A stretch of DNA of 42,810 bases from an uncultured Clostridia bacterium (lineage in GTDB: Bacteria > Bacillota_I > Bacilli_A > RF39 > UBA660). The position numbers and the translations under genes were made by a program. Positions 1 through 42,810 of the stretch are shown piece by piece. The first letter of the stretch is position 1. Every line of letters starts with the position of its first letter. The notes under the pieces are model-generated. The model was not told where the DNA came from and did no database searches. It was given only the letters and a program-made list of their open reading frames with translations. The DNA is taken from the NCBI GenBank assembly GCA_947168405.1, contig CAMVLU010000002.1, positions 1-42,810 on the forward strand. The letters run 5' to 3'.

Positions 1-148
1 TATAATTGTTATTGTTTCTATTATTATCTCTTTGGTATTAACTGAATTAGTAAGATATTTTTTTCCTCCTTTACTTGGTGAAAAATATGATCATAATGGT
101 ATAATAAATAATATAAAAAATAAAAATAAACTAACTATAAGAATCTAA
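1..148 (+). CDS. 3' end of a CDS entering from upstream of the window; hydrophobic C-terminus, product unknown
   Basis: Frame is open from the window edge to TAA at 146-148 (...IIVIVSIIISLVLTELVRYFFPPLLGEKYDHNGIINNIKNKNKLTIRI*). One TM-like stretch. No family recognised. Confidence 0.35.
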   Translation, partial: IIVIVSIIISLVLTELVRYFFPPLLGEKYDHNGIINNIKNKNKLTIRI

Positions 149-281
149 TTTTTAATAAATTAAATGATTAAAATTGATAGTTTTTATAACTATATTGAAA
201 TTATTATTTTATAGTATATTGATATAGTATAAATTTATCTTTTTTTATGGAAATATAAAAAAATTATATTATTCAGATAAC

Positions 282-310
282 TTGAAAAAAATTATTTAAG
301 GTTGTATAAT
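282..310 (+). promoter_or_regulatory. sigma-A type promoter in front of the glycan operon
   Basis: TTGAAA (282-287), 17-bp spacer, TATAAT (305-310) with TG directly 5' of the -10. About 75 nt upstream of the first start codon. Confidence 0.45.
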
Positions 311-388
311 ACAACATAGATTTGCTTAACATCGTTTAATAATATTTGCAGTAATATATTAAATATTATTTATGGAAAGAAAGTGGGG

Positions 389-1171
389 ATGAGTGTGGAG
401 AAACAAAATGAGTTGATTTCAATAATTACTCCAGTATATAAAAGTGAAAAATTTATAGAAGAGACTTTGAAATGTGTTTTAAATCAAACTTATAAGAATT
501 GGGAGATGTTATTAGTTGATGATTGTAGTCCTGATAATTCTTCTAAAATTATAAAAAAATATGCAGATAAAGATAAAAGATTTAGATATATAAAATTAAA
601 AGAGAATTCTGGAGCTGCAATAGCAAGAAATACAGCACTTGAAAATAGTAAAGGTAGATTTATTGCATATTTAGATGCTGATGATTTATGGGATAATGAT
701 AAACTAGAAAAACAAGTCAATTTTATGATAAAGAATAATTATGCTTTTACATGTACAGATTATGAAAAAATAACAGAAGATGGTAATAGTTTAAATAAAA
801 TCGTTAAAATACCAAAACAAGTTAATTATAATTTGTTTTTAAGAAATACTATAATTCAAACTGTTGGAGTAATGGTTGATACTAATATTATTGGAAAAGA
901 TGTTTTAAAAATGCCTAATATAAGAAGAAGACAAGATGCTGCGACATGGGCTCAAATATTAAAAGCAGGATATGATTGTTATGAAGTTCCTGAAAAATTA
1001 TCTTATTATAGAGTAGTTTCTAATTCTTTATCTAGTAACAAATTAAAAGCAATAAAAATGAATTTATATTGGTATAGAAAAATAGAGAAACTATCATTAT
1101 TTAAAACATGTTATTGCTTTGTAGGATATGCATTTAATGCTGTAAAGAAAAGAATTTATATTAAGAAGTAG
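389..1171 (+). CDS. family-2 (GT-A fold) glycosyltransferase
   Basis: ISIITPVYKSEKFIEETLKCVLNQTYKNWEMLLVDDCSPDNS ... GRFIAYLDADDLW is the classic GT2 N-terminal fold with a DxD motif. The ORF opens at GTG 383; ATG 389 is chosen as start, with GTG 383 and GTG 395 as in-frame alternatives. Confidence 0.9.
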   Translation: MSVEKQNELISIITPVYKSEKFIEETLKCVLNQTYKNWEMLLVDDCSPDNSSKIIKKYADKDKRFRYIKLKENSGAAIARNTALENSKGRFIAYLDADDLWDNDKLEKQVNFMIKNNYAFTCTDYEKITEDGNSLNKIVKIPKQVNYNLFLRNTIIQTVGVMVDTNIIGKDVLKMPNIRRRQDAATWAQILKAGYDCYEVPEKLSYYRVVSNSLSSNKLKAIKMNLYWYRKIEKLSLFKTCYCFVGYAFNAVKKRIYIKK

Positions 1172-1180
1172 GTGATTAAT

Positions 1181-2059
1181 ATGACCCCAAAATTTAAAGA
1201 TAAATATAGACAGTCATATAGAAATATTTTAAAAATACTACCAACTAAAGTAGTGTTAAATATAGAGAATTTAAGAGGATATCACAAGTTTGTTAATTTT
1301 AAAAATCCACGATATTTTGGAGAAAAAATTCAATGGTTAAAGTTATATGGTAATTTAGAAAAATATTCAGATTATGTTGATAAATATAAAGTTAGAGAGT
1401 ACATAAAAAAAACGATTGGTGAAGAATATCTTATACCACTTCTTGGAGTATATGATAAAATTGAAGATATTAATTATGAATCTTTTCCTCATAAATTTGT
1501 TTTAAAATTAAACACTGGCTCAGGATATAATATAATTGTTAATGATAAAAATAAAATAAATATTAATGATATAAATATAAAATTAAAGAAATGGTTAGAA
1601 GAAGATTATTATAAGATAAAAAAGGAACCTCAATATAAAAATATAAAAAAGAAAATATTGTGTGAAAAGTATATTTGTGATAAAGAATGTCAATTGCTAG
1701 ATTATAAGTTTTTTTGTTTTAATGGAGTTCCAAAATTTATTGAAGTTGATTTTGATAGATTTGCTAATCACACAATGAATTTTTATGATATAGATTGGAA
1801 TTTATTAAAATTAAATAAAGGTGATTATCAAAACTATTATAATCATGTTGAAAAACCCGAGAAATTTAATGAAATGGTTAAAATAGTTGAAAAATTGTGT
1901 AAAAATTTTAATTTTGTAAGAGTAGATTTGTATAATGTTGATGGTAAAATTTACTTTGGAGAATTGACTTTTACACCAGCTGGAGGATTAACCCCATTTA
2001 AACCTATTGAAAAAGATATTGAAATATCCAAAATGTTTGATTTGAAAAGAGGAATATAA
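1181..2059 (+). CDS. ATP-grasp amidoligase, TupA-like (teichuronopeptide-type)
   Basis: FKNPRYFGEKIQWLKLY, DKYKVREYI, LLDYKFFCFNGVPKFIEVDFDR and RVDLYNVDGKIYFGELTFTPAGG match the TupA-like ATP-grasp pattern as I remember it. AGGTGA RBS lies 6 nt before ATG 1181 (the ORF opens at GTG 1172). Confidence 0.75.
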   Translation: MTPKFKDKYRQSYRNILKILPTKVVLNIENLRGYHKFVNFKNPRYFGEKIQWLKLYGNLEKYSDYVDKYKVREYIKKTIGEEYLIPLLGVYDKIEDINYESFPHKFVLKLNTGSGYNIIVNDKNKININDINIKLKKWLEEDYYKIKKEPQYKNIKKKILCEKYICDKECQLLDYKFFCFNGVPKFIEVDFDRFANHTMNFYDIDWNLLKLNKGDYQNYYNHVEKPEKFNEMVKIVEKLCKNFNFVRVDLYNVDGKIYFGELTFTPAGGLTPFKPIEKDIEISKMFDLKRGI

Positions 2060-2061
2060 AA

Positions 2062-3123
2062 ATGAAGATTGTAAAAGTAATAGTTAATCTTGTTTATAAA
2101 ACAAAATGTATAATAGATGAAAAAAAAACATTAAAAAAATGTGATGTGAAATTGAATAAAATAGAAAAAGAAAAAATTGAAAAAGGCAATTATTCTGTAT
2201 GTAAAATTATGAAAAATACATATGATGATTTTGAACAATCAGATTATCAATATTTTGTTTCAGATGATTTTTATCAATGTAAAATGCTTCCATTATTAAA
2301 TGATGTTAATTACAATATTTTTGGTATGAGACATAAATATAGTTATTTTATGGATAAAAATTATCAAGAAAAAATTGTAGAATGTTTTAAATTTCCTAAT
2401 GTTGTAATAAGAAAAATTAATAATGAATTTTATGATTCAAATTATAATTATATTACTGCAAAGGAAGCATTATCTAAAGTAATTAAATATGAAAAATTGG
2501 TATTTAAAAAATCTTTGGGATATGGTCATGGTAAAGGAGTTGTGCTTGTAGAAAAAAAACACTTTGCTAGTTTGTTAGATAATTTTAGTAATAATTTTGT
2601 AGTTCAAGATATAGTTGTTCAACATAGTGAGTTGGCTAAATTTAATTCTACATCTGTTAATATTATAAGAATTACATCTCTTTATTTAAAGGGACATGTA
2701 TATATTTTAGGATCAATACTACGTATAGGTCCTCCTGGGTCTTTTTGTGATCTTGTTAATAGCAAAGATGAAACTCCTCGAATTGTAGCAATTGATAATA
2801 ATGGTAATATTCATGGTCCTGCAATTTCACCTGTTACTTGTAAAAAATACAGTAATATATATGGTAAAACTATTAATGGTAAAATTCCTTTTTATGAAAA
2901 AATTATTGAAAGCATTAAGGAACAACATAAAAAATTTATTCATCATAGAATTATTGGTTGGGATATTACAATTGACAACAACAATAATATAATATGCATG
3001 GAATTTAATTCTCTTGTTCCTGGTATAATTCAAACGCAAATGGTTTGTGGACCTATTTTTTCTCAATTATCTAATAATAATTTACCATTATATGATGAAA
3101 TAATTAATATTGATAAAAATTAG
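2062..3123 (+). CDS. second ATP-grasp-like enzyme (sugar-transfer-associated type), tentative
   Basis: VFKKSLGYGHGKGVVLVEK, VVQDIVVQHSELAKFNSTSVNIIRITS and IIGWDITIDNNNNIICMEFNS resemble the nucleotide-binding and C-terminal strands of ATP-grasp ligases. Lies in the glycan operon 2 nt after the previous gene. Confidence 0.5.
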   Translation: MKIVKVIVNLVYKTKCIIDEKKTLKKCDVKLNKIEKEKIEKGNYSVCKIMKNTYDDFEQSDYQYFVSDDFYQCKMLPLLNDVNYNIFGMRHKYSYFMDKNYQEKIVECFKFPNVVIRKINNEFYDSNYNYITAKEALSKVIKYEKLVFKKSLGYGHGKGVVLVEKKHFASLLDNFSNNFVVQDIVVQHSELAKFNSTSVNIIRITSLYLKGHVYILGSILRIGPPGSFCDLVNSKDETPRIVAIDNNGNIHGPAISPVTCKKYSNIYGKTINGKIPFYEKIIESIKEQHKKFIHHRIIGWDITIDNNNNIICMEFNSLVPGIIQTQMVCGPIFSQLSNNNLPLYDEIINIDKN

Positions 3124-3137
3124 AAGGGAAGTAATAT

Positions 3138-3938
3138 ATGAAATTATGTGTTTTAATATCTACTATGTTTTGTGAAGATGTAAAAAAACTTATTGATAAT
3201 ATGAATATAAGAACTGATTGTATAGTTGTTAATCAATGTGATATTTCAAAAGAAAAAAAAGAAACAATTGAATACAAAGGAAAAATAATAACATTTATTT
3301 CAACTAATGAGCGTGGCTTAAGTAAAAGTAGAAACAAAGCATTAAGTAATGTTTCAAATGATGTAGATGTTGTAATATTTACTGATGATGATATTTTGTT
3401 TATTGATGATTATGAAAATAATATATTAGATGTGTATAAAGATGATAATGTTGATGGATGTGCATTTAGTATTATTAGATTAAATGGAAAAGTTAATAAA
3501 AAACTATCAAAAAAAATTAATAAGATAACAATGTTAAGAGTATGTTCTGTTTCTATGACGTTTCGCTATAAATCTATAAAAAACATGAAATTTGATGTAA
3601 ATTTTGGAACTGGATCAGGAAAATATACTTTGGGAGAAGAAAATATATTTATATGTGATTGCTTAAACAATAAATTAAACATTATTAGTAATACATATGT
3701 TATGTGTAAAGAATGTAATATAAGGAAATCAACCTGGTATAAAGGTATGAACAAAGAGTATTTTATTTCAAGAGGTGCTGTATTTAGAAGATTATATAAC
3801 TGTTTATCTTGGATATTTATTTTAGATTTTGCTTTAAGAAAAAGGAAAAGATATAAAGACAATATGTCTACAAGAACTGCATTAGAATATATGTTTTATG
3901 GCAGCAAACAAATCAAGAAGGAAAATAAAAATGGTTAA
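3138..3938 (+). CDS. GT-A fold glycosyltransferase
   Basis: LCVLISTMF...IVVNQCD...RGLSKSRNKAL...VVIFTDDDILFIDDY shows a Rossmann-like N-terminus with a DDD motif. RBS is GGGAAG. Confidence 0.7.
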   Translation: MKLCVLISTMFCEDVKKLIDNMNIRTDCIVVNQCDISKEKKETIEYKGKIITFISTNERGLSKSRNKALSNVSNDVDVVIFTDDDILFIDDYENNILDVYKDDNVDGCAFSIIRLNGKVNKKLSKKINKITMLRVCSVSMTFRYKSIKNMKFDVNFGTGSGKYTLGEENIFICDCLNNKLNIISNTYVMCKECNIRKSTWYKGMNKEYFISRGAVFRRLYNCLSWIFILDFALRKRKRYKDNMSTRTALEYMFYGSKQIKKENKNG

Positions 3939-4806
3939 AGGATTAGTTAGTATTATAATTACAACATATAAAACAAATGATAGTATTTTAAAATCAATAG
4001 ATTCAGCTTTACATCAATCATATAAAAATATTGAAATAATTGTTGTTGATGATAATGATCCTAAGAGTGAATATCGGATATATACTGAAAATTTAGTAAA
4101 AAAATATTCAAAATTCAATAATGTAAAATTTATTTTTCATAAAAAAAATATGAATGGTAGTACCGCAAGAAATACAGGAGCTTCAGCTGCAAATGGAGAA
4201 TATTTAAGCTTTTTAGATGATGATGATTATTATTTAGAAAACAAAATATTATGTGAAATTGAACTATTGAAAAAAAATGATTTAGATTTTTGTTCATGTT
4301 ATTATTATAGAAATAATAAAGTTTATACATTTCCTATAAAAAACGATTATACAGAAGATGTTTTTTTTAATAAAATAGTTCCACAAACATCATCCTTTTT
4401 TCTTAAAAAAAAGTGCTTTGATGAACTTAAAGGTTTCGATGTATCATATTTCAGACATCAAGATTATGAGTTTTTGTTGCGAATTTGCAAAAAATATAAA
4501 ATTGGTATTGTAGATAAACCTTTATATGTTAGAGATAGTAATGGAATAAATAATGTTCCAAATGGTCATTCATTAGAATTATTAAAAGATAAATTTCTTT
4601 CTGATTTTGATTATTTAATTAATAATCATCAATTAAACAAAAAAAAGATTTATGCAAAAAATTATTCAATAGTTTTATTTTCATATTTGAAGGAGAAAAA
4701 TAATAAAAAGGCTATTGAAATTATAAAAAAATATAATAATATTTATTTTTGGGGGTTTTTTATAAAAAAAATATTTATGTCAATAAAATATAAAGTGAGA
4801 GGTTAA
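3931..4806 (+). CDS. family-2 glycosyltransferase
   Basis: VSIIITTYKTNDSILKSIDSALHQSYKNIEIIVVDDNDP...GSTARNTGASAANGEYLSFLDDDDYY. ATG 3931 overlaps the upstream stop by 8 nt (the ORF opens at 3898). Confidence 0.85.
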   Translation: MVKGLVSIIITTYKTNDSILKSIDSALHQSYKNIEIIVVDDNDPKSEYRIYTENLVKKYSKFNNVKFIFHKKNMNGSTARNTGASAANGEYLSFLDDDDYYLENKILCEIELLKKNDLDFCSCYYYRNNKVYTFPIKNDYTEDVFFNKIVPQTSSFFLKKKCFDELKGFDVSYFRHQDYEFLLRICKKYKIGIVDKPLYVRDSNGINNVPNGHSLELLKDKFLSDFDYLINNHQLNKKKIYAKNYSIVLFSYLKEKNNKKAIEIIKKYNNIYFWGFFIKKIFMSIKYKVRG

Positions 4807-4807
4807 T

Positions 4808-5089
4808 ATGAAAAAAAATGAAAACCATATTATTTCTAAAATTAGTGTTAATGAATTATTGTTAGCTTTAAATATTGTTTTTTTTCCAGGATTTAATTAT
4901 TTTATAAAAAACTATAAAATTAATTATTTAATATCAATATGTATTCTAATTATTTTTATATTGTATAATTTGTTTTTATATATAAAAAAAGATGAAAGAC
5001 CAAAGGTTTCAATAACTACATTTTTTATTTATATAATAGTTAAAAAATTTTATTTTGTATGGATTTATTCCAATTTTATTATTTTCTAA
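4808..5089 (+). CDS. polytopic membrane fragment, probably the 5' portion of wzy
   Basis: 93 aa consisting only of TM-like helices. Overlaps the next ORF by 35 nt in another frame (see finding). Confidence 0.45.
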   Translation: MKKNENHIISKISVNELLLALNIVFFPGFNYFIKNYKINYLISICILIIFILYNLFLYIKKDERPKVSITTFFIYIIVKKFYFVWIYSNFIIF

Positions 5090-5921
5090 GATCAACAACT
5101 ATAAGAATTTGATATCATATTTATCTTTTTTCTATTTAATATTATTTATATTATCTATTAGAGATCCATTTATTGGTTATCCTATTTATTATGGATATAT
5201 GTCGTTCGGTTTATTTTGTTCTTTACCTAGTTTTATTTTATTTCATATTGAAAGAAAATATTATGATAAAAAGATTTTTTTAATTCCAGAAATTCTTTCA
5301 ATTCTTACGTTATTATATTCAAATAGAAATTCAATTTTAGTTGCATTAATTTTCGTTTTTGTATTAGATTTTTTAATCAAAAAAAATAATATTAAGAAAA
5401 TGATGAAATATTTTGTTATTTCAGTTGTAATAGGTGTTTTATTGATTAATATTGGTAATATATTAAATTTTATAAATAATAATTTGAATATTAATTCATA
5501 CGCTATAAAAGCACTAATAAGTTGGAGTAATATGTCAACGAATGGTTTAACTGGTAGAGATGTAATATGGAAAAATGCAATTAATGAATTGTTAAATAAT
5601 CCAGTTATTGGTATGGGAATTGGTGGATTTCATGCAAAATATGGTTATTATTGTCATAATGTGATTTTGGATTTATATCTATCTTTAGGAATAATTTTTG
5701 GAAGTGTATTTATTATTGTATTTATATATAAAATACGCGAGACATATAAAAATAATAATAATTATGATAAACAAATATTTTTAATATATATATTAGCAAT
5801 AGGAATTTTACCATTAATGTTTAATAATTATTTTATGGCATGGAAATATTTTTGGATTGCATTATATTTTATATTTAATAGATCGAATAATTATGGAAAA
5901 GAGAGTGTATTAAATGAATAG
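5055..5921 (+). CDS. wzy: O-antigen/EPS polymerase (Wzy, O-antigen-ligase-like domain), C-terminal portion
   Basis: GRDVIWKNAINELLNNPVIGMGIGGFHAKYGYYCHNVILDLYLSLGIIFG is the typical Wzy_C periplasmic loop and flanking helices. The start is unclear: the track uses TTG 5055 and the frame is open from 5040. Confidence 0.65.
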   Translation: MYGFIPILLFSKINNYKNLISYLSFFYLILFILSIRDPFIGYPIYYGYMSFGLFCSLPSFILFHIERKYYDKKIFLIPEILSILTLLYSNRNSILVALIFVFVLDFLIKKNNIKKMMKYFVISVVIGVLLINIGNILNFINNNLNINSYAIKALISWSNMSTNGLTGRDVIWKNAINELLNNPVIGMGIGGFHAKYGYYCHNVILDLYLSLGIIFGSVFIIVFIYKIRETYKNNNNYDKQIFLIYILAIGILPLMFNNYFMAWKYFWIALYFIFNRSNNYGKESVLNE

Positions 5922-7320
5922 AGAAAAGCAACTTATAAAAAATTCAGCTATAATAGGTATAGGTAGACTTTTACCAAAATTGATATCTGTTATTACTTTA
6001 CCTATTATTACAAGTCAATTAACGAAAACAGAATTTGGAATATATGATTTGGTAAGTACCTTAGTTATGTTTTTGTTACCAATTGCTACTTTGCAAGTTC
6101 ATTCGGCTGGATTTAGGTTTTTAATTGATGCAAGAAATGATAAAGAAAAAATAACTAAAATTGTTACAAATATATTTGCTATAGTTATTCCAATATCTGT
6201 TGTAGTGTCATTTTCATTGTTTTTTATTCTCCGTAATATATCTTCTATAACAAAATTTTCAATTTGTATGTATTTGATTTCTGATATCTTATTTCTATGT
6301 ATATCCCAAATTTGTAGAGGATTATCATATAATAAAATCTACTCTATAGGTTCTGTGATTGTTTCAACATTAAATGCATTAGGAATTGTTTTTTCTTTAA
6401 TTATAAATGATTATGGAATAACTGGTATAATTATTTCTTTATGTGTTTCACATATTATTGCATTGATTTTTATATTTTTTAAAATCAAAATATTTAGATA
6501 TATAAATTTAAAATATATTTCTAAGTCAGACATAAAAGAAATTATAAAATATTCATGGCCAATGATTCCTAATAATTTATCAGTATGGATATTAAACTTA
6601 TCTGATAGAGTTGTTATATCGTCTTTTTTGGGGTTAGAAGCTAATGCAATATATGCTGTTGCCAATAAGATACCACAGTTTTTATCTATTGCTCAATCTA
6701 TTTTTGTGATGGCATGGCAAGAAAATGCTTCAATTGCTATTAAAGATAAGGATGCAGATTTATATTTTTCCAATATGTTTAAAAAAATATTTAAATTAAT
6801 GTTTTCAGTAACAATTATTTTAATTGCATTTACACCAATAATATTTAAAATTTTGATTAGAGGAGATTATAGTAAAGCATATGTTCAAATCCCAATCTTG
6901 TTCTTAGCAATGTTTTTTAATTGTATGGCATCGTTTTTTGGTGGTATCTATATAGCTTATAAACAAACAAAAAAAATTGGTACTAGTACAATGGTTATTG
7001 CGGGAATAAATTTACTAATAGATTTAGTTCTTGTTAAGTTAATTGGTATAACTGCTGGTTCATTATCAACATTAGTTGCATACTTGTGTTTATATATTTA
7101 TAGATGTATAGACGTGAAGAATTTTCAAAAAATAAATTTGTTTTATAAAATGCAAATTATATTTATCGCAATAATAATATTTATGTTAATATTATGTTTT
7201 TGTCAAAATATGATTTTAAATATTATTAATATTATTATTGGTATTATTTTATTTGCTTATTGTAATGTTGATATTATAAATTTAATAATTAAGAAAATAA
7301 AAAAGGTGATTAAAATATGA
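5914..7320 (+). CDS. wzx: Wzx-type polysaccharide flippase (MOP/PST family)
   Basis: 468 aa with about 12-14 TM segments. The N-terminus LIKNSAIIGIGRLLPKLISVITLPIITSQLTKTEFGIYDL is typical of Wzx. Overlaps wzy by 8 nt. Confidence 0.8.
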   Translation: MNREKQLIKNSAIIGIGRLLPKLISVITLPIITSQLTKTEFGIYDLVSTLVMFLLPIATLQVHSAGFRFLIDARNDKEKITKIVTNIFAIVIPISVVVSFSLFFILRNISSITKFSICMYLISDILFLCISQICRGLSYNKIYSIGSVIVSTLNALGIVFSLIINDYGITGIIISLCVSHIIALIFIFFKIKIFRYINLKYISKSDIKEIIKYSWPMIPNNLSVWILNLSDRVVISSFLGLEANAIYAVANKIPQFLSIAQSIFVMAWQENASIAIKDKDADLYFSNMFKKIFKLMFSVTIILIAFTPIIFKILIRGDYSKAYVQIPILFLAMFFNCMASFFGGIYIAYKQTKKIGTSTMVIAGINLLIDLVLVKLIGITAGSLSTLVAYLCLYIYRCIDVKNFQKINLFYKMQIIFIAIIIFMLILCFCQNMILNIINIIIGIILFAYCNVDIINLIIKKIKKVIKI

Positions 7321-8138
7321 AAATAGGAATATGTTATTCTGATGTAAATAATATGGGTGATGTTTTAAATAAAAATTTAATTGAAAAAGTATTTAATTGT
7401 AAAGTTATCAGGAAATCACACTATTCAGCTGATATGATAGCGATAGGAAGTGGATTAAAAATATATTTATATGAAAAAAAAATTATTAAAAATATTAGAA
7501 AAAAAATAAATGGATTATTAAAACCTACAGTATATGTGTGGGGAACAGGATTTATTAATTATGCCCATGGAGATGAAAAATTTTATAAGAAAAATATGAT
7601 ATTTAAAGCTGTTAGAGGAAATTTAACAAAAAATAGAGTTGAAAAAATTATAGGAAGAAAATTAAATATTCCAACTGCTGATGGTGGATTGCTAGCATCA
7701 TATTTTATTGATAAAATTCCTCAAAAAAAATATGATGTTGGCATTATAGCTCATTTTCGTGAAAAAGAATGCAAAGAGTTTCAATGGTTATTAGAAAAGT
7801 TTGATAATTCAACATTTATAGATGTTCAAGATTCACCTGAAAATGTTACAAAGAAAATAGCAGAATGCAAAACTATTATTTCAAGTAGCCTTCACGGATT
7901 AATTATTTCTGATAGCTTAAATATTCCAAATATACATATTGTTGTATCTGATAAGCTTATTGGCGATGGGTATAAATTTGATGATTATTATTCATCATAT
8001 AATTTAAAACATGAATATATTAAATCATCTGACATACCATCTTTAACATTAGATAAAATTATTAAAAATTATAAAATTTCTAAAAATATGGTAGATGAGA
8101 AGAAGAAACAATTGATAGATTGTTTTCCATTCAAGTAA
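7317..8138 (+). CDS. polysaccharide pyruvyl transferase
   Basis: MKIGICYSDVNNMGDVLN...IGSGL...VWGTGF...AVRGNLT...IISSSLHGLIISDSLNIPNIHI matches the PS_pyruv_trans pattern. ATGA overlap with the wzx stop. Confidence 0.7.
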   Translation: MKIGICYSDVNNMGDVLNKNLIEKVFNCKVIRKSHYSADMIAIGSGLKIYLYEKKIIKNIRKKINGLLKPTVYVWGTGFINYAHGDEKFYKKNMIFKAVRGNLTKNRVEKIIGRKLNIPTADGGLLASYFIDKIPQKKYDVGIIAHFREKECKEFQWLLEKFDNSTFIDVQDSPENVTKKIAECKTIISSSLHGLIISDSLNIPNIHIVVSDKLIGDGYKFDDYYSSYNLKHEYIKSSDIPSLTLDKIIKNYKISKNMVDEKKKQLIDCFPFK

Positions 8139-8158
8139 TTTATAATGGAGGAAATGTT

Positions 8159-8878
8159 ATGCTTTTAAAAAAATATATATATAAGATATTAAAAAAAATA
8201 TTTGATTATAATCATTCTGATAGTAAAACATTTATAAAATATTTGAGAAAAAACCATGTGTCTGTTGGAGATTATACTTATTTTTTTAATCCTAGAAAAA
8301 CTATTATAGATATAAAAAATGGTAAATTTATTACAATAGGTAGTAACTGTAAAATTACGCAAGGAGTGGTAATTTTGGCTCATGATTTTAGTTATTCTAT
8401 TTTAAGACCTATATATAATGAGATTCCTAAAAAATGTGCTGAGACAATTATTGGAGATAATGTTTTTGTAGGAATAAATTCAATTATATTAATGGGAAGT
8501 AAAATAGGTAATAATTGTATAATTGGAGCCGGATCTGTAGTTAGTGGTAAAATACCTGATAATGAAGTATGGGCAGGTAATCCTGCTAGGTTTATTTGTA
8601 CTTTAGATGATTATTATAAAAAGTGTAAATCCAAATATGAAGATGGTGCTATCTTAACTGTAAAAAAATATAGAGAAAAACTTAAAAGAAATCCGACAAT
8701 ACAAGAGTTACATTTTTTTAGTTTATTATTTTTAAATAATGACATTTCAATCGATGCAAAAGAACAAATATCTAAAATGCCTTTTCATGGAGATAAATTT
8801 GATGAAGTAGTAGAAGATAGTTTAAAATATAAAAGTAAATATGATAGTTATGATGATTTTATTAAAAGTATAAAATAA
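8159..8878 (+). CDS. hexapeptide-repeat (LbH) O-acetyltransferase
   Basis: IGDNVFVGINSIILMGSKIGNNCIIGAGSVVSGKIPDNEVWAGNPARFI. GGAGG RBS (8147-8151) precedes ATG 8159 (the ORF opens at 8120). Confidence 0.85.
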   Translation: MLLKKYIYKILKKIFDYNHSDSKTFIKYLRKNHVSVGDYTYFFNPRKTIIDIKNGKFITIGSNCKITQGVVILAHDFSYSILRPIYNEIPKKCAETIIGDNVFVGINSIILMGSKIGNNCIIGAGSVVSGKIPDNEVWAGNPARFICTLDDYYKKCKSKYEDGAILTVKKYREKLKRNPTIQELHFFSLLFLNNDISIDAKEQISKMPFHGDKFDEVVEDSLKYKSKYDSYDDFIKSIK

Positions 8879-8951
8879 TTTATTATATAACGTTATAAAT
8901 ATTGGTTAAATTGAAACATATAAAATATAAATAAATAGGAGGATTAAAAAT

Positions 8952-10238
8952 ATGAATATTAAAACAGTAACAGTTATTGGCGCAAATGGAACAATGGGAA
9001 AAAATGTATCAGCAATTTTTGCATCATTCGGAAATGCAAAGGTGTATTTAGCATGTAGAACGATGGAAAAAGCAAAACAAGCAATTGTTGATGCATATAA
9101 ATCTATAAGAACGGAAACTATCAGGGAAAAGTTAATTCCTATTACTTATGATAATATTGAAAGTGCAATTAAGGAATCAGATTTGATATTTGAAACTTTA
9201 AATGAAGATATTGATTTAAAAATTAGTATGTATGAGAAAATAAATGACTTTATACAAGATAATTCAATTATTGGTTCTGTTACTTCTGGCTTGAGCATAA
9301 AAAAATTATCTAGTGTTTTTGGTAGTAAGAAAAAAAATTTTTTTGGTATTCATTTTTTTAATCCACCATATAATTTAAGTTTATGTGAGTTGGTAATTCA
9401 CGATGAAACTCAAAGAGAAAAAGCATTAGAATTAAGTGATTATTTAACTAATTCATTAAATAGAACAGTTGTTTTAACAAAAGATTTACCTTCATTTTTA
9501 GGAAATAGAATAGGATTTTTCTTTATAAATGAAGCATTAAAATTAGCAGAAGAGTATAATGATAAAGGCGGAATTGATTATATTGATGCAATATTAGGAA
9601 ACTTTACTGGTCGTTCTATGCCTCCAATTGTTACAGCAGATTTTGTTGGATTAGACACATCTAAATCAATTATTGATTATATATTTGAAAATATAGATGA
9701 TAGTTTTAGAAATTCTTTTGAATTACCTAATTATATTACTAAACTAGTTGGAGATGGTAGATTAGGCAGAAAAGTGGGATTAGGTTTATATAAAAAAGAG
9801 GAAGATAAAAAATATGTTTATGATATTGAAAATGATGAATATAGATTAGTTGTAAAATATAATATAAAATTTGCCAATGAAATGAAAGAAAATATAATAA
9901 TTGGAAAATATAAAGAAGCAATAAATATTTTATTGAGTGATAGTTCTAACGAATCTACAATATGCAGACAAATGATTTATAAGTATATAATATATTCTTT
10001 GTATGTTTCTAATGTTGTTACAGATGATATTTATTCCTGTGATGATGCTATGGCAACAGGATTTGGTTGGTTACCTCCAATTGGATATATAGAATTATTA
10101 GGTGGAAAAGATAAATTTTATGAATTAGTAAAAAAAGAAATGGATGATAAATGGATAAAAGTATTAGATAATGAAAGATTGTTGGATAAACTGAATAAAA
10201 AATCTAAATATGATTATCGAAAATTTATTAAATCTTAA
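8952..10238 (+). CDS. 3-hydroxyacyl-CoA dehydrogenase family protein (long form)
   Basis: Rossmann motif VTVIGANGTMGKNV. FGIHFFNPP signature and GFFFINEAL are typical of 3HCDH enzymes. AGGAGG RBS. Confidence 0.85.
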   Translation: MNIKTVTVIGANGTMGKNVSAIFASFGNAKVYLACRTMEKAKQAIVDAYKSIRTETIREKLIPITYDNIESAIKESDLIFETLNEDIDLKISMYEKINDFIQDNSIIGSVTSGLSIKKLSSVFGSKKKNFFGIHFFNPPYNLSLCELVIHDETQREKALELSDYLTNSLNRTVVLTKDLPSFLGNRIGFFFINEALKLAEEYNDKGGIDYIDAILGNFTGRSMPPIVTADFVGLDTSKSIIDYIFENIDDSFRNSFELPNYITKLVGDGRLGRKVGLGLYKKEEDKKYVYDIENDEYRLVVKYNIKFANEMKENIIIGKYKEAINILLSDSSNESTICRQMIYKYIIYSLYVSNVVTDDIYSCDDAMATGFGWLPPIGYIELLGGKDKFYELVKKEMDDKWIKVLDNERLLDKLNKKSKYDYRKFIKS

Positions 10239-10255
10239 TATAAGGAGAATTTGAT

Positions 10256-11509
10256 ATGAATAATAAAGTATATATTTTAGGAGGATCTCAAACTGATTTT
10301 TCAAGAAATTGGAATAAAGAAGGTAAAAATGTAATTGCTTTACTTAGAGAAAATATTTTTGATACACTAAATGAAGTTAATTTAACAAAAGAAGAAATAA
10401 TAGAATTAAATAAAAATAATAAAATTGCAATATTTGTTGGTAATTTTATAGCAGAAAATTATATAAATCAAGGACATTTAGGTTCTCTTTTAACTGAGGT
10501 TGATCCTTGTTTTTATGGGATACCTTCTGCAAGATATGAGGCTGCTTGTGCTTCTGGATCAGTTGCCATCGATGCTGCATCTAGTAAAATAAAAGATGGA
10601 ACATATGATGTTGCAATTGTTATTGGATTCGAGTTAATGAAAACAGTTGATTCTAGAGTAGGTGGAAGTTTTTTAGGTAAGGCAGGGTACTATGAAAAAG
10701 AGGGAAAAGATATTGAATTACCATTTCCTAAATTATTTTCGAAATTGGCTGATGAATTACTTATAAAATATAATTTAAATAGAGAAGTCTTTTTAAAGGA
10801 TTTAGCGGATATTTCATTTATTAATTATAGAAATGCGAAAAGAAATAGTAATGCTCAAACAAGAGACTGGTATGTATGTGATAAAGAAATAATTAATAGA
10901 GGGAATGAAACAAATCCGATAATTGCTGGGGAATTAGCTTTAAAAGATTGCTCTCAAATAACTGATGGAGCTTCATCAATTATTCTTTGTTCAGATAAAT
11001 ACAATAAAATAAGAAATAATAAATCAAATGTAATTATTAAAGGATTTGGTCATAGAGTTGCTCCGTTAGAATTTGAAAAGAAAATGGAAGATTCTAAAAA
11101 TAATAAATATATATTGCCATGGACTAGGCAAGCATGTCTTGATGCATATAAAAGAGCAAAATTAACTGTTGATGACATAGATTTATTTGAAACTCACGAT
11201 TGTTTTACATCGAGTGAATATGCAGCTATTTCATGTTTTGGTTTATGCGAACCAGGAGGAGAACATAATGTAATTAATAGTGGAATAATAGATTTTAATG
11301 GTAAGAAACCAATTAATCCAAGTGGAGGATTAATTGGTTGTGGACATCCAGTAGGAGCAACAGGTGTGAGAATGATGCTTGATTTATATAAACAAGTAAG
11401 TAATAAAGCTGGAAAATATCAAATAAAAAATGCTAAAAATGCAATGATGTTAAATTTAGGCGGTTCTGCAACAACTAATTATGCGTATATAGTAGGAAAA
11501 GATATATAG
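10256..11509 (+). CDS. thiolase-fold acyltransferase (SCP-x/archaeal-like thiolase rather than AtoB type)
   Basis: [17 protein letters not shown] contains the nucleophilic Cys. Also HDCFTSSE and [20 protein letters not shown] near the C-terminus. AGGAGA RBS. Confidence 0.85.
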
Positions 11510-11542
11510 ATAGGTGTAAAGATAAAAAAATAAGAAATTAAT

Positions 11543-11572
11543 TATTACTTTTTTGAAAAAGAAAAAGTAATA
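11543..11572 (+). terminator. A/T-rich hairpin after the thiolase gene, possible weak terminator
   Basis: ATTACTTTTT (11544-11553) pairs with AAAAAGTAAT (11562-11571). No clear U-tract follows. Confidence 0.3.
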
Positions 11573-11639
11573 GTACAGTATGCAGTAGATATTTATCGTT
11601 TTATAATATTTAATTTATATATGATTAGAGGAAAAATAT

Positions 11640-11725
11640 AAGTATAAAGTTAATAGAATTAAAATGAAAAATTGTGAATCTTCTTTAATAATTATTTTTG
11701 AAGAGAAAGAGATAATAAATTTAAA
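11640..11725 (+). pseudogene. possible decayed 3' tail of an Rpn/PD-(D/E)xK-transposase-like gene (module A)
   Basis: Translates as ...KVNRIKMKNCESSLIIIFEEKEIINLNVK. It shares NRIKM and an EE-x-E tail with the clearer remnant at 14527-14660. No intact ORF context. Confidence 0.3.
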
Positions 11726-11760
11726 TGTAAAAAGTATGTACCTTTTTACATTTTTCTTTT
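11726..11760 (+). terminator. rho-independent terminator-like hairpin with no intact gene to terminate
   Basis: TGTAAAAAG (11726-11734), 7-nt loop, CTTTTTACA (11742-11750), then TTTTTCTTTT. Confidence 0.5.
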
Positions 11761-11787
11761 TACTTTATCAGCAGAAGTTGTTATAAT
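11759..11787 (+). promoter_or_regulatory. promoter of the STAND gene
   Basis: TTTACT (11759-11764), 17-bp spacer, extended -10 TGtTATAAT (11779-11787). GAGGAG RBS before ATG 11834. Confidence 0.5.
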
Positions 11788-11833
11788 ATAGGTGAGAAAT
11801 TTATTAATAAGATGTTAGAGGAGTATTTAAAGT

Positions 11834-14482
11834 ATGGATATAATTAGTAATGCAAAATTAAAAAGAAATTTTCTTTTTTGTTTGTTATCAAATATAGAAA
11901 TTGATTTGAGAAAGAATATTGTTGATAATGATAAAATAGAAAAAAATTCAAGTATATTAGAAAAATTGAAAAATAGATATAAAGATGATAATAATAATGA
12001 AACCAATGACATAATGTTTTTAATAAATTATGCAGATTTAGGCGATTATATTCAAATTTTAAATTCTAATTGTTTGAAATTTATTAATTCTAAAATGGTA
12101 AAAAAACTCACCGATGAGATAGAGAAAATTGTACCAACAAGAAATAGAATTATGCATATTAGACCTTTGGAACCAAACGACGATAAATTAATAATTGATT
12201 TTGTAAATAAAATGAATAAATTTTCTGATATTATAAATTTTTCAAATACAATTTCAGAATACAATAAAATAAAAGAAGATCCTGATTATTTGCTTTCTGT
12301 TGTACCAAATATAATAATAAAAGAAAAGCAAAAAATTAAGCACAATCTGCCAATGGTTGATTATGATGATACAGGTTTTATTGGCAGGAACAAGGATAAA
12401 GATGAATTAAAGAAAAAAATAACTGGTCCATATCCCGTTATTTCAGTTATAGGTGTTGGTGGAATAGGAAAAACTTCTCTTGTTTTAAGTTGCTTATATG
12501 AAATGCTAGATGAAGAAGCTATATTTAATACTATTATTTGGATAACATTAAAAACAAAAGGACTTTATAATGGTGATTTTAAAGAAATTAAAGATGTTAT
12601 TTTAAATTTAGATGAAAATTTTAAAAAGATAAATTATGATTTTCAAAATGATAACATATCTAATATTAATGATATATTATCATATATGAGTAATAATAAA
12701 ACTCTTCTTGTTATAGATAATTTAGAAACATTGAGTAATGATAAAACAATAATAAAATTATTCGAAGAAATACCAAATGGATCTAAAATTTTAATTACAT
12801 CTAGAATTGGCTTTGGTAATTATGAGCAAAGTTTTAAACTTGAAGCATTAAATAATAAAGAATCTTTGGATTATTTTAGAAAATTAGCAAAAGTATATAA
12901 AGTAAAATCTTTAATAAAACAAACAGATAATAGTTTAGAAAAATATTTGGAAAAATTAAATAATAATCCTCTAGCAATTAAATGGTTTATTATCAATGTT
13001 GGAAAGGGAATGGTACCTAGTGAAATTTTGAATAATCATATATCAGATTTAACTGATTTTTGTTTATCAAATATTTATGATAAATTATCAGAAGATGCAA
13101 AATATATATTAAGAATTATATTAATAAAAACTAACAAATGTGGGTTAGCAGAATTATTGTATTTATGTGAACTTAGTCATGATAGATGTTTAAATTCAAT
13201 TAATGAGTTATTTACAAGCAACTTTTTAGTACAAAATGATGATTTTAGTTATTCTATATTAGATTTTGCTGTTAATTATATTCAAAATAAAAAAGGAATC
13301 TTTAATTATGAGATAGATAGTAATATTCAAACAAAAATTAATAAATTAAATGGAAGTTTGGAGAATTTAAAAAATAATATTCATTTAGTTAATGAGTATC
13401 ATCCTTTGTCTCTTTTTCCCAAAACAAATGATGAAAGAATTGCAACACTATATATGTTAAAGGCTATAGAATGTTCCAAAAACAAAAATTATTCAGAGGT
13501 AGATGAATTTATAAGTTTAGCACAAAATGCAACTTTTTCTTTCTCTGATATATATAAAATTGCAGGTTACATATATTCTAAATATGATAGCATTAAATCA
13601 GAAAATTTTTATAATATTGCAATAAATAGAGCCGAAAATAAAGCACCTGTATACTATTTTTTTGCAGGTTCATTAATTAATAATCAAAAATATGAAATGG
13701 CAGAAGAAGTAATAAAAAAAGCAATCGAATTAGAACCAGATAATAGTCTAATTAAGCTAAGGTATGCTAGATTAGAGAAAATGCAAAATAAATTTAATAT
13801 ATCTTTAAGAATGTTATCAGATATAGATAATAATAGTTTCAATGAATATGAAAGTAAGATGGAAGTAAAATATATTTTTGAAATGATTGATACTAGAATA
13901 AGATATGCTGAATCGTTACTTGAAAATGATAAGGAATTGTCATTTTCTAATATATTAGAAACTTTGAAATTCTTGAGTCACTGTAAGACTAGTTTATTTG
14001 ACTTTACCATATATAATTCACTTTTTAAATTGTGTCATATATATATAAGACTTTTATCGAATTCAAATTTTGATACGAAAGAATTTATTGATTTTATATT
14101 TCATTATCATTCATACATATTAGCAGCAAAAAATGGTCATAAAAAAGAGCATTTGTTTGAAAGCGACTTAGATTGTTTGTGTCAGAGATTATCTGATGAC
14201 GAATCAAAAAAGATTAATGATATTTTTAATTATAATGGTTCAATTAAAGATATAAATTATGGATATATTTGCTCGTTAAAAAAAGAAAGAGGATATGGTT
14301 TTATAACACCATCTACATATTCATATCAAACTATATTTTTTCATTGTAGTCAATTTAAAGGTGATTTTAGAAAATTAAATGCTTATGATAAAGTATCTTT
14401 TGAAATGTTTATTTCAAGTCAAAAAGTTAATGCAGTTAATGTTCGACTTTATAAATACGATAAATCAACAGATGACAATTGA
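11834..14482 (+). CDS. STAND NTPase: N-terminal Swt1-like HEPN, NB-ARC ATPase, TPR repeats, C-terminal cold-shock domain
   Basis: HEPN Rx4H motif RNRIMH (nt 12140-12157). Walker A GVGGIGKTS (12452-12478). Walker B LLVIDNLE (12704-12727). ILITSR and NNPLAIKWF (GxP-like) motifs. TPR-like KAIELEPDNSLIKLRYARL. CSD motifs RGYGFITP...IFFHCSQF...DKVSFE...AVNV (about 14255-14449). Confidence 0.85.
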   Translation: MDIISNAKLKRNFLFCLLSNIEIDLRKNIVDNDKIEKNSSILEKLKNRYKDDNNNETNDIMFLINYADLGDYIQILNSNCLKFINSKMVKKLTDEIEKIVPTRNRIMHIRPLEPNDDKLIIDFVNKMNKFSDIINFSNTISEYNKIKEDPDYLLSVVPNIIIKEKQKIKHNLPMVDYDDTGFIGRNKDKDELKKKITGPYPVISVIGVGGIGKTSLVLSCLYEMLDEEAIFNTIIWITLKTKGLYNGDFKEIKDVILNLDENFKKINYDFQNDNISNINDILSYMSNNKTLLVIDNLETLSNDKTIIKLFEEIPNGSKILITSRIGFGNYEQSFKLEALNNKESLDYFRKLAKVYKVKSLIKQTDNSLEKYLEKLNNNPLAIKWFIINVGKGMVPSEILNNHISDLTDFCLSNIYDKLSEDAKYILRIILIKTNKCGLAELLYLCELSHDRCLNSINELFTSNFLVQNDDFSYSILDFAVNYIQNKKGIFNYEIDSNIQTKINKLNGSLENLKNNIHLVNEYHPLSLFPKTNDERIATLYMLKAIECSKNKNYSEVDEFISLAQNATFSFSDIYKIAGYIYSKYDSIKSENFYNIAINRAENKAPVYYFFAGSLINNQKYEMAEEVIKKAIELEPDNSLIKLRYARLEKMQNKFNISLRMLSDIDNNSFNEYESKMEVKYIFEMIDTRIRYAESLLENDKELSFSNILETLKFLSHCKTSLFDFTIYNSLFKLCHIYIRLLSNSNFDTKEFIDFIFHYHSYILAAKNGHKKEHLFESDLDCLCQRLSDDESKKINDIFNYNGSIKDINYGYICSLKKERGYGFITPSTYSYQTIFFHCSQFKGDFRKLNAYDKVSFEMFISSQKVNAVNVRLYKYDKSTDDN

Positions 14483-14526
14483 TATAAGATAACTAATTAT
14501 ATTATTAATAGAAGGGAAAATGCTGA

Positions 14527-14660
14527 CTTTATAATGGTGTAGAGCAAGGAATTAAACAAAATCGAATAAAAATGATAATTAATAAGTATGATAAAAAATG
14601 TCATTAGGAGATATACCTAATATACCTAATATTTAAATAGAAGAAGTAGAAAAAGTGTAA
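14527..14660 (+). pseudogene. decayed 3' tail of an Rpn/PD-(D/E)xK-transposase-like gene (module B)
   Basis: Reads LYNGVEQGIKQNRIKMIINKYDKK, then a frameshift, then MSLGDIPNIPNI*IEEVEKV*. This resembles the (E/Q)G-repeat and ...GLS-x-EEIEKL C-terminus of that family. Contains a stop, a frameshift and a 9-bp tandem duplication (ATACCTAAT x2). Confidence 0.45.
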
Positions 14661-14690
14661 AACAGGTGTAATGTTTTATGCTTTTCTTTT
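14656..14690 (+). terminator. terminator-like hairpin (probably ends the STAND transcript)
   Basis: TAAAACA (14658-14664), 7-nt loop, TGTTTTA (14672-14678), then CTTTTCTTTT. Confidence 0.5.
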
Positions 14691-14716
14691 ACTTTTTATA
14701 TGTCTGTTGTTATAAT
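14688..14716 (+). promoter_or_regulatory. promoter of the DUF4365-like operon
   Basis: TTTACT (14688-14693), 17-bp spacer, TGtTATAAT (14708-14716). Same architecture as 11759-11787. Confidence 0.5.
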
Positions 14717-14743
14717 AAAAATATGAGGTTTAGGTGATTTATT

Positions 14744-16534
14744 GTGGTTAATCTTGCAAGATATGTAAAAAGTTCATTTGATGAAAGTAAAGGAAATGAT
14801 TTTTTAGATTTAGTTTTAACTAGTACTAATAAAATATATTCACATTTTCCTAAATTAGATAAAGGACCTAATTTTGATGGTCATTTTGAATTGTTAGATA
14901 ATAATGGTATTCCTATAGGTAGATTTAATGTACAAATTAAAACTATGAATACTGATTATAAAAATAATAATAAAAGAGGAATTATTAGTCAATATAAGTA
15001 TTCTTGTGATACAAAAATATTTAATGCTGTAAAACATGGAATAACGCTTGATCCTTGTTATTTATTTATGGTAGATGTTGTAAATAGAAGAATATTTGGT
15101 AAATATGTTAGTTTAGAATATGTATTGTCTTTAGATATAAAAAATGAAAATAATAAAGTTATATATTTTAATGATGATGATGAAATAGTTGATGTAAATA
15201 ATTTTTATAATAATTTAGTTGATATTTATAATGATAGAAAAAATAAAATGATAAGTATTGAACAAAATAAATTTATTATTACATCTTCTATATCTGATGA
15301 AGAATTAAGTGATTTACAATTAGAATTTGATTATTTAAATAATATGTTTGACAATGAATTAAAATATATTAAGGATAAATTATTTCCTAATATTTGGAAG
15401 TTTGGTATAGCTTACATGAAAGAAGAAAAATCTCTTGGTGTTGGTATTTATTATATTAAAAAAGGGAAAAATGGAGAATTTATAAAATATTTAAATGATG
15501 AAACATTTGGTAATTGTTCATTTATTACTATAAGTAATAAAACAAAAATAAGAGATTTAATTAATGGATTTATATCTTCAATTTTAGAAAGATGTTATGA
15601 ATATAGGATTATACCTATTGAATATGTTGATAATGAGGTATTATTTGAAATATTATTTTATTTTTTAGATGAAATATCTAAAGTATATAAAGAGGTGGAA
15701 AATAAAAATAAATTAGATGTTTATTATAAAGATGAAGAAGACATTAATATAATAAAAAATTATTATTATGGAATAGAGAAATATATTAAATATACATTTG
15801 GAAAAGCATTTAATGTAGTAACTACTACTAAAAGTAAATATTCTATGTATAAAATTGATCCTTTAGACGAACCTTTTTCTGGAAACGATATGTACGAAAA
15901 AGAAAAACTTCTTATAAATTGTTTTAAAGAATTAAATGATGATATGTTTGACAATAAAATAATAGTTGATGGAAATCATTTTTATGAGTTAATTAAAGAA
16001 TCTATTTATGAATTAGAAAGAAGAAATATAAAAAAAGTAAAAAGAGTTTGGATACCTAAAGATTGGAACGATTATATAAATAGAGTAGAAAATGGAAACA
16101 GATACAAGATAGAAAATACTTTTAAAATATCAGATTATAATTATAATATTAAAAAATTATTATCTATATTTCCTTCTCAATATAACGATTTTGTAAGTAA
16201 AATAAATAAAAAATTATCATTAAAAAATAAATATGTATGTGGTTATTCTAATGATGACCAATATTTATTGAGATATGAAAAATATGAAAGTAATAAATTT
16301 GAAATTATAATAGATAACCATATTTTAAATAATAAAGTTGCTGAAATTACACAAGATATGAAAAATAAAAAATTTATTAGTAGAACAGATGTTTCAATTC
16401 CATATGCTTTTAAAGATATGACTCTTTTAATAAATTTAAACTATGTATTTATTAGACAATTTTGTTTTATAAATGGTATCAAGGATATTGATTTAAATGA
16501 TCAAAATATATTATTTGATATGATAGGAGATTAA
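14744..16534 (+). CDS. 596-aa protein with a DUF4365-like (PD-(D/E)xK restriction-endonuclease-fold) N-terminal domain; remaining ~450 aa unrecognised
   Basis: NFDGHFELLDNNGIPIGRFNVQIKT (D45 ... Q64-I-K66, nt 14876-14941), then DPCYLFMVDVVNRRIFGKYVS, matches the D..vQvK / vlvvvD pattern of DUF4365. GTG start lies 6 nt after an AGGTGA RBS. Confidence 0.7.
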   Translation: MVNLARYVKSSFDESKGNDFLDLVLTSTNKIYSHFPKLDKGPNFDGHFELLDNNGIPIGRFNVQIKTMNTDYKNNNKRGIISQYKYSCDTKIFNAVKHGITLDPCYLFMVDVVNRRIFGKYVSLEYVLSLDIKNENNKVIYFNDDDEIVDVNNFYNNLVDIYNDRKNKMISIEQNKFIITSSISDEELSDLQLEFDYLNNMFDNELKYIKDKLFPNIWKFGIAYMKEEKSLGVGIYYIKKGKNGEFIKYLNDETFGNCSFITISNKTKIRDLINGFISSILERCYEYRIIPIEYVDNEVLFEILFYFLDEISKVYKEVENKNKLDVYYKDEEDINIIKNYYYGIEKYIKYTFGKAFNVVTTTKSKYSMYKIDPLDEPFSGNDMYEKEKLLINCFKELNDDMFDNKIIVDGNHFYELIKESIYELERRNIKKVKRVWIPKDWNDYINRVENGNRYKIENTFKISDYNYNIKKLLSIFPSQYNDFVSKINKKLSLKNKYVCGYSNDDQYLLRYEKYESNKFEIIIDNHILNNKVAEITQDMKNKKFISRTDVSIPYAFKDMTLLINLNYVFIRQFCFINGIKDIDLNDQNILFDMIGD

Positions 16535-16551
16535 AATAAGGAGGTGAAGTA

Positions 16552-16839
16552 ATGGAAAGACCTATAGGAGTTGAAGCTCAAAATAAAGCTATTGAATTTG
16601 AGCATATTCTTAGAAATGTGTATGGAAATGTTTATTTAAATTCATCTGATGAATTAAGAAATAGTTTATATGATAAACTAGTAGAAGTTAATTTATCAAG
16701 TAGTAAGAATAATAAACAAATAGAATTTATTAATAAGTATTTTTATCTTGAAGGAGAATCTATTGATTCTATATTAGAGAGAGAAGATGGAATAGAATTA
16801 TTAGATGAAATAAAAAAAGATTTAAAAGAGATAATATAA
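16552..16839 (+). CDS. 95-aa acidic protein, unknown function, translationally linked to the upstream gene
   Basis: Strong RBS AAGGAGGTGA 6 nt before the ATG and a 17-nt gap after the upstream stop. E/D-rich. No family recognised. Confidence 0.7.
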   Translation: MERPIGVEAQNKAIEFEHILRNVYGNVYLNSSDELRNSLYDKLVEVNLSSSKNNKQIEFINKYFYLEGESIDSILEREDGIELLDEIKKDLKEII

Positions 16840-16892
16840 AGAAATAAATTTATTTTGAAAAAAATTTATTTTTTTTTTTTTATTAAAAAATT

Positions 16893-16918
16893 AAAAAGGT
16901 GAACATTTTTCACCTTTT
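16893..16918 (+). terminator. terminator hairpin of the two-gene operon
   Basis: AAAAGGTGAA (16894-16903), loop CATTT, TTCACCTTTT (16909-16918). Confidence 0.5.
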
Positions 16919-17107
16919 GACCTTTTTAAAACATTGAAAAATAAGAAAATTAAAAAAAATATATTTTTTTGTAAATTGGCCTAAAAAATTAATATATTAT
17001 AATTGGGGGATTTTTTTACTAAACAAAAGGAGGTTATAAAATGTAAGAAGTATATTAGTAATTAAAGAAATAATTTAAAAAAAATAATAGAAAGAAGGGA
17101 AGTAAAA

Positions 17108-18043
17108 ATGAAACAAGAAATTATTTTATTTGAAAATCAAAATGTAAAATTGGAAGTTAACATGAAGGATGAAACCGTATGGCTTACACAAGCTCAAATG
17201 GCTGAATTATTTGATAGGAATGTAGGCGTTGTATCAAGACATATTAAGAATGTATTTGAAGAAGAGTTAGAAGAAAAAAGCAATTTGCAAAAAATGCAAA
17301 TTCCTAATTCTGATAAACCTGTAAATTTATATAGTTTAGATGTAATTATTAGTGTTGGATATCGTGTTAAATCTCAAAATGGTATTATATTTAGAAAATG
17401 GGCTAATAAAGTATTAAAAGATTATTTAATAAAGGGATATGCAGTTAATCAAAAAAGATTAGATTATCTAGAAAAAACTGTTAAATTAATTGATATAGCT
17501 GGAAGGATAGAACAAAATCTTCGTGGAGATGAAGCTCAAGGGATTATTAGAGTAATTAATAATTATAGTAACGCATTATCATTACTTGATGATTATGATC
17601 ATAGATGTGTACCTAAACCTAAAGGAAATATTAGAAAAGAAAAAATAAAATATGAAGAATGTATAGATATAATTTCTAAACTAAAATATAACAGTGATAG
17701 TAATTTATTTGCATTGGAGAGAAATAAAGGTTTATCATCAATTATAGAAAATATTTATGCAACATTTGCTGGTAATGATGTATATCCAAGTGTAGAAGAA
17801 AAAGCAGCTAATTTTTTATATTTAATTACTAAGAATCATACTTTTATTGATGGTAATAAAAGAATTGCAGCAACTTTATTTATATATTTTTTAGAATTTA
17901 ATAATATTTTATATAAAAATGATAAAAGAGTAATTGATAATAATACTTTAGTTGCTTTAACATTATTAATTGCACAATCTAATCCCAAAGAAAAAGAAAT
18001 ATTAATAGATTTAATTATGAACTTTTTAAATACAGATTATTAG
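17108..18043 (+). CDS. RhuM-family N-terminal domain fused to a Fic/DOC domain (Doc-type motif)
   Basis: N-terminus ETVWLTQAQMAELF...YSLDVIISVGYRVKSQNGIIFRKWANKVLKDYLIKGY is the RhuM signature. C-terminus HTFIDGNKRIAA (nt 17837-17863) is the Doc-like HxFxDxNKR variant of the Fic motif. Confidence 0.85.
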   Translation: MKQEIILFENQNVKLEVNMKDETVWLTQAQMAELFDRNVGVVSRHIKNVFEEELEEKSNLQKMQIPNSDKPVNLYSLDVIISVGYRVKSQNGIIFRKWANKVLKDYLIKGYAVNQKRLDYLEKTVKLIDIAGRIEQNLRGDEAQGIIRVINNYSNALSLLDDYDHRCVPKPKGNIRKEKIKYEECIDIISKLKYNSDSNLFALERNKGLSSIIENIYATFAGNDVYPSVEEKAANFLYLITKNHTFIDGNKRIAATLFIYFLEFNNILYKNDKRVIDNNTLVALTLLIAQSNPKEKEILIDLIMNFLNTDY

Positions 18044-19812
18044 TGGAGGTTTAAATGAATTATTATAATAATATCAAAGAAAAGTTGATAAATAATGAAA
18101 TAGTAAAAAGAGTAAAAGATTATAGTAAAAATAAAAGTGATTTAGATACGTATTATGAAGTAGGTAAATTACTTGTTGATGCTGGTAAACATTATGGAGA
18201 AGGAATAATTAAACAATATTCCTTTAAATTAACAAATGAATTAGGTAAAGGATATACACAATCTAGATTAAGATATATAAGAAGATTTTATCTAGTGTTT
18301 TCAAAATGTCCGACACTGTCGGATAAATTAACTTATTCTCATTATTGTGAAATAATGTGGTTTGATGAAGATAAAATGAATTACTATATAAATATATCTT
18401 TGAAACAAATGTTAAGTGTTAGACAATTACGTCAAAAAATTAAATCAAATGAATATGAAAGATTACCAATTGAATCTAGAAATAAGTTAATTAATAAAGA
18501 AGAAAAAGAATTAGTCGATTTTATTCCTAATCCTATTATTATAAAAAATAAATATAATACCAACGAAATAAGTGAAAAAGTATTAAAGCAATTAATACTT
18601 GAAGATATATCTAGTTTTTTAAAAGAATTAGGAGAAGGATTTTGTTTTATCGATTCAGAATATAAAATAAAAATAGGAGATAGTTATAATTATATAGATT
18701 TATTGTTATTTAATATTAAATATAATTGTTATATTGTAATAGAATTAAAAGCAACAGAATTAAAGAAAGAACATATAGGACAAATACAAGTTTATATGAA
18801 TTATATAGATAAAAGTGTAAAAGAAATATTTAATAATAAAACAATAGGATTAATTATATGTAAAAAAGATAATAAGTTTATTATTGAGTATTCTAGTGAT
18901 CCGAGAATTTATACAAGAGTTTATAAATTGATGGAGGTTTAAATGAATTATTATAATAATATCAAAGAAAAGTTGATAAATAATGAAATAGTAAAAAGAG
19001 TAAAAGATTATAGTAAAAATAAAAGTGATTTAGATACGTATTATGAAGTAGGTAAATTACTTGTTGATGCTGGTAAACATTATGGAGAAGGAATAATTAA
19101 ACAATATTCCTTTAAATTAACAAATGAATTAGGTAAAGGATATACACAATCTAGATTAAGATATATAAGAAGATTTTATCTAGTGTTTTCAAAATGTCCG
19201 ACACTGTCGGATAAATTAACTTATTCTCATTATTGTGAAATAATGTGGTTTGATGAAGATAAAATGAATTACTATATAAATATATCTTTGAAACAAATGT
19301 TAAGTGTTAGACAATTACGTCAAAAAATTAAATCAAATGAATATGAAAGATTACCAATTGAATCTAGAAATAAGTTAATTAATAAAGAAGAAAAAGAATT
19401 AGTCGATTTTATTCCTAATCCTATTATTATAAAAAATAAATATAATACCAACGAAATAAGTGAAAAAGTATTAAAGCAATTAATACTTGAAGATATATCT
19501 AGTTTTTTAAAAGAATTAGGAGAAGGATTTTGTTTTATCGATTCAGAATATAAAATAAAAATAGGAGATAGTTATAATTATATAGATTTATTGTTATTTA
19601 ATATTAAATATAATTGTTATATTGTAATAGAATTAAAAGCAACAGAATTAAAGAAAGAACATATAGGACAAATACAAGTTTATATGAATTATATAGATAA
19701 AAGTGTAAAAGAAATATTTAATAATAAAACAATAGGATTAATTATATGTAAAAAAGATAATAAGTTTATTATTGAGTATTCTAGTGATCCGAGAATTTAT
19801 ACAAGAGTTTAT
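18044..19812. repeat. perfect tandem direct duplication, period 888 bp (18044-18924 and 18932-19812)
   Basis: The unit starts at the RBS TGGAGGTTTAA and runs to ...GAGTTTAT, with a 7-bp junction AAATTGA. Every stretch I compared at offset 888 was identical. Confidence 0.9.
18055..18942 (+). CDS. YhcG/DUF1016 family PD-(D/E)xK nuclease, copy 1
   Basis: YYEVGKLLVD...GEGIIKQYSFKLTNELGKGYTQSRLRYIRRFY...SHYCEIM...GFCFIDSEYKIKIGDSYNYIDLLLFNIKYNCYIVIELKATELKKEHIGQIQVYMNY. GGAGG RBS. Confidence 0.85.
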   Translation: MNYYNNIKEKLINNEIVKRVKDYSKNKSDLDTYYEVGKLLVDAGKHYGEGIIKQYSFKLTNELGKGYTQSRLRYIRRFYLVFSKCPTLSDKLTYSHYCEIMWFDEDKMNYYINISLKQMLSVRQLRQKIKSNEYERLPIESRNKLINKEEKELVDFIPNPIIIKNKYNTNEISEKVLKQLILEDISSFLKELGEGFCFIDSEYKIKIGDSYNYIDLLLFNIKYNCYIVIELKATELKKEHIGQIQVYMNYIDKSVKEIFNNKTIGLIICKKDNKFIIEYSSDPRIYTRVYKLMEV

Positions 19813-19824
19813 GTTTTAAAATAA
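18943..19824 (+). CDS. YhcG/DUF1016 family PD-(D/E)xK nuclease, copy 2
   Basis: Identical to copy 1 over the first 290 aa. Only the last residues differ (VLK* versus KLMEV*). Confidence 0.85.
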   Translation: MNYYNNIKEKLINNEIVKRVKDYSKNKSDLDTYYEVGKLLVDAGKHYGEGIIKQYSFKLTNELGKGYTQSRLRYIRRFYLVFSKCPTLSDKLTYSHYCEIMWFDEDKMNYYINISLKQMLSVRQLRQKIKSNEYERLPIESRNKLINKEEKELVDFIPNPIIIKNKYNTNEISEKVLKQLILEDISSFLKELGEGFCFIDSEYKIKIGDSYNYIDLLLFNIKYNCYIVIELKATELKKEHIGQIQVYMNYIDKSVKEIFNNKTIGLIICKKDNKFIIEYSSDPRIYTRVYVLK

Positions 19825-19831
19825 AAAATGT

Positions 19832-19860
19832 TTGATTATTAGTATTACTTGTGATATAAT
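19832..19860 (+). promoter_or_regulatory. near-consensus promoter of ugd
   Basis: TTGATT (19832-19837), 17-bp spacer, TGaTATAAT (19852-19860). Confidence 0.55.
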
Positions 19861-19889
19861 CTTCAAGTAGTGAAAGAGGGAATGTATAT

Positions 19890-21056
19890 ATGAAAATTGC
19901 TGTTGCAGGAACAGGTTATGTAGGATTATCTTTAGCAACTTTATTAAGTACTAAAAATGAAGTTATAGCTTTAGATATAATACCTGAAAAAGTAGATATG
20001 ATTAATAATAGAATTAGTCCTATACAAGATGAATATATTGAAAAATATTTTAAAGAGAAAGAATTAAATTTAAAAGCTACTTTAGATTATAAAGAAGCTT
20101 TTGAAGGTGCTAAATATGTTATTATTTCAACACCTACTAATTATGATCCAGAGAAGGATTATTTTGATACATCTTCTGTTGAAGATATAATCATGAAAGT
20201 TAAATCAATGAATCTTGATACTACTATGGTTGTTAAATCAACTGTACCAGTTGGATTTATTAAGTCTATGAAAGAAAAATATGATATTGATAATATTATG
20301 TTTTCACCAGAATTTTTAAGAGAAGGAAAAGCTTTATATGATAATTTATATCCATCTAGAATAATAGTTGGAGAAAAGTCAGAAAGAGCTCAGATATTTG
20401 CTAATTTATTAAAGACATGCTGTTTAAAAGATGATGTTGTTATTAAATACATGGATTCTACTGAAGCAGAAGCTGTTAAATTATTTGCTAATACATTTTT
20501 AGCTTTAAGAGTTGCTTATTTTAATGAATTAGATACTTATTCAGAACTTAAAGGATTAAATACTAAAGATATTATCGATGGAGTATGTTTAGATCCAAGA
20601 ATTGGTAATTATTATAATAATCCATCTTTTGGATTTGGAGGATATTGTTTACCAAAAGATTCTAAACAATTAAAAGCTAATTATAAAGATGTTCCTGAAA
20701 ATATTATCAGTGCTATTGTTGAAGCTAATAGAACTAGAAAAGATCATATAGCAAATATGATTTTAACTAAGAATCCTAAAGTAGTTGGTGTATATCGTTT
20801 AACTATGAAAAGTGGATCTGATAACTTTAGAGCAAGTGCTATTCAAGGAGTTATGAAAAGAATTAAAGCTAAAGGTGTTGAAGTAGTTGTCTATGAACCA
20901 ACTTTAAAAGAAGATAATTTCTTTAATAGTAGAGTTATTCGTGATTTAGATGAATTTAAGAAAATATCTGATGTTATTGTTGTTAACAGATTAGATGATA
21001 ATATAAAAGATGTTGAAGATAAAATTTATACAAGAGATTTATTTGTAAGAGACTAA
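19890..21056 (+). CDS. ugd: UDP-glucose 6-dehydrogenase
   Basis: [20 protein letters not shown] Rossmann motif, [22 protein letters not shown], and the catalytic Cys in [10 protein letters not shown]. 388 aa. Confidence 0.95.
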
Positions 21057-21083
21057 AAAATATCAAAATTTGATATTTTTTTT
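21055..21083 (+). terminator. A/T-rich hairpin after ugd, weak terminator candidate
   Basis: Palindrome centred at 21068 (arms 21055-21066 and 70-81, one G-C pair), followed by TT. Confidence 0.35.
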
Positions 21084-21118
21084 GTAAAATGTGATATTAT
21101 ATAACACAGGAGATTAAT

Positions 21119-21637
21119 ATGAAAAAAGAATTAGTAATTAAATTAATTGCTTTTAGTTTAGTAGTTATTTGGATGATGATTATTTATTTCTTTTCAGCAA
21201 TGCCTAGTAAAGAATCTAATAATAAAAGTGAAAAAACTATTAATACTATAATAGAAAAAACTATTGATACAACTAATGATATAGGAATAACTAATAAACA
21301 TTTAAGTGAGAAAAAGATAAAGAATATTGTTAATGATTTAAATTATCCTTTAAGAAAATGTATGCATGCTAGTATTTATTTAGTTCTTTGTTTACTTGTT
21401 CTTAATTTATTAAAAATATTTGGTTTAAATTCTTATAAATTATATTTTTTTACAATTTTAATTTGTTTAATATATGCTCTTGGAGATGAATATCATCAAA
21501 CATTTGTTGTAGGAAGAACTGGACAATTAAAAGATGTTTTAATAGATATAACAGGAAGTGAAATAGGATATTTATTTTATTTAGGATATATATCAATTAA
21601 AAATTTATTTAACAAGACAAAAATAAAGAAAATATGA
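21119..21637 (+). CDS. VanZ-like family membrane protein
   Basis: KCMHASIYLVLCLL ... GDEYHQTFVVGRTGQLKDVLIDITGSEIG is the VanZ signature. 4 TM segments. Confidence 0.8.
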   Translation: MKKELVIKLIAFSLVVIWMMIIYFFSAMPSKESNNKSEKTINTIIEKTIDTTNDIGITNKHLSEKKIKNIVNDLNYPLRKCMHASIYLVLCLLVLNLLKIFGLNSYKLYFFTILICLIYALGDEYHQTFVVGRTGQLKDVLIDITGSEIGYLFYLGYISIKNLFNKTKIKKI

Positions 21638-21709
21638 TTATAATCGACATATTTCGACAAATTATTACATATACTATAAATATAATTATACCTGTTGGAG
21701 GGAAGTTTG

Positions 21710-21811
21710 GTGATATTTGTTATGTTGATTGTGATTATATTTCTTTTTATTATCTGGACATGTTTAAGATGTGCTAGTATAGCTGATTCTAAAATAGAAA
21801 AAAATAAATAA
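21710..21811 (+). CDS. candidate 33-aa single-TM micro-protein (below the ORF-track cutoff)
   Basis: GGAGGG RBS (21697-21702) lies 7 nt before GTG 21710. Translation: MIFVMLIVIIFLFIIWTCLRCASIADSKIEKNK*. Confidence 0.35.
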   Translation: MIFVMLIVIIFLFIIWTCLRCASIADSKIEKNK

Positions 21812-21889
21812 TGACAAATTTATGTCTATAATCTTTTTTTTTTACTTTTTGTTTTATATAATTTATATAGGATAAAGGTAGATGATAAA

Positions 21890-22468
21890 ATGAAAAAAAC
21901 TGATTTAAATAATGTTTTTAGTGTTTCACTTAGATTATTTACTATTATAAAAGAAGAGTATTATAATTATTTATCTAATGATAAAAAAGAATTTTTAGAT
22001 AAATTAGATGTATTTCATTTATTTAGAGTTATTAAAGATAAAAAATTACCTGTATTTTCTTTTGTTGGAGAAACAGTTTATTTAAATAATTATTATAAAG
22101 AAGAGTTTTTAAATTATCTTCCTTTTATTTGTTTAGCTATTTTATGTGGAAAGATTGATCCTTTAAAAATAGGTTTAATTGAAAAAGAGTTAAAAGAATT
22201 AAATGATAAATATGCTTTAGGTTATAAAACAATTCATGAAAAGGAATTAGATGTTGCATCAGTTGTTTATAAAGCATTTCTTGAAGATATACCATATCCT
22301 ATTATATTTATAGATAATGATGCTGATTTATTTTCATATTTAGCAGAAGAAAAGGGTAGTAAGTTAGCTTTATTTTATAAAGAATTATCTGATAGTATGA
22401 AAGTAAGTGAAGATTACTCTGAAACAATGGATTTAATATATGATTATTTAAGTAATAAAGTAAAATAG
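21890..22468 (+). CDS. hypothetical protein, 192 aa
   Basis: Long ORF with a candidate promoter (TTTACT 21841-21846, 17-bp spacer, TATATA 21864-21869). No family recognised. Confidence 0.6.
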   Translation: MKKTDLNNVFSVSLRLFTIIKEEYYNYLSNDKKEFLDKLDVFHLFRVIKDKKLPVFSFVGETVYLNNYYKEEFLNYLPFICLAILCGKIDPLKIGLIEKELKELNDKYALGYKTIHEKELDVASVVYKAFLEDIPYPIIFIDNDADLFSYLAEEKGSKLALFYKELSDSMKVSEDYSETMDLIYDYLSNKVK

Positions 22469-22510
22469 AAATATTTTCTTTTTTTTTACATATTATTTAT
22501 TGGTGATAAT

Positions 22511-22984
22511 ATGTTTAGTGAAGAAACTAAAAAGAAAATTATATTTATTTTAATTCCTTTAGGAGTAGGATTATTAGCATATTTATTAACTAGAAATGGA
22601 ATAAGTAATTATACAGAAAATTTAATTAAACCTCCATTTGCTCCTCCAGGAATAATATTTGGAATAGTTTGGCCAATTTTATATTTTTTAATGGGACTTT
22701 CAAGTTATTATATTTACGAATCGATGAGTTGTCATAAATCAAATTGTATGCTTTTGTATATTTTAAATTTAGTACTTAATTTTAGTTGGACAATTATATT
22801 TTTTAATTTAGAAGCAAGACTTTTTGCATTTTTATTTATTATCTTACTGGATATAGTTGTTGTATTAATGACAATTTGCTTTTATGGAATAGATAAAAAA
22901 TCAGGATATATGAATATTCCTTATATAATTTGGTTACTTTTTGCAACTGTTTTGAATTTTTCTGTATATATATTAAATAGATAA
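22511..22984 (+). CDS. tspO: TspO/MBR tryptophan-rich sensory protein
   Basis: PPFAPPGIIFGIVWPILYFLMGLSSY ... NFSWTIIFFNL ... IPYIIWLLFATVLN. 5 TM segments, 157 aa. Confidence 0.85.
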   Translation: MFSEETKKKIIFILIPLGVGLLAYLLTRNGISNYTENLIKPPFAPPGIIFGIVWPILYFLMGLSSYYIYESMSCHKSNCMLLYILNLVLNFSWTIIFFNLEARLFAFLFIILLDIVVVLMTICFYGIDKKSGYMNIPYIIWLLFATVLNFSVYILNR

Positions 22985-23005
22985 ACATCTTTTGATGTTT
23001 TTTTT
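22983..23005 (+). terminator. rho-independent terminator of tspO
   Basis: AAACATC (22983-22989), loop TTTT, GATGTTT (22994-23000), then a T-run. Confidence 0.55.
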
Positions 23006-23071
23006 GTAAAATATCTTTATTTTTCTTAATAAATATATTATTATATTAAGTTATAAATGGGAGGGTTTTAT

Positions 23072-25513
23072 ATGTATGCACTTTTGTTAAGAAAAATAAA
23101 GTATAAAAATATTATGTATTATCAAGCTCTTGATAAAGTAATAGGTGAAGAAAATTCAAATAGAGTAATTGAGGTAGTTGATAGTAAAAAGCATTTAAAT
23201 CAATTTATTCCACCGATTGAAGATAGAGGTTCTAGACTTGTTTATATTGAAATATCTAAAGAATCATATGATAATATACCACTTAATCCTATTATTGTTT
23301 TTAAAGAAAATGATAATAAACTTGAACCGGTTACTAGTCCATCAGAGTATAATGAAGTAGTACTTGCTCTTCATGATGAATATCATGATTTTCGATTAAC
23401 ACCTGATTATAGTATAGAAGTATTAATTAATGATGTTATGGATGATTTAAATGATAAAATTATTGGCCAAGATTTACCAATTAAAAAAATACTAAAAAAG
23501 ATTTATGATAATCATATGTTTTTTGAATCTGATTTATCATATGATGAAATATATAAAAATAAAAGTAATGTTTTATTAGTTGGTCCAATTGGAACAGGTA
23601 AAAGTACTATTACTAATACTATCTTTAATAATTTAACTCCTATTCCTGTTTTATATTATGAATTAACTGGTGATTTACAATATGATTTATGTGAAATATG
23701 TCGTAAATTATGGATGAGTGCTGGTGGTAATAAATATTTAGCTGAAAGAGGAATAGTTGTTTTTGATGGAATTAGTTCTTTTTCTACTAAAGGAGCAGAA
23801 GGAGAATTAATATCATTTATTCCTGAACTTCGTGAAATAATTAAAGCAAGAGATATTTATTTTAGAGATCAAAGTGATAATATTATTAAATTTGATTATT
23901 CATTTATAACAACTATCTGTGTTGTTGATATGAATTATGATTTTGAAAATGGTATTAATTATGATGATATATTTTATTCTAAAGTATTTGGTAAAAAATT
24001 TATTGAATTAGGATTTACTTATGATATGATTGAGGGTTTCTTTGATAATGAAGCTATTTTTATGGATAAAATGACAAGAGATCTTGCTATAGAAATTTTA
24101 AAAACTAAAGAAACATCACCTCTTTACAAATTAAAGAGAATGTTAGAAGGAAGAGGAAAAGTAGTTAAAATTAGTAAAGATTTTATTGATTGTTTAGTTG
24201 ATTATGGACTTGATTTTAATTTAGGATTTTATGGAATAGAAAGAATTTTAAAATATTTATTTGAAAAGAAAGATATGTCAGTTAAAACAATTAATTTTAC
24301 AGGAGATGAAGTATTTGATTTACAAATAGGAACTATTGATCCATTCCATAGTGTTGATTCAAATGAATTATATGAAGATAATGATAAAGATATAAAAGAA
24401 AATATTCATAATAAACCTAAAGTCAAAAAAGAAACAAAAATAGAAGATGGACTTGATGTAGATTTAATTAAAAGAACGATAAATGGTTTAAATGTAATAG
24501 ACGTTGTCAATAAATTAAAAGAAAAAATAATTGGCCAAGATGAACAGTTATTTATGATAGTTAATGCTTTTTATAATCATATTTTAAATAGACATAAAGG
24601 ATATACAAATGATGATATATCTGAACTTAAGAGAAATGTTTTATTAATTGCTAACACAGGAACCGGAAAAACAGCTATTTTAAAGAATTTATCAAAGATA
24701 TTTAATATACCATATGTTTTAGAAAGTGCTCCAAGATTTACTAAAGCAGGATATGTTGGAGAAGATGTTGATAGTATATTTGTTAATTTAATTAAAGCAG
24801 CAGGTGGAGATGTTGAAAAAGCAAAATACGGAATAATCATGATTGATGAACTTGATAAAATACCTGCTAATAAAACTAATGGTGTAGTAGATGTATCTGG
24901 TGCTGTTCAAGATGAATTATTAACAGCTTTAGAAGGTGATAAAAGAATTATTACAAGAAGAAATGGTTTTGGAGAAGAAAAGATAGAATTTGATACCTCT
25001 AATATCTTATTTATTGGATCTGGTGCTTTTGAAGGATTAAAAGAAATAACTGAGAAAAGAATTAAAAAAGAACAAGGTTTATCAACTATGGGATTCAAAA
25101 CAGGAAATGAGAAAAAAGAAATAATTACAGATGTTACAAATGATGATTTAGAACAATATGGAATGGGTAGACAATTTGGAGCAAGATTCCCTAGAAAAAT
25201 TAGACTTAATAATATGGATGTTGAACGTTTATATAATATTATTAATAATCAAAATGGAGGATTTGTTCATTTAAATGTTGATTCTTATTTAAAAAGTGGA
25301 ATAGTTGTTGAAATGAGTGAATCATTTAAAAGAAGTCTTGCTGAAGAAGTATTTAAATTAAAAGAAGGTGCAAGAGGTATAAGAACAGTATTTTCTGATA
25401 TCATGGATGAAATTGATCATAATATTGTAAATGGTGATGTTCAAAAAATAGTATTAGATGGAGATTGTATTCATAATCCAGAAGGTATTCAGTATATAAA
25501 AAGAAAAAAATAG
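23072..25513 (+). CDS. ClpX-like AAA+ protein with two tandem modules (degenerate N-terminal, canonical C-terminal) and no zinc-binding domain
   Basis: C-terminal module: IIGQDEQ, Walker A NTGTGKTA, pore loop AGYVGEDV, Walker B IIMIDELDKI, VSGAVQDELLTALEG, ILFIGSGAFEGL, an MGF loop and GARGIRT. N-terminal module: IIGQDLP, GPIGTGKST, but VVFDGIS and no GYVG. GGGAGGG RBS before ATG 23072 (the ORF opens at 23057). Confidence 0.8.
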   Translation: MYALLLRKIKYKNIMYYQALDKVIGEENSNRVIEVVDSKKHLNQFIPPIEDRGSRLVYIEISKESYDNIPLNPIIVFKENDNKLEPVTSPSEYNEVVLALHDEYHDFRLTPDYSIEVLINDVMDDLNDKIIGQDLPIKKILKKIYDNHMFFESDLSYDEIYKNKSNVLLVGPIGTGKSTITNTIFNNLTPIPVLYYELTGDLQYDLCEICRKLWMSAGGNKYLAERGIVVFDGISSFSTKGAEGELISFIPELREIIKARDIYFRDQSDNIIKFDYSFITTICVVDMNYDFENGINYDDIFYSKVFGKKFIELGFTYDMIEGFFDNEAIFMDKMTRDLAIEILKTKETSPLYKLKRMLEGRGKVVKISKDFIDCLVDYGLDFNLGFYGIERILKYLFEKKDMSVKTINFTGDEVFDLQIGTIDPFHSVDSNELYEDNDKDIKENIHNKPKVKKETKIEDGLDVDLIKRTINGLNVIDVVNKLKEKIIGQDEQLFMIVNAFYNHILNRHKGYTNDDISELKRNVLLIANTGTGKTAILKNLSKIFNIPYVLESAPRFTKAGYVGEDVDSIFVNLIKAAGGDVEKAKYGIIMIDELDKIPANKTNGVVDVSGAVQDELLTALEGDKRIITRRNGFGEEKIEFDTSNILFIGSGAFEGLKEITEKRIKKEQGLSTMGFKTGNEKKEIITDVTNDDLEQYGMGRQFGARFPRKIRLNNMDVERLYNIINNQNGGFVHLNVDSYLKSGIVVEMSESFKRSLAEEVFKLKEGARGIRTVFSDIMDEIDHNIVNGDVQKIVLDGDCIHNPEGIQYIKRKK

Positions 25514-25576
25514 CAAAAAAGTCTATTTTTTTTTTACTTTTTATGATAATATATTATTAGAATAAAGGGTGATTGT

Positions 25577-27019
25577 ATGAACAAGAAAACTATTTTGTTA
25601 TTAATAAATGGATTTGGAGTAGAAAAGAAAGAATCATTTCCTATTTATGATGATGATTTAATGCCTACATTTGCAGCTTTATCTAAAGAGTATTTATTCT
25701 CAAATAATTCTGTTATATCAAAAGTAGGTAATTATTATGATGCATATCGTAATATTTCTTTGGATGTAAATGAATTATATAATTATAGTATAGTTGATAA
25801 AGAAATAGAATCTAAAAAGATATTAACTAATGAAACTTTATTAAAAGTAAAATCTGATTTTGATTCTAAAGAAGGTAATTTACATTTATTTTGTCTTGTT
25901 GATACTAGTTTAAAAATAGTTAATCATCTAAAAGAAATGTTAAAATTAATTAACCCAGATATGAAAAAGAAAGTATTTTTACATTTAGTTATATCAAGTA
26001 ATAGTATCTTTGATTATAAATATTTAACAGAAGTATTAAGTCATATTAATATGGATTTAGCAAGTTATGGTGAAATAGGTTTTGTTATGGGACTTAATTC
26101 TATCTCTAATGATGCTAAACAAGTAGATTTAAATTTCTTTTTGAAAATGTTTATATCAAAAGTTGGTGAAAAATGGCAATCATTTACTCAAAAATTTGAT
26201 GTTTTATATGCTATGAAAACACCTCCAAGAGAAACAAAACCTTTTATAGTTAATTCTAATTTTAGTTTAGATCAAAATGATACTTTTTTCTTTATAAATT
26301 ATGATAATATAGATTTAACTAATTTTATAAATACTTTAGCTGGTATTAGTTATGGTGAAAATAAAAATAATTTTTCATATTATTCTTTATTTTCTATTAA
26401 AAGTGCTTTAAATATTCCATATATATATGAATCAGGATCTGCAACAACAAGTCTTGTAAAAAACTTAGAAGATTTAAATGCAACAGGATTAATTATTTGT
26501 AAAAAAGATCAAGTAGGTATTATTAATTATTTCTGTAATGGTTTAAAAAATGAAACAACAAATACTTTAACTTTTGTTGATATTAAAACAATAGAAGGTA
26601 ATCCAAATGCTATTATACAAGTTATTAATCAAATACCTAAAGATTTGACTATTATTAATTATGAATTAGATGATTGTAAAACAACTAATGAACTTAAGAA
26701 TAAATTAAAAGAGATTGATAATACAATTAAAGTATTAGAAGAAAATCGAAATGGAAGTAAATATACTTTAATAATTAGTTCATTATATGGAATGAATAAA
26801 ACTATGATAAATGATCGTGATGTTAGTTGTTCAGTTATCTTTTCAAATGAGTTACCATTTTTATATGTAGATGACTTTTTAACAAAGAAAAATTATTTAA
26901 TTCAAAGTGGTAATATAAATGATATTATAAAGAGTTGTTATAAAAGTATAAATATTAAAGGAAATTATAATTCTTTAGTAGAAAAGAAAAATGGTTTATA
27001 TAAATTATTCTTTAAATAG
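25577..27019 (+). CDS. cofactor-independent phosphoglycerate mutase (iPGM)-like protein, catalytic motifs apparently lost
   Basis: Colinear resemblance to iPGM: LLLINGFG vs LIILDGxG; LHLFCLVDTS vs hhGLxSDGGVHS; VFLHLVISSNS vs hhHxFxDGRD; FFFINYDNID vs FxNFRxDR; IINYELDD vs NxxNxDMVGH; LIISSLYGM vs ITADHGN. Confidence 0.5.
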   Translation: MNKKTILLLINGFGVEKKESFPIYDDDLMPTFAALSKEYLFSNNSVISKVGNYYDAYRNISLDVNELYNYSIVDKEIESKKILTNETLLKVKSDFDSKEGNLHLFCLVDTSLKIVNHLKEMLKLINPDMKKKVFLHLVISSNSIFDYKYLTEVLSHINMDLASYGEIGFVMGLNSISNDAKQVDLNFFLKMFISKVGEKWQSFTQKFDVLYAMKTPPRETKPFIVNSNFSLDQNDTFFFINYDNIDLTNFINTLAGISYGENKNNFSYYSLFSIKSALNIPYIYESGSATTSLVKNLEDLNATGLIICKKDQVGIINYFCNGLKNETTNTLTFVDIKTIEGNPNAIIQVINQIPKDLTIINYELDDCKTTNELKNKLKEIDNTIKVLEENRNGSKYTLIISSLYGMNKTMINDRDVSCSVIFSNELPFLYVDDFLTKKNYLIQSGNINDIIKSCYKSINIKGNYNSLVEKKNGLYKLFFK

Positions 27020-27026
27020 GTGATTT

Positions 27027-28433
27027 ATGAATTTAAAAGGATTAAATATTTTAAAGAAGAATGCTTTGTCTATGTTACCAATTGTTGTTATAGTAATAGG
27101 ACTTTGCGTCTTTTTTCAAATTGATTTAAAATTAATGATTAATTTTCTTGGGGGATCTATTTTAATTGTTTTAGGTGTTTCATTTTATTTAGTAGGATTT
27201 GATATGTCTTATCCTAAAATTGCTGATAGGATTAGTCATGGTTTAATAAAAAGAAAAAATATTATATATGTACTAGGAATGTGTTTTTTAATGGGAACAG
27301 CAATATCATTGGTTGCTAAAGAAATACTTGAAGCATGTGGAGGAAGAATATCTTTATTAATATTACTTGCTTCTAGTATAGGTTTTTTCTTTATGATATC
27401 TATATTTAGAATACTTACTAAAACAGATTTTAAAGTATATTTAATAATATCTTACATAATTATTTTTATGTTAATGATAAAAGCTGATATGAATATGGTT
27501 CCTTTTGCTTTAGATAGAGCTGCTCTTGGAACTGGAGCTATTTCTGCACCATTTTTGTTAACAATTGGTATGTCTTTTTCTCGAAGAAGTAAAAAACCTA
27601 AAAAAAATCATACTAGTTTTGGAATACTTGGCTTATCTGCTGTTGGACCAATTATTATCTTTTTATTAATAAGTATATATTCTAATATTACTATATCAAC
27701 TAGAAGATTAGGTGTAAGAGAAAGTTTATTATTTATCTTTTTATCTTTAATTCCTATTTTTTTGTTGTATTTATATTTTATAAAAGGAGATATTAAAAAA
27801 CATAAAAAAGAAATAAAAGGAATATTAACGGGATTTTTATTTGTATTTTTAGGAGTTGGATGTTATTATACAGGTGCTAAATATGGATATTTAAATTTAG
27901 CAAGTTTAATAGGTGAAAAGTTAATTAATGTTCCAATTGAATTGGTTTTAATAATTGGAGGAGTTTTAGGATATTTAATTTTAAGAATAGAACCATCTTT
28001 TGTTTTTTTAATGAATTATGTTAATGATGTTACTAAAGGTGGTATTAAAGAAAAGTTTTTAGAATTATTTTTATCTTTAGGAGTTGCTTTTTCGTTTATG
28101 ATGTCTTTAATAATAGCTATTAATAAAGTTGATATTTTAGTTGTATTACTTCCTAGTTTCTTTTTAGCAATTATTCTTGCTTTCTTTACTCCTAATACTT
28201 TTTTATCATTAGCATTTGATTCATTAGGTGCTGTAATTGGAACAATATCATCAAGTTTTTTATTACCTATTCTAATAGGCATTACTAATTCAAGTTTACA
28301 AACTTTTGGATATGTTGCTTTTATTGGTATTATTCCCGTTATATTTTTAGAAATTGCCGGATTTATATATGAAAAGGAAATTATTCTTCATGATTATAAT
28401 CAGTTAGATGATGAGGTAGTAATATATGATTAA
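27027..28433 (+). CDS. DUF1538-family polytopic membrane protein (two DUF1538 repeats fused)
   Basis: Repeated motifs FALDRAALGTGAISAPFLLTIGMSF and LAFDSLGAVIGTISSSFLLPILIGI, plus VNDVTKGGIKEK, match the DUF1538 consensus (AfDSGGVTTGP.TVP) as I recall it. Confidence 0.65.
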   Translation: MNLKGLNILKKNALSMLPIVVIVIGLCVFFQIDLKLMINFLGGSILIVLGVSFYLVGFDMSYPKIADRISHGLIKRKNIIYVLGMCFLMGTAISLVAKEILEACGGRISLLILLASSIGFFFMISIFRILTKTDFKVYLIISYIIIFMLMIKADMNMVPFALDRAALGTGAISAPFLLTIGMSFSRRSKKPKKNHTSFGILGLSAVGPIIIFLLISIYSNITISTRRLGVRESLLFIFLSLIPIFLLYLYFIKGDIKKHKKEIKGILTGFLFVFLGVGCYYTGAKYGYLNLASLIGEKLINVPIELVLIIGGVLGYLILRIEPSFVFLMNYVNDVTKGGIKEKFLELFLSLGVAFSFMMSLIIAINKVDILVVLLPSFFLAIILAFFTPNTFLSLAFDSLGAVIGTISSSFLLPILIGITNSSLQTFGYVAFIGIIPVIFLEIAGFIYEKEIILHDYNQLDDEVVIYD

Positions 28434-29058
28434 AGTATTAGGTATTATTTATAATAATGAAAAAAAATTAAAGATGTTATTTTTAAAATATAATTTAAAA
28501 TATCAAATGATGGTATCAGGTAAAGGAACAGCTAGCAATAGTATTTTAAATTATTTTGGACTAGAAAAAATAGAAAAGAAAATATATTTTACTGTTATAT
28601 CAGATGAAATTGAAAATAAACTTTTATTAGATTTAAATAGATGGTGTAAACTTCCAGATGTTGGAGTAGGAATAGCATTTACTACTTCTTTAAATGGATT
28701 AAGTAAGTTTATTGTTGATGATATTGGAGAAGGTGATAAATATATGAAAAACAAAAATGATTTTGATTTAGTAGTTACAATTGTTAATGATGGTTATAGT
28801 GATATGGTAATGAATGCTGCATATAAAGAAGGTTGCAGTGGTGGAACTGTTATAGATGGAAGAAGTTTAGGAAGTAGAAGAACCATATTTATGGATTTAA
28901 CACTTGAACCTGAAAAAGAATTAGTTTTAACAATTGTAAAAAAAGATATAAAAGAAAATGTTATGAAAAGAATAACTAAAGAATGTGGAGTTAAAACTGA
29001 TGCTCGTGGAATATTATTTAGTATACCTTTGGACAATGTTATTGGGATAAATGAATAG
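28426..29058 (+). CDS. PII-like signal protein with two tandem PII-like domains
   Basis: C-terminal half DLVVTIVNDGYSDMVMNAAYKEGCSGGTVIDGRSLGSRR...ELVLTIVKKDIKENVMKRI...ARGILFSIPLDNVIGI has the GlnB-like ferredoxin fold pattern. The N-terminal half is similar but weaker. 8-nt overlap with the DUF1538 gene. Confidence 0.6.
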   Translation: MIKVLGIIYNNEKKLKMLFLKYNLKYQMMVSGKGTASNSILNYFGLEKIEKKIYFTVISDEIENKLLLDLNRWCKLPDVGVGIAFTTSLNGLSKFIVDDIGEGDKYMKNKNDFDLVVTIVNDGYSDMVMNAAYKEGCSGGTVIDGRSLGSRRTIFMDLTLEPEKELVLTIVKKDIKENVMKRITKECGVKTDARGILFSIPLDNVIGINE

Positions 29059-29061
29059 TGT

Positions 29062-29098
29062 AAAATAAATGTGTAAAGTATATTTACACATTTATTTT
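29062..29098 (+). terminator. strong hairpin terminator of the DUF1538/PII operon
   Basis: AAAATAAATGTGTAAA (29062-29077), loop GTATA, TTTACACATTTATTTT (29083-29098). 16-bp perfect stem. Confidence 0.65.
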
Positions 29099-29267
29099 AT
29101 TTTATAATAGAAAAATATATTTTGTTTACATATTATAGTATTAATAATTGTTGTAAAAAATGTCGAATTATTTGTAAAAATATGTCTATTGTGTTTTATC
29201 TTTTTTTATTATATAATTACAATGAGTTCACGATTAAATTATATTCAAACTCACACATAGGAATATA

Positions 29268-29296
29268 AAAAAAGACGATTATTATTTCGTCTTTTT
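29268..29296 (-). terminator. terminator of the 88-aa minus-strand gene (potentially bidirectional)
   Basis: AAAAAGACGA pairs with TCGTCTTTTT (arms within 29268-29296), and the stop codon sits in the loop. U-tracts follow on both strands. Confidence 0.55.
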
Positions 29297-29548
29297 ATTT
29301 TCGGTATATAAATCATTAATTATAGTTTGATATTTTTGTAAAAGAAGCCACTCATCTTTATCAGCTGGTTTAGCTATTCTTGCAAAATTTAATAAATCTA
29401 AATATTTATCGTAATCAATAATAATATCTAATTGATGACATCTAATAATAAAATCACAGTACCCAATAAATTTATTTATAGTAACAGTATGGTCCATTAA
29501 ATTATCTTCCATCATTTCTAAAAATTTTACTCTTTCTATATCATCCAT
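29282..29548 (-). CDS. hypothetical 88-aa cytoplasmic protein
   Basis: Perfect AGGAGG RBS upstream of the ATG on the minus strand, and it has its own terminator. No family recognised. Confidence 0.65.
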   Translation of the reverse strand: MDDIERVKFLEMMEDNLMDHTVTINKFIGYCDFIIRCHQLDIIIDYDKYLDLLNFARIAKPADKDEWLLLQKYQTIINDLYTENKKTK

Positions 29549-29581
29549 TCTTTCATATCCTCCTATTTATAGATAAATTAT

Positions 29582-29610
29582 AACATTTGATTTATAATAA
29601 ATCAAATGTT
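29582..29610. promoter_or_regulatory. 29-bp perfect palindrome in a divergent promoter region (operator candidate)
   Basis: AACATTTGATTTAT-A-ATAAATCAAATGTT, with 14-bp arms centred on 29596. Lies between the divergently transcribed genes at 29548 (-) and 29711 (+). Confidence 0.4.
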
Positions 29611-29653
29611 TTACATTTTTTTACTATTTTTTTAAATCATTTGTTTAAAATTG

Positions 29654-29682
29654 TTGAATTAAATTAATTTTTTTTGTATAAT
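29654..29682 (+). promoter_or_regulatory. promoter of the 29711-31979 gene pair
   Basis: TTGAAT (29654-29659), 17-bp spacer, TATAAT (29677-29682) preceded by TG. Confidence 0.5.
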
Positions 29683-29710
29683 CTAATTATTGAATAGAAA
29701 GTAGGTATGT

Positions 29711-30967
29711 ATGGCAAAAAGAAAGAAAAGAAAAAAAAGAATATTTTTACCTAAAGTTCAAACGGGTTTTTGTATATTGAGTTTTGTTTTTGTATTAGCA
29801 TGTGGAATATATTATGGAAGTAGATTAATTAAATATTATAAAATATATAATCCTAAAGCTGAAACTGGTGAAGTATTATTAAATTTACCATCTAAAATAA
29901 TTGAAGAGACAGAGATAGTTGAAAAAGGAGATGGACTTTATAATATAAATGGTAACTATGTTTTTAAAGGAAAAAATGTTAATAATTATATTTTAGTTGA
30001 TCAAATGTTGTTTCGTATTTTAAAAATTAATGGTGATAAAACTATGGATTTAGTTATGGATGAATATGTTAATAGATTAGAATGGAATAAAGAATTAACT
30101 TCATTTGATAAATCGTCTATTAAAAAATATTTAGAAGAAAAAATATTACCATCTATAAATCAAGATAGATTAACGAAAACAACTATATGTGAAAATTCAG
30201 TTGAAGATTTAAAAAATATTAAATGTGATAAAACTAATAAAGATAGTTATATTAGATTACTTGGAATTGATGAATATTTAAATAGTTTAAGTGAAGAAAA
30301 AACATTTATTAATTCAGGAAATGAGTATACATGGTTATATAATACAGGTAAAGGTAATGCATGGCATACAACAGGAACATATCTTTCTAATAGTAAAACA
30401 ACAAATGTATATGGTGTAAGACCAGTTATTACTTTAAGAAATTCAGTAACTTACTTAAAAGGTGATGGATCTATAGATAATCCTTACAGTTTAGAAAAAG
30501 CAAAAGATATAAAAGTAGGTAGTTATATAGACTTAAATGATGATATTTATACTGTATATGAAGTCGGAGAAGATTATTTAAAAATTGAGAGTAATAAAGT
30601 TTTAAAAACGAAACAAGTATTTGATAATTCTACTAATGAATTTGATAATTCATCTTTAAAAACTTATTTAGAAAAGAATTATGTTGATAAATTAAAATAT
30701 AAAGATTTATTAAAAGAAGTTAATTTTGGTGAATCTAAATCTAAAGTTGGAATATTAAGTAGTAATGATTTAAAATTTAATAGTAGTTTAAATGCATATT
30801 TCTTAAGCGATAAAGAAGGAAGTGGAGTTCTTCTTTATAATGGAAGTGTTTTAACTACAGAAGTATCAAGTAAAAGAAATGTTAGACCTTGTCTTGGTAT
30901 TAAGAAAGATTTAAAAATAATAAGTGGAAATGGTTCTAAATATGCACCATTTATAGTGGAGGTATAA
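29711..30967 (+). CDS. membrane-anchored extracellular protein with two DUF6273-like repeats (tentative)
   Basis: N-terminal KRKKRKKR followed by a TM anchor. Two repeat ends, YGVRPVITL and NVRPCLGI, are typical of the GVRPA-ending extracellular domain family. Confidence 0.5.
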   Translation: MAKRKKRKKRIFLPKVQTGFCILSFVFVLACGIYYGSRLIKYYKIYNPKAETGEVLLNLPSKIIEETEIVEKGDGLYNINGNYVFKGKNVNNYILVDQMLFRILKINGDKTMDLVMDEYVNRLEWNKELTSFDKSSIKKYLEEKILPSINQDRLTKTTICENSVEDLKNIKCDKTNKDSYIRLLGIDEYLNSLSEEKTFINSGNEYTWLYNTGKGNAWHTTGTYLSNSKTTNVYGVRPVITLRNSVTYLKGDGSIDNPYSLEKAKDIKVGSYIDLNDDIYTVYEVGEDYLKIESNKVLKTKQVFDNSTNEFDNSSLKTYLEKNYVDKLKYKDLLKEVNFGESKSKVGILSSNDLKFNSSLNAYFLSDKEGSGVLLYNGSVLTTEVSSKRNVRPCLGIKKDLKIISGNGSKYAPFIVEV

Positions 30968-30968
30968 G

Positions 30969-31979
30969 ATGCGAAAAACAACAATATTTTTTCTTTTAAT
31001 TGATTTGATTGCTATAGGTTGTTTTATTCTTTTTTACGGACCAAATGAAGAATTTCGTAATACGATTGTTAATACAGCTATGGTTACTAAAACTCATCAA
31101 TTTATTGCATATACGTTTTATGATGAAGATACTGTTCAAAAAATATTAGATTTAAATAAATACATTCCAGTATCAGGAGAGATGGATTTAGATGCTATTG
31201 TAATAGATACAGCTGAAAAGAAAAGTTATGATAATGAATATGATGAAGAAATTTTAAAAAGAGATAAAGGAAATGATGATTACAAATATATAAAAGTAAA
31301 AGTTGGTAAATATAATGCTCATATGATAGCAATTTATCATCCTGAAAATGTAAAATTATTAACGATTAAAAAGTTTAGTCGTGGAGGAAATCAAGAAACT
31401 GTTTTAAATATGTGTAAACGATATGGAGCTTTGACTTGTATCAATGCAGGAGGATTCCACGATCCAGATGGATGGGGAAGTGATACACCAGTAGGATATG
31501 TTATTAAAGATGGAGAAGTTGTTTATGCAGAAAATAATAACAAACAAGATATTATAGGAATTACTAAAGAAAATAAATTAGCTTTAGTAAATGCAACAGG
31601 TGAAGAAGCGATTGAAATGGGAATACGTGATGGTGTTCAGTTTGGACCTTTCCTAATTTTAAATGGAGAAAGTATTAAATATAATAGTTCTGCTGGAGGA
31701 TATGATCGTGCAGCTCGTGTTGCTATTGCCCAAAGAAGAGATGGGGTAATTTTATTCTTAGCAACAGAAGGAACGCATGGAAGTGGTCCAACTATGAAAG
31801 AAGTAATTGATACACTTGAATTATATGGTGCTTATAATGCTGCTAATTTAGATGGAGGAACAAGTGCTCAAATGGTTATCAATAATAAACTGGTTAATAA
31901 TCCTAAGAATGTATTTGGTCAATCAGTTGCAGGAGGAAGAAGAGTTGTAACTTCATTTGGATTAATGCCAAGTAATTAG
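30969..31979 (+). CDS. phosphodiester glycosidase family protein (NAGPA-like/DUF2233)
   Basis: INAGGFHDPDGWGSDTPVGYVIKDGEVVY ... FGPFLILNGE ... RVAIAQRRDGVILFLATEG ... AANLDGGTSAQMV. N-terminal TM anchor. Confidence 0.75.
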   Translation: MRKTTIFFLLIDLIAIGCFILFYGPNEEFRNTIVNTAMVTKTHQFIAYTFYDEDTVQKILDLNKYIPVSGEMDLDAIVIDTAEKKSYDNEYDEEILKRDKGNDDYKYIKVKVGKYNAHMIAIYHPENVKLLTIKKFSRGGNQETVLNMCKRYGALTCINAGGFHDPDGWGSDTPVGYVIKDGEVVYAENNNKQDIIGITKENKLALVNATGEEAIEMGIRDGVQFGPFLILNGESIKYNSSAGGYDRAARVAIAQRRDGVILFLATEGTHGSGPTMKEVIDTLELYGAYNAANLDGGTSAQMVINNKLVNNPKNVFGQSVAGGRRVVTSFGLMPSN

Positions 31980-32002
31980 AAGATTATATCTTCTTTTTCT
32001 TT
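31978..32002 (+). terminator. terminator hairpin
   Basis: AGAAGAT (31978-31984), loop TAT, ATCTTCT (31988-31994), then a T-run. Confidence 0.5.
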
Positions 32003-32012
32003 GAAAAAAATA

Positions 32013-32041
32013 TTGAAATATGATTACTTATATGATAGAAT
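32013..32041 (+). promoter_or_regulatory. promoter of the Big_2 surface protein gene
   Basis: TTGAAA (32013-32018), 17-bp spacer, TGaTAGAAT (32033-32041). Confidence 0.5.
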
Positions 32042-32066
32042 GTAGATAGAAACGAGGGGACTAGTT

Positions 32067-34196
32067 ATGTATACAGATTATGAAGAAGATAACGAAAGTT
32101 ATTATAGTGATGATGATAATAATAATTCACAAAATGGCGAAAGAATAAAAAAAATAGCAATTTTTATATTGGTATTTGTAATTTTAATTGTCTTAATATT
32201 ATTATTGGCTAAGAGTTGTACTAAAAAGAATAGTAATTCAAATAATAATACAGCAAACAATGTTACCAAAAATCAAACACCATCAATTGTAATGTCAAGA
32301 AATACATTAAATTTAGATGTTGGAGATGAATATGAATTATTAGTAGATATTCTAAATACTAAAAATTCTAATCCAATTATAGAATGGGTTTCTGATGATA
32401 CATCTATTGCCAGTGTAAATGATGAGGGATTTATTAAGGCAGAAGGTGAAGGAATAACATCAATCATTGCAAAATATGAGGAAAATAACAAAAATTATAC
32501 AAGTACATGTAGAGTTACTGTAACATCAAAAGTGATTACCTTAGAAAGTATTAAGCTATCTCAAAAGAATATTAATTTAAAAATTGGAAATGTATTTTTG
32601 ATAGAAGTAACAACTAATCCTTCTGATGCAAAAGTTGATAAATTTATATATGAAAGCGATGATACCAGTATTGCTACTGTAAGTGAAAAAGGATTTATTA
32701 GGGGGGTATCTGAGGGAACTACCACAATAACTGTAAAAACTGAAGATGGTAGTGTCAGCGAGACAATGTCAGTTAATGTATCAAATGATAAAAATACAGT
32801 TACAGTTATTGAACCTACAGAAATTGAAATTCTTGGATTTACAAATGGATTATCAGTAGGAAAAACTACTCAAGCAGTAGTTAATATAACACCTAATAGT
32901 GCTACTAATAAAAATGTTACATGGGCAAGTAGTAATGAGAATGTTTGTAAAGTAGATAAAAATGGTAAAGTAACAGGTGTTAGTGCTGGTAGTTGTACAA
33001 TTATTGCTTCAACATCAAATAATATTACATCAAGTAAAGAAATTACTGTTTCTTCTAATACTATACCGGTTGAAAAAATATCAGTTGTTGGAACTACTAA
33101 TATTACGATGAAAGTTGGGGGGACAAGATATTTATATTATACTATTTCTCCAAGTAATGCTTCTAATAAAAAGGTTGCATATAAAAGTAGTAATCCAAGT
33201 GTAGTATATGTTGATTCAAATGGAATACTAGCAGGAGTTGGTATTGGTAACGCTGCTATAACAATAACTACTCAAGATGGAAGAAAAACTGCTGTAGCAA
33301 ATGTAACAGTTATTTCATCGACTGCAAGTGGAACATCAACACCACCAAGTTCTACACCATCGTCATCTGATTCTCCTACTTCTTCTAGCCCTTCAACAGA
33401 TACTAATCCATCAAGTGGTGATTATCCTAATGATTATCCAACAAGTTCTTCAACTTACCCTACAAATTATGATGAACCTAATGATAATCCTATGAATAGT
33501 TCTTGTAATGCTTATGATATGTTAATAGTTGATCATAATGAATCAAAAAAAATATATCCAGATAAATATGCTGTAGTATCAACTATTTCATTTGATAATA
33601 CAAAACCATTTACTAGAACTGCAATTACACCAACGCTAGAATTAACCCAGTTCAATAAATGCATTAAATTTTTAACTTATACAATATATTATGGAATAAC
33701 AAAGGATAATGTTAATACTAAACTTCGAACAGGTAAAGTATTAAATGCTGGAGAGATAATAAAATTAGATAATAAAAATGGATATTATAGAATAGATATA
33801 ACTGGTCAGACAACAACTGATGGTATATATTTAACAAAAATATATTATGCACATGTTCAAAAGTCTACAAATGCAGATTATATGTCTGTATCAACAACAC
33901 CAATTTCAAATGGTACCAAAATTACAATTAATAAAAATAATTCTTCAATTACGAGAATATATTATTGTGTTTCTAAAACAACAAAGGATTGTAATCCTTC
34001 TACTGGAGTAATTCAGAATACGATTAGTAAAGATAAAACAGTTTATAATGGATATTTTTTAATTGATTCTTCTAGAACTATATCATATACAAGAAATAAA
34101 GGAGCGCAACCAAGTTATAAAGTTGGGGCACGTGTTTGTTTTAAACCATATAATGGTACGATATTAGTTGGTGAAAAAATTTGTAAAAATATTTAA
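32067..34196 (+). CDS. membrane-anchored surface protein: about five Big_2 Ig-like domains, an S/T/P-rich linker and an unknown C-terminal domain
   Basis: Repeated L.L.VG....L........N..V.W.SSD.SIA.V...G.I.A...G...I motifs. Linker STASGTSTPPSSTPSSSDSPTSSSPSTDTNPSSG at about nt 33318-33492. Confidence 0.8.
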   Translation: MYTDYEEDNESYYSDDDNNNSQNGERIKKIAIFILVFVILIVLILLLAKSCTKKNSNSNNNTANNVTKNQTPSIVMSRNTLNLDVGDEYELLVDILNTKNSNPIIEWVSDDTSIASVNDEGFIKAEGEGITSIIAKYEENNKNYTSTCRVTVTSKVITLESIKLSQKNINLKIGNVFLIEVTTNPSDAKVDKFIYESDDTSIATVSEKGFIRGVSEGTTTITVKTEDGSVSETMSVNVSNDKNTVTVIEPTEIEILGFTNGLSVGKTTQAVVNITPNSATNKNVTWASSNENVCKVDKNGKVTGVSAGSCTIIASTSNNITSSKEITVSSNTIPVEKISVVGTTNITMKVGGTRYLYYTISPSNASNKKVAYKSSNPSVVYVDSNGILAGVGIGNAAITITTQDGRKTAVANVTVISSTASGTSTPPSSTPSSSDSPTSSSPSTDTNPSSGDYPNDYPTSSSTYPTNYDEPNDNPMNSSCNAYDMLIVDHNESKKIYPDKYAVVSTISFDNTKPFTRTAITPTLELTQFNKCIKFLTYTIYYGITKDNVNTKLRTGKVLNAGEIIKLDNKNGYYRIDITGQTTTDGIYLTKIYYAHVQKSTNADYMSVSTTPISNGTKITINKNNSSITRIYYCVSKTTKDCNPSTGVIQNTISKDKTVYNGYFLIDSSRTISYTRNKGAQPSYKVGARVCFKPYNGTILVGEKICKNI

Positions 34197-34211
34197 TTGT
34201 TATTTGTTTAT

Positions 34212-34245
34212 AATTCTAACTTGAATTTAAGTTAGAATTTTTTTA
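34212..34245 (+). terminator. rho-independent terminator
   Basis: AATTCTAACTT (34212-34222), 6-nt loop, AAGTTAGAATT (34229-34239), then TTTTTT. Confidence 0.65.
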
Positions 34246-34307
34246 TATAATTTTATTTTTATTCTAACATATAATATGATATAATGTATTTGAATTAGGG
34301 TGATAGG

Positions 34308-35384
34308 ATGAAAGTTGTAATAAGTGCTGGGGGTACAGGAGGACATATATATCCTGCTGTTAGTATTATTAATAAAATTAAAGAGTATGATAAAAATGCC
34401 GAAATATTATATATAGGTACAACTGATAGAATGGAACATGAAATTATTCCTAAGATGAATATTCCTTATTTTGGAATTGAAATAAAAGGATTAAGTAAAA
34501 ATATAAAAAAAAGTTTTCATAGTATTAATCTATTATTAAAATCTATTAAAATAGTAAAAAAGAAATTAAAAGAATTTAATCCTGATATTGTTATTGGAGT
34601 AGGTGGATATGTTACTTTTCCTGTAATTTTCTGTGCAAAAAAATTAGGAATTAAAACGATGATTCATGAACAAAATTCTATTCCTGGAAAATCTAATAGA
34701 CAATTAATTAAATATACAGATAAAATATGTGTTAGTTTGCCTGGAAGTATAAAATATTTTCCTAAAGAAAAAACAATATTTACTGGTAATCCTAGAAGTA
34801 GTGAAATTATTAAAGTAAAAAAAATATTTAAGAAAGAATTAGGATTTATAGAAAATAAAAAATTAGTTTTAATAGTAATGGGATCATTAGGATCTAAAAC
34901 TATAAATGATGAATTAAAAAAAATATTAATTGATTTTTCTAATAAAGATTATCAAGTGTTGTTAGTAACTGGTCAAAATTACTATGATGAATTTAAAGAA
35001 TTTAAAATAAATAATGTAAAAATTGTGCCTTTTTTAGAAAATATGTTGAATGTTTTAAAAAGTTGTGATTTAATAGTAACTCGAGCAGGTGCATCTACAA
35101 TTGCTGAAATTACAGCTATAGGACTTCCTAGTATCTTAGTACCTAGTCCATATGTTGCAAATAATCATCAGTTTTATAATGCTATGGAACTTGTAAATGC
35201 AAATGCATCTCTTCTTTTAGAAGAAAAAGATTTTAATAAAGAGAATTTATTAAATTTAATTGATAAAGTATTAGAAAATGATACTTTGTATAAAAATATG
35301 CATATAAATTCTTTAAAATTAGGAAAAACAACTAGTAGTGACGAAATTTTGAAAATTATTTTAGATTTGATTGGAAGTGACTAA
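34308..35384 (+). CDS. murG: UDP-GlcNAc:lipid I N-acetylglucosaminyltransferase MurG
   Basis: MKVVISAGGTGGHIYPA..., GVGGYVTFP, TRAGASTIAEITAIGLPSILVPSPYVANNHQ. Confidence 0.95.
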   Translation: MKVVISAGGTGGHIYPAVSIINKIKEYDKNAEILYIGTTDRMEHEIIPKMNIPYFGIEIKGLSKNIKKSFHSINLLLKSIKIVKKKLKEFNPDIVIGVGGYVTFPVIFCAKKLGIKTMIHEQNSIPGKSNRQLIKYTDKICVSLPGSIKYFPKEKTIFTGNPRSSEIIKVKKIFKKELGFIENKKLVLIVMGSLGSKTINDELKKILIDFSNKDYQVLLVTGQNYYDEFKEFKINNVKIVPFLENMLNVLKSCDLIVTRAGASTIAEITAIGLPSILVPSPYVANNHQFYNAMELVNANASLLLEEKDFNKENLLNLIDKVLENDTLYKNMHINSLKLGKTTSSDEILKIILDLIGSD

Positions 35385-35385
35385 A

Positions 35386-36315
35386 GTGGAGAAAATAATC
35401 AATGAAATAATGAATGAAAAGATAGGAGATGTAATTGTAAATCCTAGCCTTTCTAAATATACAACCTATAAAGTTGGCGGTAATGCTAAACTTTTGGTAT
35501 ATCCTAAAAATATTGATAAATTAATTACTTTAATGGAAATCATTGAAAGAGAAGATATAAAATTTTTTGTTTTAGGAAATGGTAGTAATGTATTATTTAG
35601 TGATGATATATATGATGGAATTATTATTAAATTAGATTGTTTTGATACATTAGAATTTAATGATAATACAATAAATGTTGGAGCAGGATGTAATTTAATT
35701 AAAGTAGTAATGGAATCAGTTAAACATAATTTAACTGGATTAGAATTTGCATCAGGTATACCTGGAACAATAGGTGGAGCAATATTTATGAATGCTGGAG
35801 CTTATAATTCGGAAATGAAAAATGTTGTAAAAAATGTTACAGTTTTAACATCTAATTTAAAAGTAATTACTTTAACAAATACTGAAATGAAATTTGCATA
35901 TCGTGAAAGTATTTTACAACATAAAAAAGGATATATTTGTTTGGGTGCTACTTTAAAACTTAGAAATGGTGATAAAGAGTTATCTCAAGAAATTATTAAA
36001 GATCGAAAACTTGCAAGAAAAAGAACTCAACCTTTAGAATATCCATCGGCAGGATCTGTATTTCGTAATCCAGAAGGTATGTTTTCAGGTAAATTAATAG
36101 AAGATTTAAATTTGAAAGGATATCAAGTTGGAGGTGCTATGATTAGTCATAAACATGCTAATTTTATTGTCAATGTTGGAGGAGCTAAAGCATCAGATAT
36201 AAAAGAAATAATTGATTATGTTAAAGAAAAAGTATATGATAAATATAAAATAAAATTAAGAGTAGAACAAAGACTTATTAATTGGAGTGAACTAAGTGAA
36301 AAAGATAAAGAATAA
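35386..36315 (+). CDS. murB: UDP-N-acetylenolpyruvoylglucosamine reductase MurB
   Basis: LSKYTTYKVGGNAKLLVYP, VLGNGSNVLF, PSAGSVFRNP, ISHKHANFIVN. Start is uncertain (TTG 35371, GTG 35386, ATG 35407). GTG 35386 follows a GGAAGTGA RBS. Confidence 0.9.
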   Translation: MEKIINEIMNEKIGDVIVNPSLSKYTTYKVGGNAKLLVYPKNIDKLITLMEIIEREDIKFFVLGNGSNVLFSDDIYDGIIIKLDCFDTLEFNDNTINVGAGCNLIKVVMESVKHNLTGLEFASGIPGTIGGAIFMNAGAYNSEMKNVVKNVTVLTSNLKVITLTNTEMKFAYRESILQHKKGYICLGATLKLRNGDKELSQEIIKDRKLARKRTQPLEYPSAGSVFRNPEGMFSGKLIEDLNLKGYQVGGAMISHKHANFIVNVGGAKASDIKEIIDYVKEKVYDKYKIKLRVEQRLINWSELSEKDKE

Positions 36316-36964
36316 AAAGAAAAAAATATATAAATTTTTGGGTGTATTGGTTAGCGTTATTCTTATTATTTTATACATATTAAATGTAAGAATAAAAAAT
36401 ATATATGTAAAAAATAATCATTTATTATCAGATCAAGAGATAATAGAACTAGCAGGAATTGAAAAATATCCTAAATTATTTTCTATTTCAACAAATAAAA
36501 TGATTAATAAAATAAAAATGAGTCAAATTGTTGAAAGTGTTAAAATAAAGAAAAATATCTTTGGAAGAGTAGATATTGAAGTAAATGAATATAATATGGT
36601 TTTAAAAGATGAAGTTGATAATGGTATATATTTAGCAAGTGGAGAAAAAATTAAAACAGATGAAGTAATACTAGGAATACCATCTTTAATAAATGTTGCT
36701 GATCAAGATATTCTAAAAGACTTTTTAGAAAAATTAGATAAAATAGATAAAGATATGTTAGCAAATATATCTGAAATAGAATTTACTCCTAATGAATACG
36801 AAAAAGATTTATTTTTATTATATATGAATGATGGTAATTATGTTTATATAACAACATTAAGACTTAATAATTTAAATAAATATGGAGAAGTATTAAAACA
36901 ATTAGATGGTAAAAAGGGAATATTATATTTAGATAGTGGTAATCATTTTAAAGTAATGGAATAA
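36296..36964 (+). CDS. divIB: cell division protein DivIB/FtsQ
   Basis: N-terminal K-rich tail plus a TM segment, then a POTRA-like region (IKNIYVKNNHLLSDQEIIELAGI). Conserved position after murB. Confidence 0.75.
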   Translation: MKKIKNKKKKIYKFLGVLVSVILIILYILNVRIKNIYVKNNHLLSDQEIIELAGIEKYPKLFSISTNKMINKIKMSQIVESVKIKKNIFGRVDIEVNEYNMVLKDEVDNGIYLASGEKIKTDEVILGIPSLINVADQDILKDFLEKLDKIDKDMLANISEIEFTPNEYEKDLFLLYMNDGNYVYITTLRLNNLNKYGEVLKQLDGKKGILYLDSGNHFKVME

Positions 36965-36995
36965 AAAGTTCAATAAAATATTTGAACTTTTTTTC
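36964..36995 (+). terminator. rho-independent terminator after divIB
   Basis: AAAAGTTCAA (36964-36973), 8-nt loop, TTGAACTTTT (36982-36991), then a T-run. Confidence 0.6.
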
Positions 36996-37031
36996 TTTTG
37001 TGCTATACTTTTATAGTAAGGATGTGTGGTT

Positions 37032-37730
37032 ATGGATATTAGTTTAGATAATTTTCAAGGACCAATGGATTTACTTTTACATTTAATTAAGAAAAAAGAA
37101 ATGGATATCTTAGATATTAAATTAGAAGTAATAATAGATGAATATTTAAATTATATAAACAGTTTAGAAAAAATGAATTTAACAATAGCTAGTTCTTATT
37201 TAGTAATGGCTTCAGAGTTACTAGAAATAAAATCTAGAATGTTACTTCCTCATGAAGAAGAAGACCAGGAAGTTGAAGAATTAAAATCTAATTTAATAAA
37301 TAGATTAGTTGAATATGAAAAATATAAAGAATTAGTTCCAACTTTAAGAGAATTAGAACAAGAAAGAAAAGAATTTATGACGAAAAGTCCTAGTAATATA
37401 TTAGAATACAAAGAAGATTTTAATTATCAAAGTGATTTAACTATTAATACTTTAATAGATGCATATAAGAATTTTTTAATTAGAATTGAAGAAGAAAAAC
37501 CTATTAGTACTAAAGTAACTAAAAAAGAAATATCTATAGAATCTCAAATACTTAGAATTAAAGAAAAATTTAAATATGAAAAACGAGTAAAATTTGAAGA
37601 TTTATTTCAAGAAAAAACTAAACCATATATTGTTGCAACATTTCTTGCTATTTTAGAAATGACAAGATTTGGAGAAATAAAAATATATCAAGAACAAAGT
37701 TTTGGATCAATTTTATGTGAGGCGATATAA
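37032..37730 (+). CDS. scpA: segregation and condensation protein A
   Basis: FQGPMDLLLHLIKKKEMDILDIKL ... ATFLAILEMTRFGEI. ATG 37032 is preferred over GTG 37026. Confidence 0.9.
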   Translation: MDISLDNFQGPMDLLLHLIKKKEMDILDIKLEVIIDEYLNYINSLEKMNLTIASSYLVMASELLEIKSRMLLPHEEEDQEVEELKSNLINRLVEYEKYKELVPTLRELEQERKEFMTKSPSNILEYKEDFNYQSDLTINTLIDAYKNFLIRIEEEKPISTKVTKKEISIESQILRIKEKFKYEKRVKFEDLFQEKTKPYIVATFLAILEMTRFGEIKIYQEQSFGSILCEAI

Positions 37731-38293
37731 TGAATTTAAAAGGTGTATTAGAAGGATTATTATTTGTTGTAGGTGATGAAGGAATTACCATGAAAGAATT
37801 ACTTGAAATAATGAATATTTCTAAAGAAGAACTTCAACAATTAATAATTGAATTAAAAGAAGAATATGAAAATGATAATAGAGGTATTAGACTTAGTATA
37901 TTAGGAGATGCTTTTAAACTAACTACAAAAAAAGAACATAAAGAATATTATGAAAAATTATTAAAAAATGAAGAAAGTAATACATTATCTAGTAGTGCTA
38001 TTGAAACTTTAGCTATTATTGCTTACAATGAACCAATTACAAGAATACAAGTAGATGAAATAAGAGGAGTTTCAAGTGCTCCAATGATTAGAAAATTAGT
38101 TGCTAAAGGATTTTTAAAAGAAGTTGGTAAAAGTGACTTACCAGGAAGACCTAATCTATATAAAACAACAAGTGAATTTTTAGACTATTTTAATATGTCT
38201 TCAATTGATGATCTTCCTAAAATAGATAGTATTGAGGAGGTAATAGATGATATAGATTTATATGATTCTAGATATAAAGAAGAAATTATTTAA
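37730..38293 (+). CDS. scpB: segregation and condensation protein B
   Basis: LEGLLFVVGDEGIT..., LSSSAIETLAIIAYNEPITRIQVDEIRGV, GRPNLYKTT. ATG overlaps the scpA stop. Confidence 0.9.
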   Translation: MNLKGVLEGLLFVVGDEGITMKELLEIMNISKEELQQLIIELKEEYENDNRGIRLSILGDAFKLTTKKEHKEYYEKLLKNEESNTLSSSAIETLAIIAYNEPITRIQVDEIRGVSSAPMIRKLVAKGFLKEVGKSDLPGRPNLYKTTSEFLDYFNMSSIDDLPKIDSIEEVIDDIDLYDSRYKEEII

Positions 38294-38307
38294 GGAAAGG
38301 AATTTGT

Positions 38308-40212
38308 ATGGAAAATAATAATTTAAATGAAAATGAAGAAACAAATTTAGAAGAAAATAATCTAGAAAAACAAGATAATAAAATTGAAAAAACAAAGATA
38401 TCAGAAAATCCTGTTGAAGAAAAAAAAGAGGATAAAAAAAATAAAAGTAAAAAAAGTGAAAGTAAAAAGAGCAGTGATAAAAAAAGCAGTATTTTAATAA
38501 TTTCTATAATAGGTATTTTAATACTTCTTATTGGAGGTTATTTTGTTTTATCAAAAGTATTAGTTAAAGAAGATAATAAACCAAATGAAACAGAACAAAA
38601 AGAAGAAAAAGAAAATGATGAAGAGAAAAAAGAAGATGTAGAAGAATTAAATTATTCCCTTAATGTTTATAAATATAGTTCAGGAGCAATATGTAATGAA
38701 TATAATGCTGATTGGTGTAAAGACTTAGCATTTACTATTAAAACTAAAACTGAAACTGCTAAAGTAATAAAAGGTGAAGATGCTTTTGTTTTATATGAAG
38801 ATGATGGACTAAGAGTTTATAATAATTATGATGGAAAAATTACTAAATTAAATTTAGAAAATCAATATAGTTATTATTATTTAAATTATAAAGATAATAA
38901 AATACTAGGAATATTGTATGTAAATCAATCCGAAATGTTTTCTAATAAAGGTGGTTATTATAATATTGCTAAAAGTGAAAAAATGTATAATTTTAAATAT
39001 GATAATCTTATTTTAATAAATGATAGTAATTATCTATCAGCAATTAAAGATAAAAATGTATACTTATTAAGTGCAAATGAAGAAAAAGAAGAACTTGTTT
39101 CTACTAATAATAATGAAAATGAATTTCCAGGTTATTTTTATGTTAATTGTTTTAATAATAAATGTTTTTATTATGTAGCAGATGGTGATGTATATAATAT
39201 TTATAAATTTTATTCTAATGATAAAAAAGTAATATTTGATAAAAAAACAAGTGAAGGACAATGGAGTTTTAAAGATAAATATTTATATATAGTAGATAAT
39301 AAAGTTGTTAAAAAATATGATATAGATGGAACTTTAATGTCAACTAGTAAAGCATTTAATGATGTAAAAGGTTTAATAGAAAACTATGCTATATATGTAG
39401 AAAATAATAACTTATCACTTGTTAATATTGATAATGATAAATCGGTTGTACTTGATAATTGGAATGAACATTATTATTTTGATACTTTTATATCAGGATA
39501 TTATACAAGAGAAAAACTCGATAATATGGGTGAAAAAAATAAACCAGAAGGAATATATGTTGTAATGTATTCTAATCAAAAAATTGCTGAAAATATTTAT
39601 GGAAAAGAATATTGTTATACAAAAACAGGAGAAGTAAAAACTTTTGATGTTAAAACTCCACAAGGAGGACGTGCTAAACCAGTATTATACCTATATCCAA
39701 CTAAAACAACTGATGTTAAAGTAGAATTCGAGCACCCTGAATATTTAACAACTACTTATCCTAAATATAATAATTCATGGAAAGTTAAAGCTAGTCCTAA
39801 TGGAGATTTAATTGATAGTAATAATAAATATTATTATGGATTATATTGGGATGAAATAAGATATAATGAAGTAGATTTTCATGAAGGATTCTATGTAACT
39901 AAAGATAATGCTATTGATTTCTTAGAAGAAAAACTTGATATAATTGGTCTTAATCCAAGAGAAAGAAATGAATTTATTATGTATTGGTTGCCAATTCTAG
40001 AAAATAATGAAAAGAGTATTGTTTACTTTGAATTAACTAAAGAAAGAGAAAGAGGTAATAAATTAATTATTACACCTAAACCAGATAGTATGTTAAGAGT
40101 ATCAATTCATATTAAAAAAGTTAATAGTAAAGTAAATATTAAAGAACAAAAATTAGAAACATTTAAAAGATATGGCTTTAGTGCAATAGAATGGGGAGGA
40201 ATGATTTATTAA
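38308..40212 (+). CDS. membrane-anchored 634-aa protein of unknown function
   Basis: K/E-rich low-complexity N-terminus, one TM segment (ILIISIIGILILLIGGYFVL), and a large extracytoplasmic part. No family recognised. Confidence 0.6.
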   Translation: MENNNLNENEETNLEENNLEKQDNKIEKTKISENPVEEKKEDKKNKSKKSESKKSSDKKSSILIISIIGILILLIGGYFVLSKVLVKEDNKPNETEQKEEKENDEEKKEDVEELNYSLNVYKYSSGAICNEYNADWCKDLAFTIKTKTETAKVIKGEDAFVLYEDDGLRVYNNYDGKITKLNLENQYSYYYLNYKDNKILGILYVNQSEMFSNKGGYYNIAKSEKMYNFKYDNLILINDSNYLSAIKDKNVYLLSANEEKEELVSTNNNENEFPGYFYVNCFNNKCFYYVADGDVYNIYKFYSNDKKVIFDKKTSEGQWSFKDKYLYIVDNKVVKKYDIDGTLMSTSKAFNDVKGLIENYAIYVENNNLSLVNIDNDKSVVLDNWNEHYYFDTFISGYYTREKLDNMGEKNKPEGIYVVMYSNQKIAENIYGKEYCYTKTGEVKTFDVKTPQGGRAKPVLYLYPTKTTDVKVEFEHPEYLTTTYPKYNNSWKVKASPNGDLIDSNNKYYYGLYWDEIRYNEVDFHEGFYVTKDNAIDFLEEKLDIIGLNPRERNEFIMYWLPILENNEKSIVYFELTKERERGNKLIITPKPDSMLRVSIHIKKVNSKVNIKEQKLETFKRYGFSAIEWGGMIY

Positions 40213-40286
40213 ATTCCTCTTTTTTTTGTCAAATATATTTAAATTTATTATATTTATGTTATAATAAAAGACATTGGGGGAGTTTT

Positions 40287-41249
40287 ATGAAAGATCAAAC
40301 AAAATTAATATTATCTATGCTTGAAGAGGGTAAATCTTGTAATGAAATGTGTGAAGTATTAGGTATTACTAATAGACAACTTTATACTAATTTAACAAAT
40401 AACAGAAATAAAGGATTTTTATTTACGAGAGATTATACATCAAATGGAGATATTTTGTATAAACAAACTAATTTTATTCCCGAAGAAGATAATCAAAGTA
40501 TTATTAAATTAGATGAATCATATATTAAATTATTAATAATATCTGATTTACATTTTGGAAATGAAAAAGAAAATTTAAAAAGAGTAGAACATATATTTAA
40601 TTATTGTAAAAAGAATAATATACATATAATATTCTGTTGTGGAGATTTCTTAGATGGAACATATTCTCAAGGAATTCAAATAATTCCTGAGTTTTATAAT
40701 CAAGTAGATTATTTTATAAGAAATTATCCATTTGATAAAAATATTTTAACATTTGGAGTAGGTGGAGATCATGATTTAAGTGGTATTACTGATCGAGGTC
40801 AAAATTTCTTAGAAGCAATTTATAATTATAGACATGATTGTATTATTCCAAGTTTTTGTAATTCTATTGTAAATATTAAAAATACTAATATATTACTTCA
40901 TCATCATAATCCCAAAGCTAAAATTCCTGGTAATGTATTTATTAATTTCTTTGGTCATTGTCATAAATATGATATTAAAATAGAAAAAAATGGAAGAATA
41001 GTTGTTAAAGTTCCATCTATATCTGATATAAATGTTCAATCATATGAACTATTACCATCAGCATTAGAAACTGAATTATTTTATGAAAAAGATAAACTTG
41101 TTATGATGAAATTAGGACAACTTTATTATGGAAATAAAGATTATCTTTTAAATCAAATATCTTATGAAATACCTTTAATTAAAAAGAAAAAGTTTGAAGG
41201 AGTAGATGAAGAAATTTTTGATGATGATGTTCCTAAAAAAATAAAATAA
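40287..41249 (+). CDS. HTH domain fused to a calcineurin-like metallophosphoesterase
   Basis: N-terminus LEEGKSCNEMCEVLGITNRQLYTNL (HTH). Phosphoesterase motifs LIISDLHFG, CCGDFLDG, GGDHD, LLHHH, FGHCH. GGGGGAG RBS before ATG 40287 (the ORF opens at 40191). Confidence 0.8.
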   Translation: MKDQTKLILSMLEEGKSCNEMCEVLGITNRQLYTNLTNNRNKGFLFTRDYTSNGDILYKQTNFIPEEDNQSIIKLDESYIKLLIISDLHFGNEKENLKRVEHIFNYCKKNNIHIIFCCGDFLDGTYSQGIQIIPEFYNQVDYFIRNYPFDKNILTFGVGGDHDLSGITDRGQNFLEAIYNYRHDCIIPSFCNSIVNIKNTNILLHHHNPKAKIPGNVFINFFGHCHKYDIKIEKNGRIVVKVPSISDINVQSYELLPSALETELFYEKDKLVMMKLGQLYYGNKDYLLNQISYEIPLIKKKKFEGVDEEIFDDDVPKKIK

Positions 41250-41250
41250 A

Positions 41251-41268
41251 AAATCCCAAATGGGATTT
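41251..41268. terminator. short hairpin between the phosphoesterase gene and the tRNA
   Basis: AAATCCC (41251-41257), loop AAAT, GGGATTT (41262-41268). Confidence 0.45.
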
Positions 41269-41278
41269 TATTACTATA

Positions 41279-41353
41279 TGGTTGCCTCAGTTAGATTCGA
41301 ACTAACGCGTAATGGAGTCAGAGTCCACTGCCTTACCGCTTGGCTATGAGGCA
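41279..41353 (-). tRNA. tRNA-Gln (anticodon CUG), CCA encoded
   Basis: Reverse complement folds as TGCCTCA-TA-GCCA-AGCGGTA-AGGC-A-GTGGA-CTCTGAC-TCCAT-TACGC-GTTAG-TTCGAAT-CTAAC-TGAGGCA-A-CCA (75 nt). Acceptor and T stems are perfect. The AGCCAAGCGGTAAGGC D-arm is typical of tRNA-Gln. Confidence 0.9.
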
Positions 41354-41401
41354 AATACATATAAATTATACTAAAAATATAATTAATTATCAAGGAGGAT
41401 T

Positions 41402-41608
41402 ATGAAAAATAAAGTTATTTCTCTTATAAGAAAATATCAAAGAATTCCCGGAAGATTTCATTATAATTGTAAATTTTATCCAACTTGTTCAGAATATACA
41501 ATAGAAGCCTTAGAAAAATATGGAACATTAAAAGGATTATTCTTAGGATTTAAAAGAATATTAAAATGTAATCCTTTTTCAAAAGGTGGAGTTGATTTAT
41601 TAAAATAA
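41402..41608 (+). CDS. yidD: membrane protein insertion efficiency factor YidD
   Basis: [53 protein letters not shown]. Confidence 0.9.
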
Positions 41609-41635
41609 AACAATCTATGGTTCATAGATTGTTTT
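41607..41635. terminator. bidirectional terminator between convergent genes
   Basis: AAAACAATCTATG (41607-41619), loop GTT, CATAGATTGTTTT (41623-41635). 13-bp perfect stem overlapping both stop codons. Confidence 0.6.
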
Positions 41636-42514
41636 ATCATATGTATGAAAGGTTTTATCTAATTTTTCTAATTCTTTATCAGTTATTAAGAAATATGAAT
41701 GATCTAAAATATCTTTATCTTCATCATTAATTGGATCATCCCAAGTCAAATCTAAATGATACCAATGATTATCAACATATACATAATTCCAAACATGATC
41801 TTCACTTGCAACTTTATAATTTTTAATGCCTAATTTATCTAAAAATATCATCATACTATCTGCATAACCACTACAAATTGCATATCCTTCTTCTAATGCA
41901 CCAAAGGCAGTATCAGATTTATATTTAATTATTTTTTTATCAGCTCTATCTTTATCATATTTTGTATGATTAATAATATAATCATGAATAACTTTTATTT
42001 TTTCTCGATCACTCATATTTTTAGTAATATTTTCTTCTATAATTTTATCTATATCAAAATCAATAATATATTTCATTCTTTCATCATATATTTTATCTAT
42101 TTTAATTACAATTTTACCATAATTTTTATAAATATCTAAATGATTACCAGATGAAGAATTATATGGATGAACATAATTATTTATATTCGAAACAGTTTCT
42201 TGATTTTGAGTAACATCTTTAACATCATTTATACAATCTACATATTCTCTTTTACAATAAAAAGTAAATTCATCCATACCACTATTAATAATAGTATAAT
42301 AAATATTTAAGATATCTTGTTTATTTTGAGGAAAAAAGTTATCTGTATTAGATACATATTTAAAATTATAATTTCTTGTATATTCATTTTTTTCTACAGT
42401 TGATGCAACAAAAAATTTACTTTCAAGGAATGATAAGATATTATCTTTAAAATATATTGTAAGTAAAAATAATAATAAAATTGATAACAATATAAATGTT
42501 TTTTTCACACTCAT
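41615..42514 (-). CDS. secreted or anchored transglutaminase-like (papain-fold) protein
   Basis: GYAICSGYADSMMIFLDKLGI ... DHVWNYVYVDNHWYHLDLTWDD shows a Cys-His-Asp core. Signal-like N-terminus MSVKKTFILLSILLLFLL. Start is uncertain (42514, 42526 or 42550). Confidence 0.8.
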   Translation of the reverse strand: MSVKKTFILLSILLLFLLTIYFKDNILSFLESKFFVASTVEKNEYTRNYNFKYVSNTDNFFPQNKQDILNIYYTIINSGMDEFTFYCKREYVDCINDVKDVTQNQETVSNINNYVHPYNSSSGNHLDIYKNYGKIVIKIDKIYDERMKYIIDFDIDKIIEENITKNMSDREKIKVIHDYIINHTKYDKDRADKKIIKYKSDTAFGALEEGYAICSGYADSMMIFLDKLGIKNYKVASEDHVWNYVYVDNHWYHLDLTWDDPINDEDKDILDHSYFLITDKELEKLDKTFHTYDKTIYEP

Positions 42515-42578
42515 CAACCCTTTCATATCTATTTTAACATATAATAACAAAAAAATACAAAAAAAATAGCAAAAATTG

Positions 42579-42810
42579 CTATTTAATATTATTTACAGAT
42601 TTAGTTAATCTAGATTTTAATCTAGAAGCTTTATTCTTTTTTACAATATTTACATTTTGTGCTTTGTCAATATTTTTTAAAGTTGAATTTAATAATTCTT
42701 TTGATTCTTCAACTTTTCCTTCTTTAACTGATTTTTCTAATTTTTTAATAGAATTTTTCATACGAGATTCTACTAATACGTTTTCTTCTTCTTTTCTTTT
42801 ATTAGTTAAT
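42579..42810 (-). CDS. rpsT: 30S ribosomal protein S20, 5' end beyond the window
   Basis: The frame stays open upstream of the track's ATG to the window edge (LTNKRKEEENVLVESRMKNSIKKLE...NIVKKNKASRLKSRLTKSV). This matches the S20 pattern (..EKRR..N....S.M.T.IKK ... HKN.A.R.KSRL). Confidence 0.8.
   Translation of the reverse strand, partial: LTNKRKEEENVLVESRMKNSIKKLEKSVKEGKVEESKELLNSTLKNIDKAQNVNIVKKNKASRLKSRLTKSVNNIK

Follow-up and report, generated by a model that had tools for sequence, protein, structure and literature searches.

An HEPN-STAND-TPR protein with a C-terminal cold-shock domain, by sequence a bacterial relative of NLR immune switches with a predicted RNase effector

A single gene on contig CAMVLU010000002.1 of an uncultured Clostridia bacterium (11834..14482, forward strand, as are its parts and the promoter-like site described below) encodes an 882-aa protein with a cold-shock domain (CSD) at its C-terminal end. 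The analyzed stretch of DNA, hereafter the window, comprises 42,810 nucleotides. An earlier note, made from the sequence of the window, had read four parts in the order effector, STAND (NB-ARC) module, repeats, and CSD; the reading frame, all four parts, and their order were borne out. The protein is related to the NLR immune switches of plants and animals, and its N-terminal domain is predicted to cut RNA. The HEPN-STAND-TPR-CSD design is real and widespread, but had already been listed in 2013.

Domain architecture of the protein

The N-terminal all-alpha domain (aa 7-155; 11852..12298) is predicted to be an Swt1/Abi2-type HEPN acting as an RNase effector, based on homologue profiles, a motif, and the topology of an AlphaFold2 (AF2) model. 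The predicted catalytic Rx4H motif RNRIMH (R103-H108; 12140..12157), located exactly where the earlier note had placed it, agrees with the HEPN Rx4-6H pattern with a polar residue (N/D/H) after the arginine. The corresponding pattern RN[RK][VI]xH was found in 120 of 120 listed homologues, even at 24-26% identity, and in 88 of 88 genomic copies. This invariance of R-N-x3-H indicates that an active site has been preserved by selection. R103, N104, and H108 were invariant in 48 diverse full-length sequences, and E22, D24, R48, P111, and D116 were also among the invariant residues of the domain.

The window protein matched HEPN_Swt1 (PF18731, aa 41-119) with 17.3 bits and E = 0.006, under the Pfam cut-off of 27.5. 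Among 31 homologous N-terminal domains, 18 matched this family at E ≤ 0.01 (best E = 8e-6) and four matched Abi_2 (PF07751), with no competing family. The N-terminal model was all-alpha (pLDDT 92), with helices at aa 7-31, 39-53, 86-107, and 116-130 and an insert of two helices (aa 60-66 and 69-78); R103 and N104 closed the third core helix (aa 86-107), and H108 fell in a loop. In secondary-structure order, this arrangement corresponds to the published description of HEPN as a core of four up-down helices in which an insert separates helix 2 from helix 3 (PMC3710099). Foldseek searches with the N-terminal model gave nothing significant against PDB, where the best E was 0.97 and an HEPN-MNT entry came no lower than E = 2.9, or against BFVD, where the best E was 0.38, results that we read as inconclusive rather than contrary because small helical bundles align poorly. 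A PDB profile search with the HEPN alignment returned chance matches only, and hhalign of this alignment against two neighbouring Abi_2 proteins gave a probability of 0.8%, the template being too shallow. The HEPN assignment of the earlier note is thus carried by the motif, the homologue profile matches, and the predicted topology, but not by the Pfam score of this protein or by Foldseek.

The linker and STAND 'hhGR' motif, HNLPxPDFDDTGFIGR (aa 161-186; 12314..12391), was the most conserved segment of the family (mean pairwise identity 0.53), with N171, L172, P173, G181, F182, G184, and R185 invariant in the 48 sequences. The nucleotide-binding domain (NBD, aa 187-338; 12392..12847) contained Walker A GVGGIGKT (K213), Walker B LLVIDNLET (D295, N296, and E298), and sensor-1 TSR (R324), and K213, D295, and R324 had been placed correctly in the earlier note. 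NB-ARC (PF00931) matched aa 187-385 with E = 2.6e-12 and 47 bits, above the cut-off of 23.5, and G207-K213, D295, E298, R324, and P379 were invariant in the same set of sequences. The Walker B motif deviates from hhhhDD/DE: DNLET, present in 78 of 88 genomic copies, carries N at the usual second acidic position, and the NTPase cycle may therefore be atypical. Conservation, AF2, and fold matches indicated the HD1 and winged-helix domains (WHD) of the NOD (aa 339-488; 12848..13297), including the GxP-like motif NNPLAIKWF (P379, K383, and W384). The Pfam match, the Walker A and B and GxP-like motifs, the sensor-1 arginine, and the NBD-HD1-WHD order in AF2 identify a STAND module of the AP-ATPase/NB-ARC type. 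The best PDB fold matches of the full-length model, as found by Foldseek, were Sr35 (9.8e-9), Apaf-1 (1.3e-7), CED-4 (1e-6), SAMD9, and MalT; this model (pLDDT 86, pTM 0.64) comprised the helical bundle, NBD-HD1-WHD, 14 helices, and a beta-barrel at aa 802-872.

The presumed sensor is an alpha-solenoid of about 300 aa (aa 489-800; 13298..14233), in which AF2 predicted the 14 helices over aa 492-799 and for which Foldseek found TPR matches (CTPR, APC/C, and P58IPK). In Pfam, the sole repeat matched was TPR_8 at aa 604-637 (E = 7e-5, below cut-off); TPR_2 was also below cut-off, and MamA and PilW-type matches were weak. The TPR-like repeats claimed earlier correspond to this predicted helical solenoid with sub-threshold TPR profile matches, and 'TPR-like' is the safest wording. 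Pairwise identity was 0.43 in the NBD, 0.31 in the HEPN domain, and 0.22 in the solenoid overall, and reached 0.15 in aa 701-800, the most variable stretch of the protein. Such a gradient is typical of NLR-like sensors.

The CSD (aa 802-873; 14237..14452) was recognized by Pfam, by sequence matches in PDB, and by a predicted beta-barrel with its strands within aa 802-872, confirming the terminal CSD proposed in the earlier note. PF00313 matched aa 809-871 with E = 1.1e-12 and 48.1 bits, above the cut-off of 27, and the PDB matches included CSDE1/UNR (E = 1.5e-5) and CspA/CspC (about 1e-3). Its RNP1-like RGYGFI and RNP2-like IFFHC motifs were collinear with KGFGFI and VFVHF of CspA/CspB, but the equivalents of CspA W11 and F34 were not kept. 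Among the 48 diverse sequences, [YF]821 was kept in 45, F823 in 43, and H837 in 30, and the nucleic-acid-binding aromatics of the CSD were retained across phyla. Seventy-five of 88 family members carried the C-terminal CSD; a CSD-less sub-clade had HEPN, NOD, and TPR intact.

Locus, family distribution, and genomic context

The 324-bp intergenic region upstream of the gene contained a promoter-like site (11759..11787) with TTTACT, a 17-nt spacer, TATAAT, and an extended -10 TG (10/12 sigma-70 match). The exact 12-mer GTTGTTATAATA occurred in two places only, in this site and 5' of the next gene at 14706. A promoter of the gene's own, as claimed in the earlier note, is plausible from the sequence match, but promoter-like sites showed no excess in frequency over shuffled sequence. 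RNA elements and tRNA were absent close to the gene, and the sole tRNA was found at 41279-41353. PADLOC identified PDC-S23 and two copies of PDC-S02 in the islet downstream of the HEPN-STAND gene, so the statement that the gene sits among defence-type genes holds for candidate systems only. The downstream genes encoding proteins of 596 aa and 95 aa were considered as partners and rejected, with 0 homologues in 94 fetched loci and no family match.

The family extended over more than ten phyla, its members occurring in at least 251 of the 185,579 species genomes in a patchy, HGT-like distribution, with relatives in Nostoc, Vibrio, Desulfo- genera, and Bacillales. The HEPN profile retrieved 1,716 clusters at 50% identity. 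Some copies were plasmid-borne, whereas 50,697 phage records contained none. When the four genes on either side were compared by all-vs-all BLAST at about 84 loci, no conserved partner gene emerged, in line with the single-gene system suggested earlier; the largest neighbour cluster, serine recombinases, covered five loci.

Copies often occupied variable islets beside integrases, recombinases, RM systems, and Abi genes. Dense defence islands surrounded the homologues with 76% identity (L001: GmrSD+HNH, methylase, Abi_2, and recombinase), 57% identity (L003: Abi_2, NERD, Mrr, SLFN-like helicase, Dcm, and Cas9), and 29% identity (L093: methylases, HNH, PDDEXK_7, and integrase), and a TIR gene adjoined the homologue with 35% identity (L092). 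In about half of the ten annotated contexts (L008, L010, L091, L006/7, and a Planococcus plasmid, L094, with TA-system genes only), a recognized defence gene was lacking within 10 kb. Among 150 immediate neighbours, scanned as a pseudo-alignment that yields top families only, the PADLOC matches listed included REase II/IV, MTases, PARIS AriA/B, Avs2, PD-Lambda-5, MADS, and AbiL; many of the immediate neighbours were housekeeping genes. The defence reading of the earlier note, and with it the Avs-type pattern of a single-gene effector-NTPase-sensor protein in defence islands, thus fits the contexts of L001, L003, L092, and L093, whereas the other contexts are neutral. PADLOC v2 gave no model and no Avs1-5 hit for the window protein, with weak matches only (CSD_V, PDC-M34B, and mad8), and no experimental report on any family member was found in the searchable literature.

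Proposed mode of action and alternative readings

We consider it rather probable that the window protein works alone, as an abortive-infection sensor of the Avs-like (bacterial NLR-like) kind whose output is an RNase, and we infer its trigger, oligomerization, RNase activity, abortive outcome, and CSD role as follows. In the resting state, the protein would be a closed monomer whose single HEPN domain would be inactive, because HEPN RNases need two domains for the composite Rx4-6H site, as established for Csm6, Cas13, RNase L, and HepT. An infection-specific ligand would bind the variable C-terminal arm, a TPR-like solenoid tipped by the CSD, and would open the NB-ARC module, and NTP-dependent oligomerization would bring the N-terminal HEPN domains together. 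The paired domains could then cleave cellular and/or phage RNA, by which translation and phage growth would be stopped. We propose that the CSD is an accessory part of the sensor arm that binds single-stranded nucleic acid and with which one sub-clade can dispense. The earlier note had suggested two roles for it, sensing and substrate capture, to which SAMD9 adds that of a latch acting through protein contacts. We favour tethering to RNA, for capture or placement of the substrate, or co-recognition of a protein-nucleic-acid complex, over a role as sole sensor.

That the CSD itself is the primary sensor, with phage ssRNA or ssDNA, or ssDNA on a phage SSB, triggering oligomerization and HEPN activation instead of a phage protein bound by the TPR-like repeats, seems unlikely to us. 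Its place at the very C-terminal end, where STAND proteins usually carry their sensor, its retention in most family members with conserved RNP1/RNP2 aromatics, and the precedent of DARNA, an ssDNA-activated HEPN tRNase, argue for such a cue; against it, the CSD-less sub-clade retains all other domains, the residues equivalent to CspA W11 and F34 are not conserved, and the helical segment beside the CSD is hypervariable, which fits diversifying protein recognition rather than generic nucleic acid. Moreover, CSDs bind ssRNA and ssDNA with little specificity, so self and non-self would be hard to discriminate. It is also doubtful that the terminal CSD marks the first bacterial NLR-like STAND protein that reads a nucleic-acid cue (phage ssRNA/ssDNA or phage-SSB ssDNA) coupled to an HEPN RNase; if it did, the sub-clade lacking the CSD would offer a natural, protein-only control. 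We also regard as improbable that the OB/CSD is mainly a protein-contact latch like that of SAMD9, by which the arm would curl onto the NOD or effector, or make an activating contact between protomers, with nucleic-acid binding secondary or lost. SAMD9 has the same order (tRNase-...-NOD-TPR-OB) and was matched by the full-length model in Foldseek (E = 3e-7, about 980 aligned columns), but with poor superposition (rmsd 30 Å, TM 0.16) and from a model with a pTM of 0.64. In SAMD9, the TPR1-TPR2-OB arm folds back to the NBD and an OB loop-SIR2 contact is essential for activation; the conserved CSD positions of the present family, on the other hand, constitute the RNP1/RNP2 nucleic-acid-binding face.

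At the other end of the protein, the helical domain might be no catalytic HEPN but an adaptor or oligomerization domain, recruiting another effector by a CARD-like logic. The Pfam score below cut-off and the lack of a structural match to solved HEPN domains would agree with this, as would the eukaryotic Swt1 HEPN domains, which are thought to be inactive (Anantharaman et al. 2013). This reading is nevertheless very unlikely in our view: R-N-x3-H is invariant in all homologues, as are E22, D24, and R48, the motif lies at the exact HEPN active-site position, the fusion was scored 'mostly active' in the same survey, and no conserved partner gene exists to act as the recruited effector. We find it still harder to believe that the protein has no immune role and is instead a housekeeping or stress RNase under regulation, or a STAND protein that binds RNA in signalling (GutR/MalT/AfsR-type), and that it answers a signal from the cell itself, for example cold or translation stress. 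In favour of this, CSDs are classically found in stress responses and as RNA chaperones, one of the fold matches is MalT, defence genes are missing from several contexts, and several homologues carry the JGI label 'LuxR family glucitol operon transcriptional activator'. However, the N-terminus bears a strictly conserved toxin-type HEPN motif, the distribution is patchy and HGT-like, the copies lie in variable islets by mobile and defence genes, and there is neither a conserved operon partner nor a regulated target. An HTH or other DNA-binding output domain was not detected, and a GutR/LuxR-type regulator as in the JGI labels was rejected for lack of an HTH domain. The Avs-like sensor with a paired-HEPN output thus remains our preferred reading.

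Relation to known systems

The earlier note knew of no described member with a terminal CSD, but the architecture is not undescribed. The survey of conflict systems by Anantharaman, Makarova, Burroughs, Koonin & Aravind (2013; Biol Direct 8:15) catalogued it computationally: it lists Swt1-like HEPN + STAND + TPR + S1, mentions C-terminal cold-shock OB domains, gives the examples Npun_F6454, MED222_16016, Desac_1927, and B. cereus gi 229028907, and scores the fusion as a 'mostly active' Swt1-like HEPN. The window protein has this HEPN-STAND-TPR-S1/CSD architecture with a Swt1-clade HEPN and shares the domain order, the Swt1/Abi2 clade, and the prediction of an active RNase in conflict. Compared by described architecture, the window protein and the listed examples very probably form one family. 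The survey is an architecture listing alone, in which mechanism, name, and experiment are absent, and the Vibrio-like and Nostoc-like relatives fetched in this study are without an OB domain, unlike that listing.

Avs1-5 and Avs7-21 (Gao et al. 2020/2022; Lee et al. 2026, PMC13581612, with 589 STAND clades) resemble the window protein as single-gene proteins with an effector, a STAND module, and a TPR-like sensor in defence islands, and are activated by ligand-induced oligomerization. Most effectors known from Avs proteins are DNases, SIR2, TIR, or proteases, the known triggers are phage proteins, and the main text of Lee et al. 2026 makes no mention of a C-terminal CSD. If the gene serves defence, the family would be an NLR-like system of single genes that is widespread (at least 251 species) and missing from PADLOC v2. 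It would then bring an RNase output to bacterial members of the NB-ARC branch, which includes plant R proteins and Apaf-1.

RNase L KEN, Csm6/Csx1, Cas13, RAZR, and DARNA are likewise metal-independent Rx4-6H RNases that become active when two HEPN domains are paired by a ligand-controlled module, with an abortive outcome or translation arrest. Their control modules are ankyrin/kinase, CARF, crRNA, or zinc finger, whereas that of the window protein is a STAND NTPase. A CSD in a defence system is also known from the effector of retron type V (Se72; PADLOC CSD_V, NCBIfam NF038236), to which the window CSD showed weak matches (E = 2.9e-5 and E = 0.032) that are generic to CSDs. Unlike the window protein, the retron V CSD is a stand-alone small protein accompanied by a reverse transcriptase and msDNA.

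A parallel in logic is offered by SAMD9/SAMD9L and the bacterial Avs9, which have the same order of N-terminal RNase, STAND NOD, TPR, and C-terminal OB and are antiviral, with translation shutdown. The SAMD9 effector is an AlbA_2/Schlafen-like tRNase, whereas that of the window protein is a predicted HEPN; SAMD9 also has extra SAM, SIR2-like, and Delta domains, and its NOD belongs to another STAND clade, the best matches of the window NOD being NB-ARC proteins. Additionally, the OB domain of the window protein is a bona fide CSD by sequence, unlike that of SAMD9. SAMD9 gives a worked precedent for tRNase-NOD-TPR-OB immune switches, to which the present family would provide a bacterial, genetically tractable parallel (RNase-NOD-TPR-OB), with its CSD-bearing and CSD-less members as a natural contrast for the role of a C-terminal OB fold in a STAND switch.

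Domain organization of the STAND protein

The STAND gene is an ORF on the plus strand (11834..14482) of the window, the G+C content of which is ~22% throughout, and its translation has 882 aa. Pfam profiles identified an NB-ARC domain at aa 187-385 (47 bits, cut-off 23.5) and a cold-shock domain (CSD) at aa 809-871 (48.1 bits, cut-off 27), with one TPR unit (aa 604-637) and a HEPN_Swt1 domain (aa 41-119, 17.3 bits against a cut-off of 27.5, E=0.006) below the cut-offs. Matches of the protein to NCBIfam (CspE/CspA, FxSxx_TPR, and MamA) and PADLOC v2 (CSD_V, PDC-M34B, and mad8) were all weak, and none of the Avs models of PADLOC v2 matched it. The protein has the defining features of an NB-ARC-clade STAND and carries a CSD with its defining features, and it does not belong to Avs1-5 as modeled by PADLOC. 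From the single window sequence, three of the four predicted parts can be regarded as firm, the HEPN domain being the exception. The ORF and the HEPN/NB-ARC/TPR/CSD architecture proposed in the earlier note were borne out, the ORF exactly, the NB-ARC domain and CSD above the Pfam cut-offs, and the HEPN domain by the motif and topology of the family.

The full-length AlphaFold2 model (pLDDT 86.4, pTM 0.64) comprised a helical bundle and a conserved linker N-terminal to the NBD (aa 186-335), followed by HD1 (aa 341-390), a winged-helix domain (aa 395-485), a solenoid of 14 helices (aa 492-799), and a beta-barrel (aa 802-872). The PDB structures that matched it best were wheat Sr35, Apaf-1, SAMD9, CED-4, WRR4A, MalT, RPP1, and Roq1, with TPR proteins ranking next. 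The STAND type is AP-ATPase/NB-ARC, and Walker A (G207-K213), the Walker B region (D295/N296/E298/T299), sensor 1 (T322-S323-R324), and P379/K383/W384 were invariant in an alignment of 48 members. The sequence of Walker B (window 12704-12730, aa 291-299) is DNLET in 78 of the 88 genomic copies, with Asn at the usual second acidic position and an invariant Glu three positions on, and constitutes a signature of the family. Its spacing resembles the extended NACHT Walker B more than the DD of NB-ARC proteins, and the NTP hydrolysis cycle of the DNLET family may be atypical. The linker HNLPxPDFDDTGFIGR was the best-conserved stretch of the family (identity 0.53), and identity decreased from the NBD (0.43) through the HEPN domain (0.31) and solenoid (0.22) to aa 701-800 (0.15), a gradient consistent with a diversifying recognition surface directly N-terminal of the CSD.

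A database search recovered 294 homologues of mostly 850-950 aa, and the motif RN[RK][VI]xH was present at the equivalent position in all 120 homologues listed. The N-terminal residues D24, R48, R103, N104, H108, P111, and D116 were invariant among the 48 diverse full-length members (24-65% identity), as was E22 in an alignment of 31 N-terminal domains. When these 31 domains were scanned singly, 18 matched HEPN_Swt1 (best E=8e-6) and four matched Abi_2, and no other family recurred among them. AlphaFold2 on the 31-sequence alignment gave a confident all-alpha model (pLDDT 92) with the helix order H7-31, H39-53, an insert hairpin (H60-66 and H69-78), H86-107, and H116-130, in which R103-N104 lie at the end of H86-107 and H108 in the next loop. 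In secondary-structure order, the model agrees with the published account of the HEPN fold (PMC3710099). Foldseek searches with the AlphaFold2 model found no significant match, the best E being 0.97 in PDB and 0.38 in BFVD, a PDB profile search with the HEPN alignment was empty, and hhalign of this alignment against two Abi_2 neighbours was uninformative. We are confident that the N-terminal domain is a HEPN domain, an assignment based on motif, topology, profile, and literature and not on structural superposition. It is very probably of the Swt1/Abi2 type, the motif and topology of which were recognized, with a profile match below the cut-off for the window protein itself and no structural match.

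Distribution and genomic context

With each species represented by a single genome, relatives were found in 251 genomes, a patchy distribution that covers Bacillota, Bacteroidota, Pseudomonadota, Actinomycetota, Cyanobacteria, Planctomycetota, Acidobacteriota, Chloroflexota, Spirochaetota, Myxococcota, and Verrucomicrobiota, as well as one Heimdallarchaeota MAG. The HEPN-domain profile retrieved 1,716 clusters (50% identity, E<=1e-3) among 1.84 billion representatives, and its best matches were nearly all 850-950 aa. No phage-borne copies were found among the sequenced phages searched, and the few copies on plasmids are named only 'NB-ARC domain-containing protein' in RefSeq.

No neighbour gene was conserved across ~84 homologue loci, the largest neighbour cluster being serine recombinases (5 of ~84), and the gene constitutes a single-gene system. 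The commonest Pfam families among the 150 immediate neighbours were integrases, methyltransferases, AAA_21, Mrr, GmrSD, resolvase, and HSDR_N, interspersed with housekeeping genes. PADLOC matches in the same set included type II and IV restriction enzymes, methyltransferases, PARIS AriA/B, Avs2, PD-Lambda-5, MADS, AbiL, and PDC-S02. The homologue at L001 (76% identity) lies behind T5orf172, an EcoRI-type methylase, and GmrSD+HNH; Abi_2 is found on the upstream side, and Bro-N and a serine recombinase on the downstream side. Abi_2, NERD, and a DUF2726 helicase border the homologue at L003 (57%) at one end, and Mrr, MazG-like, an SLFN-like helicase, Dcm, MutH, and Cas9 at the opposite end. At L093 (29%), two methylases, HNH, AAA_22, and DUF2357+PDDEXK_7 come before the homologue and an integrase after it, and the homologue at L092 (35%) neighbours a CAP12-PCTIR TIR, HD, and AAA_21. 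Recognized defence genes were absent from the annotated contexts of L006/7, L008, L010, and L091. The interpretation of the protein as an immune sensor, put forward in the earlier note, is reasonable and partly supported by context, namely by the former four loci but not by the latter.

In the window, the STAND gene is the first of an ~8-kb islet (11.5-19.9 kb) within a polysaccharide-biosynthesis cluster (383-11509 and 19890-21056). Directly downstream, a 596-aa ORF with a GTG start and a 95-aa ORF (14744-16839) could not be assigned to any family of Pfam, NCBIfam, or PADLOC and lacked homologues in the 94 fetched loci; they may represent an uncharacterised two-gene system of the same islet. 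These are accompanied by a fusion of a RhuM N-terminal domain and Fic/DOC (17108-18043), matching PADLOC candidate PDC-S23 over its full length (E=7e-119), and a pair of neighbouring genes for YhcG/DUF1016 nucleases of the PDDEXK type (18055-18942 and 18943-19824; PADLOC candidate PDC-S02). The two nuclease genes form an 888-bp tandem duplication (18039-19824), for which a repeat finder gave 99% identity over the first 300 nt; the duplication may be real and recent or an assembly artefact. The STAND gene is preceded by a promoter-like site (11759-11787) whose -10 element is extended, although such sites were not enriched over shuffled sequence. The extended -10 12-mer GTTGTTATAATA at 11777 (STAND gene) recurs just once, at 14706 (596-aa gene), and the first terminator-like hairpin is at 16894-16918.

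Polysaccharide or capsule-type clusters host the STAND gene or islet in three independent contexts, namely the window, L091 (homologue P0024, 58%), and L092 (homologue P0057, 35%), which suggests that variable loci of this kind are used repeatedly as landing sites. Elsewhere in the window, an 818-aa protein (23057-25513) contains two AAA-type P-loop regions (AAA, AAA_2, and MCM-like matches); its PADLOC matches (mad8, IetA, and BrxF) were all weak, and it is thus not evidently a defence gene.

Proposed mechanism and the terminal cold-shock domain

The anatomy of the protein is that of an Avs/NLR-type switch, with an N-terminal effector, a central NOD (NBD-HD1-WHD), and a variable C-terminal repeat sensor, and its working would be Avs-like. 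HEPN RNases are active in dimeric form, with a composite catalytic site (established for Csm6, Cas13, RNase L, and HepT), and ligand-driven oligomerisation of the NOD would therefore be a natural on-switch for a single-HEPN effector. We propose that the TPR-like arm would detect a signal of infection, for which a phage protein or a complex of protein and nucleic acid is the likeliest candidate, that NTP-dependent assembly would bring HEPN domains into pairs, and that RNA cleavage by the paired domains would abort infection. We consider this whole explanation fairly probable.

The function of the terminal CSD is a question worth pursuing. Its sequence matched the CSDs of human CSDE1/UNR (E=1.5e-5) and bacterial CspA/CspC, and it is collinear with CspA/CspB (RGYGFI with KGFGFI, IFFHC with VFVHF), although in this alignment the equivalents of CspA W11 and F34 are not kept. 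Among the 48 members, [YF]821 was kept in 45, F823 in 43, [FY]835 in 43, and H837 in 30. According to local HMMs, all 88 copies contain the HEPN and NB-ARC domains, and 75 of them also contain the CSD. The copies without the CSD are truncated genes and a genuine short sub-clade (773-798 aa; L017, L018, L020, L022, L023, L026, L051, L045, and L083) from gammaproteobacteria, Leptospira, Nostoc, and Desulfovibrio, whose proteins keep HEPN and NOD and end after the helical repeats, providing a natural CSD-deletion series. Because its nucleic-acid-binding motifs are kept and yet one sub-clade dispenses with it, the CSD is regarded as an accessory module.

Substrate capture or tethering to RNA is slightly favoured as the role of the CSD. 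It could also sense single-stranded nucleic acid directly, for which DARNA, an ssDNA-activated HEPN tRNase, is a precedent, although it is unlikely that the protein as a whole is a bacterial NLR sensing nucleic acid. Alternatively, the CSD might form an intramolecular latch or an inter-protomer contact like the OB of SAMD9, whose TPR-OB arm curls onto the NBD and whose OB-SIR2 contact is required for activation.

The novelty that the earlier note had claimed for the architecture does not hold, as it was already listed by Anantharaman et al. 2013 (PMC3710099), whose catalogue includes a Swt1-like HEPN combined with STAND, TPR, and S1 and refers to cold-shock OB domains at the C-terminus. A recent STAND census by Lee et al. 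2026 (PMC13581612) comprised 589 clades and defined Avs7-21, with no mention of a CSD in its main text, and our literature search found no experimental paper on the HEPN-STAND-TPR-CSD family. The window protein is thus a further member of an already catalogued, experimentally untouched kind. It shares the order RNase-NOD-TPR-OB with SAMD9/9L and bacterial Avs9, whereas their RNase differs from its HEPN domain.

Follow-up and report, generated by a model that had tools for sequence, protein, structure and literature searches.

A large unnamed family of probable bacterial defence nucleases with a predicted DREN-type (DUF4365) domain, and an exchangeable gene slot that carries one of its members

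DREN is a potent and indiscriminate nuclease of DNA and RNA that is already in diagnostic use, and to our knowledge the only on-switch understood for it is Argonaute-driven filament assembly. In the SPARDA systems a scaffold made of Argonaute and APAZ assembles DREN into tetramers, which are active and degrade DNA and RNA indiscriminately. The isolated DREN is monomeric and inactive, and cutting requires tetramerisation (PMC12205087). The catalytic motif is defined by mutagenesis: the D41/Q60/K62 triple mutant of NbaSPARDA is dead (PMC12205087; 10.1101/2023.06.08.544223), and in TmuRE the equivalent motif was mutated at Q62/K64. Fusions of DREN to TIR, to a P-loop NTPase-WD40 module and to DUF2057 have been noted in the SPARDA literature (10.1101/2023.06.08.544223). 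The DUF4365 domain is also known from the N-terminus of EAT16, a toxin associated with extracellular contractile injection systems (eCIS), where a DxGxD...QxK motif is needed for toxicity (PMC11297309), which shows that the domain acts as a cytotoxic nuclease outside Argonaute systems, and from Divona, a single-gene anti-phage protein of Vibrio chromosomal integron cassettes that combines DUF4365, an Mrr-like nuclease and crr6 (10.1101/2024.07.02.601686).

Here we describe a locus of an uncultured Clostridia bacterium, located in a stretch of 42,810 nucleotides (contig CAMVLU010000002.1, positions 1 to 42,810) that is referred to as the window. By its MurG, the window falls among uncultured low-GC Bacilli of the gut. 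It encodes a 596-aa protein with a predicted nuclease domain of the DREN type on a body of about 450 aa, followed by a gene for a 95-aa acidic protein.

Locus layout, nuclease domain and family

The large open reading frame occupies positions 14744-16534 of the forward strand, which also holds the other parts of the locus given here with window coordinates, starts with GTG and encodes 596 aa. Two observations support the GTG start: the Shine-Dalgarno sequence AGGTGA (14732-14737) precedes it by 6 nt, and homologues start with M-N-L-G-G-Y at this point of the alignment. The homology to loci L011 and L012 starts just 5' of this element, at 14729. The small reading frame (16552-16839, 95 aa) follows after an intergenic gap of 17 nt, behind the ribosome-binding site AAGGAGGTGA (16538-16547), inside which, at 16542, lies the junction with the alternative-cargo allele described below. 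The promoter scan placed a TTTACT-17-TATAAT promoter, with an upstream TG and the extended -10 element TGTTATAAT, at 14688-14716; pairs of promoter-like hexamers occur in this AT-rich stretch about as often as expected (32 vs 30.8). An intrinsic-terminator-like hairpin with a 10-bp stem (16894-16918) is one of two terminator-like matches in the scan, against 0.1 expected, and the 3' region folds with z = -3.6; the hairpin belongs to the right flank of the window allele only and lies outside the conserved block. All elements of the layout originally predicted from the letters of the sequence, i.e. the two reading frames, their 17-nt spacing, the promoter, the strong ribosome-binding site and the terminator, were recovered in place. 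A STAND (NB-ARC) gene is located upstream, separated from the large gene by 261 nt that contain the pair's own promoter, while RhuM-Fic (PDC-S23) and DUF1016 (PDC-S02) genes are also near. A search for terminal repeats around the unit in the window gave none, only AT-rich noise.

The N-terminal ~150 residues of the 596-aa protein (14744-15193) are predicted to form a DREN/DUF4365 nuclease domain with the PD-(D/E)xK fold. The window protein itself gives no match to PF14280 even at E<=1. Most of its relatives do match the profile, in a region aligned to window residues ~1-150: among the 12 close ones there are 9 matches, with a best E of 2.3e-8, and among the 67 diverse ones there are 54, with a best E of 5e-10. 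NCBI lists one relative, P0015, as a "DUF4365 domain-containing protein". The assignment of the window protein is transitive and structural, from the sequences of its relatives and a predicted model. The PADLOC model Aga_REase-PNTD1-PNTD2 is matched by 39 of the 67 relatives, in its REase part only (about positions 5-135, at most 5-156, of the 429 in the model). The Foldseek comparison of the AlphaFold model with the PDB returned SPARDA DREN-APAZ chains for all of the top 14 matches (probability 0.95-1.00, best E 4e-4). These alignments span 111-155 columns at the N-terminus, and the order of secondary structures in the model is consistent with such a domain. The family profile matched the DREN-APAZ entries 9jsb_D and 9qbq_A at positions 44-124. 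The motifs quoted in the original prediction are all present (F44-D45-G46-H-F-E-L-L, F61-N-V-Q64-I-K66-T and C105-Y-L-F-M-V-D111-V), and its reading of the N-terminus as DUF4365 agrees with the Pfam matches of the relatives, the Foldseek similarity to the SPARDA DREN and a D-Q-K triad. None of the 67 members deviates at D45 or Q64, and position 66 holds a lysine in 58 of them and an arginine in the other 9; E14, D39, N43, G46, P104 and D111 are also conserved within the domain. The spacings of 19 and 2 residues between D45, Q64 and K66 are those of D41/Q60/K62 in NbaSPARDA; D45 and K66, proposed earlier as residues to mutate, are therefore well chosen, since they share the spacing of an experimentally proven triad. 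Altogether, the protein is predicted to be a metal-dependent nuclease with an intact metal-binding and catalytic triad, Asp45-Gln64-Lys66.

The remaining ~450 aa, in which no motif could be placed at the outset, indeed matched nothing in Pfam, PADLOC, NCBIfam, PHROGs or among PDB and BFVD folds. Scans of both window proteins against the four profile collections and a sequence search of the PDB gave nothing significant; against PADLOC-DB v2.0.0 the window 596-aa protein had no match at E<=1, nor was there a full-length match to any named system. In the AF2 model the middle region (~aa 151-330, 15194-15733) consists of long helices followed by a β-hairpin/helix module and carries the conserved motifs Q192-x3-D196-x2-N199, W218-K-x-G221, E302 and D309. 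The C-terminal region (~aa 331-596 and the stop codon, 15734-16534) is less conserved, with R434-x-W436 and Y480. Neither Pfam nor the whole-model Foldseek search revealed an SRA, winged-helix, TRD or other known DNA-reader fold, but a known fold of the C-terminal part could have escaped detection, since the AF2 model is of moderate quality (pLDDT 72.9, pTM 0.60, from 12 sequences) and was searched as a whole. We rejected a duplication within the protein and a further, degenerate nuclease domain (hhalign probabilities <1%), as well as an APAZ or Argonaute region in the C-terminal part, as the PADLOC and PDB matches end at about residue 135-155 and the match of the family profile in the PDB ends at position 124.

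A word-indexed homologue search had suggested a tiny family of 11 clusters, a view overturned by the exhaustive profile search, which retrieved 797 representatives (at 50% identity) with E<=1e-3, 234 of them with E<=1e-30. Members are mostly 530-650 aa long and match end to end. All 134 long representatives contain the nuclease domain and the middle region; 124 share the complete architecture with the C-terminal region, which in the other 10 is exchanged for a different module of ~200 aa. No significant fold match was found in BFVD and no homologue in the viral contigs of IMG/VR. We regard the family as a sizeable, unnamed group of probable bacterial defence nucleases.

The small gene and the exchangeable cargo slot

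The 95-aa protein encoded at 16552-16839 is acidic (20 D/E among 95 residues, pI 4.62) and predicted to be all-helical, with five helices in a poor AF2 model (pLDDT 59). The reading frame is probably a real gene, as a 3-nt indel in five other contigs leaves it intact. Its relatives form a single cluster in a set of 5.8 billion proteins; it is absent from the GTDB representatives and has no relatives outside its own lineage. No match was significant: the best had E 0.088 in Pfam, PADLOC, NCBIfam and PHROGs, 0.61 among PDB sequences and 3.9 in the fold search, which is uninformative with so poor a model as the query.

Comparison of related contigs shows that the small gene is the constant part of a slot with variable content. 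On the left, a 70-nt block that includes the promoter site (14652-14721) is 84% identical to positions 6229-6297 of the independent contig L009, where it precedes an unrelated cargo. On the right, a conserved arm (16542-16879) comprises the 95-aa gene, a hairpin composed of A/U only according to its predicted fold, and a T-run; it is 95.9% identical over 343 nt to L008-L010 and 98% identical to L011/L012, and the alleles split three ways after the T-run, from about 16878. The 95-aa gene stands behind the 596-aa gene in L011 and L012 and behind an unrelated cargo in L008-L010, namely three genes without nuclease similarity under the same promoter, and it is this arrangement that identifies the promoter and the small gene as the frame of an exchangeable slot. 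The cargo of the slot, either the DREN gene or the unrelated three-gene set, is swapped by recombination. The locus is a clean natural example of defence-cargo exchange: the genes in the middle are replaced, and the blocks on either side, 70 nt with the promoter and 340 nt with the small gene, stay the same. We also considered a different genomic site for L011/L012 and rejected it, as their divergent left flank is best explained by the 3' end of a group II intron; the putative 5' end of this intron is suggested by a GTGTG motif only, and the intron ORF had no match among PDB sequences.

The original prediction treated the two genes as one unit, and the corresponding explanation would be a toxin-antitoxin or effector-inhibitor pair, in which a DREN toxin is restrained by the co-translated small protein (e.g. 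as a DNA mimic or a direct inhibitor) and freed on infection. The 17-nt gap, the strong ribosome-binding site, the common promoter and terminator and the acidity of the small protein all fit such a pair, as do the co-occurrence of both genes at 98% identity in L011/L012 and the small downstream ORF of one other lineage, L013. However, 18 of the 20 lineage groups surveyed lack a small co-directional downstream ORF, and the small proteins of the two remaining groups are mutually unrelated, that of L013 being basic. The 95-aa gene, which is confined to its own lineage, also follows the three-gene cargo without a nuclease, and a cognate antitoxin would not be expected to outlast the replacement of its toxin. 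No antitoxin-like or DNA-binding domain was found in the small protein either. Since the pair is not conserved, an outcome that the original prediction itself had named as refuting, the pairing is not supported, and we consider a toxin-antitoxin relationship very unlikely. The 95-aa gene is a lineage-restricted orphan that forms the constant 3' end of the slot and does not accompany the nuclease across the family; the 17-nt coupling, the strong ribosome-binding site and the shared terminator would still fit a functional link, specific to this lineage, between the two genes of the window. More generally, tight spacing and a strong ribosome-binding site are insufficient grounds for calling a toxin-partner pair.

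Genomic neighbourhoods and alternative functions

The neighbourhoods were surveyed qualitatively in 20 lineage groups, obtained by clustering at 70% identity. The family gene occurs in defence islands and travels with mobilizable or conjugative elements; it usually stands alone or as the last gene after another defence or restriction gene. A setting in defence islands or mobile elements is therefore supported. Neighbours include SIR2-DUF4020, AbiEi, DUF4238 and a RelA/SpoT-domain protein resembling small alarmone synthetases, and, among the genes of mobility, Mob_Pre/MobA and NikA-like relaxases, serine recombinases, TnpV and a T4SS module; some flanks consist of housekeeping genes (prfA, ftsZ). 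Neighbouring proteins of 435-496 aa in other loci belong to ResIII, Mob_Pre, response regulator, DUF4238 and AAA_14/DUF4143 families. No Argonaute gene lies beside the family gene in the window or in the 20 lineage groups, and Piwi is absent among the 25 families listed, of 141, for 111 neighbour proteins. The upstream STAND gene had been suggested as a third member of the unit, an idea that found no support: tblastn over 48 family-related loci (456 kb) detected no relative of the window STAND in any of them, and in L009 another gene stands before the promoter block. A Fic gene lies downstream of the member in L013; otherwise no Fic relative accompanies the family elsewhere.

The PD-(D/E)xK domain is the classic restriction fold, and the protein could be a restriction-type nuclease whose ~450-aa region is a DNA-recognition module, modification-dependent (type IV-like) or sequence-specific, attacking foreign DNA itself without any abortive or collateral step, and sometimes acting as an accessory to a neighbouring RM system. 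A specificity module would be consistent with the lower conservation of the C-terminal half and with the different C-terminus in 10 of the 134 long representatives, and the family gene follows, after 15-25 nt, a type III-like Mod+Res pair in L005 and an MmeI-type enzyme in L013. These are the two lineage groups with methyltransferase-containing systems directly upstream; the window and most of the remaining groups have no methyltransferase next to the family gene. Together with the failure of Pfam and Foldseek to find a known DNA-reader fold, and with the non-specific, assembly-gated cutting of the only DUF4365 nucleases that have been characterised, this makes a restriction function rather unlikely. 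Another candidate for a true partner is DUF1016/YhcG, of which the window would carry a loosened pair, with the DUF1016 copies 1.5 kb downstream. The DUF1016 gene is located directly upstream on the same strand, at 11-36 nt, in two of the 20 groups (five lineages before clustering at 70% identity), whose DREN proteins are only ~31% identical; a 2,963-bp block shared by L027 and L028 at 96% identity spans exactly both genes between otherwise unrelated flanks, and DUF1016 is also found nearby in the window and in the alternative allele L008. Nonetheless, the adjacency is limited to these two groups, and L013, the closest relative (52% identical) of one of them, has the MmeI-type enzyme upstream instead. 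Defence islands very often contain DUF1016 as the single-gene candidate PDC-S02; it is split into two ORFs in one lineage, and is kept in the lineage of the window with or without the DREN gene (the latter in L008), so we find a two-gene system distinctly improbable. The nuclease might also serve the transfer, maintenance or competition of a mobile element, by exclusion of rivals or as a selfish homing-type endonuclease. Several members indeed lie beside the relaxases, serine recombinases and TnpV mentioned above or within the T4SS module, yet others, including that of the window, are found in chromosomal islands whose visible surroundings contain no mobility genes, the window unit lacks terminal repeats, and IMG/VR viral contigs contain no member. 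The element context by itself does not separate this explanation from defence, because defence genes routinely ride such elements, and we give a mobile-element function very little credence.

Proposed function and comparison with known systems

We propose that the 596-aa protein is a self-contained, activation-gated defence nuclease, to which we assign a probability of roughly 0.55. The protein would be a stand-alone nuclease, normally silent, with an effector of the same kind as that of SPARDA, and the family-specific region of ~450 aa, comprising the conserved middle and the more variable C-terminal module, would replace APAZ and Argonaute. We infer a role in defence, together with autoinhibition and activation gated by oligomerisation: the ~450-aa region may hold the nuclease off and, purely by analogy with SPARDA, may sense an invader-derived cue (a nucleic acid or a protein), upon which the DREN domains would be brought together and the nuclease switched on, leading to the degradation of nucleic acid of the invader and/or of the host. 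The 95-aa gene would be no part of this machine.

We further speculate, more tentatively, that the ~450-aa region is an unseen sensor and polymerising scaffold that does the job of APAZ and Argonaute within one polypeptide, so that DREN tetramerises and fires, and that the locus is at the same time a socket, formed by the promoter and the small gene, whose entire defence cargo is exchanged through homologous recombination; this combination is possible, though doubtful as a whole. A large family that carries the same catalytic domain on a different ~450-aa body, and without an Argonaute, implies that there may be another way to gate DREN. The family offers a concrete candidate, open to testing, for a further single-gene defence system that would be new in gut Bacillota and other anaerobes, and if the scaffold interpretation were true, the family would represent a new, widespread, Argonaute-independent group of collateral-nuclease defence proteins, with about 800 clusters at 50% identity.

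Among the described proteins with a related domain, the PADLOC candidate PDC-M02A shows weak similarity to the nuclease domain in 4 of the 67 members (E about 4e-4); however, its models are ~165 aa long, cover the nuclease domain only and belong to a multi-gene candidate system, and the window protein has no match to them. EAT16 differs in being the injected toxin of a contractile injection system, and no eCIS genes were found near members of the 596-aa family. The DREN fusions from the SPARDA literature are alike in principle, as each couples the DREN effector to another module with a putative sensory or regulatory role, but neither TIR nor P-loop NTPase-WD40 nor DUF2057 was found in the 596-aa family, and its ~600-aa architecture is not among the fusions described there. 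Divona, which we compared by its description, resembles the family in being a single chain that joins a DUF4365 nuclease at the N-terminus to a further domain, and its defence against phages has been shown; it differs by its additional domains, since crr6 (PF08847) and Mrr_cat were detected in none of the 67 family members at E<=0.01.

The SPARDA DREN-APAZ chains are the only significant PDB neighbours of the 596-aa protein. Members of the family are ~600 aa long, with ~450 aa unrelated to SPARDA, whereas the SPARDA chains have ~390-460 aa, of which Foldseek covers only ~140 of ~400 residues; SPARDA also possesses APAZ (PNTD1-PNTD2), which the 596-aa family lacks, and a short Argonaute (MID-PIWI), which was not found beside the family gene in the window or the 20 lineage groups. 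Nonetheless, the family shares with NbaSPARDA, XauSPARDA and TmuRE-Ago the same N-terminal nuclease, judged by Pfam family, fold and the spacing of the triad, and SPARDA and this family are alike in their association with defence or mobile-element contexts.

The nuclease domain and body of the 596-aa protein

The 596-aa protein is encoded in the window (22.8% GC) by an ORF with a GTG start (14744-16534, forward strand), with which the M-N-L-G-G-Y start of its homologues aligns; its Shine-Dalgarno sequence AGGTGA lies at 14732-14737 (forward). The 95-aa ORF (16552-16839, forward strand) follows 17 nt behind, with AAGGAGGTGA in the intergenic gap (16538-16547, forward), and encodes an acidic protein (20 D/E, pI 4.62). 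The promoter scan identified TTTACT-17-TATAAT with TG upstream at 14688-14716 (forward). Promoter-like sites show no enrichment in this AT-rich region (32 observed vs 30.8 expected); however, this one falls within a 70-nt block, 84% conserved in an independent contig. A terminator-like hairpin (16894-16918, forward) is one of two such matches (0.1 expected), and folding of the 3' region gave z = -3.6. The original prediction was correct in the position of both ORFs, the peptide strings it quoted were found in the 596-aa protein, and its observations on the RBS, promoter-like site, hairpin and acidic small protein were confirmed.

The 596-aa sequence itself had no significant match in Pfam, PADLOC, NCBIfam, PHROGs or PDB sequences. 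Within the family, PF14280 (DUF4365) is matched by 9 of the 12 close relatives and by 54 of the 67 diverse ones, and 39 of the 67 match the REase portion (~5-135 of 429) of the Argonaute-associated PADLOC profile Aga_REase-PNTD1-PNTD2. The top 14 PDB neighbours of the AlphaFold2 model (pLDDT 72.9, pTM 0.60) are all DREN-APAZ chains of SPARDA, the system of a short Argonaute and DREN-APAZ (probability at least 0.95, best E-value 4e-4), with fold alignments limited to 111-155 columns, and the family profile matches DREN-APAZ sequences over positions 44-124. Across the 67 diverse sequences D45 and Q64 never vary, and K (58) or R (9) occupies position 66. The spacings (19 and 2 residues) are identical to those of D41/Q60/K62 in NbaSPARDA, in which the triple mutation abolished activity; mutagenesis has also targeted the corresponding residues of TmuRE (Q62/K64) and of the toxin EAT16 (PMC11297309). 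Therefore, the original assignment of the N-terminus to DUF4365 and the choice of D45 and K66 for mutagenesis are well founded.

The remaining ~450 aa had been described as lacking any placeable motif, and this description stands: DUF4365 is the only Pfam family to recur in the set of 67, fold searches of PDB and BFVD gave no neighbour outside the nuclease domain (all other PDB matches E > 0.3), and comparisons with the PADLOC profile, folds and PDB profiles revealed no APAZ continuation after the DREN domain in the protein or its family. The model comprises long helices (~151-213), a beta-hairpin/helix module (~217-318) and a mixed C-terminal part. Residues conserved outside the nuclease include Q192, D196, N199, W218, G221, E302, D309, R434 and Y480, with conservation lowest in the last third. 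No internal duplication was detected in the protein.

The word-indexed search reported 11 clusters only, and the exhaustive profile search 797 representatives (50% identity) at E<=1e-3 (604 at <=1e-10, 234 at <=1e-30), mostly of 530-650 aa and matching end to end. Among the listed representatives that reach 500 aa (134), N-terminal, middle and C-terminal regions are all present in 124; the other 10 keep the first two regions with a different C-terminus of ~200 aa. The ~600-aa DREN architecture is therefore common, and it is nameless in the libraries searched; the NCBI label of one member is just "DUF4365 domain-containing protein". The hosts are gut Clostridia, Lachnospiraceae, Oscillospiraceae, Anaeroplasma and one Victivallales genome; MurG (70-79% identity) places the window among uncultured low-GC gut Bacilli from herbivores.

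The small gene and the cargo locus

The sole relative of the 95-aa protein among 5.8 billion proteins is one 95%-identical cluster, and the gene is absent from GTDB representative genomes. Searches with the protein matched no family (Pfam, PADLOC, NCBIfam, PHROGs), no PDB sequence and no fold, the last with a model of poor quality. Its relative occurs behind the 596-aa gene in two compared contigs (L011, L012) and behind three other genes (248, 172 and 132 aa) in L008-L010; tblastn (E<=1) detected no resemblance between these three and the nuclease. On the right side, DNA homology between the window and L008-L010 is restricted to ~340 nt (window 16542-16879; L009 7991-8333; L008, L010 1565-1907), comprising the small gene, the 10 nt of RBS before it and an A/U hairpin plus T-run, directly after which (~16878) all alleles part again. 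The 70-nt promoter block (window 14652-14721; L009 6229-6297) is additionally common to the window and L009. Both blocks are conserved while the intervening genes are entirely different (the 596-aa DREN gene vs the 248-, 172- and 132-aa genes, L009 6316-7989, also in L008 and L010), so the alignments indicate that promoter and small gene stay constant and bracket exchangeable cargo; the locus has the appearance of a recombination "socket" that takes up defence cargo. The alternative cargo is uncharacterised and may be a membrane-effector defence module. Its 248-aa protein has no match, the 172-aa protein has 2 TM segments and a coiled coil and is weakly DUF4231-like (E 0.004), and the 132-aa protein is FlgT_C-like (E 5e-6).

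Among 20 lineage groups, a credible small co-directional downstream ORF is limited to the window lineage and L013/L014, and the L013 product, a basic protein (pI 8.9), is no relative of the 95-aa protein. The 95-aa gene is the fixed end of a cargo-exchange locus and no conserved partner of the nuclease. The two-gene unit originally proposed was thus not borne out: the genes lack conservation as a pair, which the original prediction itself had named as a refutation, and the small gene also follows unrelated cargo. A toxin-partner pair of the 596-aa and 95-aa proteins appears improbable.

In L008 the small gene is followed by genes for a 298-aa protein (2114-3010), by eye resembling Rpn/YhgA-type recombination-promoting PD-(D/E)xK nucleases, and a 76-aa fragment (3026-3256) 60% identical to its C-terminus. 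Putative group II intron sequence lies beside the near-identical copies of the pair (L011 3-622, 2777-2909; L012 387-489). Its 3' end, matched at domains V/VI by Rfam RF00029 (E 4e-4, under the gathering score), stops two bases before the window homology, directly upstream of the RBS, and a partial upstream ORF contains FLGF and GMYAYYG, which we take to be reverse-transcriptase/maturase-like motifs. Past the downstream T-run the sequence begins GTGTG, possibly a second intron 5' end inserted at the terminator.

Genomic neighbourhoods and alternative functions

The context survey covered 48 loci (456 kb), representing 20 lineage groups at 70% identity. In the window, the DREN gene forms a row with other candidate defence genes, namely STAND, RhuM-Fic (PDC-S23) and DUF1016 (PDC-S02) in two copies. 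The suggested three-gene unit with STAND did not hold, as no STAND (or RhuM-Fic) relative occurs in any of the 48 family loci and in L009 the conserved promoter block is preceded by a different gene. The STAND protein (11834-14482) has a weak HEPN_Swt1-like N-terminus (E 0.006), NB-ARC, TPR repeats and, at the C-terminus, a cold-shock domain (E 1e-12); such a combination of effector and sensor is unusual in an Avs-like protein. The DUF1016/YhcG genes (18055-18942 and 18943-19824) abut head to tail; their products are 99.7% identical over 292 aa and part company just at the final few residues, indicative of a recent tandem duplication. An 818-aa protein (23057-25513), with no close relative in GTDB representative genomes, carries a ClpX-like AAA+ region at residues 482-806 (best comparison with solved ClpX, E 7e-46); the ~480 aa before it match nothing.

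Elsewhere the family gene adjoins SIR2-DUF4020, AbiEi-like, DUF4238, RelA/SpoT-like, ResIII and AAA_14/DUF4143 genes. No Argonaute is among the families listed (25 of 141) for the neighbour proteins. Relaxases (Mob_Pre, MobA or NikA), serine recombinases and TnpV also occur beside it, or it lies within a conjugation module; a function in mobile elements would agree with this, but we regard that reading as very unlikely. No relative was found in IMG/VR viral contigs. A direct DNA reader, i.e. a restriction-like nuclease, is rather unlikely. In two lineages the gene follows a restriction system at 15-25 nt: a type III-like Mod+Res (L005 3823-9788; 635-aa N6_N4 methyltransferase and 748-aa ResIII helicase, the latter seemingly short for a type III Res subunit) and a 920-aa MmeI-type enzyme with Fic downstream (L013 234-4797). 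It is possible that the family gene serves there as an add-on nuclease.

A two-gene system with DUF1016 seems quite unlikely: DUF1016/YhcG lies 11-36 nt upstream in 2 of the 20 lineage groups, and the DREN proteins of these two share ~31% identity (L027 8863-11825; L028 3884-6846; L004 6861-9803; L020 8854-11803; L095/L096; L101; L105). The 2,963-bp block shared by L027 and L028 (96% identity) is exactly DUF1016 plus the DREN gene, the other flanks being unrelated. L004 and L020, both of the TnpV-element lineage, each carry DUF1016 as two ORFs, so the split is old and retained. Several family copies are broken; truncation or splitting into at least two ORFs is frequent (e.g. 367+214 aa, 278+334 aa; L022, L030, L031, L095/L096, L097 7001-8783, L098 7001-8798), as would fit a costly gene that is often inactivated.

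Proposed mechanism and comparison with known systems

The DREN domain of SPARDA is an indiscriminate DNA/RNA nuclease, monomeric and inactive alone, which becomes active when the Argonaute filament forces tetramers (PMC12205087; 10.1101/2023.06.08.544223). By analogy, we favour, at a probability of about 0.55, a mechanism in which the ~450-aa region would stand in for APAZ plus Argonaute, holding the nuclease off, sensing infection and driving self-association, upon which the activated enzyme would degrade invader and/or host nucleic acid. Plausibly, the 596-aa protein is a single-gene defence nuclease that carries DREN on a novel body and is fairly widespread. At the domain level, DREN on another body will not surprise specialists; the family, though, is large, without a name and open to direct testing, and the cargo swap makes a neat finding.

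No PADLOC system is matched over its full length by the 596-aa protein. Divona is a precedent for single-gene DUF4365 defence (10.1101/2024.07.02.601686), differing in domain content, and EAT16 for DUF4365 toxicity (PMC11297309). DREN fusions to TIR, NTPase-WD40 and DUF2057 have been noted (10.1101/2023.06.08.544223), but they do not include the present architecture. While the APAZ domain and adjacent short Argonaute of SPARDA are both missing here, the effector nuclease domain is common to DREN-APAZ and the 596-aa protein, and the two may work alike.
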